From positions 1 through 60,858 of the forward strand of contig DAPV01000022.1 in assembly GCA_002502625.1 (NCBI GenBank): a stretch of DNA of 60,858 nucleotides. Direction: 5' to 3'. Numbering within the stretch: position 1 is the stretch's first letter; every line of letters begins with the position of its first letter. A model generated the notes under the pieces. It had not been told where the DNA came from. It made no database searches and saw nothing but the letters and a program-made list of their open reading frames with translations. The position numbers and the translations under genes were made by a program. Below, in pieces: positions 1 to 60,858 of this stretch. The DNA comes from Euryarchaeota archaeon UBA125. Its GTDB lineage: Archaea > Thermoplasmatota > Poseidoniia > Poseidoniales > Thalassarchaeaceae.

Positions 1-1386
1 CTCACCTTGAGGTGAATGTCTTAGTTCCCATTTGTTTGGTAGATCTATTGTTAAATTTGCAGAATCTCTTATGTGCCCTCTAAATGGAATTTTCAAAATT
101 TGAATATTTGAATCTGTAAAATTTCCAATTAATGTCCCTGTTTCATCCCATCCCCATGATAGTCCATCAGCAAACACTCCTCCTATTGCAGGATCAATAT
201 GACTTCCAATCGGATAAATTGGTTCAGTTGCAAACATCCCTTCTTCGTTTAGAGAACAACATCCAGAATTTCCAGCATCTTTCCATCCTAATGTACTAAG
301 AATTTCAGAGAACAAGTTAGACTCCACTGAATCAACTGTTCCGTCCCAATTCCCAATAAATTTGTCAATTTGGTACATTATTCCAAGATTAGAGGAGGGG
401 AACATCGGATGACCAATATGCGTTGGAAGTCGAATACTTGCAGACCAATCAGCAAATTCTACAAAATTTGTTTCTGGATTTTCTTCTTCAAAATCTAGGA
501 ACATTGTTGATTCAAGAGAGATTGGCATACTTGGATCAGTTGAGAGCCAAGAATCTAGTGATTCAAAAAGAGCATCATCAAATGAATATGGGAGTAATTC
601 GGGAGTTTCATTGATTAATCTCCATAAATACCATTGTCCATTTTCTATTCTCGGTAAATCATAATCTAATGATCCATTTACAGAGATTCTATCTTCCCAA
701 CCACTTGGTGAATGACGAACTAGTATTGTACCATTCCAACCCGAATCTTGAGCCATTATACGCAAAGTTCCTTCCGAAGGAGGCCATATATCTGTTAACC
801 CACAATCGGCATTTCCACTTATCTCACAATTAACAGAGAGTAGATTATGAGAGATTGAATTATCATCCTCAGTGTATATCGTTTCTATCCAACCCTTTCC
901 CTCTGGAAGGGTTAATGAATCCGTCCCATTAATCCAATCAATAGTTTGTTCTCCAATATATTTCCAAGAATCGATTTCATCAGCACTAAATTGGAATACA
1001 GTAGAAATATTTGCTTTAACAAATGTAGTCACCGAAGAATTAGGACTGATCATGGGTAATAATTGAACAAAAACTCCATTTTCTTGAGATCTAATTTCTG
1101 GTCTAATTGGTTCTGAGTCTTCTAATTCAATCTGTATTTTTGTATCGTTAGTAATTTCGTAATAAATTACTTGTCCTGTCCATGGGTCGATTATTCTAAT
1201 TTCAAATTCAAATGATGTAGTTAGTGGATTCCAATTTCCATTAACCCAATATCCCATTTCAATATCTAATATTGTTCCTTGATTTTCCTCAGCCTGTCCG
1301 GTTGGAGTAGACATTAGAATTAGTAAAGAAATCATAATTATTGCATGAAAACGAATGGGCTCACCCCCATCTTTTTCCATCATCAT
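1..1386 (-). CDS. exported protein of unknown function, 3'-truncated by window edge
   Basis: Absent from the supplied ORF track because it is edge-truncated. My own minus-strand translation is open from the ATG run at 1386/1383/1380 (or ATG 1335) down to base 1. It reads MMMEKDGGEPIRFHAIIMISLLILMSTPTGQAEENQG..., a charged n-region, hydrophobic core and small-residue c-region, so signal-peptide-like. No catalytic motif recognised downstream. Confidence 0.55.
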   Translation of the reverse strand, partial: MMMEKDGGEPIRFHAIIMISLLILMSTPTGQAEENQGTILDIEMGYWVNGNWNPLTTSFEFEIRIIDPWTGQVIYYEITNDTKIQIELEDSEPIRPEIRSQENGVFVQLLPMISPNSSVTTFVKANISTVFQFSADEIDSWKYIGEQTIDWINGTDSLTLPEGKGWIETIYTEDDNSISHNLLSVNCEISGNADCGLTDIWPPSEGTLRIMAQDSGWNGTILVRHSPSGWEDRISVNGSLDYDLPRIENGQWYLWRLINETPELLPYSFDDALFESLDSWLSTDPSMPISLESTMFLDFEEENPETNFVEFADWSASIRLPTHIGHPMFPSSNLGIMYQIDKFIGNWDGTVDSVESNLFSEILSTLGWKDAGNSGCCSLNEEGMFATEPIYPIGSHIDPAIGGVFADGLSWGWDETGTLIGNFTDSNIQILKIPFRGHIRDSANLTIDLPNKWELRHSPQGE

Positions 1387-2416
1387 GAATTATTGTTGAA
1401 CCCTGACTATCGATTAATAGAGGTAGAATTTTATGTTTTGAACTTAGAGATTTTTCTAGACGTTTTTTCATTTCATCATCTCCATGAACTAGGAAGAACC
1501 CCCCCCCTCCTGCTCCCAGTAATTTCGCACCGGTAGCTCCTGCATCAATCAATTGGTCATGTAGATTATCAAGTAATTCTCCTGTAATCCCATCAACTAG
1601 CATTCGTTTAATTTGCCATGATTCTTCAAGCAATCTTCCAACTTCCTCAAGTCTTCCTCCTTCTAATGCTGATCTAACTTGGAAAGCTTGAAGCCTTAGT
1701 GTCGATAATTCTCCCATTCTATCCACAGTCATTTCTTTTTGTTTTGATAGAACAGAATTTGCAGATCTAGTTAGTCCTGTATAAACTAGCGAAAATTCAT
1801 TTTCAATACGTTGTTTTGTATTATCTGACAGAATAAGAGGGTCGATACTAACAGAACCATCTGGTAGGAATCCTATTGTATTCACACCTCCAATTGCAGC
1901 AGCATATTGATCTTGTTTTCCGATTGGTTGACCAAGAACATCAATTTCTATTCTGCATGCTTCTCTAGCTAATTCTTCGGAAGACATTGGATTTCCAGCA
2001 AGAGATGACAATGCATTGAGTAGACCAATTGTAACTGCGGAAGATGATCCTAGACCTGTTCCTCTAGATGGGATATCTGCTATTGTGGTGATTTCAATAC
2101 CATGTGTAACTCCTGTAGATTTCATTGCTTCACGAACTAATTCATGCTGAATTTCATCTATATCATTTACAAATTCCATCGATGAATAGGAAATTCGAAT
2201 TGAATTATCAAATCTAGGATTTACTGTTACATATAGATAACGAGCCATTGCTAGAGAAGTTACTGCGCCCCCATCAGAGTGATTCTCATAGAATGCTGCC
2301 AAGTCAGTTCCCCCTCCACAGAAGGATGCTCGTACCGGCGTCCTACTAATCAGCATAGTACTGGGACCTAGTCCCCTCACATCAAGCCGACGGAGTGCTG
2401 TGAAGATAGATGCCAA
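1361..2416 (-). CDS. GHMP-family sugar kinase (COG2605/HddA-like)
   Basis: N-terminal PVRASFCGGGTDL, GHMP motif II GTGLGSSSAV and motif III LLGAGGGGFF. The true start may be the internal Met at 2356 (MLISRTPVRASF). Confidence 0.75.
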   Translation of the reverse strand: MASIFTALRRLDVRGLGPSTMLISRTPVRASFCGGGTDLAAFYENHSDGGAVTSLAMARYLYVTVNPRFDNSIRISYSSMEFVNDIDEIQHELVREAMKSTGVTHGIEITTIADIPSRGTGLGSSSAVTIGLLNALSSLAGNPMSSEELAREACRIEIDVLGQPIGKQDQYAAAIGGVNTIGFLPDGSVSIDPLILSDNTKQRIENEFSLVYTGLTRSANSVLSKQKEMTVDRMGELSTLRLQAFQVRSALEGGRLEEVGRLLEESWQIKRMLVDGITGELLDNLHDQLIDAGATGAKLLGAGGGGFFLVHGDDEMKKRLEKSLSSKHKILPLLIDSQGSTIIHDDGKRWG

Positions 2417-2470
2417 TTCAACGGGAAGGAATATGGCCGGGGTTCTCCCAGTTTGAAGAAGGGGACGAGT

Positions 2471-3403
2471 ATGAGTGGCCTAATCACTGTGGATGACCTG
2501 ACGAATGAAGAGATATTGTCTATACTTGATGATGCAGAAAGAATGCTGCCCATAGCAAGAGGTGAAATCCATTTACCAATCCTTGCTGGCAAGGTTTTAG
2601 CTAATCTTTTCTTCGAACCTTCTACTCGAACAAGAATGTCTTTTGAAACCGCTATGAAAAGACTCGGAGGTTCAGTATTGAATTTGGGTGACGTTTCTAA
2701 TTCCTCTGTAGTAAAAGGTGAAACATTGTATGATACTATGCAAATGATGGATGGATACGCAGATATTGCTGTAATTCGTCATCCACGTCAAGGAGCAGCT
2801 CGTTATTCTTCAAATGCAGTTAAAATCCCTGTAATTAATGCAGGAGATGGTGCTGGACATCATCCAACTCAAACACTTCTAGATCTCTTCACAATCCGCT
2901 CTTGCCATGGAACACTTGAGGGACTTAATGTTGCATTAGTTGGTGATTTAAGATATGGTCGTACGGTTCACAGTTTGTCGGAAGCGCTAGCTCGTTTTGG
3001 GTGTTCTTTGACTTTTATTTCTCCTACCTCTCTAACTATGCCTCGAGAAATAATTTCAGATCTTCTTAATTCAGGTATTTCAATCGAAGAAACAGGAGAC
3101 CTTCATGGATCTATCGAAAATGTAGATGTCATATACATGACACGCATTCAGAAGGAACGCTTCCCAGATGATGATGAATATCACAAGGTTGCAGGAGTAT
3201 TCAAATTAAATCGTTCTGATTTGAGCTCTGCTAAGAAAGATATGATAATCATGCATCCATTACCTCGTGTCGATGAAATTTCTCCAGATGTCGATTCAAC
3301 TATACATGCGAAATATTTCGAACAGGCATTCTATGGAGTGGTTGCTAGAATGTCGTTATTATGTCGCTTATTAGGAGTTTCAGTTCCGGAGGTGAATCAA
3401 TGA
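2471..3403 (+). CDS. pyrB: aspartate carbamoyltransferase catalytic subunit
   Basis: FFEPSTRTRMSFE (carbamoyl-phosphate site), HHPTQ and MHPLPR motifs. The track start 2453 is TTG. ATG 2471 (MSGLITV) sits behind a GGGGA site. Confidence 0.93.
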   Translation: MSGLITVDDLTNEEILSILDDAERMLPIARGEIHLPILAGKVLANLFFEPSTRTRMSFETAMKRLGGSVLNLGDVSNSSVVKGETLYDTMQMMDGYADIAVIRHPRQGAARYSSNAVKIPVINAGDGAGHHPTQTLLDLFTIRSCHGTLEGLNVALVGDLRYGRTVHSLSEALARFGCSLTFISPTSLTMPREIISDLLNSGISIEETGDLHGSIENVDVIYMTRIQKERFPDDDEYHKVAGVFKLNRSDLSSAKKDMIIMHPLPRVDEISPDVDSTIHAKYFEQAFYGVVARMSLLCRLLGVSVPEVNQ

Positions 3404-3873
3404 GCGAAGAAGGTATGCGCAGAGTAACAGCTATCCAAAATGGAACCATAATTGATCACGTTCCGGCGGGTTCTTCGTTGAAGGTATTAGGAATGTTAGG
3501 ATTACTAGACAGTCGTAGTACCCCAATTTCCTTGGCAATGAATGTTCCAAGCAAGAAGTTAGATAGAAAGGATGTAATGAAGGTAGAAGATCGTGAATTA
3601 ACTCAAGAAGAGTTAGATAGATTAGCAATAATTGCTCCTAATGCTTCTGTATCAATTATCCGAGATTATCGGGTGGCTGAAAAGAGGTCTGTAGTACTTG
3701 GAGATGAATTATTAAACGTTGCCCGTTGTTCGTTTTCTAATTGTATTATGAATAATCCAAGAGAACCTCTTCCACATCGAATTCTAGTTCATTCAAGAAA
3801 TCCATTAGAACTTAGATGCGCATATTGCGGTAAAACACAGTCTGTAGACGATATTGTTAATCATCTAATCTGA
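3400..3873 (+). CDS. pyrI: aspartate carbamoyltransferase regulatory subunit
   Basis: ATGA start/stop overlap with pyrB at 3400-3403. Has the RVTAIQNGTIIDHVPAG N-domain and a C-terminal Zn cluster (CSFSNC...CAYCG). Confidence 0.9.
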   Translation: MSEEGMRRVTAIQNGTIIDHVPAGSSLKVLGMLGLLDSRSTPISLAMNVPSKKLDRKDVMKVEDRELTQEELDRLAIIAPNASVSIIRDYRVAEKRSVVLGDELLNVARCSFSNCIMNNPREPLPHRILVHSRNPLELRCAYCGKTQSVDDIVNHLI

Positions 3874-3900
3874 ATATTTGCAAAGGAAAATGGTGAAATT

Positions 3901-4509
3901 ATGATAGAGGAATCGAAGACTAATCGTGCACCTCGTTTGACTATAATTGCTGGAGCTACAGGAACCGGCAAATCGACTTTAGCTCATATGGTTGCACATG
4001 AACTTGATTTTAGCAGATGTGTTTCAACAGATACAATTAGAGAAGTATTAAGATGTAATATTAGTATTAATGAATCTCCTGCTTTACATCGTTCATCTTA
4101 CTCTAATGGAGAAACAGGAGATCCAGTAAATGATTGGCTAGATGCATCAGAAGTTGTTGAAAAAGGAATAGATGCCGTAATCAATAGAGCTAGAGCCCAG
4201 GGTGTAGATTTAGTAATTGAGGGCGTACATATTATCCCCAAATCATCTTGGTTAAGAGATTGGAGAGAAGCAGGTGGTAGAGCGATTGGAATATTTGCTA
4301 CTGCTGATGCTGAAAATCAACATAGAGAATTTATCATGAAACGAGAAGAAGCAACATATAGGGGATCATCACGTTATGTCTTAGCATTTGATAGAATTAG
4401 AGTAATACAACGAGCAATTATGGAAAGGGGTAGAGTAGCAGGATGGGTTAGAATTGACCCGCTTCTTCATGACGATCCATTGTTACGAATCCGTCAAAAT
4501 CTAGAATAA
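3901..4509 (+). CDS. P-loop kinase, 2-phosphoglycerate-kinase-like (COG2074-like)
   Basis: Walker A GATGTGKSTLA followed by VSTDTIREVLR, as in archaeal 2-PGK-type kinases. Shorter than the characterised enzymes, so substrate is unknown. Confidence 0.5.
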   Translation: MIEESKTNRAPRLTIIAGATGTGKSTLAHMVAHELDFSRCVSTDTIREVLRCNISINESPALHRSSYSNGETGDPVNDWLDASEVVEKGIDAVINRARAQGVDLVIEGVHIIPKSSWLRDWREAGGRAIGIFATADAENQHREFIMKREEATYRGSSRYVLAFDRIRVIQRAIMERGRVAGWVRIDPLLHDDPLLRIRQNLE

Positions 4510-4938
4510 CTATGGTAATTCGATAGTCGCATCTAACATTAGTAGCATTCTGCTATTTCTATCGGCAATTCCTGCTTCAGCTGATACGTGACATTCACTT
4601 CCTTCAATTGAGACATTTAGTCCAACTAAAATCACTTCAACTCCTCTATGTTCTCCATGTCTAACAAGATCATTTTGAACACTTTTCGCAGCATCATTAC
4701 AGATTTCGTAATCAGTTCCTTGTCCTGCCAAGTTATTGATTCGTGATTGTATTGTCGCTTCCCACACGTCATCAACTTCTGCAGCAGTCTGAAGAACTGC
4801 ATCATCAGAGGAATCATATGGCTCACCCATTCCGACTACTTTGACACCATAAATTGCCATAGAAAGTAGTGCAAGAAGAAGTACTACACCAGTTGCCAAT
4901 AACATCTGTGCCTTATCATTAGTATTGCTATGATTCAT
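4510..4938 (-). CDS. putative type IV pilin-like protein (class III signal peptide candidate)
   Basis: Using the internal Met, the N-terminus is MNHSNTNDKA|QMLLATGVVLLLALLSMAIYG. That is a charged residue, small residue, Gln and then a hydrophobic helix. Its ATG shares 1 nt with the upstream stop (TAATG at 4936-4940). It is the last gene of the pilus operon. Confidence 0.45.
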   Translation of the reverse strand: MNHSNTNDKAQMLLATGVVLLLALLSMAIYGVKVVGMGEPYDSSDDAVLQTAAEVDDVWEATIQSRINNLAGQGTDYEICNDAAKSVQNDLVRHGEHRGVEVILVGLNVSIEGSECHVSAEAGIADRNSRMLLMLDATIELP

Positions 4939-5384
4939 TAAGCACCACTTCCAATATGCCAAACTTGAAGTCCTACAGTCCAAAGATGACCTTCAATCGA
5001 ATGTAAATGCATTACTGTAAGACTTTGTCCTGGTGGGATTTCTCCAATTCCTTCTCTTTCCATTGGTTCAGCATCTACTGCTAACCAACAATTTCCAGTT
5101 ACAGTTTCAGGTAAATTATCCAGAAGAATAGTACAAGCTTCTACTCGTTCATCAGCCGCTAAATGAGAATTCATGATTGACGTTCCATTTTGATCTACTT
5201 CTGCTGAAGAAAGAGTATGAGCATCTTCGGCGGCAACAAGTAATGCAGCATCAGATGCGATTGGATTCGTATCAGGAACTTGTAATTGAATTACAAATGC
5301 AGCACAAAGAAAGAACAGCCAGAATAGAGTAATCATCTCTATCATATGGACTTGGGCATTTGTTGATTTTGCCTCTTTCTCCAT
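4938..5384 (-). CDS. putative type IV pilin-like protein
   Basis: Start taken at MEKEAKSTNA|QVHMIEMITLFWLFFLCAAFVI. It is similar in size and layout to the downstream ORF (both have AAE(D/V)D after the helix). The 5411 start would overlap the upstream gene. Confidence 0.4.
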   Translation of the reverse strand: MEKEAKSTNAQVHMIEMITLFWLFFLCAAFVIQLQVPDTNPIASDAALLVAAEDAHTLSSAEVDQNGTSIMNSHLAADERVEACTILLDNLPETVTGNCWLAVDAEPMEREGIGEIPPGQSLTVMHLHSIEGHLWTVGLQVWHIGSGA

Positions 5385-5388
5385 TATA

Positions 5389-6924
5389 TCACCCTGGAGC
5401 CATTCTTCCAATAGAATGTACTAGCCCTTCTGCCATAGGAACTCCAATTAGTTCTGGAGAGAAAGCAACAAAGTTGAATGCAAAAAGAGCAAGAATCAGC
5501 ATGTATCCTGAATGTTTCATCCCGTTTGCCAAGCGTCCAGTCGCCATTAATCCAGCCATTGCACCATTACCAACCGCTTGGGCAGATACGCCATAAAAGA
5601 AAACTACAAGGAAGAACAGTGGATCTACGGCATTAATTTGCATGTTTCCAATACTTTCAGATTCTCCTCCACTGTTTGAACTAGCAATAGCTGGGATGAA
5701 CACTTTGGAAAGAACTACAATTACTCCCATAAATACAAGATATGAAACCCAAATTACTGAAATATATGATGCAATTGCTCTAACACGTTCACCTTCTAGG
5801 AATTTAATTTCTCTTGAATCATTTGCTGCAGTCACTAAGATGTCAGAAATCTTCCCTCCTGCTTTGTTTGCTTCATCAATTAGAGATACAGCCCTATGTA
5901 CTAAGGGAGTATTTACTCTATTAGCAAACATCTTCATCACATCTCCGAATGGAATCCCCCATGATAATTGATCAGACATTTTCTGAATATCATTATTCAA
6001 AGCTCCATATTCTGACCTTGCAAGGGTTCTTACTGAAACAACCATTGAAAGACCACCCTTCCAATATTCTGCTAAGTCTCTTAGGAAGTCAGGAAATTTA
6101 TCTTCGATTGCTTTGATTTTCCTTGCTTGTGCATCGCTGTACAATGCAGCAGGGAAGACCATTATCAGTAATCCCAGTCCGAAGAAATTTACAAAAATTG
6201 TTGGATGAAGAGCAAAAGGACCGGCGTCTACTTTTGGTCCAATCCACAATGATTTGTTGTTCATATTTTCTGGAATTCCATCATATGATTCCACGCTTAC
6301 TGTAAATTCAAAATTTCTAATTGCAGGTTGATCTGATGGTATTTCTACCCATATTTCGTATTGTTTGTTTGCCTGTACAGGAATATTGTTTAAACCACAT
6401 TCTTCGCTGTTAGAAACCATTCCTTGAGTTGCTATAGTAGTAGTTGACAAATCAAATGCCCTTTCAACAATTGAAAGTGTAAAAGTACCACTATTGTCGG
6501 CTTCTGCTGTACAACTAACATCCGCAGTTTGGGGCGGATGATTTTGATTACCAAGCCTTTGTTGCTCAATTCCTGGCACTATAAAAAAGGCAGCAGCACC
6601 CGGTGAACTTATCTTATCCCATTCTTCGCTCCATGTTTCTATAGTGGGGCTTTCTTGAGTGAGAAAACAAGATTGATTATCTGCATACGTCGGGGGAACT
6701 GGAACATTTGGATCAAATGAATCGGGGCATGCTAGATTTAGAAACATAGGCATCTGATTCATTGGTTTGAAAACTAAATCAGCATTAGTAATCCAGAAAC
6801 CCATACAACTCATTCCAAGCATCATTCCGATAACAAGAATAATTGTGAAGTTAGTTTCTGTACTATCGTCTTTAGGTAGTTCTAATCTAACTGTGATTTT
6901 CTTCTTACCCTTTTTTCTAGCCAA
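5389..6924 (-). CDS. type IV pilus platform protein, single T2SSF domain (TadC/EpdK-like) with large N-terminal extracytoplasmic insert
   Basis: The C-terminal half (KFPDFLRDLAEYW...GIPFGDVMKMFANRV...LIDEANKAGGKISDIL... plus TM helices) has a T2SSF/FlaJ/TadC-type layout. An N-terminal TM is followed by about 230 aa with no TM. TTG start at 6924 lies 6 nt after GGAGGTGAG. Confidence 0.7.
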   Translation of the reverse strand: MARKKGKKKITVRLELPKDDSTETNFTIILVIGMMLGMSCMGFWITNADLVFKPMNQMPMFLNLACPDSFDPNVPVPPTYADNQSCFLTQESPTIETWSEEWDKISSPGAAAFFIVPGIEQQRLGNQNHPPQTADVSCTAEADNSGTFTLSIVERAFDLSTTTIATQGMVSNSEECGLNNIPVQANKQYEIWVEIPSDQPAIRNFEFTVSVESYDGIPENMNNKSLWIGPKVDAGPFALHPTIFVNFFGLGLLIMVFPAALYSDAQARKIKAIEDKFPDFLRDLAEYWKGGLSMVVSVRTLARSEYGALNNDIQKMSDQLSWGIPFGDVMKMFANRVNTPLVHRAVSLIDEANKAGGKISDILVTAANDSREIKFLEGERVRAIASYISVIWVSYLVFMGVIVVLSKVFIPAIASSNSGGESESIGNMQINAVDPLFFLVVFFYGVSAQAVGNGAMAGLMATGRLANGMKHSGYMLILALFAFNFVAFSPELIGVPMAEGLVHSIGRMAPG

Positions 6925-6927
6925 ATA

Positions 6928-6936
6928 CTCACCTCC
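6928..6936 (-). promoter_or_regulatory. Shine-Dalgarno site (GGAGGTGAG) between the two platform genes
   Basis: The reverse complement of ctcacctcc lies directly after stop codon 6937-6939 and before TTG 6924. Equivalent sites precede 8007 (AGGAGG) and 9552 (GAGGTGG). Confidence 0.6.
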
Positions 6937-8007
6937 TTACATTTCGTTTTCTTGAGACATTAGCCATACAAACAGAGAATACGCGATATGAATCATTGGG
7001 AGTAATCCCATCACAATTCCATAAACCATATTTTCAGAAATTTGAGATCCAGCCCCCGATACCCAGAACATAATGACTAACATTACGATAAGAAACAGTG
7101 GCATTGCTACTGCAACTACAATATATGTTTCAGCAAACATTGCTAGTGTTTCCAAGAATACAGTAAGTCTGATTCTATTTTCTCTCATGTAGTGTTCAGC
7201 CCTATTCAGGAAGTATAACTTTAGATTACCTCCAGATGAAAGAGTTCCTACCATTCCTTGGAAGAATTCAGTAACCCATACAGAAGCAGCTCGATCAACA
7301 GCAAGTTTCACTGCTGTGATAATATCATAACCGAAGAGAGTCATATCACGATATACCATCGAAGAATCATATGCAATATCTCCATAAATTTCTCCATTCT
7401 TGGCTAAAGATCTGAAAATTTTTACTGGTGTAGCATTTGCAGCTGACATTGCTGCTGTATAAGAAGATGCATATGGCAAAAATTTCTCTAATCGTTCTGC
7501 TCGAGCAGATCTTTTCCTTTCTGCTTCGTTACCAAAATATTTGTTTGCAGAATAAGGAACTATTAAACCGAGTAAAATGACTACAATAGCTTTCCATAAG
7601 AATGGGAAAACTTGGGTAGTATAGTGTGGACATCCATTTCCTGGTTGGGATGGGTTAATATCTGCTTTATGCCAGAATTCCCAATCCATACAAGTCATAA
7701 CAGTAGCAGGGTCTTGTATCGATTCATAGATTGCAATTAGTCCTGCTCCAGGTAAGAAAACGAGTGCCATAAGTGCACCACATCCAATAATTACTGCTAT
7801 AGTGCTCATCAATTGTGTCGATTTGTATACTTCTGGCATTACCCTAATATCAGCTTGAACTAGAAGTTTTTTCAAGTCTAGATTCTTACGGGCACGTTCA
7901 CGATAAAAACCTCCAAAAAGGGTATTGGATATCTTCTGCCATGGAGTTGGAATCATACCTTCGAAGTCATATTGCTTCTTTGATTTCAAATCTCTTTTTT
8001 TTGCCAA
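6937..8007 (-). CDS. type IV pilus platform protein, single T2SSF domain (TadB/EpdJ-like)
   Basis: FLPYASSYTAAMSAANATPVKIFRSLA...GYDIITAVKLAV...SSGGNLKLYFLNRAE, flanked by TM helices, has a T2SSF-domain layout. TTG start behind AGGAGG. Confidence 0.7.
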   Translation of the reverse strand: MAKKRDLKSKKQYDFEGMIPTPWQKISNTLFGGFYRERARKNLDLKKLLVQADIRVMPEVYKSTQLMSTIAVIIGCGALMALVFLPGAGLIAIYESIQDPATVMTCMDWEFWHKADINPSQPGNGCPHYTTQVFPFLWKAIVVILLGLIVPYSANKYFGNEAERKRSARAERLEKFLPYASSYTAAMSAANATPVKIFRSLAKNGEIYGDIAYDSSMVYRDMTLFGYDIITAVKLAVDRAASVWVTEFFQGMVGTLSSGGNLKLYFLNRAEHYMRENRIRLTVFLETLAMFAETYIVVAVAMPLFLIVMLVIMFWVSGAGSQISENMVYGIVMGLLPMIHIAYSLFVWLMSQENEM

Positions 8008-8025
8008 AATTCCGCCTCCTAAAGG

Positions 8026-9552
8026 TCAGCGTAGGCCGTCCACGCGAGCAAGAATTTCATCAGGTCTGACATAATACTCTGTAATTATTTGAGCTACTTG
8101 ATCTGACTTCCGGATATCATTCAGAACCATCCAATCTAAGATTCGCTTTCTTGTTCGTAATTCATTTCGCATCTTTTCTTGAGAATAATTAATCTTCACC
8201 ATTACTTTTTCTAAGACATAGGATTTACCGCTGAAGTCGAAATCGTCACGAGAAGGATCCCACTTAAACACCTCATTTGTGATTACTTCTTGGCTATGAG
8301 GGTCTACTCCTACAATTTCAACAATCTGTTTTGTCCTTCGTACACGGCGTCCGTTAATCCTAGTTTGAATTTGAATTGCTACTGCTTCAAGAGCAGGAAG
8401 AAGAACTCGAGGAATATCAATTGGCTTATTTTCAAGACGATGTACTAGAGATGCGACTGAATCTGCGTGAACCGTTGAATATGAACAATGCCCAGTGGCC
8501 ATCGCTTGGAATAGTACGTATGCTTCAGAACCTCTAATTTCTCCTACAATAATATATTCAGGTCGTTCTCTCAGAGCTGCTTTTAGTAATTCGAACTCAG
8601 TGATTTCACCTTCTGAAGATTCCCCTCCGAATCCTTGTCGTGTTAAACCAGGAATCCAATTTGGTTGGGGGATGTTTACCTCTCGAGTAGATTCGATACT
8701 TACGATTTTCATTTGCCAAGGAATAAACAGACACATGGCATTCAAAGTAGTTGTTTTACCTGAAGCAGTACCTCCTACGAATAGCATAGAAACACCTTGT
8801 TGAAAGGCAATCCAAAGGTACGCTACCATTAGGCTAGTCATAGTTCTGAATGCAACAATATCGCAAGGACTGAACGGGTCTTCTCTGAATCTTCGAATAC
8901 AAAAAGCGGAACCACGTGTAGAAACTTCTCTTCCTAATTTCATTACAATCCGAGACCCATCCATTAGTGTAGCATCTAGAAGAGGCTCTGCAACTGAAAT
9001 ATGTTTTCCACATCGTTGTGCTAGTTTGATTACATATGCTTCCAGTTCATCATCTGTAGGCCAAGCAATAGTAGTTTCAATAGATTCAAACTTTCTATGA
9101 TACGCAAAGATTGGAACATTAGTTCCATCGAGAGAAATATCTTCGACATTTGAATCATTCATCAATACATCCATTCGGCCATACCCGATTAAGTCTCTAC
9201 GTATGTAATAGAAGATTTTAGATCTAGATTTTTTACTAATTTTTAATCTATATGACTTGATTATCTGATCCATAGCTGCCCGAAGATAGGCAACAGGATC
9301 TGCATCTATTTCTTCTATGTCAGCATTCAGTGCCTGAACGAAGATGTCCATTATCTGATCTTTTTGATCAGTTTCTTTCTTGTTTAGAGGCGGTTCAATT
9401 ACTTGATAAATAATGTTCAAAGTCCTCAAATCACGAACGATTCTAGCGAATGAATGAGGAGGAGAAACGGGATACTTGTCCATTTCTTCGAATTGAGCTT
9501 GTTGTTGCTTCTTTCGGCTTTGGCCTTGGTTCTTCCGCCCTCGTCGTGCCAT
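8026..9552 (-). CDS. FlaI/ArlI/PilB-family type IV filament assembly ATPase
   Basis: Walker A GGTASGKTTTLNA, Walker B/Asp box YIIVGEIRGSEAY and His box SYSTVHADS. The N-terminal domain is typical of archaeal secretion ATPases. Confidence 0.9.
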   Translation of the reverse strand: MARRGRKNQGQSRKKQQQAQFEEMDKYPVSPPHSFARIVRDLRTLNIIYQVIEPPLNKKETDQKDQIMDIFVQALNADIEEIDADPVAYLRAAMDQIIKSYRLKISKKSRSKIFYYIRRDLIGYGRMDVLMNDSNVEDISLDGTNVPIFAYHRKFESIETTIAWPTDDELEAYVIKLAQRCGKHISVAEPLLDATLMDGSRIVMKLGREVSTRGSAFCIRRFREDPFSPCDIVAFRTMTSLMVAYLWIAFQQGVSMLFVGGTASGKTTTLNAMCLFIPWQMKIVSIESTREVNIPQPNWIPGLTRQGFGGESSEGEITEFELLKAALRERPEYIIVGEIRGSEAYVLFQAMATGHCSYSTVHADSVASLVHRLENKPIDIPRVLLPALEAVAIQIQTRINGRRVRRTKQIVEIVGVDPHSQEVITNEVFKWDPSRDDFDFSGKSYVLEKVMVKINYSQEKMRNELRTRKRILDWMVLNDIRKSDQVAQIITEYYVRPDEILARVDGLR

Positions 9553-9607
9553 AGTGCCACCTCAGTACATGTCCCAAAGGAACGAGGATTGGGATAACCT
9601 TTGGCCT

Positions 9608-10246
9608 TCATTCATGGTTGTTTAGACGTTCTAAGAGTGCTTTGACAGTTATTCGGAATGAATCCATACTATCTTCATTGTCAATCTTGTAATTTGCCTG
9701 TTCTAATAACGATTCAACTCCCCATCCTTTTTCTCTTGTATCACGCTCTGAAATGGCTTGGTTTTTTTCTTCTTTGATTTGAATTTTGGTTTTTTTATCA
9801 TTTTCTGTGAATTCTATATCTACATCATCTGAACGTTTTCTTTCAATAAGTCTAGAGTTACGAATATCTTCAGCAGCTAATATTGCTAAGATTTCTGGTT
9901 CAAACCCCATCAATTGTACTAATGCATTTTTTTCTGCAATACTCCTCATTCCATCGATAAGAACAAGATTATTGTTTTTTAATTCTTCAGAAATTATTGG
10001 CCATATTCTTTGAAGAACCACGTCATCTCCAAATTTTTCTCTCAGATCCATAGCTACCATCCCTATGTTCCTAGAATTGGGCTCTAATCCTCTTTCTGCA
10101 GTTTCTCTTCGAATCACATTTCCCATTATTATTATTGGAATATTCATTGATTTTGCAATTTTTGAAGCCACACTTTTACCAGATCCTGGTAGTCCAGTAA
10201 GTACCAGTACCTTCGACATAGTTTCCTGTGTTCCCTTGTTGCTCAT
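9608..10246 (-). CDS. P-loop nucleotide kinase (UPF0200 / dephospho-CoA-kinase-like)
   Basis: VLVLTGLPGSGKSVASKIA Walker A, followed by MGNVIRRE, with a K/E-rich tail. The start could be the Met at 10219. Confidence 0.55.
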   Translation of the reverse strand: MSNKGTQETMSKVLVLTGLPGSGKSVASKIAKSMNIPIIIMGNVIRRETAERGLEPNSRNIGMVAMDLREKFGDDVVLQRIWPIISEELKNNNLVLIDGMRSIAEKNALVQLMGFEPEILAILAAEDIRNSRLIERKRSDDVDIEFTENDKKTKIQIKEEKNQAISERDTREKGWGVESLLEQANYKIDNEDSMDSFRITVKALLERLNNHE

Positions 10247-10259
10247 GAATTAACCGATG

Positions 10260-11897
10260 TTAGTTTTCAAATGGTGCACTTCCCCATTTACGTTTGAGTA
10301 ATCGAAGATAAAGAAAAGAGAGAGAAATAAGAATAGCACAGATTCCAAGTATTCCCGTTAGACTTGTAGATTGCATTTGTTCGAGTTCAATTGCCTGAGC
10401 CTCAGCATTCAAACCTCCAGTTGAAACTTGCATACTCCAATTTTCCAGTAATGTAGTATCTCCTTTGGTGAAAGATAAAACGAATAGTCCAATCAATGGT
10501 AAAGAAGTTGCAATCCAGAAACGAGCCATAATCCCACTATCGAAAATTGCTTTGTTGGGTCTTAATCCCATTAGCCAAGCAGACAGAGAAACAATGTAAA
10601 TAGAATTTGCAAGCATCACTACCATTGCAGAAATAGCATCATCCCATTGATCTAACATCCACGCCATAAGTAAGATGAAGATAACACCAATCCAACTAGT
10701 AAGCAAAAAGTAAGTCCAAATTTTTGCTTTAAGCAATTCAGGAACAGATACTGGCATTGTGTTTAGATGATCAGGTGCATCAATTGCATTCAACCAGGAA
10801 TAGAAATTAAATCCAAAAAATCCTATGAATGGAGCATAAGAAAGTAAATTGAAAGGAATGGGAAAGGAAGCAAAATCTGCGCCCCATGCTAGAAGTAGTA
10901 AGAAAAGGAGAGGCACTGCAAATGATCCTAGCATTTTCAGAAGAGTGCCCGATCGCAATACATCAACGATTTCTTTTGCTATCAGAATTCTCATCGGACT
11001 ATCCGATTTTAGTCCGAGTTTTCCTAGTTTTTCGTATACAGGAATAAATAAATCATCTCTTCCAGTGATTCTAACTTCAAAATCTTCGGGAAGAAGTCCT
11101 GCAGAAAACCAAGCCAAAATAGTACATGAAAGCAAAGCAAAAGGCGTCAACATTAGTGCATTAATTGATCCATCAGAGTGTGCCCATAGTCCAAAAATTG
11201 CATTTTCCATGGGGATGAATCCAAGATAAATTAGCGCTCCTAATACTGCTCCTAGAATTGGGACTAGAATATTCCATTGCCCACCTCTGCTCATTAGTGT
11301 TGAACCGAAGAATGAAATTGCTATTCCTTGAGCTAAAGTTAGTGAAATACAAATTAGGAATGGTAGTAGAGATTTCCATAACAAAGGTGTTGTTATTTCA
11401 AAAATTGATTGTGATGCAATTCCCAATGCCATTCCAATGGTTACTGGAATGAGAATTAATACGAAGTAAAAACTCACTTCTTTGAGGTAGTAAGCAAGAT
11501 AAGTTGTTTGTAAATCGATAGGTTGCATTGCTGGAGATGCCAAAAGAAAATTTTTACCACCACTTCGCTGAGAAACGATAGAACGACCTAAGAATGCAAA
11601 AGTCCCCATTCCCATAGAGAAAAGAAAAACCATTAGATGTATTCCTGTTCGTAATTGTTCAAAAGTAAAAGTTTCTCGAGAAATTTCTTCAGCATTTCCT
11701 CCAATTACTCCATCGCCAGTAAGAAATCTTAGTCCTATTGTTAATGCCATAGAAACAACGGCTAATAACGCTGGAAACATCAAGATTCGTCTACTTTTTG
11801 CAAAGTCTACATTTTGACGCCATTCCTCTTTAAACATCATTTTGAATGTAATAGGAAAAGATGAACCAAAATTTGGCTCATTCCTTTTTACAGACAT
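10260..11897 (-). CDS. polytopic membrane protein, probable permease partner of the adjacent ABC ATPase
   Basis: At least 10 hydrophobic helices. Only a 5-nt gap separates it from the upstream ABC ATPase gene. No sequence motif recognised. Confidence 0.55.
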   Translation of the reverse strand: MSVKRNEPNFGSSFPITFKMMFKEEWRQNVDFAKSRRILMFPALLAVVSMALTIGLRFLTGDGVIGGNAEEISRETFTFEQLRTGIHLMVFLFSMGMGTFAFLGRSIVSQRSGGKNFLLASPAMQPIDLQTTYLAYYLKEVSFYFVLILIPVTIGMALGIASQSIFEITTPLLWKSLLPFLICISLTLAQGIAISFFGSTLMSRGGQWNILVPILGAVLGALIYLGFIPMENAIFGLWAHSDGSINALMLTPFALLSCTILAWFSAGLLPEDFEVRITGRDDLFIPVYEKLGKLGLKSDSPMRILIAKEIVDVLRSGTLLKMLGSFAVPLLFLLLLAWGADFASFPIPFNLLSYAPFIGFFGFNFYSWLNAIDAPDHLNTMPVSVPELLKAKIWTYFLLTSWIGVIFILLMAWMLDQWDDAISAMVVMLANSIYIVSLSAWLMGLRPNKAIFDSGIMARFWIATSLPLIGLFVLSFTKGDTTLLENWSMQVSTGGLNAEAQAIELEQMQSTSLTGILGICAILISLSFLYLRLLKRKWGSAPFEN

Positions 11898-11902
11898 CTA
11901 AC

Positions 11903-12712
11903 TCATTCCTCTTCAGTAATGTTTTTTGCTTCAATTTCATTGATAGATTTCCCAACTAATCGAATGAAAATATCTTCTAAAGTTTCATTTTTTGAATTTC
12001 TCAAATCATCTAGTTTACCAGCTGCAAGAACTCTTCCATTGTCAATTACGGCTACTCTGGTACACAACCTTTCAGCAATTTCAAGGATATGAGAACAAAG
12101 AAAAATAGTTCCACCATTCGAAATATGATCTAACAATAATTCACGACATTTTCGTTGATAGATTGGATCTAAATTTACAAATGGTTCATCGAGGAATAAT
12201 AGTCTTGGTTCATGGATGAATGCCGAAGCAAGCATTACTTTTTGTCGTTGACCTTTCGACAAATCTTTGCATAGAGTCCCACTTTTTTCAGTCATCCCAA
12301 ACCAGTCTAGCCAATAACTGACTTTTTCATTGATTTCCTCTATTTTTCTTAGACGAGCTACAAATTCAAGAAATTCTGCTGCAGTTAGATATGAAGGTGG
12401 AGATTCGGATTCAGGAACAATTCCAATATTTGCCTTGACTAATCTTGGTTGATTCTCTACATTAATTCCCAACACTTTAGCAGATCCTGCACTGGGTCTG
12501 AGTTGTCCTGTTAATAGACGAATAAAGGTTGATTTTCCTGCGCCATTTGGTCCAAAAACTCCGAAGAATTCTCCCGCTTGAACTTTCACATCAAGAGGTT
12601 GAAGTGCTACAAAGTCACCAAACCTCTTAGCTAATCCATTTGCTTCAACTAGATTTTCCACCAAGAAATTACTCACCTGTCCACTCTGGCTTACCTCTTT
12701 CCATGAAAGCAT
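11903..12712 (-). CDS. ABC transporter ATP-binding protein (ABC-2 type)
   Basis: Walker A GPNGAGKST, signature LSKGQRQKV, Walker B LLFLDEP and H-loop CSHIL. Confidence 0.9.
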   Translation of the reverse strand: MLSWKEVSQSGQVSNFLVENLVEANGLAKRFGDFVALQPLDVKVQAGEFFGVFGPNGAGKSTFIRLLTGQLRPSAGSAKVLGINVENQPRLVKANIGIVPESESPPSYLTAAEFLEFVARLRKIEEINEKVSYWLDWFGMTEKSGTLCKDLSKGQRQKVMLASAFIHEPRLLFLDEPFVNLDPIYQRKCRELLLDHISNGGTIFLCSHILEIAERLCTRVAVIDNGRVLAAGKLDDLRNSKNETLEDIFIRLVGKSINEIEAKNITEEE

Positions 12713-13502
12713 TGACCCCTATTTCCTTATCTTTCGTATCGAATAAATCCACGAACATATTGTGTTCTAATAGAATTCCATCTGTAATTGGATTATCTAA
12801 AGCGGCACGAATTGCTTGTTTTGCAATTTGAATAGTTAAAGGGGACTTGGATGAAAGATTATTCGCAATTTCCATCCCTTTGTTCATCAATTCGTCTGGT
12901 TCAACGATATGATTAACTAATCCAATTCTATGAGCTTCTTTTCCATCTATCATCTCTCCACCCATCACCATTTCCATTGCTTTTCCATATCCAACAAGCC
13001 AAGTTAATCGTTGAGTTCCACCTCCTCCTGGGATTAGCCCTAGATTAATTTCTGGAGTCCCAAACATTGATCGGTTTGTTGCAATTCTAATATCGCATGA
13101 CAATGCTAGTTCACTTCCACCCCCTAGCGCGTATCCATCAATTAGAGCAATTGTTGGCTTTCTTAATTTCCAAACTGCTTCCCAAACATTATCTTCAAAT
13201 TCTGGACGAATAGCTACACTGTCTTTTCCAACAAATTCACTAACATCAGCTCCAGCAACGAAAGAATGAGGTTTCTGGCGCTTTCCTTCAGGAGGAGGCA
13301 ATGGAGAAGCACCACGGAAAACTACCACTAAAACTTCGTCAGACTCTTGTGCCCAAGCACAAAGTGATTTGACAGCCTCTTTCACATCTATGTTTAGTGC
13401 GTTTAATTTCTCAGGTCTGTTTATTGTTGCAATGATAATTACTCCATTTTCAGATGAGCATTCTTCGATAGTAAGTTCTTCCACATCAGGACGTTCGGCC
13501 AT
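12669..13502 (-). CDS. enoyl-CoA hydratase/isomerase (crotonase) family protein
   Basis: Oxyanion-hole segments FVAGADVSEF and GYALGGGSELALSCDIRIA are typical of crotonases. Confidence 0.85.
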   Translation of the reverse strand: MAERPDVEELTIEECSSENGVIIIATINRPEKLNALNIDVKEAVKSLCAWAQESDEVLVVVFRGASPLPPPEGKRQKPHSFVAGADVSEFVGKDSVAIRPEFEDNVWEAVWKLRKPTIALIDGYALGGGSELALSCDIRIATNRSMFGTPEINLGLIPGGGGTQRLTWLVGYGKAMEMVMGGEMIDGKEAHRIGLVNHIVEPDELMNKGMEIANNLSSKSPLTIQIAKQAIRAALDNPITDGILLEHNMFVDLFDTKDKEIGVNAFMERGKPEWTGE

Positions 13503-13553
13503 GTCCCTTCGACATGAGTTCGATACATAGCATCATTGATGAAAATTCAAAAT

Positions 13554-14408
13554 TTATTGGTCTGAATTTGGTGGTGGGGGGAGTCCACCAATTTCTCCAG
13601 GTAAAGGCGGAGGCGGAAGGTCGCCAATTGCCTTTGGTAGGGGGGGAGGTGGTAATCCTCCAAGATCTGGAAGAGGTTCAGACTCACTTTCAGCAGCCCT
13701 TAAACCTACATCTAATGGTACCCGAAGCCGCAAGATCTTATTTTCATCAATACGAATCAAAACTTTCCCATAAGGATGCCCTGGAGCTGGATTTTCAGGT
13801 TCATCTAGAACTTGAATTTCATTAGATTGCTGGAGGATTTTTTGAAGTTCTTCCCTGGAATCTGCATCATATCTAGATCTTAATGTATCTCCTCTAATTT
13901 TGGCTAATTGCTTTCTTCTCCGCTTCTCAATTCCTTCACGGATTTCTTTTTGTGATTCCCTTCGACTTAATACTACGCTATCTATCTCTGTTTCTAACAT
14001 AGATTGTGCATCTACCTCTACAACGTATTCTTTTGCTTCGACAATATCATCATCCAAGGCTTCTACTTCGATAATATCTTCATTATCAACTGCTTCAACT
14101 ACTGGAGTAACTACATCTACTCCCCGTTTTCTACTTACTGGAATAATAATTTCTTCTTCAATTTCTTCTTCTATGGAAATTGAAGTCGTATTCTTCTTCT
14201 TTCTTACAGGAGGGGCTGGTTGCCCTCCTGTAAACATTAGATATGCTAGAAGGATCAAAAGTCCGCCTGCTGCTCCTAATTCGCCATTCCCTGACAAGCT
14301 TCCTCTAAGTGTCAAGAAACCTGCTCCGCCAATGAAGAGCACCATCCAGAGCATTAGTCTAGAGAAACCCGCCACTCTCTCTCCTCCATTACCTACGACC
14401 CGCTGCAT
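13554..14408 (-). CDS. membrane protein with acidic/coiled middle and C-terminal poly-proline repeats
   Basis: Two N-terminal TM helices and an E/D/I-rich segment. The C-terminus is LGGLPPPPLPKAIGDLPPPPLPGEIGGLPPPP, three G(G/D)LPPPP units. Confidence 0.55.
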   Translation of the reverse strand: MQRVVGNGGERVAGFSRLMLWMVLFIGGAGFLTLRGSLSGNGELGAAGGLLILLAYLMFTGGQPAPPVRKKKNTTSISIEEEIEEEIIIPVSRKRGVDVVTPVVEAVDNEDIIEVEALDDDIVEAKEYVVEVDAQSMLETEIDSVVLSRRESQKEIREGIEKRRRKQLAKIRGDTLRSRYDADSREELQKILQQSNEIQVLDEPENPAPGHPYGKVLIRIDENKILRLRVPLDVGLRAAESESEPLPDLGGLPPPPLPKAIGDLPPPPLPGEIGGLPPPPNSDQ

Positions 14409-15025
14409 TGGTTTGAGGTTGGCGATTGATTTCTCCCTTGTAAATATGCTCTGAGCGCTTCCATGGCCTTTCCTCGATGTGAAAATTTTTGTTTTTCTTC
14501 CCTATTCATCTCAGCAAATGTTCTCCCATTTCCTTGATTTGGAACGAAAATAGGATCATATCCAAATCCGTTTGTTCCTAGAGCCTTTTCTGAAACTTGT
14601 CCTTTGCATTCACCTTCAAAGAATAATTCTTCACCATCAAGATGAATCCCTATGACACATTTGAAACAAGCATCACGATTTTTATTGTCCGTTAAGGTTT
14701 TCATTATTCCTTTGATTCCTAATGTTTTGTGAACATAGGATGAATAAACTCCTGGAAAACCGTCTAGAGCCTCAATAAAAAATCCTGCGTCTTCTACCAT
14801 TACTCCTAATTTATTAGATGAATTTTTTACAATCGCAACTGCTTTTCTTAATTTATCCTTAGCAACATGTCGAAGCTCCGATGATTGTATTTCTTCAATT
14901 TCGGGGAATTCCTCATTAAAATGAAATGATTCTACATTCAATCCAAATGGATGTAATGCTAATTTAGCTTCATCTAACTTGCCAGAGTTTGATGTAACAA
15001 AAAGAATGGTTCTTTTATCAGCCAT
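14393..15025 (-). CDS. non-canonical purine NTP pyrophosphatase (HAM1/RdgB ITPase)
   Basis: ILFVTSNSGKLDEAK, EDAGFFIEALDGFPGVYS, GFGYDPIF and SHRGKA motifs. The start is taken at MADKRT. The longer track ORF would run into bud32. Confidence 0.85.
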   Translation of the reverse strand: MADKRTILFVTSNSGKLDEAKLALHPFGLNVESFHFNEEFPEIEEIQSSELRHVAKDKLRKAVAIVKNSSNKLGVMVEDAGFFIEALDGFPGVYSSYVHKTLGIKGIMKTLTDNKNRDACFKCVIGIHLDGEELFFEGECKGQVSEKALGTNGFGYDPIFVPNQGNGRTFAEMNREEKQKFSHRGKAMEALRAYLQGRNQSPTSNQCSGS

Positions 15026-15677
15026 GATATCTAACTCTCCCTTGGATTTCTTGATATCGTGAAATAACATCAGCAATACTTTCCCCTTTTTTTTCTCCAT
15101 CTGTGTAGCCTTCAAGTACGAATTTCATTGCATCAGAATGTTTAGGATGACTTGCAGATAAACATTCTGACAAGACTTGAAGATCTTGTCCAAGAGATTC
15201 GATTTCAGGAGATAACCGACCTAATCCAAAGTCAATAATTTGTATAAAATTCGAATGATCACCTAGTAAATTGTGAGTAGTAAGATCTCCATGAGATATG
15301 CCTAAAGAATGTATTTTACGGATTAATTTTCCACATGAATACATTATCGAAGAGACCATCTCAGGATCATTTGAGTTTCTAAGAATCTCAAATAATGGTA
15401 CTCCCGGTAATCTAGTCATTACAATGGTGGAATTTTTTTCATCAAAATCCAGTAAATTTGGAATCGGTAATTCTGAATTCGAAAGATGAACAAGGATTCT
15501 TGCTTCTGCGAATAATCTTCTTTTTGTCAATGATTGGTCTAGACTCGGATGCCTATATCCTTTTGGACGACGAATTTTCATTACAGCATCAGTGCCAAAC
15601 CATTTACCTACAATTGTTCTTGCTTCTGCACCATCATGAAGTACGGCTTCCTCAACCCACGGAGAGGTGTCATCCAT
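15018..15677 (-). CDS. bud32: KEOPS-complex kinase Bud32 (RIO-like atypical kinase)
   Basis: GAEA..., VMKIRRPKGYRHPSLD..., HGDLTTHNLL and IDFGL motifs, at the small size typical of archaeal Bud32. Confidence 0.85.
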   Translation of the reverse strand: MDDTSPWVEEAVLHDGAEARTIVGKWFGTDAVMKIRRPKGYRHPSLDQSLTKRRLFAEARILVHLSNSELPIPNLLDFDEKNSTIVMTRLPGVPLFEILRNSNDPEMVSSIMYSCGKLIRKIHSLGISHGDLTTHNLLGDHSNFIQIIDFGLGRLSPEIESLGQDLQVLSECLSASHPKHSDAMKFVLEGYTDGEKKGESIADVISRYQEIQGRVRYHG

Positions 15678-15733
15678 GTTTGCACGGGGAGGAAGATGGA
15701 TTCAAATGCACCGGGCGTAAGGGCTGTTTGCCC

Positions 15734-16876
15734 ATGTCTCTTGGACTACCACTCGCCAGTTGTTCGATCGACGATACTGTTAGCGATAATGAGTATAGAG
15801 AGCGGATTCAAAAATCGAAGCAAAAATTAGGAGATAGAGTGATGATTTTAGGTCATCATTACCAACGCGACTCTATTGTTGAACATGCTGATGCTACGGG
15901 CGACTCCTTCAGATTATCGAGAATGGCGGCAGATAGTACGGCAGATCACATAGTTTTCTGCGGTGTTCATTTTATGGCAGAAAGTGCAGATATTCTTACT
16001 AATAATCAACAGATTGTTTCCATGCCAACAACAAGAGCAGGTTGTTCAATGGCAGATATGGCAAATGTACCTGATGTTGAGGAATGTTGGCACATTTTAC
16101 TTGAAGAACTTGATTTACAAGATCCGTTATCGAGAGAAAATCCCGATGAAATTGCAAACCAAGATGATAATTTCCTCGTTCCTGTGACTTATATGAATAG
16201 TTCTGCAGCTCTCAAGGCATTTGTTGGAAGACATGGAGGAATTGTTTGTACATCTACCAATGCAATGGGAGTTTTGGAATGGGCTCTATCTAGGGCAGGA
16301 GGATTAGGTAAAGTGTTATTCTTTCCGGATCAACATTTAGGAAGAAATACGGCATTCAAAATGGGATTCAAATCAGAAGACATGGTCGTTTGGGATCCCA
16401 GGGAAATCCCTGACACTAGTGAAATTTCTGCAGCGAGATTTGTATTATGGCATGGTTATTGTTCAGTTCATCAACGCTTTACCGTCAATCAAATAGATAA
16501 TCTGAGAGAATTACATCCTGGTGCAATGATTGTAGTTCATCCTGAGTGTAATCGTAAAGTTGTACAAGCAGCTGATGCAGATGGTTCTACAGATTTTATT
16601 CGACGTTATTGTGAGGATGCACCTTCAGGATCTATAATCGGAGTAGGTACTGAAATTAATCTTGTTCAACGATTGAATTCAAAATATCCAGATAAAGAAA
16701 TTATTTGTTTAGATGATTCAGTTTGTCCTTGTTCGACGATGTACATGATTCATCCAAGATTTTTGGCTGAACAACTGGAATCGATAATTAATGGAGATGA
16801 GAGAAATATCATTAGTATCGATAAACAAACATCTAGCGATGCCATAATGGCTCTAAACAGAATGCTAGAAGTCTAA
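15734..16876 (+). CDS. nadA: quinolinate synthase
   Basis: ILGHHYQRD, CGVHFMAESADIL, CSMADM, FFPDQHLGRN, HGYCSVH, VHPEC and CPCSTM (Fe-S Cys ligands). The start is moved to ATG 15734. The first 92 codons of the track ORF are antisense to bud32. Confidence 0.9.
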   Translation: MSLGLPLASCSIDDTVSDNEYRERIQKSKQKLGDRVMILGHHYQRDSIVEHADATGDSFRLSRMAADSTADHIVFCGVHFMAESADILTNNQQIVSMPTTRAGCSMADMANVPDVEECWHILLEELDLQDPLSRENPDEIANQDDNFLVPVTYMNSSAALKAFVGRHGGIVCTSTNAMGVLEWALSRAGGLGKVLFFPDQHLGRNTAFKMGFKSEDMVVWDPREIPDTSEISAARFVLWHGYCSVHQRFTVNQIDNLRELHPGAMIVVHPECNRKVVQAADADGSTDFIRRYCEDAPSGSIIGVGTEINLVQRLNSKYPDKEIICLDDSVCPCSTMYMIHPRFLAEQLESIINGDERNIISIDKQTSSDAIMALNRMLEV

Positions 16877-16877
16877 C

Positions 16878-17132
16878 TTAGTGGAGTTCGCCAGTACCTT
16901 GGTCACGAAGTCTCCACACGCATATGTCATATCGGCCTGAGAGAGCCCCTCCTCTCTTTGTGGTAGATACCTTCTCAATATCTTTGTCTTTGGATAATAC
17001 ATTTCCTAGTTGTTGAGGTGTAGTCCCATGCCTAGTAGTTGTATTTACATGTTCTAGAATCTCAGTAGTATTCGCTTCTCCCTTTTCAGCTAGGTATCTC
17101 TTTATTCGTTCTCTTAATCTGGTGGTTCTCAT
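16878..17132 (-). CDS. small winged-helix-like protein, paralogue A
   Basis: 84 aa. Shares NT(T/A)EI(L/V)EH and G(A/V)LS..Y(D/K)IC(V/E)W with the upstream 86-aa ORF. ATGA overlap at 17129-17132. Confidence 0.5.
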   Translation of the reverse strand: MRTTRLRERIKRYLAEKGEANTTEILEHVNTTTRHGTTPQQLGNVLSKDKDIEKVSTTKRGGALSGRYDICVWRLRDQGTGELH

Positions 17133-17389
17133 TGTTCTCCTCTCCTATTTTTCATCCAATCGACTGTCGCCCACTCACAAATTTTGTATCCAGAAGAAAG
17201 CACACCACTACGTCGTACTAAATCTACTCTAACAACCTGAGCATCTGATTTCAGTAGTTTTTCGATTTGTTCGATACTAGTTCCATCCATATTAGCTCTG
17301 GCATGTTCTACGATTTCTGCGGTATTACGTGGGCGTGATTGGAGGTAAGATCTGATAAGATGTCGCAAATTTTCGCTCATCATTTTCAC
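17129..17389 (-). CDS. small winged-helix-like protein, paralogue B
   Basis: 86 aa with AGAGGTGAAA immediately upstream of the ATG. Tandem paralogue of 16878..17132. Confidence 0.5.
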   Translation of the reverse strand: MKMMSENLRHLIRSYLQSRPRNTAEIVEHARANMDGTSIEQIEKLLKSDAQVVRVDLVRRSGVLSSGYKICEWATVDWMKNRRGEQ

Positions 17390-17420
17390 CTCTTATTCCT
17401 CTGACTTTTCTTTGCTGTTG

Positions 17421-17435
17421 CATCGGCGGCCGATG
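17421..17435. repeat. perfect 15-bp palindrome CATCGGCGGCCGATG in the leader of the small wHTH genes
   Basis: Read directly from the sequence. CGGCGG recurs inverted at 17467-17474 (ACCGCCGT). It is a G+C-rich patch in an otherwise AT-rich spacer. Confidence 0.6.
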
Positions 17436-17572
17436 TTGAGGGGAGAGTCGGGGGGGTTATCAAATGACCGCCGTTCTTTGACAAATTTCGTTACACAATC
17501 AGAGAATAAATTACCAATTTTTTGAGAACGAAATTACAAATTGGTTATTTTTCATAAGATATTCTATCAACT

Positions 17573-17592
17573 ATGTAACAAAATGTAACAAA
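17573..17592. repeat. tandem direct repeat 2 x ATGTAACAAA
   Basis: Read directly from the sequence. The inverted core GTTACA is at 17490-17495. Interleaved inverted repeats are AATTTCGTT (17484-17492) with AACGAAATT (17527-17535), and ACCAATTT (17513-17520) with AAATTGGT (17538-17545). Confidence 0.6.
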
Positions 17593-17669
17593 TTTACTAT
17601 TTTAAATTTAATAATATCAATATTGAAATAACTAATGATATTATAGTAATTTCAAGGGGAGAGGAAAAA

Positions 17670-20198
17670 TTGACCAATTCTTCACCTATAATTCGAAGAA
17701 AGGTCCGAGGACGCCATCGAAGAATTTTACTTCTTACACTGTCGGAAGGTTCTGGTACTGTTTCATCAATTGCTTTGAAATCAAGTCTACGTGTCCCACA
17801 TGTGTCTGTTGAATTGAAAAGAATGCGAGAAGAAGGATTAGTTAACTCTACTAGTATTTCTGGAACAAGAGGTGGGATACTAAGTCTGACTTCAAAAGGC
17901 CTCAAAATGCTTGAAATGGATGAATTATCTAGAATTCCTTTAGGCCTCTTTAACCACATTGTTGATGAACAGTTTCAGATCCTAGATATCTTGGGAAACT
18001 ATGTTTTACTGATGGTAACGAGAAAACCAACTTCTGCTTTGATTTACCTTCCAACAATTGATGGTCGAAGAGTTCTAGCAGAAACTAGAGAAAGAAATCC
18101 TAGATACTATGATTCAGATTCCTTTGAACGGATAGCGATGCCCGTTCAGTCAAATCCAGGTAATATTGAGTCTTGGGATAGGTCTGGATTTGGACTAGTT
18201 CGTTCTAGGTTGGTAGATAGTGATTCAGCCGATCGTCTTTCTGTTGGTCGTTGGTTTCATTCAATTCCCAATCTAGAAAATATAGATCAACCAGATGAGT
18301 TTCGTTCTGAATCTTGGCAAATTGGTTCAATTGGTAGAGATGGCACCGAAGTTTTTGCTTCAGGTCCAGTAATGTGTACTTCAAATTCAAATGAAATTGC
18401 TGGACAATTAATGCAGAATTCAGAACAAGGATCAATATTAATCGGGCGTCAAACAATTGTTTCTTCACAACCGGGACCTCTTCCAAGGATTATATTAGAA
18501 GAATGGATTGAACTTATTCATCCTCGACTTCGTCAAGTAACTCGCCGTTCTAGACTTCAATTACTTTTATCTTGGATTGATACAGGTAGGAATAGTCGCC
18601 CCTCAAGGTTACCTGATGTTACAATCAGAAGATTTAGAGAAGATTGGGGAAATCGGCAATTTCTTCAGTCTAATTCTCCTTTTCCTGAAACGATAGTTAC
18701 CGATGGACTCGGTCCAATGGCTATTAAAGCTCTAATTTTGAGTATTATGAATCATCAATCTATTGAATGGGTTTCTATTGACTTACCTGAACCAATAGGG
18801 GAGTCATTATCTAGACGATTATTCCGATTTGAACGAATACGTTTGTTAATTGCTCCATGGTCCTCAACTAATGATATTGGACTTTCAATTCTTGAAACTG
18901 ATGAAATTCATGATTTGCCCTTTCTTAGGTTTACAGAGTCAAATGGTCGTACTCTTCCGGTATATATAGGAGATACGAGAAAGAGAAAGACAATATTACC
19001 TAAAGATTGGAAAATTCCTACAAGTCCAGATGAATTGAAGAGGATTTCTCATAAATTTCAACTAATGGATTTACCAAAGGATGAATCTAATGAAAATGAA
19101 TTATTCCTATATGCATGTTCAGTTTTTCCTGAGGGAGATGAAGCTTTTTCTAATAGAATAGAATCAATTAATCCACTTATTTCTTGGATTTCCTCCTCAA
19201 ATGATTCAAGAATTGATAGATGGATTAGAATTTGGAATCTTCTTCCTTCTTCATGGTCGAAACTAATTAATCCAAATGAGACATCTTTGGACAGAATTGG
19301 TGATCTTTGGGATAAGGTTCCAATTTCGTGGATGGATGACTTCAATCAAAGCGTTTCTAATCGTATTACTTCTGAAGAGAATTTGCGTTCTAACTTGAAG
19401 AAATTAACAATGTATGCAAATAACCCTGAAATTAGAGGTTGGGCTGCAGGAAGATTGCTCTCAGTTACCCATTGGTTGAATTCCGATGAAACCAGAGAAT
19501 TAGTTAGGTGGGGAATAAATAGTTGGATTGAGTTTCCTCCTCTGAGGTGTGCCGACTCTTTAGAAGGAGTGTTGTATTTATTGCAAAAACATCCCGATAT
19601 TAGGCAAGGAAACATTGAGGAAATTTCTGAACGATTACGTCGTTTAGCTTGGTCTTTACCCGAAAATCATGATTTGCATCTTTGGATTCTTCTTTCAGAA
19701 TGGAATGAAAGAGGAACTTTACCGACAATAGATAAACAAATTTTGTTCGTAAAATATTTGCCATGGAGGTGGTGGAGGTCTCATTCTGCTGATATGTTAA
19801 CGATGATGACTGAACATTCAGATGCTAGAAGGGCAATCCTACAAAATCCATTACCTTGGCCTGCAATTGTTTTACGTCCTGAAGGTGAAAAAGCCCCTCT
19901 TCCATTTGGATTTGACGGAGTCCATCCGAAAATGAGACTTTCTTTAGCAGATAGATTGAGACGATTTGTATCTATGGAAACATCAGAAACCGAATCTTTC
20001 AATTCAATTTTTGACATTATTGATTCATTGGATGACCTTCGTGACGAAAATTCTCCCAGAAATGGAAAAACACATCGATATGTTGGTTGGCTCACCCGTC
20101 CAGTACATGAATGGCCTCCATTCCATAGATTAAGCGAAGAATCAGGAGATACATCGATAACCTTAGCAATTGGTGAACGTTTAGGCGAATTTTCCTGA
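17670..20198 (+). CDS. 842-aa protein: N-terminal MarR/ArsR-like wHTH plus large Trp-rich domain of unknown function
   Basis: The N-terminus RRILLLTLSEGSGTVSSIALKSSLRVPHVSVELKRMREEGLV is HTH-like. The remaining roughly 740 aa have no motif I recognise. TTG start behind AAGGGGAGAGG. Confidence 0.55.
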   Translation: MTNSSPIIRRKVRGRHRRILLLTLSEGSGTVSSIALKSSLRVPHVSVELKRMREEGLVNSTSISGTRGGILSLTSKGLKMLEMDELSRIPLGLFNHIVDEQFQILDILGNYVLLMVTRKPTSALIYLPTIDGRRVLAETRERNPRYYDSDSFERIAMPVQSNPGNIESWDRSGFGLVRSRLVDSDSADRLSVGRWFHSIPNLENIDQPDEFRSESWQIGSIGRDGTEVFASGPVMCTSNSNEIAGQLMQNSEQGSILIGRQTIVSSQPGPLPRIILEEWIELIHPRLRQVTRRSRLQLLLSWIDTGRNSRPSRLPDVTIRRFREDWGNRQFLQSNSPFPETIVTDGLGPMAIKALILSIMNHQSIEWVSIDLPEPIGESLSRRLFRFERIRLLIAPWSSTNDIGLSILETDEIHDLPFLRFTESNGRTLPVYIGDTRKRKTILPKDWKIPTSPDELKRISHKFQLMDLPKDESNENELFLYACSVFPEGDEAFSNRIESINPLISWISSSNDSRIDRWIRIWNLLPSSWSKLINPNETSLDRIGDLWDKVPISWMDDFNQSVSNRITSEENLRSNLKKLTMYANNPEIRGWAAGRLLSVTHWLNSDETRELVRWGINSWIEFPPLRCADSLEGVLYLLQKHPDIRQGNIEEISERLRRLAWSLPENHDLHLWILLSEWNERGTLPTIDKQILFVKYLPWRWWRSHSADMLTMMTEHSDARRAILQNPLPWPAIVLRPEGEKAPLPFGFDGVHPKMRLSLADRLRRFVSMETSETESFNSIFDIIDSLDDLRDENSPRNGKTHRYVGWLTRPVHEWPPFHRLSEESGDTSITLAIGERLGEFS

Positions 20199-20239
20199 TT
20201 CTTTACTCGATGAGTTCATATTTGACAGTTGATAGGACA

Positions 20240-20545
20240 TTTTGCCCCGACGGCAACACCGTGCTGACGACCTCCCTCGCCGGAAGGAAGGATGACGCCC
20301 GGCACCACGTTCGGGGATTATGCCGCCGATCGAAGTTCGCGGGGACCATTTGGAATGATCCGCGATGCAAACGGCGGCTGGACGGTATATGGGTCCCCAG
20401 TTGACCAAATGGAATGATTCATGGGACAACCACACCGTTCAACAGACGTCCTGGGGCAGGGTCAAGCCCATGAGCTACGGCAATGATACGGGAAGTTACG
20501 CCCCGGGACACATTCTTCATCGCATGATTAATTCGTGTCACCCGT
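20240..20545 (+). ncRNA. candidate structured RNA (family unassigned)
   Basis: Conspicuously G+C-rich intergenic island with no credible ORF. Helices: 20245-20252/20308-20316; 20261-20266/20300-20305 (contains U-G); 20341-20349/20389-20398; 20448-20457/20500-20509 (contains U-G), the last followed by ACA at 20510-20512. Both wobble pairs exist only on the plus strand. Confidence 0.35.
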
Positions 20546-20555
20546 ATCGCCAACC

Positions 20556-21563
20556 ATGGAGGGTTCTATCGGGCTGTTAGGTGGGACATTCGATAGATTA
20601 CATGATGGGCACCTCGCTCTCATTTTAGGTACAGCACTAGAATGCGATCATTTGCAAATACATGTAACCTCAGATTCAATGATTACCAACAAAGGCCCTC
20701 TTATCCAAGATATTGAGACTAGATTGAAACAACTTCAACATATGTTAAATCAAGAATCAATCAATGCCAGTCTTCATGTTTTACATGATAGATATGGACC
20801 TGCAGTTTCTTTAGAGAAATGTTCAGTGATTGGTTGTACTGAAGAAACATTATCATCTTGTGAAGAGATAAATAAAATAAGACTAACCGGCGGTCTTTCT
20901 CCATTACGTATAGTGAAAATAGATCATATTTTAGATGAAGGTGGCCAGATATTATCTTCTTCTAGAATTCGTTCAGGAATAGTTGATCAAAATGGAAAAT
21001 TTTGGCTTAGAAATTCTGAAACTACTTTGGATTATTCGATGCCTAAAATTTTAGATGAGGAATTGAAGCAACCAATGGGAAAATTATTTTCAGGACCCAG
21101 CGAAAATCCTAGCATAGCTATGAATTTAGCTTTGAAATCAATTTCTGATGAAATAAAAATAATTGCAGTAGGTGATGTTACTGTTTTCTCTCTACAAATT
21201 GCGAATAGAGAGGCTTGGATTTCTGTAATCGATGGGATGACCCATCGAAAGAAATGGGATAAATTTGAACAGATAGAAATGGATGAGAAATTATTGATTA
21301 ATGCAAAAAATCCACCTGGAATGTTGACAAATAGTATTTTCAAAGCTTGTTCCGCGGCCATTTCCCAATCGGAAAATGTTACAATTTTTGTTGATGGTGA
21401 AGAAGACTTGGTCCCAATTCCGTTGATTTTAATGGCTCCATTGGGTACAATATTGTTGTATGGCCAACCAAATGAAGGTCTCATAGTTAGAGAAATCGAT
21501 ATTCCTGCTAAAACTCGTGCTCGTCGCTTCCTCGACTCATTTGTTGTGAGGGGTCCATCTTGA
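20556..21563 (+). CDS. fusion of archaeal phosphopantetheine adenylyltransferase and DUF359-type GTP-dependent dephospho-CoA kinase
   Basis: The N-terminus GLLGGTFDRLHDGH is the nucleotidyltransferase (T/H)xGH motif. The C-terminal half has VGDVTVF...VIDGMTHRK...VDGEEDLVPIPL...LLYGQPNEGLIV, as in the DUF359/COG1909 family. Start taken at ATG 20556. Confidence 0.7.
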   Translation: MEGSIGLLGGTFDRLHDGHLALILGTALECDHLQIHVTSDSMITNKGPLIQDIETRLKQLQHMLNQESINASLHVLHDRYGPAVSLEKCSVIGCTEETLSSCEEINKIRLTGGLSPLRIVKIDHILDEGGQILSSSRIRSGIVDQNGKFWLRNSETTLDYSMPKILDEELKQPMGKLFSGPSENPSIAMNLALKSISDEIKIIAVGDVTVFSLQIANREAWISVIDGMTHRKKWDKFEQIEMDEKLLINAKNPPGMLTNSIFKACSAAISQSENVTIFVDGEEDLVPIPLILMAPLGTILLYGQPNEGLIVREIDIPAKTRARRFLDSFVVRGPS

Positions 21564-22543
21564 CTTTGGTGAGTATCACTGTATGTGCCAGAAATGCTGA
21601 AAATTGGGTACATCAGTGTCTTTCCTCTCTATTTTCTCAAGACTATCGTCCTTTAGAGATAATTGCAGTAAATGATGGCTCTACAGATTCAACATTTGAA
21701 AAAATGAAGATTTTCAAAGAAAAAAATGAGACGCTTGATGTAAATCTAACAATCATTGATTCTGATGCTAAAGGACTTTCAGCAGGTAGACAGATTGGTT
21801 TAGGTCTTTCCAAGGGTCAATGGGTTGCAATTACAGACATTGATTGCTGTCCAGAACCTAATTGGATTTCATCAATGTTATCAGTATGTGAAGGACATCC
21901 AGGTGAGGATGTTATGGCAGTAACGGGTAAAACAGTATTCAATGAAGGAAATACTAGAGTTTCTCGACTTAGATCTAAGGAAATCCGTAGAAAGTACATA
22001 GCAAGATCTAGGGTAACCACTCTTGCAAATGGCCCTTGTTCTATGTTTAGAAGAGATGCTTTGATTTCAATCGGTGGTTTCAATCCATCTTGGTATCATG
22101 CAGAAGATATGGAAGTAAGTCTAAGATTAATTGAGAAAGGTGGCACAATTATTTATTCTCCTGAAGCGATTGTAAATCATGTTGCTGAAGATCAACTATC
22201 TATTTTCTTAAAGAAACGAATTAGAGATGCTCGTGCACATGTCAGAATAATTAGAAAATATGGGTTATATGGAGGACGTTTGCCAAATGGCACTTCTGTT
22301 AAACATGACTTTACTGGGGATGCAGTAAGAGCATCAATATTCTTTCCTTTACTTCTCTTATCTATAATTATTCTAGGAATTATTCCCCAATCGTCTCAAA
22401 ATATTGGAATAATATCCGCTGTAATCCTAACTATGATTGTCATTCATCCTGGGTCGAGATTACGAATTCTCTGGAGTATTTCTCTTTGGTTTGGAGTATC
22501 AATGGGAATATTTGATTTTATATTCGGAAAAAGAGGCCACTGA
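21560..22543 (+). CDS. family 2 glycosyltransferase with C-terminal TM helices
   Basis: ITVCARNAENWV...IIAVNDGSTDST, DIDC (DxD-like) and a C-terminal hydrophobic segment. 4-nt overlap with the upstream gene. Confidence 0.85.
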   Translation: MTLVSITVCARNAENWVHQCLSSLFSQDYRPLEIIAVNDGSTDSTFEKMKIFKEKNETLDVNLTIIDSDAKGLSAGRQIGLGLSKGQWVAITDIDCCPEPNWISSMLSVCEGHPGEDVMAVTGKTVFNEGNTRVSRLRSKEIRRKYIARSRVTTLANGPCSMFRRDALISIGGFNPSWYHAEDMEVSLRLIEKGGTIIYSPEAIVNHVAEDQLSIFLKKRIRDARAHVRIIRKYGLYGGRLPNGTSVKHDFTGDAVRASIFFPLLLLSIIILGIIPQSSQNIGIISAVILTMIVIHPGSRLRILWSISLWFGVSMGIFDFIFGKRGH

Positions 22544-22544
22544 C

Positions 22545-23105
22545 CTAATTTTCTGATTCTTCTACATCACTCTCCAGTAAAGGAAGAACTGAACCAAATC
22601 CAATTAGAGGTATACATACTGCATAAATTCCTGGATCGACCCATGTGTTGTTAGCAATTGACCAACCGAAATACATTATTACCCCTGTAACCAACAACCA
22701 AGAACCTAAGGTGGCATTAAGACCTTTAGAGAAATCAAATAGAGGCATCCATCTTTCTGGAGAAACTAGAGAAGAAATCCATGAAGCAATCCCCCCTTCT
22801 TCTGTTTTATTTAAAACCAGAGTTCCAAATCCTAGAATTAGAGCTGCAATAATTGTGAAAACTATGTCCCCAGGACTAATTTCAATCCCATTATGGGCTG
22901 TAAATGTGTTTTCAGCTAAGGTGCCGTAAGAGACAAATCCTGCCCAAACAACCTTTTGTCCTGAAGCATAAGCACCAATTAAGATATTTACTACATCTAC
23001 AATTAATGCCCAAATGCCGACCAAGACTGCTATTTTACCAATTATAGGGGTCTCAGGAATCCAATCAAATTCTTGAGATGGTTCAGGACTTTCGTCTTCG
23101 GCCAT
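22545..23105 (-). CDS. membrane protein, unknown function
   Basis: Acidic N-terminus followed by about 5 TM helices. No motif recognised. Confidence 0.45.
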   Translation of the reverse strand: MAEDESPEPSQEFDWIPETPIIGKIAVLVGIWALIVDVVNILIGAYASGQKVVWAGFVSYGTLAENTFTAHNGIEISPGDIVFTIIAALILGFGTLVLNKTEEGGIASWISSLVSPERWMPLFDFSKGLNATLGSWLLVTGVIMYFGWSIANNTWVDPGIYAVCIPLIGFGSVLPLLESDVEESEN

Positions 23106-23160
23106 GATTCGCCGACCGTTGAGACCGTCTTAACCGTTGCCGGATGGATTGAGTTTAGAA

Positions 23161-24405
23161 TTACAACCGTCGTTGTAGTTTGTAATTGCCATTAGCAGCT
23201 AAATTAACAGCATCATCATTCTCGCTCATTATGCCAATTGCATCAATTCCTCGAGGGATTAGGCTAGATACATGTTTGGTACGTCCTCTTCTCCCAAGGC
23301 TGACATTTTTTACATGAGCTAAACTTCCAGAATGGAATCCATTGATAATGGATGATAGTGACCTTGAAGTCAATGGTTTCATTCCTGCTAAGTTACATAC
23401 TTGAACGTACGTCTCCCAGATTGTTCCTGTTGTTTGAGTCAAAATCCCATTTCTTTCGTTAATGATAATTGATGTTAATGTGAGTTTTTGATGAAGTGGA
23501 AGCCCTTGGAGAAGTCCAATTACTCTTTCATGTTCTACTTGCTTATGAGCAGATTGAATATGCTCGATTTCTATACAATTACTTTGAAATGTTTCAGCAC
23601 GTAGAGTTGAAACTCTTAGCAAATCAATTGCTCTTCTAGCATCACCATGTTCTTTTGCAGAAAGATCGGCACAGAAACGTAGAGTCATTTCCTGCCAAGA
23701 TCCTTTTCGTAGTCCTACTTTGGCCCTCTCTACTAAAATTTGAGCTAACTCACTTGAACTGTAGGGAGAGAAAATAATATCTTCTGCAGACATTCTTGAA
23801 CGAATCGGGTCAGGAATTTTTTCTGTAAACCCAATATCATTACTTATTCCAATTATTGAGGCTCTACTTTCTTTTAGAAGTACATTAAGACTGGTCAAAT
23901 CATAGAGTAATTGATCTTCTGATCTAGTGGCTAGTTGATCCATTTCATCTAGAATTAGGATGTGTACTCCACCATGACGATCCATTCTGCGGATAGTCTC
24001 AGAAAGAACTCTATCTGCTGGCCATCCCGTAAATGGAATAATTGGATCGTCTGATTGCCTTAATGCTTCAGCAATTCTATGAAGGACACGATAACGTGTA
24101 TTGATATGATGGCAATTAATTTCATGAGTGTAAACTCTACTTCCAATTATTTGAGCCCGTTCTTCAAGCTGTTGAGCAACAAATCTAGTTGCTCCAGTCT
24201 TTCCAGTTCCAGATGGCCCGTACAGAATCATATTTCCGGGGATATGTCCTTCTAATGCATCTGCAAGATTCATGACCATAGTTCTAATTTGAGATTCTCT
24301 GTGATTAAAGATAGATGGTGAATGATGTGGATCGAAAATGCGCCGATCGATAAATACCGAATTTTTTCGACTAGTAGAATCGAAAATATTGGCCATGTCA
24401 TTCAT
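23161..24405 (-). CDS. orc1: Orc1/Cdc6 replication initiator
   Basis: AAA+ Walker A LYGPSGTGKTG, Walker B ILILDEMD, sensor regions and a C-terminal winged helix. Confidence 0.93.
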   Translation of the reverse strand: MNDMANIFDSTSRKNSVFIDRRIFDPHHSPSIFNHRESQIRTMVMNLADALEGHIPGNMILYGPSGTGKTGATRFVAQQLEERAQIIGSRVYTHEINCHHINTRYRVLHRIAEALRQSDDPIIPFTGWPADRVLSETIRRMDRHGGVHILILDEMDQLATRSEDQLLYDLTSLNVLLKESRASIIGISNDIGFTEKIPDPIRSRMSAEDIIFSPYSSSELAQILVERAKVGLRKGSWQEMTLRFCADLSAKEHGDARRAIDLLRVSTLRAETFQSNCIEIEHIQSAHKQVEHERVIGLLQGLPLHQKLTLTSIIINERNGILTQTTGTIWETYVQVCNLAGMKPLTSRSLSSIINGFHSGSLAHVKNVSLGRRGRTKHVSSLIPRGIDAIGIMSENDDAVNLAANGNYKLQRRL

Positions 24406-24525
24406 CTTCCTTCACACTCACTCAGGTTCGGACTAACCGGCTGAGCGAACAGGACTTAGCGCACACCCGCGTCAATGACTTAATCCTGCTTATCAAAAAT
24501 CGATTAACATGGTTTTTTTGAAGAT

Positions 24526-25329
24526 TTAATGTCTCCTTTCCGAAGGTGATTGAAGAATAGTAATTCCTGATACTTCTAAATTGTATAACTCTCCATCTTC
24601 AATTTGTATCGTGTTTCTAGGTAAAGCAGGCATATCAAATCCAATTTTTTCTTCTTTTCCAGATGCAAAAGAATGAGTGATCAAAAATTGTTTTTCATTT
24701 TGTTTTTCGGCGGCTTCAATAATGTCTCTAGGAGTATGATGATATGGAAAATTGTCTCCATTAGGTACTCCCATTTCCAACAATACAGCATTAGAAATTG
24801 GAATTCTTTGGTCTATTGTTTCACATGGACCAGAATCCCCAGTATGTAGTAGAACAAATCCTCTAGAATCTCGAAGCAAATAACCATGAGGATCTGTTTC
24901 AGGAGTATGTTTTACTATAAATCGTTCATAATCCCATCCATTTGCATGTCCATTATCATCTACAATCCATTCGACCCTATCTTCGATTATTTGCTCAAGT
25001 GTATTCGGAAAAGCCAAAGAGCAAATTTCCTTCATTCTTTCAATTCCATTTGGATGCAGATGAATCCTGAGTTTTGAGTTTCCATTCCGATCTGAAATAA
25101 ATTGTCTATCAAGAAGAAGAAAAGGAAGTCCGAAAACGTGGTCTCCATGCCAATGAGTGATGAGTAAATCTGTGATTTGAGAAGACGAAATATGATTTTT
25201 TTGAAGTTGAAGAAGAATAGTCGGGGGGGCATCTATCAGAATTTTTTCATCCAAGAGCATACAGGAATGTAACCTACCAGGTGGGCAGAAGGCATTACCT
25301 GAACCCAATACTCTCAACATAGAAGCCAT
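24526..25329 (-). CDS. metallo-beta-lactamase-fold hydrolase (RNase Z/MBL superfamily)
   Basis: HWHGDH (HxHxDH) motif with downstream His/Asp ligands (HTGDS, ITHSF). Confidence 0.75.
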   Translation of the reverse strand: MASMLRVLGSGNAFCPPGRLHSCMLLDEKILIDAPPTILLQLQKNHISSSQITDLLITHWHGDHVFGLPFLLLDRQFISDRNGNSKLRIHLHPNGIERMKEICSLAFPNTLEQIIEDRVEWIVDDNGHANGWDYERFIVKHTPETDPHGYLLRDSRGFVLLHTGDSGPCETIDQRIPISNAVLLEMGVPNGDNFPYHHTPRDIIEAAEKQNEKQFLITHSFASGKEEKIGFDMPALPRNTIQIEDGELYNLEVSGITILQSPSERRH

Positions 25330-25437
25330 GCATTACTTCTGACAGGCCACTATTCATTCAACCTTCCTGAGAGAGATGCTCACGTCCTTTCATTGAAATA
25401 CTGATGACGATTCCGTCCAGACGTAAGAGGGATTGAA

Positions 25438-26712
25438 TTGGCCGATTACTCAAACAAAAACCCCTATTCATCTAAGATAACTGCAAACCATATTTTGAAT
25501 GGTCAAAGTTCAAAAAAAGAAACAAGACATATCGTTTTTGATTTAGGAGATTCCGGATTGGAATACAAAGCTGGAGATGCCCTTGGTGTATTCCCTACCT
25601 GTCCTCCAGAATTGGTTGAATCTATTCTCGATAGATTAGGCTGTCCTCCAGATGAGATTGTAGTTGTAAAAGATGAAGAAATGAAATTGAAAGACGCATT
25701 ACTATCTAGGTGTGAAATCCATCGACTTTCTAAACGATTTATTGAAGGATTAGCTCCTCATTTTTCATCATCAAATTCTGGTATTCAAATGAGGATTGTT
25801 TCACGTTCTAGAATAGATTCTTCAGGATTAATTGTCGAAGATTGGCAATCATCTTCAGATGATGATTTACCTGAATATTATACTCCCCTAGGACCAATTG
25901 ATGATCCTGAAAAGGCTCTTTGGACATCTTTAGTCAATGATGCCAAAATGATGGAAGATTATATTTGGTCTAGAGATTATTTAGATTTCCTTACTGATTT
26001 TCCTAATATTCGTTTAGGGGCTCAAGAGTTTGTTGATGCAGTGGATAATCTTAAACCTCGATTGTATTCTATTGCATCCTCTCCGGATTTTGAGCCAGGT
26101 ACTGTACATTTGACAGTTGGAATTGTCAGATATTCGCATCATGATAGGGATAGAACTGGTTTAACCACAGGTTTCCTAGCAGATCGCTGTCCTGCAGATA
26201 ATTCTAATGTTCCTGTTTTTATGTCTCCGACTCGGAGTTTTGTATTGCCTGAAGATGGTTCAACTGATATCATAATGGTGGGGCCTGGAACCGGTATCGC
26301 CCCATTCCGTGCCTTCCTTCAACAGAGAGAAATTGATGGTTCTAAAGGGAAAAATTGGTTGTTTTTCGGTGATTGGACCGAAGAAGGAGAATACTATTAT
26401 CGTGATGAAATTGAATCATGGCTATCTTCAGGGAATCTAGAACAGATTGATTTAGCATGGTCTAGGCAAGGTGACGAGAAAGTCTACGTCCAACATTTAA
26501 TGGAAAAAAATGGAGAAGAGATTTGGTCACGAATAAATAATGGAGGTTATTTCTATGTTTGTGGTGATAAGAACTACATGGCAAAAGATGTACATAGAAC
26601 CTTAATTGAAATATGTTCGGAACATGGAGAAATGACCTTGGAAGAAGCGTCGCACTATGTTGAACAACGAATGATGAAAGATGAAAAGAGATACCTTCGA
26701 GATGTGTATTGA
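25438..26712 (+). CDS. FAD/NADPH-binding reductase, CysJ / cytochrome-P450-reductase C-terminal type (no flavodoxin domain)
   Basis: RLYSIASS (FAD), GPGTGIAPFRAF (NADPH), YVCGD and C-terminal RYLRDVY. TTG start. Confidence 0.8.
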   Translation: MADYSNKNPYSSKITANHILNGQSSKKETRHIVFDLGDSGLEYKAGDALGVFPTCPPELVESILDRLGCPPDEIVVVKDEEMKLKDALLSRCEIHRLSKRFIEGLAPHFSSSNSGIQMRIVSRSRIDSSGLIVEDWQSSSDDDLPEYYTPLGPIDDPEKALWTSLVNDAKMMEDYIWSRDYLDFLTDFPNIRLGAQEFVDAVDNLKPRLYSIASSPDFEPGTVHLTVGIVRYSHHDRDRTGLTTGFLADRCPADNSNVPVFMSPTRSFVLPEDGSTDIIMVGPGTGIAPFRAFLQQREIDGSKGKNWLFFGDWTEEGEYYYRDEIESWLSSGNLEQIDLAWSRQGDEKVYVQHLMEKNGEEIWSRINNGGYFYVCGDKNYMAKDVHRTLIEICSEHGEMTLEEASHYVEQRMMKDEKRYLRDVY

Positions 26713-26750
26713 CCCGATTTCATCATCAACCTGTTTGTTCTGGTAACAAC

Positions 26751-28091
26751 ATGTTCAACCGGGTGTTGATTGCGAACAGAGGTGAAATCGCCCTCCGAAT
26801 AGGTCGTGCGTTGCGTTCTTTGGGGGTAGAAGTTTGCATGATTCATGGTCGAGAAGATCGGCTTTCTACTCCAGTACGTTTTTCTGATGATTCTCGACCA
26901 ATTTTACGTTCAAATCCCCTTGATTCATATTTGGATATTGAGGCAGTAATAGATGCTGCTAAGTCAATGGGCGTTGATGCAATACATCCCGGATATGGTT
27001 TTTTAGCAGAAAATGCAGATTTTGTTCGTAGATTAGAAGAAGAAGAAATCACGTTCATTGGCCCCTCTTCTGATGTTATTCGATTACTAGGAGATAAAAT
27101 TGAAGCCCGAAAGGCGATGGAAGCAGCTGGACTTCCTGTAGCTAAAGGAAGCAGTGAATCGGTTTCATCTGCTGATGAAGCAGTATCTCTTGCCTCAGAG
27201 ATAGGTTATCCTGTGATTATCAAAGCAGCAGCAGGAGGGGGCGGAATTGGAATGCAAATTGTCCATGATTCATCTGAATTTTCATCTGCTTTGAATTTGT
27301 GCCAATCTAGAGCAAGAAGTGCATTTGGTGATGACCGAGTTTTTGTTGAGAAGTATATTGAAGGAGCACAACATATTGAATTTCAAGTTCTTGCAGATGG
27401 TAAGAATGCTATTCATTTTGGAGAAAGATTCTGCAGTATTCAGAGAAGGCATCAGAAATTGTTGGAAGAAGGGCCTTGGCTTTCAGATGAAGTCCGTTCA
27501 GAAATTGGATCAAAAGTATGCGCTGGGGCTGAAGCAGTCGGGTATCGTGGCTTAGCTACTTTTGAATTTCTTAGAGATTCAAATGGTGATTTCTATTTCT
27601 TAGAAGTAAACCCTAGAGTGCAAGTAGAGCATACAGTCACAGAGATGATTACGGGAGAAGATATGGTCCAACTTGGGATTCGTGTCGCTGCGGGAGAGTC
27701 TCTTCCTTTGACTCAAGAGGATGTGAAATTTAATGGTCATGCGATTCAATTTAGAATAAATGCCGAAGACCCTAGAAAATTTGTTCCCTCACCCGGAAAA
27801 CTGTGGGAATGTCATTTTCCAGGAGGTGTAGGAGTTCGGGTAGATACACATGCTCATGTTGGCTATGATATGCCTGGATGTTTTGATTCATTACTCGCTA
27901 AGATGATTGTATGGGGGAAGGATAGAAATGAAGCCATTGCTCGAAGTAGAGCCGCATTAGCTGAGACAGTAATCATTGGAGTAGATACTGTAATTCCCTT
28001 ACATCGTGCAATACTAGATGAGAGAGATTTTTTGGATAGAAGGGTGACTATTCGTTATTTAGAAAATCACCCGAGTATACTTGAAGATTAA
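26751..28091 (+). CDS. accC: biotin carboxylase subunit of an acyl-CoA carboxylase
   Basis: MFNRVLIANRGEIALRI, ATP-grasp GYPVIIKAAAGGGGIGM, FLEVNPRVQVEH and AEDP. No BCCP or carboxyltransferase gene is adjacent. Confidence 0.92.
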   Translation: MFNRVLIANRGEIALRIGRALRSLGVEVCMIHGREDRLSTPVRFSDDSRPILRSNPLDSYLDIEAVIDAAKSMGVDAIHPGYGFLAENADFVRRLEEEEITFIGPSSDVIRLLGDKIEARKAMEAAGLPVAKGSSESVSSADEAVSLASEIGYPVIIKAAAGGGGIGMQIVHDSSEFSSALNLCQSRARSAFGDDRVFVEKYIEGAQHIEFQVLADGKNAIHFGERFCSIQRRHQKLLEEGPWLSDEVRSEIGSKVCAGAEAVGYRGLATFEFLRDSNGDFYFLEVNPRVQVEHTVTEMITGEDMVQLGIRVAAGESLPLTQEDVKFNGHAIQFRINAEDPRKFVPSPGKLWECHFPGGVGVRVDTHAHVGYDMPGCFDSLLAKMIVWGKDRNEAIARSRAALAETVIIGVDTVIPLHRAILDERDFLDRRVTIRYLENHPSILED

Positions 28092-28095
28092 TTTG

Positions 28096-29706
28096 TTATC
28101 CAAGTCTCCTCATACCAGGATATTGACTATTATCCTCCGAATTTTTTGTCGGATTCATGTCTTCTAATTTTAACAAATTTGTATCAGTGAAAGTTTCACG
28201 TTCGGAGATTTTTGTTGTAATTGATTCCATTGCTGCCGAGTATCCATCTCCTCTTTTTTCTCCTCCAGAATTTCTTGATGTTGCCTCAATGGCAAGAGAA
28301 GATCTTTGCGCTTGATGATCTTGATCACTTCTAAGACGTAGTAGCCCCATAGCTCTCCTAGATGCTCTCTGAGGATTGAAAGATCTTAGTAAATTGATAA
28401 CTGTACTTGATCTAGATGTTGTTGGTTGTTTGATTACTAATCTTGATTGATGGTCAGGCCGTCTTAACATTCTAGAAAAACTTGGATATTCTTTCAATTC
28501 ATTTGGTATTTCATCTTTAGAATCTTGAGATATTAATTCTGCTTCTACAATTTCATTCTTCTTAGCGTCTGCAACTAGTCCTGAAGATCTGCACTCTTCT
28601 CTTACTGCTTCTGAAGTTGGGGGCGGGAGAATCGATGATGGTAGAGCAAATTGGTCTTGTGCTTGACGAATAAGTTGCATACTGCTTAGTGGTCTTGTGG
28701 GAACTGGAAGATGCCTTTCTTCTTGTAGATTTAACGATGTAACTTCTGCATACGTTTTTTGTGCTAATTCAAGATCTTCTTGAATAGATGGCCGTCCATA
28801 ATTGGATGCTACAGGTGTACTTTCTTTTTCTTCCATTGAACCAAATAAATCTCCGAAAATCCCTCCATCAGAAATTGCACTTTGTTCATTATAATCAGGA
28901 GCATCAAAGGCATTTGAAGCATTTCTGAATTCTTCATTTGTACTGGCTAATGCTACATTCGACCTTTCTCTATGTGCTGAACCAAAAATCCCCGTTTCAG
29001 GCATTTTATCAGTAGATTCTTGCGTAGAAAATGTGGGATTAGGTAAATCAAATAATGTTGCGTCGAAAGAGAAATCATTTTTGTTAAATGCCTGAACCTC
29101 TGAACCTTCATTACTAATGTCTCTAAATCCTCCTATTCCTGTATGAGTTGCCAATGCCTTTGCAAGATCCATTTCATTATTCATTCTAGACACGAATTCA
29201 TCATGAAGCGATGGTTCTAATGTTGAATCAACTCTTATCTCTGCTCTTGTTTCTGAAAGAGATAACCCATCCAGCATCATTTCCAAGAATTGATTTAGAC
29301 GAATTAAATTCTCTGTACGGCCAAGTATTCTATATCTTTCTCCGTTTTTTGTATCAATGATTAGTTGATCTTTTCTATAGCCAAGCCAAATTAAGATTAC
29401 AGCACCCGAAATTACTATGGGATAAATTTTGAAACCTTGTGGGGCAAGTCTGATTCCATAAATCAATAATAGCATTGAGAAAACAGCCCACCCCCATGGA
29501 ATAGCTGCTTTTGACGTTATTCTGATAGATTCTAATGCACTCAGATTCAGTCTTATTCCCCTTCCATCTGAACGAGATAATTTCAGTCCATCATCTGAAA
29601 TTGTAGTGCGAAATCGCCCTTCGTTACCGACCAGCCGAAGAGAGCCGAAAGATTCGGCATCATCCTCTTCTGGTCGGACCCTCATGGGTCCGTCTTCAGA
29701 GTGCAT
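28096..29706 (-). CDS. membrane protein with bPH-like N-terminal module and long low-complexity tail
   Basis: Two TM helices (WGWAVFSMLLLIYGI / IYPIVISGAVILIWLGY) are bracketed by short beta-rich segments. About 380 aa of S/E/N-rich sequence follow. No motif recognised. Confidence 0.45.
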   Translation of the reverse strand: MHSEDGPMRVRPEEDDAESFGSLRLVGNEGRFRTTISDDGLKLSRSDGRGIRLNLSALESIRITSKAAIPWGWAVFSMLLLIYGIRLAPQGFKIYPIVISGAVILIWLGYRKDQLIIDTKNGERYRILGRTENLIRLNQFLEMMLDGLSLSETRAEIRVDSTLEPSLHDEFVSRMNNEMDLAKALATHTGIGGFRDISNEGSEVQAFNKNDFSFDATLFDLPNPTFSTQESTDKMPETGIFGSAHRERSNVALASTNEEFRNASNAFDAPDYNEQSAISDGGIFGDLFGSMEEKESTPVASNYGRPSIQEDLELAQKTYAEVTSLNLQEERHLPVPTRPLSSMQLIRQAQDQFALPSSILPPPTSEAVREECRSSGLVADAKKNEIVEAELISQDSKDEIPNELKEYPSFSRMLRRPDHQSRLVIKQPTTSRSSTVINLLRSFNPQRASRRAMGLLRLRSDQDHQAQRSSLAIEATSRNSGGEKRGDGYSAAMESITTKISERETFTDTNLLKLEDMNPTKNSEDNSQYPGMRRLG

Positions 29707-29795
29707 CCAGAAGGAAGATGTTCACTTTTGACTTAAACATTTTATCATTTTCACTTGAAAATTGGTTAGTTTCTCAAATCATTCTAATTTGCCGA

Positions 29796-30797
29796 TTATT
29801 CTTTTTTCATATTAATAGCATATCCTAATATTCTCATAGGAGCAGAGTCTAATTGACTAAGAACTACTCTTCTGTCAGAATTTTCTCTGATTATAATTGG
29901 AGAATCCCATTCGATTATAATTTTATCATTATCAAGATCCTTTACTCGTCCAACTACAAATTGTAAATCTGTAGATGCATGAATCACCATCCCGATTTCG
30001 ATATTTCTTTTTTGAAATGGTGCTCTGATAAAATTTAGAGAACTTGAGTTATGAGTTTCAAACATGTCTTCATCACCACTTTTTGAAATGAGAACTCCTC
30101 TCTCCAGAGATCCTTCTTTCATATTTCTAATCGCAACTCCAACTCTATCTCCTGAATTTGCAATATCAACATCAACATCCATTACTTGAAGAGAACGAAT
30201 TACTCCTGAATATCCTCCTGGAGTCACAATAATATTGTCGTGTTTTTTGATTGAACCACTCTGAACTGTCCCTATAGCTACTAAACCAACACCTTTGACA
30301 TTGAAATGTTGATCAACAGGTACGCATGACTTTTTTGCAGATCTTTGGCTACGAACTTCATTGAGGTCATCAAGAAAATTCCATGCGATTTCTTTTATCT
30401 GATGAGGGTCAAATTGCTCATTGATTTTCCATGATTTCAATCCTGCTTGTTCTAGAATTGTTTTGATCTGTTCTGGGTCAACCCAACCTCCTTCTTCAGG
30501 GTTAATTACGACTAATCCTCTTTCGATTCCTGCAATACTTGATGCTACTAAGACTTCACCAATTGAAGCATCTACCTTCTTTATTTCGATTATTGCAGCA
30601 TCGGCGATATCCAAACTTCCAAGTAACGGTCTCATTTTCTCAGGATGTTTCCTCGGTCTTAGGAAAGTAAGAGCATCTTGTACATCTCCTCTTTGTTCTT
30701 TGTAAATATATGATTCAACATCTCTGTCATCTGTTTTTTTACCTAATTCTCTAGCAAATGATTCGTCTGAGAAGCACAAGATATTCAAGACAGACAT
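29796..30797 (-). CDS. EF-Tu/SelB-like protein with degenerate G domain
   Basis: EF-Tu domain-2-like barrel (NVKGVGLVAIGTVQSGSIKKHDNIIV...GDRVGVAIRNM). The N-terminal domain lacks GxxxxGK(S/T), DxxG and NKxD. Confidence 0.55.
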   Translation of the reverse strand: MSVLNILCFSDESFARELGKKTDDRDVESYIYKEQRGDVQDALTFLRPRKHPEKMRPLLGSLDIADAAIIEIKKVDASIGEVLVASSIAGIERGLVVINPEEGGWVDPEQIKTILEQAGLKSWKINEQFDPHQIKEIAWNFLDDLNEVRSQRSAKKSCVPVDQHFNVKGVGLVAIGTVQSGSIKKHDNIIVTPGGYSGVIRSLQVMDVDVDIANSGDRVGVAIRNMKEGSLERGVLISKSGDEDMFETHNSSSLNFIRAPFQKRNIEIGMVIHASTDLQFVVGRVKDLDNDKIIIEWDSPIIIRENSDRRVVLSQLDSAPMRILGYAINMKKE

Positions 30798-30824
30798 TTT
30801 TTCACATCAGTAAATCAATAGTTT

Positions 30825-31283
30825 TCAATCCGAACGCTTCATTGCATTTCTAGCATCATCGGCACGTTTCCATAATTTCTCTTCTTCTTCCGAAGATGGA
30901 GCGAATTGAGGGATTGGAATTGGTCTCATTTGCGAATCAATTGCGACCATAAAAAAGAATCCTTCACATATTTCTTCTCGTTCCCATTCACTTCGATTTA
31001 ACCTTCGTGCAATAACATGCACTCCAGCAGTATGTGTGCTTGTGTGGACGACTTTTGCCGTTGTTTCTATCAAATCACCTTGGAAAGCAGGTCTTTTGAA
31101 TTTTAAAGCGTCTATAGAGACTGTAACAAATTCTCTATGAGCAAATTTACTCGAGACCATTCCGGCAGCAGTATCCATAATGCTTAGTAGTCTTCCTCCA
31201 AATAATGTATTATACGAATTAGTATGTTGCGGAAAAACCTCATCCATTTTGGTGACTGGTTCGGTGGAATATGGCCCCTTCAT
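30825..31283 (-). CDS. hotdog-fold acyl-CoA thioesterase (YciA/ACOT-like)
   Basis: FPQHTNSYNTLFGGRLLSIMDTAAG is characteristic of the acyl-CoA hydrolase family. Confidence 0.8.
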   Translation of the reverse strand: MKGPYSTEPVTKMDEVFPQHTNSYNTLFGGRLLSIMDTAAGMVSSKFAHREFVTVSIDALKFKRPAFQGDLIETTAKVVHTSTHTAGVHVIARRLNRSEWEREEICEGFFFMVAIDSQMRPIPIPQFAPSSEEEEKLWKRADDARNAMKRSD

Positions 31284-31452
31284 TGTTACTCCGTCGTAGC
31301 CCCTCTCATTTCAATAAAGCCATAATTAGGGTGATAGAATTGAGTTTATTGATTGATTTAGTATATCCAAATTTTATGCTCGAAGATGAGTGGTGTTTTA
31401 AGTCAACGAAACGTCCACAGTATACCCACCGTACGGTGAGGAGTGACAGAAA

Positions 31453-34400
31453 ATGAATGGAACGAACAGAACCCAACGCACGCTGGCGATTTTTATTACC
31501 GTGTTAATGCTGACAATGGGATTGGCTCAGGCCGCCTCGGTGAATAGTTATTCTAACGGTCAATCAAGTGTTGATATTTCTCTAGATGATCCGTCGACAT
31601 ATACTGATTCAGTATCCGGATCAATTAGTTTACCCGAGGGAGAAACTGTAAACGCTGCTGCCATGGTTGTTTCTACAGATTCTGTAAATTATGGATATGC
31701 TGAACGCTATGACGCATTTTCAACTAGTTATGGGGCATTCTTGTGGAATCCATTGTACAATGGTGGATTCACTCAATATTCCTCTACAAGTGATTTCACT
31801 GAAGATGAATCCACTCTGTCTCTCTTTTCTCTAGGGTACAATGAAGATTTTGAAAGTCCAGTAAATTTCAATGTTGGACCTCCGATAAACGGTATGCCTG
31901 AAAATAACTGGGAAATCGGACAAGTAGAGAACGGTTTTCCAATCAACCGTTGCGGGTCAGGAGACAGTTGTTATGGTACAGACTTTGATAGTGTTGATTA
32001 CCGCTCGTCAATGGGTGAATATCAATACGAATTAACAACTGAATCTGAGTATGTTTGGGCTGGGAAATCTTCCGCATCATTCATGTCTTTCCATAATCTG
32101 TATTACAGAAGTGCAGGTGCTGGTACTAATGTATACTACGAAGATTGTGCTTACGTAATGATTCAGTCTTCGACGGATGGGTCCTCTTGGGGCCAATTTG
32201 AATTCTTACCACTGGATTTATCCAATACATCTGGAATATCTGGAGGAAATGGAATTTATCAGCGCGGAACATCTGTTAATCAGGTTACTACAAAGTGTAA
32301 CAAAGAAACATTCCCAACAGGTGCTAGCCTGATTGGAGGTACTTCTAACAATTCACAAACTGCAAGTACTGCAGGATGGGCAAATGTAGGGCTTGATCTT
32401 TCTAGCTACGAGGGCGAATATGTTCGATTGAAGTTTGTATTAGAAAAGAACGATGTTTCAGATCCACCTGTAAGCCCGGAATTACAAGGATGGTACATAG
32501 ATGCACTTCGAATTGGAGATCCATTACCTCAATCTGGAAGTGTAACTTTCCGTACTTTCTCTAGTAGTTCAACATCGGGAACAAATTCTCCTAATGGTTT
32601 TGGATTCCTTAATTTGGATGCTACAGTCCCTGGTGATGGTTCATTGACAATAGATGTTTTACAGCCGGGAAGTAATAATATTATTTCAGATAGAAATGGA
32701 AATACTCTTTCAGGGCTTTCTGGTTCTATCATTGAATTATGGGATATTGACACAGATACTACTCCTTCCATAGATCTTCGGTTTAATTTCAATTCAGGAA
32801 TCAATCAGTTGAATTCTCCTGAACTATTTAGCTTCAACATTGGCACTCGTTTTAGCTTTGGCTTCAATGCAACAATGGGTATTGAACAATCAAATGGTAT
32901 GATGATGCCAGGTAAATGGGTCAGTTCTCCTGTAACAGATTCTTATGCAGGAGTAATTCCTCTGTGGCAAGATTCTTCATTCTCTCCACCATTAACAAGG
33001 CTTGGATTTACAAAGACAGTCACTGCAATCAAACCATATGTAACTGATGACTGTCCAGATGGAACCGCTTCGATTCAGATTATTGCCAATAATCCTCTAG
33101 CAATTCCTGGTCCTATGCCTATGACTACAGTATCGAATAATACTCGATATGAGTTCTCTGCTGGAGTTCAAGGCTTTGGGATTCGAGCAAACTATTCTAG
33201 CGTTCAATGCGAATTAACTGGAATACATGCGGATTTAGAATTTGCTCATTATGCATCTGGAGTTTCGTTGGATGTTGCAGGAGATGGTGATATTGAATGG
33301 GGCATGTTAGAATCTGCTTTTGGTGCGTTTGGTGAACAAACTAAGTTCCGCACTGGAACTGTAGATGGTGAAAATATTGGTTCATCATCATCCACTGTCA
33401 CTCTTACGGCAGGAGGAGTGGGTCAAGGTGCCACATTCATGCTTCCTAGAGGTGCTGATGTTTCCAATGCATTAATTGGATTTGAGAATAACCAAATTGA
33501 AGATGCGACGATATATGTTGCAGCAGCAGCTCAAGAAATAATGATTGCAGATATTCAGGACTACACTGAATACGTTCCCGGATTGGTGGTTAACGAATTT
33601 GGAGATTTAGAATCTGCATTGAACACTCTTCTAGACTATGATGAAACTGTAGTTCCATCTTCATGGGAAGATGATTTTGGTAATGAATGGATTCTTTTCA
33701 GAATGAAGGTTGAGAGTAGTACTGCTACCATTGGTTCTACCATTACCTTCAGAGATTTGTTAATCAATTATGATTGGCAAAGAGTAATTTCAGATGGTAA
33801 TAATTTGGCACGTGAATTATCTCAAGGTGTTGCTATGGGCAACGCAGTTGGCGGCAGTGTTGATGTTCCAATGAAATGGTCTTCTGAGACAGGAGGTGGA
33901 ATCTCTCTTGGACAATTGAGCATTACTACTAGTACCGGCCATTCAAGTACGATTTCTCTCACAAATGGTTTCTCTGGATTATATGATGATGGTAATATCT
34001 ACGAGATTGTAACAACTCATGAAGTAACTAGTCAAGGACAGAACCTTGCCGGAGCATCTCTCTTGATGGAAACTTCGAGAGGTAATATTGAGTTACAATA
34101 TACCTCCTCTAACGATACATTTTGGGAAGTATCAGATCCGGTTGATGGTATATCATTAGCAGTAAGTGTAACTTCTGGTACTTCTCCTATGCAAATTAAC
34201 TGGAGATTCAGAGTCTCATCTGATTGGGATGATACTGCCTTTGTTCAGATATATACTTCTTCAATTAGCGATACTGGTATTGTAGGTTTACCAGCGGCTT
34301 CTTCATTACAACCCAGTATTGGAAATGCAGTTGAGAATGATGCCAGCATTACTGACTTTAGAGTATACAATCAAGCAAATATTGAACAGACCGATCTTAA

Positions 34401-37182
34401 CGATGTAAAGAGTAGTCAGACTCTAGTACTCACTGGAAAGGTACGTTTCCAAGATATTGATGTTTCTCCAGATCCATCTAATTATTTCCTTGTTCTTGAA
34501 GAATTAAACACATCAAATACTCAGACTGAAGAATGGTTGGAGGTAGATAGAGTAGGAGGGACAGTTGGAGGAGATTTCACTTGGTCTCCAACTTTACCAA
34601 CTCAGACTGCAGGGTCTAAGACCTATCGATTTAGAATGGCTAATTTCACCGGAGGTGACCAATTATGTCCTCCAGTAAGTTACAATCCAGATATGGATTG
34701 TGCAATTAGAATGCAAGTTTCAATGGACCCATTACCTCCTCAATTGGTGAATATCAGTGTGATGGATGGTTCTACATGGCGAGATTTAGGGGACAATACT
34801 TGGATTCCTGCAAGAAATTGTCAAACGTTCAGAATCGTTGTTCGAGATAATCCTATTGCTCCAGATACACTTTTCCTGAATTATTGGGTTGAGAAAGATC
34901 ATGACACTAACCTTGATCGAATTGCAGATATTGGAGAATACGCTCAGGTGCCTTTAGTTCGTCAAACTATGAGTAATGAATCGGTATATATGATTGATAA
35001 TCAAGGAACTCAATGTATTAGCGATATTGCTAATCAGGGATTAATGAATAGTCCATTAGTCAGCCTGTTCGTTTCTGGCACTGATGTTGGGGGTAATTCA
35101 GTAACGAGTTCAGGTTCACCTGGTATCCCATTTGATTTGGTAACTTACCAAGCCATGGCTTCTGTTCAAGCTAGTGTAACATCATTCAGAATTCAGGATG
35201 GATTTGGAACCGAATTAACCAGTGCTAATACGACAATGTATGGTGGAAATGTATACCATCTAAGAGTTAGGGGGTCAGATGGAAATGGTTGGGGCGATTT
35301 AGCCCAAGTTCGAATCAATTTGAATCCAATTGTTTCTGGAGATATGGTCATCAATTATTGGCCTGCAAATGATACGGCTTGGACCGATTCTGATTGGATC
35401 ACTATTTTGGATTTTGAAACCGATGGAGTTGGCCCTGAAATGCGTAGATTAGATGGAGGAGTTCTAATTGATCCGTTTGAAACTGACTTCGTTTTGGATA
35501 TTCCAGTAGTTCTTGCTTGGTCAATTTCCACTGTTCCAGGAATTGTAACACCTCAAGTTGAGGTAACAGACTTTGATCCTAATAACGGTGGATGGACAAC
35601 AATCTCATCACAAGCAGGTAATTACAACCAGAGATGGAAGTATTCAGATAGTTTCAAACTTGATAGATCTACATTTTCAGTAGAAGATACGATTGGTTTC
35701 ATTACTCCTGATGTAGGGGATAGAGAAGCTGGCTTCGTTTATCCCGGAGACATGCTCAGAATTAGTGGACAGTATGCTTTCTCAGAACGGTTATCAGATG
35801 GAATAATTATCAATCCTCAGATTCCTCTCATTCTTCGAATAGAACGTCAAGAAGTACAGCCTGATGGGGAAAGAGGATTCTTCTATGCTCCGTCGCAAGT
35901 CTATGATTATCCATTTGATAATGGTACATTTGACATATTGCACCCTGCTCCTACTCAGTCAAATGCATTTACTTTCACGTTCTCATTGATTGGATTACCT
36001 TCTGGTGCTACTGATGGAACTTCCCCTGTTGACAGTATATTTTACGTCAATGTCGATAGCGAAGCACCAAGTGCTGCTAATACTGGTTCATGGGAAATAA
36101 CAGATGAAAATTCTGAGGAAATTGGACCTGGAATTATTTCTTCAACTCAATTTGATTGTATTTCTGTGAAGGCATTTATTCAAGAACGACAAAAATTGCA
36201 AGAAGGAGATGTACTTCTGAACTGGATGTATTTTAAGGATGGAGGAAATTGGACTGAATTCTATCAAGCGTTCCCAGGAATTTCACATTTCAGTATTCCA
36301 ATGGATTTGGATATTAATGCTGATCCGATTCGAGCGTCTGTTAACTGTATAAATCTCTGGAATGCAACTTTGCCAAGCGACCTCACTGGCGTCGAACTTC
36401 GGTTTTGGATATCGGGAACTGATTCTGCTGGAAATGTGATTTCAGGGGCAGGGAATTATCAGAGTGGATTCGATGGAGGAGTTTTCGAATTAAGATATGA
36501 ATCTGCGAGTTTTGAAGTCAAGAATCTACTGCTTTCTGATATCACTCCTGCAGTTGGAGAAAGTATAGATTTGATTGCTTCAGTCACAAACAATGGAAAC
36601 AAGGCAGGTTACTTTACTTGCAAAGTTGTTACAGTAGTTGGAGGGCAAGTACAATCTTCTAGAGACATAACTACTCCGATAGAGATTCAACCTTTAGAAG
36701 AATATTCTTGGAGAATTGAAATGGGTGATTTCGCTACACCTCAGGTTAATGTGAAGTATCAAATTGTGAACAATGATACAGGAGATGTAATCGCAGAATC
36801 AACCACCTTCCCGGTAACAGCAGAATCAGATAATAGTGCAGGGTTTGATGCAGCAACAATTGGTTTGATTGCTTTATTAGCAATTTTATTGATATCAGTT
36901 GTTGTGGGTATTCTAGTGTTTGTTCGAAAAGGTAGTGACGAAGATGATGATTTCATAGAAGATGATGATTTCTTGCCAAGTGGAGAAGCAGTTTCTCCTT
37001 TGAAATCACGTTCACCTCCATCAAGAGGTCCACCATCTCGTGGTCCTCCTAAGGAAGAGACTGAGATGGAAAAGGCTCTACGAGAATTTACATTCTGGGA
37101 TGAAAACACCATTCAGGGATATTTCGATATGGGTTGGTCTATTGATCAGTTACGAGATTGGTTAGCCGAGCAGAATCAGTGA
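31453..37182 (+). CDS. giant (1909 aa) cell-surface protein with signal peptide and C-terminal TM anchor
   Basis: N-terminus RTLAIFITVLMLTMGLAQA|AS. The body is S/T/N/G/D-rich and beta-rich. C-terminal helix IGLIALLAILLISVVVGILVFV is followed by an acidic and PPSRGPPSRGPP tail. Strong GGTGAGGAG SD site. Confidence 0.8.
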   Translation: MNGTNRTQRTLAIFITVLMLTMGLAQAASVNSYSNGQSSVDISLDDPSTYTDSVSGSISLPEGETVNAAAMVVSTDSVNYGYAERYDAFSTSYGAFLWNPLYNGGFTQYSSTSDFTEDESTLSLFSLGYNEDFESPVNFNVGPPINGMPENNWEIGQVENGFPINRCGSGDSCYGTDFDSVDYRSSMGEYQYELTTESEYVWAGKSSASFMSFHNLYYRSAGAGTNVYYEDCAYVMIQSSTDGSSWGQFEFLPLDLSNTSGISGGNGIYQRGTSVNQVTTKCNKETFPTGASLIGGTSNNSQTASTAGWANVGLDLSSYEGEYVRLKFVLEKNDVSDPPVSPELQGWYIDALRIGDPLPQSGSVTFRTFSSSSTSGTNSPNGFGFLNLDATVPGDGSLTIDVLQPGSNNIISDRNGNTLSGLSGSIIELWDIDTDTTPSIDLRFNFNSGINQLNSPELFSFNIGTRFSFGFNATMGIEQSNGMMMPGKWVSSPVTDSYAGVIPLWQDSSFSPPLTRLGFTKTVTAIKPYVTDDCPDGTASIQIIANNPLAIPGPMPMTTVSNNTRYEFSAGVQGFGIRANYSSVQCELTGIHADLEFAHYASGVSLDVAGDGDIEWGMLESAFGAFGEQTKFRTGTVDGENIGSSSSTVTLTAGGVGQGATFMLPRGADVSNALIGFENNQIEDATIYVAAAAQEIMIADIQDYTEYVPGLVVNEFGDLESALNTLLDYDETVVPSSWEDDFGNEWILFRMKVESSTATIGSTITFRDLLINYDWQRVISDGNNLARELSQGVAMGNAVGGSVDVPMKWSSETGGGISLGQLSITTSTGHSSTISLTNGFSGLYDDGNIYEIVTTHEVTSQGQNLAGASLLMETSRGNIELQYTSSNDTFWEVSDPVDGISLAVSVTSGTSPMQINWRFRVSSDWDDTAFVQIYTSSISDTGIVGLPAASSLQPSIGNAVENDASITDFRVYNQANIEQTDLNDVKSSQTLVLTGKVRFQDIDVSPDPSNYFLVLEELNTSNTQTEEWLEVDRVGGTVGGDFTWSPTLPTQTAGSKTYRFRMANFTGGDQLCPPVSYNPDMDCAIRMQVSMDPLPPQLVNISVMDGSTWRDLGDNTWIPARNCQTFRIVVRDNPIAPDTLFLNYWVEKDHDTNLDRIADIGEYAQVPLVRQTMSNESVYMIDNQGTQCISDIANQGLMNSPLVSLFVSGTDVGGNSVTSSGSPGIPFDLVTYQAMASVQASVTSFRIQDGFGTELTSANTTMYGGNVYHLRVRGSDGNGWGDLAQVRINLNPIVSGDMVINYWPANDTAWTDSDWITILDFETDGVGPEMRRLDGGVLIDPFETDFVLDIPVVLAWSISTVPGIVTPQVEVTDFDPNNGGWTTISSQAGNYNQRWKYSDSFKLDRSTFSVEDTIGFITPDVGDREAGFVYPGDMLRISGQYAFSERLSDGIIINPQIPLILRIERQEVQPDGERGFFYAPSQVYDYPFDNGTFDILHPAPTQSNAFTFTFSLIGLPSGATDGTSPVDSIFYVNVDSEAPSAANTGSWEITDENSEEIGPGIISSTQFDCISVKAFIQERQKLQEGDVLLNWMYFKDGGNWTEFYQAFPGISHFSIPMDLDINADPIRASVNCINLWNATLPSDLTGVELRFWISGTDSAGNVISGAGNYQSGFDGGVFELRYESASFEVKNLLLSDITPAVGESIDLIASVTNNGNKAGYFTCKVVTVVGGQVQSSRDITTPIEIQPLEEYSWRIEMGDFATPQVNVKYQIVNNDTGDVIAESTTFPVTAESDNSAGFDAATIGLIALLAILLISVVVGILVFVRKGSDEDDDFIEDDDFLPSGEAVSPLKSRSPPSRGPPSRGPPKEETEMEKALREFTFWDENTIQGYFDMGWSIDQLRDWLAEQNQ

Positions 37183-37189
37183 GCATTGT

Positions 37190-37978
37190 ATGTCAGTAAT
37201 TTCTTTAGATTGGAGCCCAGTTAATTGGGAGGATCCAAATGGAGGATTTGTTAGACTTTTACCCTTCTCTCCATTAGTTGATTTTTCAGAATCATTTGGA
37301 GAATGGCATGGTTTAGCTTTGATAGCATCATCTGAAGAACCACAGTTGTGGGATGAACAATATGAGGAAGATCAAGAATCACCTAATATTGTTCGAGATG
37401 CAATGATTGCTCAAATGGGCCATTCAGGAAGAATGGTCAAAGAGATGACATTTTTGGAACATGACTCCATAGGAAAATTCCCTGATCCGATACCGTTCAA
37501 AAGTTTTCAATCAGCAAAAAAATCAGAAAATCCAGTTTGGTTTCTAGAGCCAGATATGGATGATGAAAATTGGGTGAAATTAACTCTGGATGGGGTAGAT
37601 CAAAGAGCATCAATTTGGAATCTAATTCAAAGTATTGGTTCAGGAAGAAAAATGATGAAAATAGCTCGAACAATAGCAAAATCTACATCTCCTCATTCTG
37701 ATGATTTACAGATTCATATTGCTTCATCTCTTTCTGCTGCATGGTGGGTTATTGAAACAAATCACTTGACTGAAGACTTGCATATGAGAATAAATCATAG
37801 AATCGCATCTAGGATACGCGGTTCATTACGTAGTCTTTGTCAATCCCATAATGGACAGATTGATGTTGAGAAGTCTGCAGTGCTTCTTGTACCAGTCCCC
37901 TTGGTTCGGTTACAAGGAGTCCTCGCGGCTCTAGATGCCTTACCCGATACTGAAGAAATGAAACAGGAGGAAGAATAA
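37190..37978 (+). CDS. acidic cytoplasmic protein, unknown function
   Basis: Starts 7 nt after the giant gene's stop. Its stop overlaps the next ATG (TAATG). No motif recognised. Confidence 0.45.
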   Translation: MSVISLDWSPVNWEDPNGGFVRLLPFSPLVDFSESFGEWHGLALIASSEEPQLWDEQYEEDQESPNIVRDAMIAQMGHSGRMVKEMTFLEHDSIGKFPDPIPFKSFQSAKKSENPVWFLEPDMDDENWVKLTLDGVDQRASIWNLIQSIGSGRKMMKIARTIAKSTSPHSDDLQIHIASSLSAAWWVIETNHLTEDLHMRINHRIASRIRGSLRSLCQSHNGQIDVEKSAVLLVPVPLVRLQGVLAALDALPDTEEMKQEEE

Positions 37979-38502
37979 TGGCTAGACCCGAAATAGTTAT
38001 TGAAAATCAGGTATTCAGATTTATTACACCTGAGACCTTAGATTCTGACTATATTGTTAGTGAAATTGGAGCAGTCCGATCTGGTAGTTTACTAATCAAA
38101 CAGCTTAGAGACCCTCCGTATACTATTTTGATAGATGTGCCAAATAGTTCGATTACAATTCATGGATCAACCAAAGAGGTTCTCGCAAGAATGGCGGTAT
38201 CTGAATTATTACTCGGACTAGGTCTACCTGATTCTGGTCTAAAAACAGAAATTGGACCTGTCACCTCTTCGTGCTCTATGCCCTCATCTGTAGACATTGA
38301 CCGGGCTGCAGATGTTTTGTTATCTGCCAAAATTGAACAGAAGTTAGATGCCATTAAGATAGCAGATACTCGTCACGAAGTAGAAGTGTTGGTTTTCAGA
38401 AACGGTAGAACTGTAATTCTCGATGCAATTAGTCATCGAATTGCACAACGTGCCGCAGAATACTGGATAAAGAGATTCGAACGTCTTCGGCTCTTCAACT
38501 GA
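37978..38502 (+). CDS. highly divergent TBP-fold (two-repeat) protein
   Basis: 174 aa, the size of TBP. Two roughly 85-aa halves each start with a hydrophobic strand (VIENQVFRF / EIGPVTSSC). Each ends with a TBP-like strand-turn-strand-helix (YTILIDVPNSSITIHGSTKEVLARMAV / VEVLVFRNGRTVILDAISHRIAQRAA), compare LLIFSSGKxVxTGAKS....A. The DNA-intercalating Phe pairs are not conserved. Confidence 0.4.
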   Translation: MARPEIVIENQVFRFITPETLDSDYIVSEIGAVRSGSLLIKQLRDPPYTILIDVPNSSITIHGSTKEVLARMAVSELLLGLGLPDSGLKTEIGPVTSSCSMPSSVDIDRAADVLLSAKIEQKLDAIKIADTRHEVEVLVFRNGRTVILDAISHRIAQRAAEYWIKRFERLRLFN

Positions 38503-38511
38503 GGATGGATA

Positions 38512-39453
38512 ATGGAAGATATCATTCACCTTTGGGATGGAGAGAAATGGAATGGACCTATCACTGATGGCCATTTACATTTAGATAGAAAAGGCCGTTG
38601 TTTGGATGCAGCTATTGATTTCGAAAGTTCAGGAGGAACTAGACTAATTCTTGTTCATAAGCCGAATTTTTCGAAATTACCTGAAGATATAGATGATGTA
38701 TCTACTGCTTACTTGGAAACAATATCGATTGCAAATGAAGTAAGAACATCAACTAATATTCATGTTCAAGTGATTTTAGGACCTCATCCCGTAGTTTGGT
38801 CCCACCAAATTGAATCACTAGGAGAAAAAAGAGCAACTGAACTTCATATTGAATCTGTTGATTTGGCATTAAGATACTTTGAATCTGGAGATTGTGTAGG
38901 TATTGGAGAGATAGGTAGGCCTCATTTTCCAGTATCTTCTGAAGTTTGGGAATCTGCTAATAGAATGTTGGAAGAATTATTGACAAGATGTTCAAAGAAG
39001 AATGCTCCAGTTCAATTTCATGTTGAAGACAAAGGATCTTCTACATTCCAAGAATTGAGTCAAATTTGTTCTAAAGCAAATTATCCTAAGTCGATTGCTT
39101 TGAGACATTATGCTCCTGCGGATGTTTCCCCTTCTTTCACCTCAAAACTTCCTGTTACTGTGAGTATGGGTAGAGGTTCAGTACAGAAAATTGCTTCAAC
39201 AATAGATGTTAATTTATTGTTTAAAGGAGACCATCCTCCAGTACTTATGGAAACAGATTATCTTGATGATCCTAAACGTCCAGGAGCAGTTTTAGGTCCA
39301 CGAACTATTGCAAAGCGGACAAATGAACTTGGTAAATTACTTCAAATCCCTAAAGATGAGGGAGGTCAAGGTTGGAAACAAGAAGAAATATCTCAATTTC
39401 TATGGAAAATTCACCGTGTTTGGCCAGACATGCTGTACGGCGAATGTAGGTGA
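38512..39453 (+). CDS. TatD-related TIM-barrel metal-dependent hydrolase (COG1099-like)
   Basis: N-terminal DGHLHLD metal-ligand motif, later GEIGRPHF and HVED. Confidence 0.55.
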   Translation: MEDIIHLWDGEKWNGPITDGHLHLDRKGRCLDAAIDFESSGGTRLILVHKPNFSKLPEDIDDVSTAYLETISIANEVRTSTNIHVQVILGPHPVVWSHQIESLGEKRATELHIESVDLALRYFESGDCVGIGEIGRPHFPVSSEVWESANRMLEELLTRCSKKNAPVQFHVEDKGSSTFQELSQICSKANYPKSIALRHYAPADVSPSFTSKLPVTVSMGRGSVQKIASTIDVNLLFKGDHPPVLMETDYLDDPKRPGAVLGPRTIAKRTNELGKLLQIPKDEGGQGWKQEEISQFLWKIHRVWPDMLYGECR

Positions 39454-39531
39454 TTAACTACTCATTTTTCGGCAACGGTCATATGCGTCCAGTGGCCGAC
39501 TTAGAGAATCGAGGGGGGTTAGTTCGATTCC

Positions 39532-40323
39532 ATGTTGGAACTAGAAGGAAAGACCGCACTAATTTTTGGAGTTGCATCTGAAGACTCAATTGCATGGGCA
39601 ATTTGCCAACATTTGGCTAAAGCAGGATGTCGATTGATATTAGGTTATCAGCCAAGATATCGCAGTAGATTGTATCAACTCAAAGGGCAATTGGAATCGA
39701 TTGATGCCTTCTATCCTTGCGATGTAGCTACAGACGAACAAACAAAGGAATTTTTCGATGAATGGCAGAAAGAATCACCCGGTTCGAAAGCAGACATTAT
39801 TGTTCATGCAATCGGGTTTGCACCTAGAGAAACTTTCGATAGACACATGTTATTCAATGAGATGGAATCAATAGATTTGGCTATGAAGATTAGTGCACAT
39901 TCATTACAACGATTGATGAGACATTCTGTTCCTTACCTGAATGATGGATCATCTACAATTACTCTAACTTATGCTGCTAGCAGTCGTTATGTTCCTAATT
40001 ATGGAGTAATGAGTATAGCTAAAGCAGCATTAGAGTCATGGGTTAGAGAGTTAGCAGCACGTTTGGGGGAAAACGGACACCGTGTAAATGCAATTTCAGC
40101 AGGCCCAATCAAGACTCTTGCCGCAGGTGGAATTCCGGGATTTGATAGAATTCTAAATCATGTTGAACGAAATTCACCCTTACGAAGAAATACAACTCAA
40201 GATGATGTTGCAGGAGCAGCGGTTTGGCTTGCCAGCCCTCTAAGTGGAGCAGTTACAGGACAAATTTTGCACGTCGATTGTGGATATAGCATTACTATGG
40301 TCCCGGAGAGCATCAATGATTGA
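39532..40323 (+). CDS. fabI: enoyl-[acyl-carrier-protein] reductase (NADH), FabI type
   Basis: Collinear with bacterial FabI over its full length from memory: GKTALIFGVASEDSIAWAI, HAIGFAP, YGVMSIAKAALES (Tyr/Lys), RVNAISAGPIKTLAA and HVDCGYSI. Confidence 0.9.
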   Translation: MLELEGKTALIFGVASEDSIAWAICQHLAKAGCRLILGYQPRYRSRLYQLKGQLESIDAFYPCDVATDEQTKEFFDEWQKESPGSKADIIVHAIGFAPRETFDRHMLFNEMESIDLAMKISAHSLQRLMRHSVPYLNDGSSTITLTYAASSRYVPNYGVMSIAKAALESWVRELAARLGENGHRVNAISAGPIKTLAAGGIPGFDRILNHVERNSPLRRNTTQDDVAGAAVWLASPLSGAVTGQILHVDCGYSITMVPESIND

Positions 40324-40332
40324 GGTGAAGAA

Positions 40333-43300
40333 ATGCAACTGGATGAATCTCCTCAAGATCCTTTTGAACCAGTTGCAATTGTTGGGTTAGGTGCAATTCT
40401 TCCTGATTCGGATGATGCTGAAACGTTTTGGCAGAATGTGATTAATGCAAATGTGTCTATTGAAAATGTTCCCGAGGATAGATGGATTGTTTCAGATCAT
40501 TGGCAAGAAGGTGGCCCAAAGAATATTCCAGAAGGAAAGACGTATTCTAGAATTGGTGCATTCGTAAAAGATTTCGAATTTGATTGGAAACGTTGGCGTG
40601 TCCCTCCAGGAACATTATCTCAGATAGATCTTAGTCAACAGTGGGCAGTTGCAGTATCGGCTGCAGCTTTGGAAAATGCTGGATATCTTGGTGATGAGGC
40701 AGAAAGAGAAATTCCCAATTCAAGAACAGGAGTTGTATTTGCAAATGCTTTAGGGGGGGAGAATCGAAATTTATCCAATCATCGTGTTTGGGCGGATTCA
40801 TTTGCTAGAAAAGCCGTAGAAGCGGGAATGCCTGAAGATTCAGTTGATGTTTTCAAGGAATCAATAACAGAAGGATTACCTAGAGTAGATGAAGATACAA
40901 TGCCAGGGGAATTAGCAAATGTTGTAGCAGGAAGAGTTGCAAATTTACTTGATCTCCAAGGCCCAAATTATGCTACTGATGCAGCATGTGCTAGTACTTT
41001 TGCTGCTGTAATGGACGCTTGTCATCTACTTCAATCAAGACAGGTAGATCTGATGATTGCAGGCGCCTCTGATCGAACTATGGATCCCGCAACCTTTGCT
41101 AAATTCAGTGCAATAGGCGCACTTTCTCCCTCTCATTCAACTCCCTTTGATGCAAGTGCAAATGGATTTGTTATGGGGGAAGGAGCCACTGCATTTGTTC
41201 TCAAACGGTTGGATGATGCATTAGGTGATGATGATACAATTTATGCTGTAATTCGAGGTATAGGGGCAAGTAGTGATGGCCGTGGAAAAGGGATTACTGC
41301 ACCTAGTACTAGGGGGCAAATACAAGCATTATGCCGTGCTTATCAACAAGCGGGATATGGCCCAAATTCTGTGGAATTAATCGAAGCACATGGGACTAGT
41401 ACAGTCGTAGGAGATGCTACTGAACTTACTTCATTAGCAGAAATTTTTGGAGAAAAAACTCAAGTTGGTAGTGTTGCAGTTGGTTCAATTAAGAGTCAAA
41501 TTGGTCATTTAAAAGCAGCAGCAGGTGGAGCAGGTCTTCTCAAAGCAGTTTTTGCTTTGCATCATCGAACAATCCCTCCGTCTGCTGGTTTCTCTGAACC
41601 TAATCAGAGTCTTGATTGGCAAAAAATACCATTTTTTGTTCCTGTAGAACCTCTTGACTGGCCAAAACCGAAATCTCATCCAAGAAGAGCATCAGTTAGC
41701 GCCTTCGGTTTTGGCGGTACTAACTTCCATTGTGCTTTGGAACAATTTGATTCTGATTTCCATTCATCTTTAGTCTCTGAATGGAAATTACGTAGAGATG
41801 CATATTTGATGCGACCGAAAGCAGGATTTTCTGATAATGTACTAAACAGTGTATTGAAGAAATATGGTATTGAGGATAAAGAAGCATTTCTTAATCATGC
41901 GGCAAATTTCGATTCAGACGATAACGAATATTTGAATCGCAAGGAATTAACAGCAGCCGCAGATGCCTATTCGAAAAATGATTCAGGAATGGATTGGGGC
42001 GAACTTAAGAGTATAGAAGGGGGTTTACTTTTACTAAATGCAAAAGATAGTTCTTCTTTGATTGAATCTATTGCTTCTCTGAGTTCTGAATTTTTCGATG
42101 GCTCGTCGAATTTTGATTCAGATCCAAATGGAAAACGTCTTTCTTCCATACTTCCAAATATTTCTAAGAATTTTGAGGCAAAAGGAATACGTCTCGGAAT
42201 TGTAGCAAATTCATGGGAGATTTTGGAGAAAAGAATGAAGATGGCTTCCAGTTCTTTAGAGGATCCTTCAAAATGGGAATTTCTTGCTAAGCAATTCATT
42301 TTCATTTCTGATTCCCCTCCAAATCAAGACCAGTTGCTTGCACACATGTATCCTGGTCAAGGCAGTCAATATGTTGGAATGACGTATGATCTTTCCAAGA
42401 GATTCAGAATAATTAGTGAAACCTGGAAGGAAGCAGATATTGTGATGAATAAGATCATCGGGGAACCACTTTCTGAATTCGTTCTTCGTTCAAATTTGAC
42501 AGAAAATGAAAATGCAGAGGCAGAAGAGAAATTGAAGCAAACAGAATACACTCAACCTGCTATGTTAACAGCAGATCTTGCTATTGAACGATTATTGAAT
42601 CAACATGGGATTCACCCTGATATGGTTGCAGGACATAGTCTTGGAGAATATGCTGCGTTGATGGTATCGGGGATCTTACGCTTTGAGGATGCTCTCAAAG
42701 CTGCTGCTGCTAGAGGAACTGAGATGGGAAGCGTTGATGTCCCAGATAAGGGAATTATGGCTTCAATAACAGCACCGTATGATGTTATCGAATCGGTATT
42801 AGATTCTGTTGATGGATATGTGATTGCAGCGAATAAGAATTCTCCGAACATGACAGTGATAGCGGGGGAAACTGAACCGATGCGTGAAGCAATGAAGAAA
42901 TTCGAAGAAGGGGGAGCAACTGTAATTCAACTCCAGACAAGTCATGCATTTCATAGTCGAATAGTTGCTCCTGCGAACGAACCCCTCCGCCGATTCTTAG
43001 AAGGGTTAGAAATCTCTCTACCTTCAATTCCAGTAACTGCTAATGTGGACGGTTCATTCTATCCCGATTCAGTTAGTGAGGATGAAGAAGTTAAGGATGT
43101 AATACTCGAAAAGTTGGCTCCTCAGATGTCATCTGCCGTTGAATGGACATCTCAAGTAGAGTCTATGAGAGATGCTGGAGCAAAAATATACTTGGAAGTA
43201 GGCCCTAAACGCGCCCTCGCTCTATTTACAGGACAGATACTGGATGAACATGAATGCATAGTGAATATTACAAATCATCCTAAAGCCGGAGGCATTACTT

Positions 43301-46300
43301 CCTTCTTTGGAGCATTAGGAATGCTTGCAGTGGCAGGAAGATGTCCCGAAATTCATTCACTTTCTTCTGAAATTCATACTGCTGAATTTAGTGCTGGGCC
43401 AATCGAAACATCTCTACAAAATAATGTAGTAAGACATTCTTTAGAGGAAGAATCTCTACGAATCCGAGCACGTCCTCTTCCAAATGGTTCTGTTTCTACA
43501 TCAATTAAAAATTCAGAGTCGAATGTTAGTGTTTCTTCTTCTAATGTAATGGAAACAGAGTTTCAAGCAAGTCGTCGAATTTCTACATCGATTGCTGAAA
43601 TTTTTTCAGAACACGTTGGGTTCCCTTCCTCTGTTTTAATTGGAGCAGTTTCACTTAGTGAAATTGGTTTAAGTTCCGAAGCACGTTCTTCAATTGTAAA
43701 TGAAATTCAATCAAAATTTCAAGTTAGAACCTCTGATCATTCCTCTTTTACTACAATACAGGACTTTACTGATTGGATTGAAGTAATTCCTCAGATGAAA
43801 AGTTCAACTCTAGATTCTACTGTTTTAGAAAAAATATCTTCTGATCCCCCTGTAGTTTCAGGTGTTTCATTGGGCCTTCCAGGTCTTTCTGAAGTCTTTG
43901 ATTCTGAAGGATGGGATGCAATATTGAGTGGTAAAAATCTCATTTCTGAATTACCTGATGATATGAAAGAGAAATTACTCTCTAAACGAATAGTTCGGTT
44001 GGTAAAGGAAGAGGATGGAACTGCAAATCTTGTTCCTGCTGATTCAGTTGAAACAATTCCACAACTTGCTGGAAGAGGGGGTCATTTCGATCTTTCAGAA
44101 CAATATGGAATAGATCCACATTTAGTCGATGCTTTTGATATTGCAACCTCTCTTTCTTTTGCAGCTGGTTTAGAGGCACTTTCCGATGCGGGATTGCCTT
44201 TGATTCCAGTTGAACAGAAAAACAGTGCGGGCAAGAGAATGATTCGTCGTTGGTCTCTTCCAGATGAAGAAAAAGATCGAACTGGAGTTATTTTTGCATC
44301 AGTATTTCCCGGATTACAGAAAGCGATAGATCATGCTTTGAATAATGGACAAGTAAACAATGGTCATTTTGATCGTAAATATTTACTTCAAGTTCTTTCG
44401 ATGGGGCATAGTCAATTTGCGAATTGGATAGGTGCAAGAGGACCGAATTTAGCAATTAACAATGCTTGCGCATCTACTCCTGCAGCATTTGCCATAGCGG
44501 AAGATTGGATGGCAACGAATCGTTGTGACCGGGTGATTATTGTCAGTGGAGACGATTCTACAGGTGATACTCTGATGCCTTGGATTGGAGCTGGATTTGC
44601 AGCAGCAGGAGCACATGCAATGGGTAATGATGTGGAAAAAGTTGCATTGCCTTTCGATGCTCGACGTCATGGTATGCTATTGGGTATGGGTGGAGCAGCA
44701 TTTGTTTTAGAACGAAATAAAGATTCTAGAGAAAGAGGTGTAACTCCGTATGTAGAAGTATTGGGTGCTGAAATTGCGAATAGCGCCTTCCATCCTACAC
44801 GATTGGATACGGAACACGCAGCACAAGTCATGAACCGTTTTGTTTCAAGAATGGAAAATAAATGGAACTTGAAACGTGACTCTTTGGTAGATGATATGAC
44901 ATTTATGTCGCACGAACCTTATACTCCTCCAAGAGGAGGTTCAGCTTCAGCAGAAGTTTCTTCACTTCGAGCTGTTTTTGGTGATGGTGCTTCTAGAATT
45001 CTCATTACCAATGGGAAAGGATACACTGGCCATCCTATGGGAGTAGGTTTAGAGGATGCAATTGTAATCCGAGGACTTGCTGCAGGTCGCCTTCCTCCTA
45101 TTGCAAACTTTTCAGAGCCAGATCCTTCATTAGGAGAACTCAATCTTTGTACTGGCGGAGAACATAATCTAACCTATGCGCTTCGACATGGTGCGGGTTT
45201 TGGTAGTCAGATTGCTCTGACATTCCTTCGAAGGATTGCTTTATCAGATACTGCAAGATTTACTCCCGGAAAAATCGAATCTTGGGTCAAACGTCATACT
45301 GGTTCATCATCAATTCATCTCCGATTACTTGATAGAAAATTAGTGGCATATCTTGATCCTGATGAAGACCTAATTGGAGGCGTCGAAGGAGATGAAATAC
45401 ATCTTGAATCTAATATTGAATATGAAGAAAAGCCTGTTAAGATAACTGAAACATTTGTAACTCAAATTGATGATACTTCAGTTTCAGAAGTTCAGCCTGA
45501 AAAGTCTGATTCTGAACCAATTTCTACCTCTGAAAACATAGTTGATTCAGATATTGAAGCAAGTGTTTTGGATGTAGTGGCAGAAGCAACAGGTTACCCA
45601 TCTGAATTCCTAGAATTAGATGCTGATATGGAAGGTGAATTGGGCATCGATTCGATTAAACAAGCGGAAATTATGGCAGAACTCAGAGGGAGATATGGTC
45701 TTCCAGTTGATGATTCATTCCAATTAAGGGAGTATCCAACATTAGGTCATGTAATCGGATATATTTCGTCATTTGGTGATGCATCTACTCATGTTGTCCA
45801 ATCAAAATTGGCTGAACTAGAGTCTGAACCACCACCTCTTGATAATCCAGTAGTTGAGTCAACAAACGATGAAGAGAAGATTTCTCAAATTTCTGAATCA
45901 GTAGTTGAGGGCGTAGTTTCGGTAGTCGTCGAACATACAGGATATCCTGCTGAATTCCTTGAAATGGATGCAGATATGGAAGGTGAATTAGGTATCGATT
46001 CAATCAAACAGGCCGAAATAATGGCAGATCTTAGAGAACAATTTGGTATTCCAGTAGACGAAGAATTCCAATTAAGAGATTATCCAACATTAGGGCATGT
46101 GATTTCGTATATAGCCTCCTTTTCTCAATCGGATGAACAGTTAGAAACAGTTGTTGAACCAATATCGATAGAACACGAATTGGAGCCAGAGCCTTCCATA
46201 GTGTCCTCAATTTCGCAACGTGGAATTGAAACTAAACAATTTGACATTCAATCTAAACGATATCAGATTGAAGTTGAGCAATGTGAATGGTCCACATCCG

Positions 46301-48873
46301 AACCTCTAGATATTCAAGGCAGAAGTATCATTGTTACTGACGATGCCTGGGGAATTGCAGGTACGTTATGTGATGCTTTAGAAAATAAGGGCATAGAAGC
46401 TGTACGTGTATTCTTAGATCCTAGTGTGACGAATGGCCCTATCAGAGAAAGAGATGGTGAAGTAGACGTTATTCGAGTTGCACCTGCTGATGAAGAACAG
46501 ATATCTGAATTAGGAGAAATTGTTCGTTCTATCGCCCCACCTGCCGGAATTATTCATCTCGCACCTGTCCGATTAGCAGGTGTTCCTTGGGAAGATCCTA
46601 CAACAAGATCTCATCTCGATTATTCAGTAACTGCATTATTCGGAATCCTCAAATGTTTGGATAGTGATTTGAAGGATGCAGATTCTGGATTAATAGCCTC
46701 AGTTTCTGCATTGGATGGAAGGCACGGTGTTGAAGGAGCTCGATTTAATTCGATTTCAGCAGGAGCACATGGAGGAGTGAAAAGTTATGGCCGAGAACGC
46801 CCTAATTTGAGAAGCAGAGCTATCGATTTAGATCCTAGCCTATTAACTGAACCAGAAACATTAGCAGAAATGTTGCTAACAGAAATTTTCGAGCAAGAAA
46901 CACCTAGAGAGTTGGCTGTGGATAAAGATGGGTCGCGATATCGTTTGAGTCTATTTGAAGAAGAATTAGAAGATTCAATATTATCGCTCTCTTCTGATGA
47001 TGTATGGGTTGTATCTGGTGGGGGCGCAGGAGTAACCGCAGCATGTATTATTGAGACTGCAAGGGTGTCAGAAGATGCTGGAGCCAGATTTATTCTTCTA
47101 GGACGTTCGAAATTAAATGCAGATCAAGCATCGTTGGTGAATTCTTCAGATGAAGTTCTTGAACAAGAAAAGAATGCTCTACGTGAAAGGATGATTGAAG
47201 AAAAAGGTGAGAAAGTTTCTCTCAAGGAATGGAATCATCAGTGGAGTAAATGGCTTCGTGGTTTAGAGATTCATAAAACTCTTGAGTCAATCCGTTTAAC
47301 TGGAAACGAAGCGATATATCTTAGCGTAGATGTTACAGATTCAGAAACAACAAGAGAAATACTTCGAGGAGTTAGTGAAAATCTAGGTCCTGTTACTGGA
47401 ATAGTACATGGAGCCGGAATTGAAGATTCAACACCGTTTGAAAGAAAAGAATCCTCTACTATGGAACGAGTCCTTTCTGTAAAGGTAGATGGATGGAGAA
47501 ATATTGTTACCGCATTAGAATCTGATCTACCGAATATGAGATTCCTTTGTTCATTTACAAGTATTGCAGGACGACAGGGTAATGCAATGCAGTTTGGTTA
47601 CTGTGCCGCTAATCAGATTTTGGATGTTGAGATGGCCAGGATTGCAGCACACGAGGAAGCCCCTCGTGCAGTTGCGATTGCTTGGGCGCCTTGGGGTGAC
47701 ATCGGAATGGCAACACGAGGGTCTCTTGAGACAATCTTTGAGCGTGCAGGAATCGATATGATCCCATCTGATCAGGGGGCTTCGAGATTTGTTGATGAGG
47801 CTCTTAGAGGAGGGAATAGAATGGTAATGATTTCTGGTTCTTTAGGAGAACTAGATGACGAAGAATCAACGCGTCTTCCTTCACAACCATTACCTGAAGA
47901 AATTTCTGAGCTTATTTCTGAACCGTTGTCCTTCCCATTTGTTAATCGTGTAGAATCAATAGAGCCATTTTCTAACGTAATGATTTCTTCTGTTTTAGAT
48001 GTTAATTCTCATCCATATTTGATTGATCATGCAATTGATGGTGTTGCATATATGCCTGGCGTTATGGCAATGGAGGCATTTGCTGAAGCAGCACGAACTA
48101 TGTGGCCAATGTGTGTAGTAGATGGTTTTGAGGATGTGGAATTTGGTCTTCCAGTAAAGGTCACTAAAGACTCGAAATCGATTAGGATTACAGCATCATT
48201 TGAAAGACAAGATGACAATCATATCTGGATACAATGTAGTTTAGAGACAGATTTGATGAATTCTAAAGGAGAGGTGTTTGGAGATCCTAAATCTCATCAC
48301 AAGGGTGCAGTTAGGATGTTGAAGACAGGTGGTCTAGCTGAAAGAGTTGAAGCCATTGATTTGGGAGAAGTCAATTCTGGTTCAGCAATTCATGGCCCTA
48401 AATTTGTTTATGATAGAATGTTCCATGGTCCAAGATTCCAAGTTCATGGTGGAATAATTGGAGGGATTTATGTTAATGGCGACAGAGGTTTAGATTCACA
48501 TGCACTTTCACGTGATGAATTACCTAAGACTGATTTGTTTGCAGAAGAAGTAGGCGGTAAACAGATGAGGCTAGAATCACTTCCTATGTTGGTTGAGGCC
48601 TGTTTCCAGAATGCTGGACTAGTATCAATGGAAATAGACGGATTAGAATCATTACCAGTTGGAATTCAACATGTAGATATTGATGTTGAATCATTCAAGA
48701 CTCCATTACGAATTAGATCCGTCCGTCGTTCAATTTCTGAAGATGGCGTAACAACTCATGATGCGATTATTGTGAATGAAAATGATGCTGTTGTGATTCA
48801 ACTCAAAGGTCTTCAATTGAAAGGAATGGCGCCATTAACTGATAATCAGCGATTTACGTTTACTGATATTTGA
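40333..48873 (+). CDS. type I FAS/PKS-like megasynthase, PUFA-synthase (PfaA)-related: KS-AT-ACP-like-KS-ACP-ACP-KR-DH
   Basis: See the domain features below. Catalytic residues were located by me from coordinates. Single uninterrupted 2846-codon ORF with a GAGGTGA SD site 4 nt before the ATG. Confidence 0.95.
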   Translation: MQLDESPQDPFEPVAIVGLGAILPDSDDAETFWQNVINANVSIENVPEDRWIVSDHWQEGGPKNIPEGKTYSRIGAFVKDFEFDWKRWRVPPGTLSQIDLSQQWAVAVSAAALENAGYLGDEAEREIPNSRTGVVFANALGGENRNLSNHRVWADSFARKAVEAGMPEDSVDVFKESITEGLPRVDEDTMPGELANVVAGRVANLLDLQGPNYATDAACASTFAAVMDACHLLQSRQVDLMIAGASDRTMDPATFAKFSAIGALSPSHSTPFDASANGFVMGEGATAFVLKRLDDALGDDDTIYAVIRGIGASSDGRGKGITAPSTRGQIQALCRAYQQAGYGPNSVELIEAHGTSTVVGDATELTSLAEIFGEKTQVGSVAVGSIKSQIGHLKAAAGGAGLLKAVFALHHRTIPPSAGFSEPNQSLDWQKIPFFVPVEPLDWPKPKSHPRRASVSAFGFGGTNFHCALEQFDSDFHSSLVSEWKLRRDAYLMRPKAGFSDNVLNSVLKKYGIEDKEAFLNHAANFDSDDNEYLNRKELTAAADAYSKNDSGMDWGELKSIEGGLLLLNAKDSSSLIESIASLSSEFFDGSSNFDSDPNGKRLSSILPNISKNFEAKGIRLGIVANSWEILEKRMKMASSSLEDPSKWEFLAKQFIFISDSPPNQDQLLAHMYPGQGSQYVGMTYDLSKRFRIISETWKEADIVMNKIIGEPLSEFVLRSNLTENENAEAEEKLKQTEYTQPAMLTADLAIERLLNQHGIHPDMVAGHSLGEYAALMVSGILRFEDALKAAAARGTEMGSVDVPDKGIMASITAPYDVIESVLDSVDGYVIAANKNSPNMTVIAGETEPMREAMKKFEEGGATVIQLQTSHAFHSRIVAPANEPLRRFLEGLEISLPSIPVTANVDGSFYPDSVSEDEEVKDVILEKLAPQMSSAVEWTSQVESMRDAGAKIYLEVGPKRALALFTGQILDEHECIVNITNHPKAGGITSFFGALGMLAVAGRCPEIHSLSSEIHTAEFSAGPIETSLQNNVVRHSLEEESLRIRARPLPNGSVSTSIKNSESNVSVSSSNVMETEFQASRRISTSIAEIFSEHVGFPSSVLIGAVSLSEIGLSSEARSSIVNEIQSKFQVRTSDHSSFTTIQDFTDWIEVIPQMKSSTLDSTVLEKISSDPPVVSGVSLGLPGLSEVFDSEGWDAILSGKNLISELPDDMKEKLLSKRIVRLVKEEDGTANLVPADSVETIPQLAGRGGHFDLSEQYGIDPHLVDAFDIATSLSFAAGLEALSDAGLPLIPVEQKNSAGKRMIRRWSLPDEEKDRTGVIFASVFPGLQKAIDHALNNGQVNNGHFDRKYLLQVLSMGHSQFANWIGARGPNLAINNACASTPAAFAIAEDWMATNRCDRVIIVSGDDSTGDTLMPWIGAGFAAAGAHAMGNDVEKVALPFDARRHGMLLGMGGAAFVLERNKDSRERGVTPYVEVLGAEIANSAFHPTRLDTEHAAQVMNRFVSRMENKWNLKRDSLVDDMTFMSHEPYTPPRGGSASAEVSSLRAVFGDGASRILITNGKGYTGHPMGVGLEDAIVIRGLAAGRLPPIANFSEPDPSLGELNLCTGGEHNLTYALRHGAGFGSQIALTFLRRIALSDTARFTPGKIESWVKRHTGSSSIHLRLLDRKLVAYLDPDEDLIGGVEGDEIHLESNIEYEEKPVKITETFVTQIDDTSVSEVQPEKSDSEPISTSENIVDSDIEASVLDVVAEATGYPSEFLELDADMEGELGIDSIKQAEIMAELRGRYGLPVDDSFQLREYPTLGHVIGYISSFGDASTHVVQSKLAELESEPPPLDNPVVESTNDEEKISQISESVVEGVVSVVVEHTGYPAEFLEMDADMEGELGIDSIKQAEIMADLREQFGIPVDEEFQLRDYPTLGHVISYIASFSQSDEQLETVVEPISIEHELEPEPSIVSSISQRGIETKQFDIQSKRYQIEVEQCEWSTSEPLDIQGRSIIVTDDAWGIAGTLCDALENKGIEAVRVFLDPSVTNGPIRERDGEVDVIRVAPADEEQISELGEIVRSIAPPAGIIHLAPVRLAGVPWEDPTTRSHLDYSVTALFGILKCLDSDLKDADSGLIASVSALDGRHGVEGARFNSISAGAHGGVKSYGRERPNLRSRAIDLDPSLLTEPETLAEMLLTEIFEQETPRELAVDKDGSRYRLSLFEEELEDSILSLSSDDVWVVSGGGAGVTAACIIETARVSEDAGARFILLGRSKLNADQASLVNSSDEVLEQEKNALRERMIEEKGEKVSLKEWNHQWSKWLRGLEIHKTLESIRLTGNEAIYLSVDVTDSETTREILRGVSENLGPVTGIVHGAGIEDSTPFERKESSTMERVLSVKVDGWRNIVTALESDLPNMRFLCSFTSIAGRQGNAMQFGYCAANQILDVEMARIAAHEEAPRAVAIAWAPWGDIGMATRGSLETIFERAGIDMIPSDQGASRFVDEALRGGNRMVMISGSLGELDDEESTRLPSQPLPEEISELISEPLSFPFVNRVESIEPFSNVMISSVLDVNSHPYLIDHAIDGVAYMPGVMAMEAFAEAARTMWPMCVVDGFEDVEFGLPVKVTKDSKSIRITASFERQDDNHIWIQCSLETDLMNSKGEVFGDPKSHHKGAVRMLKTGGLAERVEAIDLGEVNSGSAIHGPKFVYDRMFHGPRFQVHGGIIGGIYVNGDRGLDSHALSRDELPKTDLFAEEVGGKQMRLESLPMLVEACFQNAGLVSMEIDGLESLPVGIQHVDIDVESFKTPLRIRSVRRSISEDGVTTHDAIIVNENDAVVIQLKGLQLKGMAPLTDNQRFTFTDI
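40366..41748 (+). other. KS domain 1 (approximate bounds)
   Basis: DAACAST with Cys219 (40987-40989), EAHGTST His353, SQIGHLKAAAG His392 and GFGGTNFH. Confidence 0.85.
42340..43230 (+). other. acyltransferase (malonyl-CoA:ACP type) domain (approximate bounds)
   Basis: YPGQGSQYVGM, GHSLGEYAAL with Ser769 (42637-42639), and TSHAFHSRIV. Confidence 0.85.
43579..43785 (+). other. ACP-like segment with non-canonical GLSS in place of G(L/I)DS
   Basis: IAEIFSEHVGFPSSVLIGAVSLSEIGLSSEARSSIVNEIQSKF. The candidate attachment residue is Ser1115 (43675-43677). The Asp preceding the Ser is replaced by Ser. Confidence 0.45.
43846..45240 (+). other. KS domain 2 (approximate bounds)
   Basis: INNACASTPAA with Cys1379 (44467-44469), SHEPYTPP His1527, GYTGHPMGVG His1567 and GAGFGSQ. 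Confidence 0.75.
45550..46125 (+). repeat. in-frame tandem duplication encoding two ACP domains (period 348 nt)
   Basis: Both copies contain DADMEGELGIDSIKQAEIMA(E/D)LR...FQLR(E/D)YPTLGHVI. Attachment residues are Ser1774 (45652-45654) and Ser1890 (46000-46002). The nucleotide copies are clearly alignable with many synonymous differences. Confidence 0.9.
46996..47840 (+). other. ketoreductase catalytic subdomain (approximate; a Rossmann-like structural subdomain lies upstream from about 46300)
   Basis: VVSGGGAGVTAACI, IVHGAGI, SFTSIAGRQGN and GYCAAN with Tyr2423 (47599-47601). Confidence 0.8.
47930..48870 (+). other. PKS-type dehydratase (double hotdog) domain
   Basis: HPYLIDHAIDGVAYMPGV is the HxxxGxxxxP motif with His2566 (48028-48030). 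Downstream FHGPRFQ is similar to the DH motif. Confidence 0.75.
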
Positions 48874-48882
48874 GGGATCATT

Positions 48883-49530
48883 ATGGCAGTAAATGCTTGG
48901 ACTCCTTTGCATGATCCCATTTTTCTAGATATTGAAGCAGGGATGTTTTGTTCATTGTTAGAGATTCCAAGAATTCCCAGAGAAGTTTCATTCGAAGAAA
49001 TTTCGTTCACTAGCTCAAATTTTGAATCTATGACTCCTAGTAGAAGAGAACAACACGCTGCTGGACGATATTGTTTGAATTCTCTTATCAACAAGGCTGA
49101 AATTCAGTATGGAATAATTTCTGAAAATTTTCCTTTGACGATTCAAACAAAAACGGGAATTAAACCTCTGAGTATTTCACATTGTGATTCCATCGCAGTT
49201 GCAGTATTAGGGGTAAATAGTGAGTCGATTGGAGTTGATATTGAATCTAAAGATAGAAGTATTTCAACTGCAATTCTTGATCAATTCTGCTCGCCTAAAG
49301 AAATTAAACATTTAATGAATGCAAGTCATACTGAGAGACTAGAAATATGGATGGTAAAAGAGGCTGTTTCCAAGGCAACAGGTGATGGGATGTCAATTGC
49401 TAAAGAAGTAGCAATTGTAGGTGATAATGCGTATTATCAGTCTTCAGTTTTTAGTATAATTAGACATGAGTATAAAGGGTATAACATAGTAGTCGCTATC
49501 GATTATTCTGATTCATCAATGGATAGTTGA
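48883..49530 (+). CDS. 4'-phosphopantetheinyl transferase, Sfp type
   Basis: GVDIESKDR (metal-binding Asp/Glu) and WMVKEAVSKATG (WxxKEAxxK). Starts 9 nt after the megasynthase stop. Confidence 0.8.
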   Translation: MAVNAWTPLHDPIFLDIEAGMFCSLLEIPRIPREVSFEEISFTSSNFESMTPSRREQHAAGRYCLNSLINKAEIQYGIISENFPLTIQTKTGIKPLSISHCDSIAVAVLGVNSESIGVDIESKDRSISTAILDQFCSPKEIKHLMNASHTERLEIWMVKEAVSKATGDGMSIAKEVAIVGDNAYYQSSVFSIIRHEYKGYNIVVAIDYSDSSMDS

Positions 49531-49718
49531 ACCTGTTCTCTTGAAGGAATTAAAACTAGTAAGATACCGATGATGAATAAGCAGCACATCCATGTAACGA
49601 AATCTCCGGGAACTTTGTCACTTGGTGTTGCCCCCTCCAATAAACTGAGATAGAGTCCTGAATTCGTTGGAAGAAAAAGGAAAAGCATCGCCAATCCTAG
49701 AATTTGTCGGGGCTTCAT
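49503..49718 (-). CDS. possible small two-TM membrane protein
   Basis: 71-aa ORF with two hydrophobic helices. It overlaps the PPTase 3' end by 28 nt. No other support. Confidence 0.25.
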   Translation of the reverse strand: MKPRQILGLAMLFLFLPTNSGLYLSLLEGATPSDKVPGDFVTWMCCLFIIGILLVLIPSREQVQLSIDESE

Positions 49719-49759
49719 GCCACTTCGAGGAATCGGTTGTTCATCAAGCGTGTGATTGG

Positions 49760-49834
49760 TGGTGCGCCCGCCGGGATTTGAACCCGGGACAAGAGGTTGG
49801 AAACCTCTTGTGATAACCCCTTCACTACAGGCGC
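49760..49834 (-). tRNA. tRNA-Gly (anticodon UCC), CCA encoded
   Basis: Hand-folded on the minus strand. Acceptor GCGCCUG/CGGGCGC (one U-G), D arm GUGA-AGGGGUUA-UCAC, anticodon arm AGAGG-UUUCCAA-CCUCU, variable UGUC, T arm CCGGG-UUCAAAU-CCCGG, then discriminator A and CCA. Confidence 0.9.
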
Positions 49835-49931
49835 GTAACCATAGCGAATCGTTACAGGGTCTTATTCGATTCGGTTGTACTGATTATGGTTAAAGACGAA
49901 TCTTCTTGAGGCGATTCAATATCCTGAAGGT

Positions 49932-50723
49932 ATGAGACAGGTCAAAGCATCGAATATTCCAGTAATTCCAGAAGATTGTCTTTTGATTCCATTATTTCCT
50001 CTTGGTGCATTAATGCCAGGTGAACAAATGCCATTGAGAATTTTTGAACCAAGATATAAGCAGATGTTAGATGATTGTGTTTTAGGAAATGGAATGTTTG
50101 GGATTTTACCTGAAAATCCTGATAGTGGCCGGATTAGAGGTTGGCTCTCTCCCTCATCTTTCGGTTGTATTGCAGAAATATCAAATTTACACGAGATAGG
50201 TTCTAATCTTCATTTAATGGCTATAGGAATTACTCGATTCGAACTCCTTGAAGTTCTAGAACCAGCTTTGGATGCAGAGGATTTTGGCGATGCTTTCCCT
50301 TCTGTTGATGAATTAATTGAAGATTTTATTGATGATATCCCAGATGGTAAATTGTATCTCCGTGGAGTTGTCAGGCCTATTCCTCCACCCTCAGGATCTA
50401 TTGAAGGAGAACGATGGAATCGATTATTGGTAGAATGGTCTCAACATATTGTTTCAGTTGCATCTACATTTGGAGGAATAGAACTTGAACAACTAGATAT
50501 TCTCGAACAATTATCCTCGACATTTGGTAACCCAACTCCTGATGCGTTATTCAGTGCAGCGTCGTCTGTGGTTCAAGATTTAGATTTACAGATGACTGTT
50601 TTGAGTACAGATAAATTAGATGAGATTGCAGACGTAATAGAGACTTCCATTCGAAATGCTCAAGCCAGATTACGATTTATTGGTCAAATGATTGAAGATA
50701 CTTCAATTTTTGAGGAAGAATAG
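49932..50723 (+). CDS. LON N-terminal (substrate-binding) domain protein
   Basis: PLFPLGALMPGEQMPLRIFEPRYKQM is the hallmark start of the LON/PUA-like N-domain. There is no ATPase or protease domain. Confidence 0.7.
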   Translation: MRQVKASNIPVIPEDCLLIPLFPLGALMPGEQMPLRIFEPRYKQMLDDCVLGNGMFGILPENPDSGRIRGWLSPSSFGCIAEISNLHEIGSNLHLMAIGITRFELLEVLEPALDAEDFGDAFPSVDELIEDFIDDIPDGKLYLRGVVRPIPPPSGSIEGERWNRLLVEWSQHIVSVASTFGGIELEQLDILEQLSSTFGNPTPDALFSAASSVVQDLDLQMTVLSTDKLDEIADVIETSIRNAQARLRFIGQMIEDTSIFEEE

Positions 50724-50772
50724 AGGACACGGGTTCAAATGCCTTCGATTACCGCCCTAAACTGGTGATAGT

Positions 50773-52626
50773 ATGTCTGAAGATGGAATTGCTCTTGATT
50801 CATCAGATTTAGGAGATGATGATCAAATCGTCGGTAGGAAAATCTACCGAATTATCCCCTACATTTTTGCTTATTGGCAACGTGCTCTTGGTGGGTTACT
50901 CGCAAATATTGGTGCACGTGCTTTTGACCTAATTCCATTCATAGCAATTGGGATGGCTGCAGATTATTATAACCCCAATAACTCACAGTTCACAGATTCG
51001 ACTGTAGAACGTATAGTTTCCTCAGATATCCTCCCAAGTATTGGACCAATTGGTTCTATTGAATTTGGATTTGGACTTTTAATACTTATTTCGTTCACAG
51101 CTCTTGCTATTTTTCAAGGATTAAGTAACCAATTCTGGCAATCGATTGCATACAAGGCTCAACATGATATTCGAATGGATGCGACCATGTCTTTGATGGA
51201 AATGGAGGCATCTTATTTTGAGACTCGCCAGACTGGTAATTTAATGTCAGTTTTGTCTGCTGATGTTGCTCAGTTAGAGGATGTGATTTCGGATTCTAGT
51301 ACCAGTATTATTCGAATTATTACTACTTTTGTCACAGCATTTGCAATCTTATTCTGGATGTCTCCTAGACTCTGTATGATATTGTTTGGCCCTCTAGTTC
51401 TTATTGTTCCAATGGTGGTCTGGTTTTCCACTAGAGTTCAGCGAAGATACAGAAAACAACGTGAAAGTACTGGGGGGATTGTAGCTATTCTTGAAAATGT
51501 TCTTTCAGGAATTACAGTTGTTAAGGCATACAATGCAACATCATTCGAGAGAGAACGGATAGATGGTCAAAGTGGTGATTATCGAGATCAAGCAATACAG
51601 GCTGCATTCATCAGAAATCGATTTATTCCCGGGATATATGTTGTTGCTGGTTTATCATTTGGAATGTTAGTTTCAGCAGGAGGATGGATTTTGAATTCTG
51701 GAGAAATTTCAGTCGGTCAATTCGTTACCTTCCTATTAATTTCTACTAGAATGACAATGCCTCTTTTCATTCTTGGTTTATTGATGAATCAACTTCAGAG
51801 AGGTGAGGCCGCTGCCCGTAGAGTATTTGCGCTAATCGATCTTGAACCCTCTATTACTGATTCTGAAGAGGCTAAGAATTTAGATGAGCCAATTACATCA
51901 ATATCATTCGACGGAGTTACCTTTGCATATCCTGGAACCTCTCCTAATGTCTTGAACAATGTATCATTCAATGTTGATTCAGGAGGATTCTTGGGAATTA
52001 TGGGTCACACTGGAGCCGGAAAGTCAACAATTCTAAAGTTAGTTGAAAAATTCTACCAGCCTCAGTCAGGTGCGGTGAAAATTAATGGAAAAGAGATATC
52101 AGAATATACAATCAAATCAATTCGTTCTCGATTTGGATTTGTAAGTCAAGACCCCTTCTTATTTTTTGGGAGTATTAGGGAGAATGTCGCTTATGCTCGG
52201 GAAGTATCAGATGAGGAAGTAATTGCTTCATTGAAGACTGCAGGTGCTTGGGAATTTGTTTCTGAACTTGAAGAGGGTATGGATTCCATGGTAGGTGATC
52301 GTGGTGTCCGTCTTTCAGGTGGACAGAGAGCTAGAATTAGTCTGGCAAGAGCACTTCTAATGAATCCAGATGTATTGATTTTAGATGAAGCATCAGCTGC
52401 ATTAGATGCTGAGACTGAAAAGAGGATTCAAGAATCCTTATTCAAATTAAATGGAGGTAATCGGTTGACAATTGCAGTTGCTCATAGATTAGCAACTATT
52501 CGAAACGCCGATGAGATTATTTCTATGGTAGATGGCGTAATTGTTGAAAGAGGAACTCATGAATACTTAATCTCCTCAGATGGAGTATATGCCTCTCAGT
52601 GGCAAATACAAACTGGTGAAACTTAG
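50773..52626 (+). CDS. ABC exporter, fused permease/ATPase (ABCB/MsbA type)
   Basis: Six-TM N-terminal domain, Walker A GHTGAGKST, signature LSGGQRARI and Walker B LILDEASAALD. Confidence 0.92.
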   Translation: MSEDGIALDSSDLGDDDQIVGRKIYRIIPYIFAYWQRALGGLLANIGARAFDLIPFIAIGMAADYYNPNNSQFTDSTVERIVSSDILPSIGPIGSIEFGFGLLILISFTALAIFQGLSNQFWQSIAYKAQHDIRMDATMSLMEMEASYFETRQTGNLMSVLSADVAQLEDVISDSSTSIIRIITTFVTAFAILFWMSPRLCMILFGPLVLIVPMVVWFSTRVQRRYRKQRESTGGIVAILENVLSGITVVKAYNATSFERERIDGQSGDYRDQAIQAAFIRNRFIPGIYVVAGLSFGMLVSAGGWILNSGEISVGQFVTFLLISTRMTMPLFILGLLMNQLQRGEAAARRVFALIDLEPSITDSEEAKNLDEPITSISFDGVTFAYPGTSPNVLNNVSFNVDSGGFLGIMGHTGAGKSTILKLVEKFYQPQSGAVKINGKEISEYTIKSIRSRFGFVSQDPFLFFGSIRENVAYAREVSDEEVIASLKTAGAWEFVSELEEGMDSMVGDRGVRLSGGQRARISLARALLMNPDVLILDEASAALDAETEKRIQESLFKLNGGNRLTIAVAHRLATIRNADEIISMVDGVIVERGTHEYLISSDGVYASQWQIQTGET

Positions 52627-53364
52627 GTGGAATCAATGGATCCATCAGATATTATTTGGGTCTCAAATGATGGCGGAATAGTGACAATTGGCGGCAGTCG
52701 AAGAGGAGTACTTTTTGGACAGTTAGGTCCTAAACACGAGTGCTTTATTCCTAGTTTTGAGATCACTTCACGAGTTTTTACTATCAACGAAATCCAACAT
52801 ATGTTTTCTGGAGAAGGTTCAATCGAAGATATACTTCTTGGCCAATCTCTACGTTTACCAACTGAAGGAGAATGGGAATTAGCATTCAAAAATGAACAAC
52901 TTGAAACAACGGAAGGAATCGAAGTTTTAGTGGATAGAATTTCTGATAGAGGTTATTGGGGACAACCTACTGATGGACGCCCAAAAGGTCCACATGGAAT
53001 TCAGTGTATTCGAGATTGGAACACTGATAATGACGAAAAACCAATGTCTGGATTATTGTTCGAAGAAAACCATAATATTGTATTTAGATTAGTTCGTCAC
53101 AAAAATACCAACAAAAACTGGATCAATGATAGTGATACATTACCTACTGGTCCTGATCCAGTTAGAAGATTCGCTGAGGAGATAATCATTGCAACTACTT
53201 TAGGAATAATTCCCTCATTTGTTTGGGCATATTTCAATGCCAGTTCAGGGTATATCCGTGAGGGCTGGCCTGGTTTAGTTCTTGGAGGACTATTTATTGG
53301 GGTATTCAGTGCAATTTTCTGGCGACCCTCATATCCTATTTTCAAGAAATTAAAACAAGAATAG
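52627..53364 (+). CDS. membrane-anchored protein with FGE/SUMF1-like domain remnant
   Basis: RLPTEGEWELAF matches the RLPTEAEWE signature of formylglycine-generating-enzyme-fold domains. Two C-terminal TM helices. GTG start abuts the ABC stop. Confidence 0.45.
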   Translation: MESMDPSDIIWVSNDGGIVTIGGSRRGVLFGQLGPKHECFIPSFEITSRVFTINEIQHMFSGEGSIEDILLGQSLRLPTEGEWELAFKNEQLETTEGIEVLVDRISDRGYWGQPTDGRPKGPHGIQCIRDWNTDNDEKPMSGLLFEENHNIVFRLVRHKNTNKNWINDSDTLPTGPDPVRRFAEEIIIATTLGIIPSFVWAYFNASSGYIREGWPGLVLGGLFIGVFSAIFWRPSYPIFKKLKQE

Positions 53365-53368
53365 TGTT

Positions 53369-53950
53369 ATGTCTCTTCCATTATCAGTTACCACTATGGT
53401 GATGCCAATGGATCCAAATATCACGACTTTGACCGGGAGTACCTCCCCTCCTCCAGTCATAATTCCTATGGAAGATGAACCACATGTAATTACGAAAATA
53501 ATTGGCATTAGTATAATGTGTATTGGGGGAATGCAGATGGTTGGCTCATTATTTTCATTTGGTACTATCGGATTGAATAATTGGCTTGAGTCGTCTATGG
53601 GCCCAGAAGTAGGAGACGCTTTGCTACCCTCTTGGTTTTATGCTGCCACGGGTTTAGTAGCATTAGTTGCAGGTGCTATTTTTTTGTACTCTGGTTATCA
53701 GGTTCAAACATATCAGAAAAAAGGTATTTGGATTACACTCGGAGCCGTTTTAGGTTCAAATTTTGCGAATCTTATCATTAATTTGTCCGTAGAATACCCT
53801 CAAGCTGATACTGAGGTATTTCCTGGTTCAGGAATAGATGTTCAATTATTATCTCAGGGGACTGCGGCACTAGGTTCTATCTGCGGGATGTTCTTTTGTG
53901 GGATTATCACGGTCCTGCCTCTTTTCTTTGCGAATCATGGACTACGTTGA
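53369..53950 (+). CDS. membrane protein, unknown function
   Basis: Four predicted TM helices. Lies 4 nt after the preceding gene. Confidence 0.45.
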   Translation: MSLPLSVTTMVMPMDPNITTLTGSTSPPPVIIPMEDEPHVITKIIGISIMCIGGMQMVGSLFSFGTIGLNNWLESSMGPEVGDALLPSWFYAATGLVALVAGAIFLYSGYQVQTYQKKGIWITLGAVLGSNFANLIINLSVEYPQADTEVFPGSGIDVQLLSQGTAALGSICGMFFCGIITVLPLFFANHGLR

Positions 53951-55033
53951 TTATGATCTCTTTCTGTCATCAATTTGTAGTCCAGGATTACCTGAACGAA
54001 TACGCATCCATCCTTTCATGACCCCTAATCCATACGACCAATGAAGGGTGAATGTCATCAATGGGGCAGCTATAATTGTAAAAATAGATCGAGATGGAGA
54101 GGTTCCTAGGAGTGCTCCTGCCCAACATATTGCTATGTAAGAAGAGATAATCCCTAGAGATCCATGAAATAGAATCCTTGGAGTATCCCAATCCCCATCA
54201 AATGTAAACCAGAGTGAACTTTCTGCTCCTCCACTTAATGCTCCATAAATCAGAGCACTTATTCCGATTATCGAAAGTAATGGAAACATTCCTACAGCTG
54301 AATGTGACCATGATCTCATTTCGGGATGGATATTACTTGCTAAAATTCTAACCAAGCCATAATTTCCGATTTGTTTTCTTACTCTAGACGGTCCTCTCCT
54401 TCGATGCCACATTATAGCAGTTCCATCTTGCCAAAGTTTGTGACCTGCTTTACGAATCCTGTAATCTAACATTGCATCCTCGCATCCTATTGCTCCGTTA
54501 TCGAATCCTTCAACTGATTCCAAAATAGTACGGCGATATGCTGCATTTACTCCAGGAAGTTGTTCTACCTCTTCTAATTCACCTTGTGCACGATTTCCAT
54601 AATTGGTACCTGCTGTGACCCATTTACTACAGAATGTCACATCAATAACTCTCTGCCAGAAGGTTGATTCCTCGGGAGGTGCAAAATTAGGTCCACCAAC
54701 TGCTGCAACTTCTGAACGATCAAACCACCGAATTAAACTCGAAATCCAATTTTTGGGAACGATTACATCATCATCTGTGAAAAACACAAACTCAGATTGA
54801 GTTTGTTTAATTGCTACATTGCAGGCATCTGCCCTAGTTCTCACTCCTCCATCATCGATAAATCGAGCACCAGACGATTCAGAAACATCTCTTCCTTTGT
54901 CATGACTTGGTCCTACGACAACGATTTCCAATTTACCTTCGAAATCTTGTGCTGCTAACCCTCGCAGTACGATTTCTAGTTCTTCGGAGTTGTTCACACT
55001 TGGGATGATGACACATACACTACCATCACCCAT
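53951..55033 (-). CDS. family 2 glycosyltransferase with C-terminal TM domain
   Basis: VIIPSVNNSEELEIVLRGL, FFTDDDVIV (DxD) and C-terminal helices. Confidence 0.8.
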   Translation of the reverse strand: MGDGSVCVIIPSVNNSEELEIVLRGLAAQDFEGKLEIVVVGPSHDKGRDVSESSGARFIDDGGVRTRADACNVAIKQTQSEFVFFTDDDVIVPKNWISSLIRWFDRSEVAAVGGPNFAPPEESTFWQRVIDVTFCSKWVTAGTNYGNRAQGELEEVEQLPGVNAAYRRTILESVEGFDNGAIGCEDAMLDYRIRKAGHKLWQDGTAIMWHRRRGPSRVRKQIGNYGLVRILASNIHPEMRSWSHSAVGMFPLLSIIGISALIYGALSGGAESSLWFTFDGDWDTPRILFHGSLGIISSYIAICWAGALLGTSPSRSIFTIIAAPLMTFTLHWSYGLGVMKGWMRIRSGNPGLQIDDRKRS

Positions 55034-55079
55034 GGCACTCCGAGACAGTTATCCCTCAAGATTTCGACGGATATATTCA

Positions 55080-55832
55080 TCAGATTGTATCATCAATTCT
55101 TGGTGCTAAGAAATATGTGACATTACCTGCTCCATCTGCAATCTCAAAGTTGAGATTTAGAGGGTATTTATCGTCAAAACAAAGCTCTACAGAGCCTACT
55201 GCGCCATCAATAACCTTCACTATTGGTTGAAGATAATTTGTCGAATATGTTGATTTAACCGGTTTTTCAGCAACTAAGTCTTCCAATTGACCTGCTTCAT
55301 GAGAGACAGACACTGAATCTTGATCTCCTTGAACATGTAAATTGAATTGACGCGGGTCGAGGGAAAGAGTCACTAATTCGCCAACTAAACGAGCTGCTTG
55401 TAGTGCTTTATGTAACTTATTTGATGCAATCTTGACCTTACTTTTTAATTCAAGTTCTGGAACCTTTGGATCTTTCATCAAAGTGTGATCAATCGGCCTT
55501 ATTGAACGATCTACTTCTCCGACCTTGATATCGAATTGTCCAACAGATGCATCATAACTAACATCGACTAAATCGTCAGGTCCTGCTAACTTAAGCAAAT
55601 CTCGAAGTTTAGATAATTCAATTGCAATGATTGTCTCTTCAACATCCCATGTTTCAAACGCCGCAGCATCAACATGCATTTTGATTAGAGCAACATGGCT
55701 AGCATCTACAACGTTAATATCCAATCCATCGGCGGAAAAACGCATTCTAGCTTCGTCGACAATTACGCTGAGAACATCAACAATTGTTCTCATGGTTTCT
55801 GGTCTAGCAGTGAACTGTAGCATGTGTATCAA
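55080..55832 (-). CDS. pcn: DNA polymerase sliding clamp PCNA
   Basis: 250 aa with a two-domain PCNA pattern (F.A......R.IVD.L..IVDEA...F...GL......D..HVAL). Sits in archaeal context next to TFS. Confidence 0.88.
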   Translation of the reverse strand: MIHMLQFTARPETMRTIVDVLSVIVDEARMRFSADGLDINVVDASHVALIKMHVDAAAFETWDVEETIIAIELSKLRDLLKLAGPDDLVDVSYDASVGQFDIKVGEVDRSIRPIDHTLMKDPKVPELELKSKVKIASNKLHKALQAARLVGELVTLSLDPRQFNLHVQGDQDSVSVSHEAGQLEDLVAEKPVKSTYSTNYLQPIVKVIDGAVGSVELCFDDKYPLNLNFEIADGAGNVTYFLAPRIDDTI

Positions 55833-55906
55833 ACCCCTTACAGAATTGAGGGTGCTTAAATGGGTCCAAAAGGGTTCGTGGTCAAAATTTCGTAAATTTA
55901 GTGCAA

Positions 55907-56284
55907 TTAAGCATAATCTCGGAACTTATGGCCACAATCTGCACAGGTTCCAATTTTAGTCTCCGGTTCGTCCGAACTTCGTGTTTGCATCATCACAACG
56001 TATACTTTCTGACTATCACATTTTGGACACATCATTGCTCCTTCCATTAGTACACCTTGTCCTCCAGTGTCCGCAATGGACTCATTGAGATGTTTTAGAT
56101 CGGTTGCAGTAGATTTGGAACTCGCATTCACCAAATCGATTTCATTCCCTGCTTCATCTTTCAAGACTCCACCTTTACCATCTGCACCTTTTAAGCTACC
56201 TTCGTACCCACAATTATGATCTGGACATTTGATATTCCCAGAAGGGTCAGGAAAGGAAAGGGCACCACATACAGGACAGAACAT
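55907..56284 (-). CDS. tfs: transcription factor S (TFIIS/RpoM-like)
   Basis: N-terminal Zn ribbon MFCPVCG...CPDHNCG. C-terminal ribbon CPKCDSQKVYVVMMQTRSSDEPETKIGTCADCGHKF carries the acidic QTRS(A/S)DEP hairpin. Start moved to 56284. Confidence 0.85.
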   Translation of the reverse strand: MFCPVCGALSFPDPSGNIKCPDHNCGYEGSLKGADGKGGVLKDEAGNEIDLVNASSKSTATDLKHLNESIADTGGQGVLMEGAMMCPKCDSQKVYVVMMQTRSSDEPETKIGTCADCGHKFRDYA

Positions 56285-56379
56285 CTTAATCACCACATAG
56301 TCCGAATAACACGGAATAGTCAGAGGAACTATAACGCGCATAAGAAGTTACGTATTTTAACACGTACTTTGAAGCGTAA

Positions 56380-56754
56380 TCATACTATGATTATTGATGT
56401 GCATTTCCATCCAATTAATGCTAATATTGGACCAATCAATGCAGTAGATCCAAGGTATAATGTTGCTGAAATCCATTGAGATTCGTCAATTAACTTTACT
56501 AAATCTAAACTGAATGTACTCATTGTAGTAAAGGCGCCTAGAATTCCAGTGCCAAGCAAAAGTAGTAATTCATCCGAAATCACCCCTGTACCGTGCAAGC
56601 CACCTGCAATGATGCCAAGAAGTAAAGAGCCAGTGAGATTGATTGCCAAAGTGGACCAATGTGAATCAATTGGTAATATGGTTGTTGTAAGATAACGTGC
56701 AACTGCCCCTAATGCTCCACCAACTGCTACTAGGAGAAGGGCTCGTCCATCCAT
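56380..56754 (-). CDS. crcB: fluoride channel CrcB/Fluc
   Basis: 124 aa, four TM helices, with GGALGAVARY and GAFTTMSTF motifs. Confidence 0.85.
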   Translation of the reverse strand: MDGRALLLVAVGGALGAVARYLTTTILPIDSHWSTLAINLTGSLLLGIIAGGLHGTGVISDELLLLLGTGILGAFTTMSTFSLDLVKLIDESQWISATLYLGSTALIGPILALIGWKCTSIIIV

Positions 56755-56841
56755 GTCTTCACCACTATAATCTACCCAAAAGTCTCTTCCAGGTCTAGTT
56801 TATCCGTGGACTTCATCTTAGAAAACCTTCTCGAGTAGGTT

Positions 56842-57843
56842 ATGGAACTGTACTGGGATTGGCGCATGGCTCGTCTCATCGATGAATCTGGTTCCGTAGT
56901 GGATGAGGCTATTTGGGATGGGATTAGATCTCCAGGTGCTGTTGCAGACAGATTAGAGAAAATGCGAGAAAATCGAATGACTACAGAAGCAAGAGAACTT
57001 GCAGACAGATTTCCAGAATCAGTTGCAATTCCAAGTGCCCCAGAAGGATGGCCTGATTTACAAAAAGAAGATATTGTACTGATGGAACAAGCAGCTTTGA
57101 TTCTAGCTCGTAGAGGGATTGCACAAGCAGCGGGAGATGGAGATAGAAGACTGGAACATCTCGTTCATTCTGTTGATGAGTTACGGAGTGCTTGGACCAC
57201 AATGGAGTCTAGGGTGGTAGAATGGGCTGGATTATTTTTAATCGATCTAGATCTAGATTCAGAACGAAAATCTATCCCCAAAGCAATTGCTTCGGCTGAA
57301 AATTTCAGCACATTGGTCAGTAATTTAGAACTTGAAAACCCTCTCTTTAGCCCCTCGAATGAAGAATGGTCGGCAATACATGGTTCTGCAGTTACTGCAG
57401 TTGAAATGTCTGCAAGGATAAATGAAACAGAAACAGCAATTAGGAATCAAGTTGAGGATTATCTTCCATCTTTATCCTTGCTTTTAGGCCCTCTACTTGC
57501 TGCAAGATTATGCGTCGCATCTCATGGTAGATCTCGACTTGCTCGCCTTCCTAGTAGTACTGTACAAGTCTTAGGGGCTGAAAAAGCATTCTTTGCCCAT
57601 CTTAGAACTGGTTCTCCTCCTCCAAAGCATGGTATGATTTTCCAACATCCTTGGATTTCCAGATCTCCTCGATGGGTCAGAGGAAAGATTTCACGTATGT
57701 TAGCTGGTAAGGCATCAATAGCAGTACGAATCGATGAACATGGGGGTACACCATGGACTCAAGAAAATATCTCAGAGATAGAAAAATCGGTAAATTCTAT
57801 TCGCACACGTCATCCTAAACCGCCTTCAAAAAAAGGGAGATGA
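56842..57843 (+). CDS. nop5: C/D box sRNP core protein Nop5 (Nop56/58)
   Basis: NOSIC/Nop domain: LGAEKAFFAHLRTGSPPPKHGMIFQHP. Directly upstream of fibrillarin, as is usual in archaea. Confidence 0.85.
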   Translation: MELYWDWRMARLIDESGSVVDEAIWDGIRSPGAVADRLEKMRENRMTTEARELADRFPESVAIPSAPEGWPDLQKEDIVLMEQAALILARRGIAQAAGDGDRRLEHLVHSVDELRSAWTTMESRVVEWAGLFLIDLDLDSERKSIPKAIASAENFSTLVSNLELENPLFSPSNEEWSAIHGSAVTAVEMSARINETETAIRNQVEDYLPSLSLLLGPLLAARLCVASHGRSRLARLPSSTVQVLGAEKAFFAHLRTGSPPPKHGMIFQHPWISRSPRWVRGKISRMLAGKASIAVRIDEHGGTPWTQENISEIEKSVNSIRTRHPKPPSKKGR

Positions 57844-57847
57844 TTGA

Positions 57848-58555
57848 ATGGCTAAGACCGTTAATTCAGGTTCAATTGGTTGGGGCGTTATGCGTCAAGG
57901 TCGAGGACTTTGGAGTCGTAATGCTGTCAAAGGCGAACAAGTAAGAGATGAACGACTTCGCAGAGATGGAAAAATAGAATGGAGATCATGGAATCCAAGA
58001 TCCTCTAAGTTAGGAGCAGCAATAATTCGAACTTCAGGAGATGCCCAGATTCTTCTTCCAGAACCTGGTTCTAACGTTCTTTACATTGGGGCAGGACATG
58101 GAACTACAATTTCCCATCTTCATGATCATGTATGTGGTTCTGGAAATCATCATGCAGGTTCAATTGTTTCTGTAGATTTATCAGCACGTTGTATCAGGGA
58201 TCTAATTTCATTAGCAGAAAAAAGACCAGGTATTCTTCCAGTTCTTGCTGATGCACGTCAGTTACATGCTTACTCTATTTTTCTTCCAAATCGAGTCCCA
58301 TGGATTCTCCAAGATGTCTCTCAAGCGGGTCAAGTAGAATTGATGCTCAAAGTATGCAATCGATTTTTGAGCCAAAATGGTATTGCTCTTTTATCCCTGA
58401 AAGCAGCTTCTGAAAGATGGACTGATGGTGGCGATGAAGCACGGTTTTCAGATGCAGAATCAAAAATAGCAGAATCAAAAATGAAACTTGTTGAACGTAT
58501 TGATCTTAGGGGATTAGAAGATCAACATGTCATGTATGTGCTTAGGCCACAATAG
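57848..58555 (+). CDS. flpA: fibrillarin-like rRNA/tRNA 2'-O-methyltransferase
   Basis: WNPRSSKLGAAI, SAM motif VLYIGAGHGTTISHL and ADAR. Confidence 0.9.
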   Translation: MAKTVNSGSIGWGVMRQGRGLWSRNAVKGEQVRDERLRRDGKIEWRSWNPRSSKLGAAIIRTSGDAQILLPEPGSNVLYIGAGHGTTISHLHDHVCGSGNHHAGSIVSVDLSARCIRDLISLAEKRPGILPVLADARQLHAYSIFLPNRVPWILQDVSQAGQVELMLKVCNRFLSQNGIALLSLKAASERWTDGGDEARFSDAESKIAESKMKLVERIDLRGLEDQHVMYVLRPQ

Positions 58556-58566
58556 AAGTGATTCAT

Positions 58567-59466
58567 ATGCCTGAACTCCCAGAGGTAGAAACGGTTCGGC
58601 GTGGTCTTTCTCCTCATTTAGAGGGAAATCGGATTGAGAAAATTGAGATTCGAAGACCTGATTTGCGCTTTCCTTTTCCTCCAGATATTGTTGGAGAATT
58701 GACAGGGCAAATCATTAGTGAAGTTGATCGCAGGGGGAAGTATTTGTTATTCAGAATGGAGAATAATTCAATTTTGCTTAATTCATTAGGTATGAGTGGT
58801 CGTTGGACATTGACAGGAGGAAAAGTATCTTTCACTCCAGGAACTTTTGCTCACGGGGCTGCAATAGGAACTGGGGATGGACCCCATGATCATCTTGTAA
58901 TTGATTTTCATAATGGATTACGGGCAACCTACACTGATGCTAGACGATTTGGTTATATTCACCTAATTAAATCAGGAATTTCTGAGGATGAAGATAGATT
59001 TCTACGCGTACTTGGTCCAGAACCATTAGAACCAAATTTTGATGCTACAATATTGGCACAAAATCTTCGGAATAGAAATTCACCAATCAAGAATACGTTG
59101 TTAGATCAAAGTGTTGTGGTAGGTCTAGGAAATATCTATGTCAATGAAGTTCTCAATCGTTCTGGTGTTTCTCCTCGTCGAATTTCTTCTTCATTAGTAA
59201 AGAAAAATGGGAAACCGGGCACTCAATTAGAATTAATTGTCGATCAAATTAGAGAAGTTCTTTCTGAAGCTATAGATGCAGGTGGCTCCACACTCCAAGA
59301 TTTTCGTGGTGTTTCAGGAGATGATGATTTAGGTTGGTTTCCTGTAAATTTTAGAGTATATGGGAGAGAAGGTGAAGTGTGCCTCAAACCGGGATGTTCG
59401 GGAGTTGTTAGAAGAATAGTCCAGTCTAACCGTTCTACATTTTATTGCGCGAGATGTCAAAGATAA
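58567..59466 (+). CDS. mutM: formamidopyrimidine-DNA glycosylase (Fpg/MutM family)
   Basis: The N-terminus MPELPEVE has the catalytic Pro2/Glu3. It also has an H2TH region and a C-terminal zinc finger CLKPGCSG...YCARCQ. Confidence 0.9.
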   Translation: MPELPEVETVRRGLSPHLEGNRIEKIEIRRPDLRFPFPPDIVGELTGQIISEVDRRGKYLLFRMENNSILLNSLGMSGRWTLTGGKVSFTPGTFAHGAAIGTGDGPHDHLVIDFHNGLRATYTDARRFGYIHLIKSGISEDEDRFLRVLGPEPLEPNFDATILAQNLRNRNSPIKNTLLDQSVVVGLGNIYVNEVLNRSGVSPRRISSSLVKKNGKPGTQLELIVDQIREVLSEAIDAGGSTLQDFRGVSGDDDLGWFPVNFRVYGREGEVCLKPGCSGVVRRIVQSNRSTFYCARCQR

Positions 59467-59532
59467 GAAAACCGTACTTCTTCTTTCTTTAGGACATCAA
59501 TAGTTAAGTTTACAATTTCTCGGAGACGTTCT

Positions 59533-60189
59533 ATGACTACACCTACATCGAGTGCAAAGATGGCTTCCGAGTTCATTGGAACCTTCTTTTTGACTATGAC
59601 TATATTTATTGCCGCAGTTCTTGGTTCAGGGGGTTCCCTAGCACCATTTGGTATTGCAGCAACTCTCATGGTGATGATTTATGCATTAGGCCATATTTCT
59701 GGAGCACATTTTAATCCAGCAGTATCTATTGGTTTATTTCTAAGGGGGGCTTGTTCCAAAGACGATCTCCCGTTATACCTCGCTGCTCAATTAGCAGCAG
59801 GCGTAGTTGCTGGATTAATTGGAGTCAATCTTTTTTCCGGTGATGTAACAATCACTGCATTTGAATTCTCGGAAGTATCTAATTCTGTACTCGCAGCAGA
59901 GTTTTTGTTTACTTTTGCGTTGATGTTTGTCATTCTTCATGTTGCAACTGAGCAAGCTGGTAATCCATTCTACGGTGCTGCAATCGCATTCACAGTTTTG
60001 GCAGGAGCTATTACTGTAGGTGGAATTTCTGGAGGTTCATTCAATCCTGCAGTTACCTCTATGTTGATGGTTACTGGGAAATTAGCAGTTGCAGATTGTT
60101 GGATGCATTTTCTTCCTCAATTGGTAGGTGCGATTGCAGCAGTCTATGCATATCGATTCACAATGACTAGTGAAGAAGCAGAAGAGTAA
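59533..60189 (+). CDS. aquaporin (MIP family)
   Basis: Two NPA boxes (HFNPAVS, SFNPAVT) and six TM helices. Confidence 0.9.
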   Translation: MTTPTSSAKMASEFIGTFFLTMTIFIAAVLGSGGSLAPFGIAATLMVMIYALGHISGAHFNPAVSIGLFLRGACSKDDLPLYLAAQLAAGVVAGLIGVNLFSGDVTITAFEFSEVSNSVLAAEFLFTFALMFVILHVATEQAGNPFYGAAIAFTVLAGAITVGGISGGSFNPAVTSMLMVTGKLAVADCWMHFLPQLVGAIAAVYAYRFTMTSEEAEE

Positions 60190-60858
60190 TCACATATTTC
60201 GACGGAATTTACCGCCTGTTTCGAATAATGCATTGGTAACTTGTCCGACGGTACAGTGTTCAACTATTTCCATCATTACTGAGAATAGATTTTCTCCATT
60301 ACGTGCTGCCTTTTTTAATTTCTGGAGGCCCTCTTCAGCTGCTTCAGAATGTTTTTCTTGGAAATCTCTATTTCTTTCAATTACCATTTTCTTTTCTTCT
60401 TCATCAGATCTAGTAACGTCCATGTCAAATGCATCTGCATTATCTGCTGTGAGGGCTTCAGCATCAGGATCAGTGAATGTATTTACGCCAATGATAGGTA
60501 GAGATCCATCGTGTTTTTTATGCTCATATAACATTGATTCATCTTGAATTCTATTTCTTTGATAATTTACTTCCAATGAACCAAGAACCCCTCCTCTACG
60601 ATGCATTTCTTCAAACACCTTGAGAATTTCTTCTTCCACATGATCAGTGAGCCATTCGGCAATGAACGATCCTTGAAGGGGATTTTCATTCTGTAACCAA
60701 CCATATTCTCTACTTAGAATTAGTTGGATTGCCACGGCATCTCTGACGGTTTCCTCGGTTGGTGTTCCGAAGGCTTCGTCTCTACTATTGGTATGTAGGG
60801 AATTGGCATTGTCAGCTAATGCATATAGTGCCTGCATAGTTGTACGATAGTCATTCCA
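60190..60858 (-). CDS. methylmalonyl-CoA mutase-family catalytic subunit, C-terminal part (5' end outside window)
   Basis: The reading frame stays open to base 60858 (WNDYRTTMQALYA...). LHTNSRDEA, TEETVRDAVAIQLIL, NPLQGSFIAEWLT and GGVLGSLE are typical of the MCM/ICM alpha TIM-barrel end. Confidence 0.85.
   Translation of the reverse strand, partial: WNDYRTTMQALYALADNANSLHTNSRDEAFGTPTEETVRDAVAIQLILSREYGWLQNENPLQGSFIAEWLTDHVEEEILKVFEEMHRRGGVLGSLEVNYQRNRIQDESMLYEHKKHDGSLPIIGVNTFTDPDAEALTADNADAFDMDVTRSDEEEKKMVIERNRDFQEKHSEAAEEGLQKLKKAARNGENLFSVMMEIVEHCTVGQVTNALFETGGKFRRNM

What the first reader, a model, noticed from the sequence alone, without database searches (positions are those of the whole stretch)
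39532..49530. Self-contained ACP-dependent acyl-chain synthase operon (FabI, 2846-aa megasynthase, Sfp-type PPTase) embedded in an archaeal chromosome
Seen: three co-directional genes are separated by 9-nt gaps with SD-like sites (stop 40323 then ATG 40333; stop 48873 then ATG 48883). The central ORF carries intact KS, AT, carrier, KR and DH signatures (residues listed in the features). FabI is collinear with bacterial enoyl-ACP reductase I. The last gene has the GVDIE and WxxKEAxxK motifs of Sfp-type PPTases. Established knowledge: KS+AT+ACP+KR+DH+ER+PPTase is everything needed for iterative, fully reducing chain synthesis. Archaea make isoprenoid ether lipids and, as a rule, lack ACP, holo-ACP synthase and type I FAS/PKS. 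The LGIDSIK carrier signature is typical of PUFA-synthase (PfaA-type) 'secondary lipid' systems of bacteria. Inference: this archaeon makes an ACP-bound fatty-acyl or polyketide-type lipid. The cluster is not a canonical pfa locus: it has no PfaC-type FabA-DH pair, no PfaD FMN enoyl reductase (FabI instead) and no thioesterase or release domain in cis. Archaeal markers lie on the same contiguous sequence on both sides (Orc1/Cdc6 at 23 kb; PCNA/TFS/Nop5/fibrillarin at 55-58 kb). I cannot determine from here whether this exact architecture has been described.
Basis: partly seen in the sequence, partly recalled or inferred. Interest (0 to 1): 0.85.

Follow-up and report, generated by a model that had tools for sequence, protein, structure and literature searches.

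The report
Two-ketosynthase fatty-acid megasynthase in marine archaea
This stretch of a Marine Group II archaeal chromosome carries a conserved, bacterial-type three-gene unit (FabI reductase, a giant two-ketosynthase carrier-protein-dependent synthase, and its activating enzyme) that most likely makes fatty-acyl chains, giving a concrete candidate enzyme for the suspected 'mixed' membranes of these abundant ocean archaea.

Summary
FabI (39532-40323), a 2846-aa type I synthase (40333-48873) and an Sfp-type PPTase (48883-49530) are separated by 9-nt SD-like gaps, and archaeal core genes lie on both sides. It is not a misassembly. The identical protein occurs on at least 22 independently assembled contigs (up to 395 kb) with the same synteny, and composition matches the flanks. 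The host is a Marine Group II archaeon (Poseidoniales, probably Thalassarchaeaceae). The cassette is conserved across MGIIa and MGIIb at 50-92% identity.

The true order is KS1-MAT-psiACP-KS2-ACP-ACP-KR-DH.

This layout matches the uncharacterised bacterial 'Type R secondary lipid synthase' (KS-MAT-'CLF'-ACPn-KR plus PPTase; Shulse and Allen 2011). That family is very large (at least 592 genome loci). Most bacterial members have an acyl-CoA-dehydrogenase-like gene where MGII has FabI.

Most likely function: iterative, ACP-dependent, fully reducing fatty-acyl synthesis. The product and release step are unknown.

MGII were already said to carry 'bacterial lipid genes', but no paper I could read describes this enzyme.

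Side finding: most family members, though not this window, have Thr instead of Ser at the phosphopantetheine site.

The parts
39532..40323 (+). fabI-like enoyl-ACP reductase (263 aa), the trans-acting ER partner
   Evidence: Pfam adh_short_C2 2.8e-71 over the full length. Best NCBIfam hits are all FabI equivalogs (236 bits, below their cut-offs). Best PDB hit is Thermus FabI 1ULU, 4e-57, residues 2-255, with the catalytic Y...PNY...K pattern conserved. It lies immediately upstream of the synthase in all MGII loci examined.
40324..40332 (+). 9-nt junction GGTGAAGAA with SD-like GGTGA (TGA stop, then ATG)
   Evidence: Sequence read directly.
40333..48873 (+). 2846-aa iterative type I synthase, KS1-MAT-psiACP-KS2-ACP-ACP-(psiKR)KR-DH
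   Evidence: Pfam. NCBIfam best is TIGR02813 PfaA at 848.6 bits, below the 1010.1 cut-off. More than 120 full-length orthologue clusters in MGII.
40366..41751 (+). KS1 (residues 12-473), PfaA/PKS-type ketosynthase, C219/H353/H392
   Evidence: Pfam ketoacyl-synt N+C. On its own it scores 358 bits to TIGR02813 PfaA. PDB 7ZMA 385 bits and 6RIW 232 bits. The triad is invariant in 14 divergent orthologues.
42337..43224 (+). Malonyl-type acyltransferase (residues 669-964), GHS769LG and H871AFH
   Evidence: Pfam Acyl_transf_1 3.4e-34. NCBIfam fabD 1.9e-58. Motifs are invariant. Reading HAFH as malonyl-specific is established PKS knowledge.
43564..43812 (+). psiACP ('X', residues ~1078-1160): degenerate carrier-like domain
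   Evidence: hhalign against ACP1/ACP2 gives probability 95%, E 4e-8, over 69 columns. The residue at the attachment position varies (S/P/A/D/G) among orthologues. The closest bacterial relatives have a real carrier here.
43843..45252 (+). KS2 (residues 1171-1640): second, FabF-like ketosynthase with intact C1379/H1527/H1567
   Evidence: Pfam ketoacyl-synt 2.2e-14. PDB FabF 4DDO 2e-20, with the alignment placing Cys and both His. The profile hits FabF 2GQD at 1e-36. It is 54-86% identical among MGII, as conserved as KS1 and AT. Hallmark motifs N-A-C-A-S-T and FMSHE(T/P)YTPxRGGSAxAE are invariant.
45544..45777 (+). ACP1 (residues 1738-1815), attachment Ser1774 (codon 45652-45654)
   Evidence: Pfam PP-binding. 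Motif ELGIDSIKQAEIM.
45895..46128 (+). ACP2 (residues 1855-1932), attachment Ser1890 (codon 46000-46002)
   Evidence: Pfam PP-binding, second stretch. NCBIfam ACP models match residues 1854-1930. 71% identical to ACP1.
46210..47742 (+). KR with its N-terminal structural half (residues ~1960-2470); G2229GGAG, S2410/Y2423/N2427
   Evidence: Pfam KR 1.4e-24. The pre-KR part matches PfaA model positions 1755-2089. Motifs are invariant.
47920..48870 (+). PKS-type double-hotdog dehydratase (residues ~2530-2846); H2566xxxGxxxxP, E2755xxxQ
   Evidence: Pfam PKS_DH_N 2.7e-08 plus a weak PS-DH hit. Motifs are invariant in 14 orthologues.
48874..48882 (+). 9-nt junction GGGATCATT (TGA stop, then ATG), SD-like
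   Evidence: Sequence read directly.
48883..49530 (+). Sfp-type 4'-phosphopantetheinyl transferase (215 aa)
   Evidence: Pfam ACPS 1.7e-12 (47.8 bits, cut-off 25) plus 4PPT_N. Motifs GVDIE, WMVKEAVSK and LSISH. A PPTase follows the synthase in every MGII locus.
30825..31283 (-). 4HBT hotdog thioesterase: candidate trans-acting release enzyme (inferred, not shown)
   Evidence: Pfam 4HBT 1.1e-14 and YciA-like. It holds the same position in L001, L088-L092. Only close relatives could be checked.
26709..28091 (+). Biotin carboxylase (accC-like): possible malonyl-CoA supply (inferred)
   Evidence: NCBIfam ACC biotin carboxylase 3.5e-171. Relatives of the synthase are physically linked to ACC genes in L005 and L048 and in Koribacter.

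Best explanation
The segment is a three-gene, probably co-translated cassette: fabI, megasynthase, PPTase. It is a vertically inherited core feature of Marine Group II archaea and is of bacterial origin. It encodes an iterative, carrier-protein-dependent, fully reducing acyl-chain synthase of the PfaA-like 'Type R secondary lipid synthase' kind.

Proposed mechanism:
1. The Sfp-type PPTase transfers 4'-phosphopantetheine from CoA to Ser1774 and Ser1890 of the two tandem carriers (inferred from domains and motifs).
2. The HAFH-type acyltransferase loads malonyl units from malonyl-CoA (inferred).
3. Two catalytically intact ketosynthases perform decarboxylative condensations: KS1 (PfaA/PKS-like) and KS2 (divergent FabF-like). 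They probably divide the work between priming or early cycles and later elongation. This would be a remnant of an ancestral two-module KS1-AT-ACP / KS2-ACPn-KR-DH layout whose first carrier has decayed in MGII (layout shown; division of labour inferred).
4. The cis KR and PKS-type DH produce a trans-2-enoyl thioester, which FabI reduces in trans. Straight, saturated or mostly saturated fatty-acyl-ACP results, because no FabA-type isomerase is present.
5. The chain leaves through a trans-acting hotdog thioesterase, or by direct acyl transfer to glycerol phosphate (not shown; no release function is in the cassette).

Favoured physiological role, with roughly 45% sub-confidence: supply of fatty acids for ester-linked or chimeric membrane lipids in an archaeal order that lacks G1P dehydrogenase.
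For: - Domain content and intact catalytic residues in every domain, invariant across ~50% sequence divergence.
- FabI is full length with catalytic residues.
- PPTase motifs are present.
- 9-nt junctions.
- The cassette and its neighbours are conserved in MGIIb and MGIIa loci on contigs of 330 kb, 589 kb and 3.0 Mb. The exact protein is on at least 22 contigs.
- The MGII KS2 clade is monophyletic and splits into MGIIa and MGIIb.
- Composition equals the flanks.
- The same core architecture occurs in at least 592 bacterial and archaeal genome loci.
- An ACAD-like gene occupies the FabI position in 42 of 68 loci. This suggests the upstream partner supplies the enoyl-reduction step.
- Relatives are repeatedly linked physically to acetyl-CoA carboxylase, BioY and biotin ligase, as expected for a malonyl-CoA-fed fatty-acid synthase.
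- The architecture equals published Type R, KS-MAT-CLF-ACP(3-6)-KR plus PPTase.
- Literature: MGII lack G1P dehydrogenase and have G3P dehydrogenase. [quoted passage not shown]
Against: - There are no product, expression or biochemical data of any kind.
- No release or acyl-transfer enzyme is in the cassette, and none was found in the window apart from a distant 4HBT thioesterase.
- NCBIfam trusted cut-offs are not reached for PfaA (848.6 vs 1010.1) or for any FabI equivalog (236 vs at least 299), so these are divergent members.
- The role of KS2 is unknown. Published work called the equivalent domain a chain-length factor.
- Bacterial relatives use an ACAD-like partner whose direction (reductase or desaturase) is unknown, so 'fully reducing' is secure only to the extent that FabI acts on this synthase.
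- Type R products are uncharacterised and were proposed to be 'secondary' lipids, not bulk membrane lipids.
Confidence: 0.72

Rival explanations
1. The enzymology is the same, but the product is a specialised 'secondary' lipid and not the bulk membrane fatty acid. Examples would be a very-long-chain or hydroxy acyl chain for a cell-envelope glycolipid, a storage lipid, a hydrocarbon precursor or a protein lipid anchor. The product might be exported or placed in the envelope.
For: - The family corresponds to Shulse and Allen's Type R 'secondary lipid synthase', for which a modified fatty-acyl end product was proposed.
- Characterised relatives in the wider pfa-like superfamily make heterocyst glycolipid or phenolic-lipid alkyl chains.
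- An MsbA-like ABC transporter and GT2 glycosyltransferases lie downstream in the window and in L001.
- The conserved block begins with a ~1900-aa surface protein.
- Many bacterial hosts of the family presumably also have FAS II (not tested).
Against: - The ABC transporter and GT2 neighbours are not conserved in L002 and are rearranged in L003.
- Order-wide vertical conservation with strong purifying selection, in a streamlined genome, fits a core function.
- Repeated linkage to ACC and biotin genes in relatives resembles primary fatty-acid synthesis.
- No tailoring enzymes are in the cassette.
Confidence: 0.3
2. The synthase mainly supplies short acyl-ACP precursors for cofactors (octanoyl-ACP for lipoate, pimeloyl-ACP for biotin), as mitochondrial FAS II does, and does not supply lipids.
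For: - Aerobic heterotrophs need lipoylated 2-oxoacid dehydrogenases.
- Relatives are linked to BioY, biotin ligase and ACC.
- This rests on inference from established knowledge of mitochondrial FAS II.
Against: - Tandem carriers (1-4 in MGII, up to 6 in bacteria) are a flux-raising feature of high-output PUFA-type synthases.
- A 2846-aa enzyme with two KS domains is excessive for C8.
- BioY and biotin ligase are explained more simply by the biotin dependence of ACC.
- No LipB/LipA or BioF genes are nearby in the window.
Confidence: 0.06
3. The 39.5-49.5 kb segment is a bacterial fragment joined to archaeal DNA by misassembly or binning error, or a recent island that is not really part of the lineage.
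For: - The genes are bacterial in type.
- A tRNA-Gly gene lies 230 nt after the PPTase, and tRNAs are common island integration sites.
Against: - GC is flat at 0.39-0.42.
- The tetranucleotide correlation of the cluster with the rest of the window is 0.962-0.964, against a window-wide 0.968 +/- 0.005. GC3 is 0.23-0.27, the same as Orc1, PCNA and fibrillarin.
- The identical protein is on at least 22 contigs from different projects (ENA, NCBI, TARA, Logan), up to 395 kb, with the same archaeal genes on both sides.
- Orthologous cassettes have the same neighbours in MGIIa and MGIIb on contigs up to 3.0 Mb.
Confidence: 0.01
4. The cassette is a decaying relic of an old transfer and no longer functions.
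For: - The first carrier (X) has degenerated.
- Most orthologues have Thr in place of the canonical carrier Ser.
Against: - The 8.5-kb reading frame is uninterrupted in more than 120 clusters.
- Every catalytic motif is invariant.
- KS, AT and KS2 are 54-86% identical across the order, while linkers drop to 25-57%.
- The PPTase and FabI are retained everywhere.
- The window itself has the canonical Ser in both carriers.
Confidence: 0.02

Closest known systems
'Type R' pfa-like secondary lipid synthase cluster (Shulse and Allen 2011, PLoS One 6:e20146; Koribacter, Solibacter, Elusimicrobium, Roseiflexus)
   Same: - One giant pfaA homologue with the order KS-MAT-second KS-like domain ('CLF')-tandem ACPs-KR, followed by a PPTase gene.
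- The PPTase has the hShxH (P1b') motif of Types M-T (window: LSISH).
- Occasional linkage to ACC genes.
- The host phyla of my bacterial relatives (Acidobacteriota, Chloroflexota) coincide with the published ones.
- The product is unknown in both.
   Different: - The host is archaeal; that survey contained no archaea.
- FabI lies upstream, where most bacterial relatives have a ~560-aa acyl-CoA-dehydrogenase-like gene.
- There are only 2 carriers (published range 3-6), and they are Ser-type.
- The second KS keeps Cys-His-His, so 'CLF' is a misnomer.
- A C-terminal PKS-type DH is present, which the published formula does not list.
- I could not compare directly with the named exemplar sequences.
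PfaA subunit of bacterial PUFA synthases (pfaABCDE; NCBIfam TIGR02813)
   Same: - Best-scoring curated family for the whole protein, for KS1 and for the pre-KR region.
- KS-MAT-tandem ACP-KR-DH backbone.
- LGIDSIK-type carriers.
- Dedicated Sfp-type PPTase.
- Iterative logic.
   Different: - The score is below the family cut-off.
- ~640 aa (psiACP plus KS2) are inserted between the MAT and the carriers.
- There is no PfaB, no PfaC (KS-CLF-FabA-DH x2) and no PfaD FMN enoyl reductase. FabI serves instead.
- The PPTase lacks the PUFA-type (F/S)NxSH motif.
- With no FabA-like isomerase, cis-polyunsaturation is not expected.
Bacterial type II FAS enoyl-ACP reductase FabI (e.g. Thermus 1ULU, E. coli 1QSG)
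   Same: Collinear over 254 residues, E 4e-57, with the catalytic Tyr/Tyr/Lys and the Rossmann motif.
   Different: It is encoded as the partner of a type I megasynthase in an archaeon. It scores below all NCBIfam FabI equivalog cut-offs. No other discrete Fab genes are in the window.
ACP-independent archaeal fatty acid synthase complex of Sulfolobus acidocaldarius (bioRxiv 10.1101/2024.07.05.601840)
   Same: Both are proposed routes to de novo fatty acids in Archaea.
   Different: That system is CoA-based: a thiolase-type ketothiolase with a DUF35 scaffold, an SDR reductase, a MaoC dehydratase and an MDR reductase, without ACP or PPTase. The MGII system is carrier-protein-dependent, malonyl-driven and type I.

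Membership tests
Type R secondary lipid synthase (Shulse and Allen 2011) | Single pfaA homologue with the order KS-MAT-second KS-like ('CLF')-ACPn-KR | tested here: met
   KS1 12-473, MAT 669-964, KS2 1171-1640, ACP x2, KR. Definition quoted.
Type R secondary lipid synthase (Shulse and Allen 2011) | PPTase gene immediately downstream | tested here: met
   48883-49530, 9 nt after the synthase stop.
Type R secondary lipid synthase (Shulse and Allen 2011) | PPTase carries the P1b' motif hShxH (Types M-T), not the PUFA-type (F/S)NxSH | tested here: met
   The window PPTase reads PLSISHCDS. Criterion.
Type R secondary lipid synthase (Shulse and Allen 2011) | 3-6 tandem ACPs | tested here: not met
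   The window has 2. MGII orthologues have 1-4.
Type R secondary lipid synthase (Shulse and Allen 2011) | Proximal KS groups phylogenetically with the named Type R exemplars (Koribacter, Solibacter, Elusimicrobium, Roseiflexus) | tested here: inconclusive
A search from a Kouleothrix KS2 returned Chloroflexota, Acidobacteriota and Actinomycetota hits but none of the named strains in the top 120. The genome scan returned the same phyla.
Canonical PUFA synthase (pfaABCDE, Types A/B) | PfaA scoring above the TIGR02813 trusted cut-off | tested here: not met
   848.6 bits against a cut-off of 1010.1.
Canonical PUFA synthase (pfaABCDE, Types A/B) | PfaC with KS-CLF and two FabA-type DH/isomerase domains | tested here: not met
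   No such gene or domain was found in the cassette or in any ORF of at least 100 aa that was scanned in the 60.9-kb window. The KS2 profile does not retrieve the PfaC structure 6RIW among its top 60 PDB hits.
Canonical PUFA synthase (pfaABCDE, Types A/B) | PfaD FMN-dependent enoyl reductase | tested here: not met
   It is absent. An SDR-type FabI is present instead.
Chain-length factor (CLF) domains | Loss of the active-site cysteine | tested here: not met
   KS2 keeps C1379, H1527 and H1567. These are invariant in 14 MGII and 7 diverse family members.
FabI enoyl-ACP reductase | Full-length SDR with the Tyr-x(n)-Tyr-x6-Lys catalytic pattern and similarity to solved FabI structures | tested here: met
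   1ULU at 4e-57 over residues 2-255. LTYAASSRYVPNYGVMSIAK aligns to LTYYASEKVVPKYNVMAIAK.
FabI enoyl-ACP reductase | NCBIfam equivalog trusted cut-off | tested here: not met
   Best is 236.2 bits. The cut-offs range from 299 to 477.
Sfp-type (group II) PPTase | 4PPT_N plus ACPS pseudo-dimer halves, with the GxD(I/L)E and WxxKE(A/S)xxK motifs | tested here: met
   ACPS at 47.8 bits (cut-off 25). 4PPT_N at 24.2 bits (below its cut-off of 27). GVDIE and WMVKEAVSK are present. There is no PDB sequence hit.
Carrier-protein function of the tandem ACPs | Actual 4'-phosphopantetheinylation of Ser1774 and Ser1890 | not testable with these tools
   This needs intact-protein or peptide mass spectrometry after co-expression with the PPTase.

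The most novel reading that the evidence does not exclude
Marine Group II archaea are among the most abundant archaea of the surface ocean. In this reading they make their own fatty acids with a bacterial-derived two-ketosynthase type I synthase and build ester-linked or chimeric membranes, so the 'lipid divide' is crossed by a whole archaeal order using an identifiable enzyme.

In addition, the wider enzyme family (at least 592 genome loci) would carry its acyl chains on phosphopantetheine attached to threonine and not serine. I found no report of that carrier-protein chemistry.
Probability: 0.3. Interest if true: 0.88.

Novelty: new variant of a known kind. Interest (0 to 1): 0.6.

Why it matters
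MGII/Poseidoniales are uncultured and hugely abundant. They lack the archaeal G1P dehydrogenase, and their membrane lipids are unknown. Reviews say only that they 'possess bacterial and archaeal lipid genes'. A 2024 study of archaeal fatty-acid synthesis still states that archaea encode neither FAS I nor a complete FAS II, and that nearly all lack ACP and ACP synthase.

Naming the actual machinery turns a long-running question into a cloning experiment. That machinery is one compact, order-wide conserved cassette of three genes (10 kb). The experiment is to express it, see what it makes, and then look for that lipid in the ocean.

The work also does three other things:
- It ties the archaeal enzyme to a very large, uncharacterised bacterial family.
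- It suggests that the bacterial ACAD-like partner fills the enoyl-reductase slot.
- It exposes an unexplained Ser-to-Thr replacement at the carrier attachment site across most of that family.

Tried and rejected
1. Chimeric assembly or a compositional island was rejected.
2. Involvement of the conserved upstream 1909-aa gene was rejected. It has a signal/TM segment, a Ser/Thr/Gly/Asn-rich ectodomain, a C-terminal TM and no Pfam or NCBIfam hit, so it looks like a surface or S-layer-type protein. Its synteny probably reflects general gene-order conservation.
3. KS2 as a chain-length factor was rejected, because the catalytic triad is intact. My first assignment of His1 to 'AFHPT' was wrong. I corrected it to H1527 in 'FMSHEPYTP' from the FabF alignment.
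4. I looked for covariation between the PPTase sequence and the Ser or Thr carrier type. Nothing was visible with only two Ser-type loci, so this is inconclusive.
5. The sigma-70 promoter and intrinsic-terminator scan is uninformative for an archaeon (12 sites found, 30 expected).
6. The PPTase has no hit against PDB sequences.
7. The homologue search with P0143 timed out.
8. Villanueva 2017, Herlemann 2009 and Martin-Cuadrado 2015 are not held. I therefore could not verify what exactly was reported for MGII fatty-acid genes, or for the Elusimicrobium pfaA homologue.
9. Ten literature searches found no description of the MGII megasynthase. The search for natural Thr-type carriers returned only irrelevant hits.
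10. The tRNA-Gly as an integration scar: it lies downstream in 4 of 5 MGII loci but at variable distance (0.2-4.9 kb). I treat it as a conserved neighbour, not as evidence of recent insertion.

Full report
**1. Observation**

The gaps read TGA-GGTGAAGAA-ATG and TGA-GGGATCATT-ATG. Both are 9 nt with SD-like purine tracts.

Pfam recovers KS (N and C halves), AT, two PP-binding stretches, KR and PKS_DH_N in the large ORF. It finds a full-length FabI-type SDR upstream and ACPS plus 4PPT_N downstream.

The flanks are archaeal. Upstream lie Orc1/Cdc6, a TBP-like gene, archaellum FlaI/FlaJ-type genes, a Bud32/RIO-type kinase and a fused PPAT/DPCK. Downstream lie PCNA, TFS, Nop5 and fibrillarin.

**2. 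Not an artefact**

- GC is flat across the window, at 0.36-0.42.
- The 10-kb windows covering the cluster correlate with the rest of the window at r = 0.962-0.964 in tetranucleotide usage. The window-wide value is 0.968 +/- 0.005.
- GC3 of the three genes (0.23-0.27) equals that of Orc1, PCNA and fibrillarin.
- The identical 2846-aa protein is recorded on at least 22 contigs from independent projects (ENA, NCBI, TARA Oceans, Logan), up to 395 kb. The gene order is the same from the 4HBT thioesterase through fibrillarin. A 92%-identical orthologue shows the same order.

**3. Whose genome**

All named homologues are Marine Group II archaea: Candidatus Thalassarchaeaceae, Thalassarchaeum, Poseidonia, Poseidoniales, 'Marine Group II euryarchaeote'. 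More than 120 clusters are 50-92% identical over the full length. The nearest named ones (70-79%) are Thalassarchaeaceae, so the window is probably MGIIb.

The block [~1900-aa surface protein]-[~260 aa]-[TBP-like]-[TatD]-[FabI]-[synthase]-[PPTase] recurs in MGIIb and MGIIa-type loci on contigs of 589 kb, 330 kb, 151 kb and 3.0 Mb. In a neighbour-joining tree of the KS2 domain, all these sequences form one clade that splits into an MGIIa-type and an MGIIb-type branch (no support values, distant outgroup). I read this as acquisition before the order diversified, followed by vertical descent.

**4. Anatomy, corrected**

- *KS2.* Residues ~1171-1640 are a second ketosynthase. Pfam ketoacyl-synt scores 2.2e-14. 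FabF structures are the best PDB matches, at 2e-20 for the sequence and 1e-36 for a family profile. The alignment to FabF places Cys1379 (NNACAS), His1527 (FMSHEPYTP, replacing the usual AHGTGT) and His1567 (TGHPMG). All three are invariant in 14 MGII orthologues and in 7 diverse family members. KS2 is 54-86% identical across MGII. That is as conserved as KS1 and AT, and far more so than the linkers. It is therefore an active-looking KS and not a Cys-less chain-length factor.
- *psiACP.* Residues ~1078-1160 ('X') align to the true carriers in a profile-profile comparison (95% probability, E 4e-8). The residue at the attachment position varies among orthologues, so X is a degenerate carrier. 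The closest non-MGII relatives have a genuine carrier there: KS1-AT-ACP-KS2-ACPn-KR-DH. This indicates an ancestral two-module layout.
- *Other domains.* KS1 and the pre-KR region score best against PfaA (TIGR02813), but the whole protein stays below that family's cut-off at 848.6 vs 1010.1 bits. KR (GGGAG; S2410/Y2423/N2427) and DH (H2566xxxGxxxxP; E2755xxxQ) motifs are invariant. The AT has GHSLG and HAFH. By established PKS knowledge HAFH marks malonyl specificity.
- *FabI.* It aligns end to end with Thermus FabI (1ULU, 4e-57) with the catalytic residues in place.

The domain order is KS1-MAT-psiACP-KS2-ACP-ACP-(psiKR)KR-DH.

**5. The wider family**

An exhaustive search with residues 1001-1960 found 1061 representative clusters at E <= 1e-30. 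Nearly all of the best 150 share the same two-KS core.

The hosts include Myxococcota, Acidobacteriota, Chloroflexota, Actinomycetota (including cultured Nostocoides australiense), Woeseiaceae and others. A separate ~70%-GC clade is labelled Thermoplasmatota.

Gene neighbourhoods:
- Of 68 loci with an intact 5' flank, 42 have a ~560-aa acyl-CoA-dehydrogenase-like gene directly upstream.
- Four have FabI, and all four are MGII.
- Twenty-two have neither. These are mostly a Myxococcota/'Proteobacteria' subgroup whose synthase ends in a fused PPTase.

FabI therefore occupies the slot that the ACAD-like gene holds in bacteria. I interpret this as non-orthologous displacement of the enoyl-reduction partner (inference).

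Several relatives are embedded among acetyl-CoA carboxylase and biotin genes. L048 has carboxyltransferase-synthase-BioY-biotin carboxylase-BCCP. L005 has PPTase and biotin ligase upstream and a 1925-aa fused ACC downstream.

**6. Comparison with what is known**

Shulse and Allen (2011) defined twenty types of pfa-like 'secondary lipid synthase' clusters. [quoted passage not shown] It occurs in Koribacter, Solibacter, Elusimicrobium and Roseiflexus, has an ACC gene intervening in Koribacter, and its product is unknown.

This is the architecture found here, with my KS2 corresponding to their 'CLF'. The window's PPTase also has the hShxH motif (LSISH) that they report for Types M-T, as opposed to the PUFA-type (F/S)NxSH. 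The word 'archaea' does not occur in that paper.

I could not align against the named exemplars. A search seeded from a Kouleothrix KS2 returned the right phyla but not those strains. Membership therefore rests on architecture, PPTase motif and host range. The phylogenetic criterion is untested.

The cassette is not a canonical PUFA synthase. It has no PfaB, PfaC or PfaD, no FabA-type domains, and scores below the PfaA cut-off.

**7. Prior knowledge about MGII**

- Rinke et al. 2019 report that no MGII MAG has G1P dehydrogenase and that most have G3P dehydrogenase. They discuss only fatty-acid degradation.
- Tully 2019 likewise discusses only degradation.
- The 2015 MGII review does not mention fatty acids.
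- Besseling et al. 2020 cite Villanueva et al. [quoted passage not shown] They found no IPL-GDGTs in MGII-dominated water.
- A 2024 preprint on Sulfolobus states that archaea encode neither FAS I nor a complete FAS II, and that nearly all lack ACP and ACP synthase.

I could not read Villanueva 2017. I therefore cannot exclude that parts of this cassette were listed there as Fab homologues. No paper I could read describes the megasynthase, its two-KS architecture or its relation to Type R.

**8. Mechanism**

*Shown by sequence:* every catalytic centre needed for iterative condensation, ketoreduction, dehydration and enoyl reduction, plus two carriers and a dedicated PPTase, in three tightly spaced genes.

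*Inferred:*
- Malonyl-CoA is the extender.
- FabI acts in trans on the enoyl-carrier intermediate.
- The product is a straight, saturated or mostly saturated acyl chain, because no isomerising dehydratase is present.
- The two KS domains split priming or early cycles from later elongation.

*Unknown:* chain length, release and destination. Candidates for release are the conserved 4HBT thioesterase at 30825-31283, or acyltransferases encoded elsewhere in the genome.

The membrane-lipid destination is attractive given the missing G1P dehydrogenase and the reported PlsC. A specialised 'secondary' lipid remains a serious rival.

**9. Unexpected side finding**

In the motif ELGID[S/T][IV]KQAEIM, the attachment residue is distributed as follows among the 120 MGII homologues:
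- Ser in only 24. This is the window's clade plus a few others, always with two carriers.
- Thr in 96, with one to four carriers.
- No MGII protein mixes the two.

Thr also dominates the bacterial relatives. Three Myxococcota-type proteins combine a Ser carrier after the AT with Thr carriers after KS2. Thr-type synthases keep all catalytic motifs and an adjacent or fused PPTase. In the KS2 tree, Ser- and Thr-type MGIIb sequences are interleaved. This suggests that both residues work.

To my knowledge canonical carriers use Ser (own knowledge). One literature search found no natural Thr-type carrier. I did not resolve this point, and it does not affect the window, which is Ser-type.

**10. Verdict**

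The finding is real and the functional reading is sound. The kind of enzyme is catalogued (Type R) but uncharacterised, and MGII are already said to have bacterial lipid genes.

New here:
- the explicit identification of the MGII enzyme and its corrected two-KS architecture;
- the FabI-for-ACAD swap;
- the order-wide conservation of the cassette;
- the size of the bacterial family;
- the Thr-carrier puzzle.

Interest is 0.6. Novelty is rated as a new variant of a known kind.

Noticed in passing
Related proteins P0021-P0120; representatives P0121-P0270; loci L002-L087. The window itself (45652-45654, 46000-46002) is Ser-type.: The phosphopantetheine attachment residue of the carrier domains is Thr in 96 of 120 MGII homologues and in most bacterial relatives. 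Ser appears in only 24 MGII homologues, and no MGII protein mixes the two. Thr-type enzymes keep every catalytic motif and an adjacent or fused PPTase. L026, L027 and L030 combine one Ser carrier with Thr carriers.
   Followed up: partly
L007 8307-9968; also L032, L034, L037, L039, L050, L057-L064, L067-L087: A ~560-aa acyl-CoA-dehydrogenase-like gene sits directly upstream of the two-KS synthase in 42 of 68 loci with an intact 5' flank (the other 26 being the 4 MGII FabI loci and 22 with neither). This is exactly where MGII has FabI. It may be the family's enoyl reductase, or a desaturase.
   Followed up: partly
L048 5022-19104; related L031, L035, L040, L051: A second, separate clade labelled 'Thermoplasmatota' (~70% GC) has the synthase inside an acetyl-CoA carboxylase operon: carboxyltransferase-synthase-BioY-biotin carboxylase-BCCP. 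Whether these contigs are truly archaeal was not checked.
   Followed up: partly
L006, L008, L009, L011, L013, L015-L017, L020: In a Myxococcota/'Proteobacteria' MAG subgroup, the closest bacterial relatives of the MGII KS2, the PPTase is fused to the C-terminus of the 3100-3800-aa synthase. A real carrier sits between the AT and KS2, and no ER-type gene is adjacent.
   Followed up: no
window 31453-37182 (+): A 1909-aa ORF has no Pfam or NCBIfam hit. It has an N-terminal signal/TM segment, a Ser/Thr/Gly/Asn-rich ectodomain, a C-terminal TM and an acidic/Pro-rich tail. It is probably a surface or S-layer-type protein. It is syntenic upstream of the cassette in all MGII loci.
   Followed up: partly
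window 37190-39453 (+): Three tightly packed genes are conserved between the surface protein and fabI in MGII. They are a 262-aa protein with no family hit, a 174-aa single-repeat TBP-like protein (PF00352 at 23.5 bits, just above cut-off), and a TatD-family hydrolase. The first two genes overlap and the third follows after 9 nt.
   Followed up: no
window 49760-49834 (-); L001 21165-21237; L003 21791-21861; L004 25463-25533: tRNA-Gly(TCC) lies 0.2-4.9 kb downstream of the PPTase in 4 of 5 MGII loci, on varying strands. It may be an old integration landmark or simply a conserved neighbour.
   Followed up: partly
window 25438-28091 (+): A CysJ-like FAD/NADPH flavoprotein (424 aa, lacking the flavodoxin half) overlaps by 4 nt the start of an ACC-type biotin carboxylase. 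This is an unusual apparent translational coupling.
   Followed up: no
window 20535-21563 (+): A fused cytidylyltransferase-like (PPAT) plus DUF359 protein is present. By own knowledge, DUF359 is the archaeal GTP-dependent dephospho-CoA kinase. If so, the last two steps of CoA synthesis are encoded 19 kb from a cassette that consumes CoA for carrier priming.
   Followed up: no
window 28096-29706 (-): A 536-aa ORF has no family hit, two adjacent hydrophobic segments and a long, low-complexity Ser/Glu/Asp-rich tail. Its function is unknown.
   Followed up: no
L005 8118-27903: A bacterial locus from an anaerobe-like context (rubrerythrin, rubredoxin) encodes a 4041-aa version with an extra N-terminal KS, three KS in all. 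It is flanked by a PPTase, a biotin ligase and BioY, and followed by a 1925-aa single-chain acetyl-CoA carboxylase. This looks like a complete, self-contained fatty-acid synthesis island.
   Followed up: no
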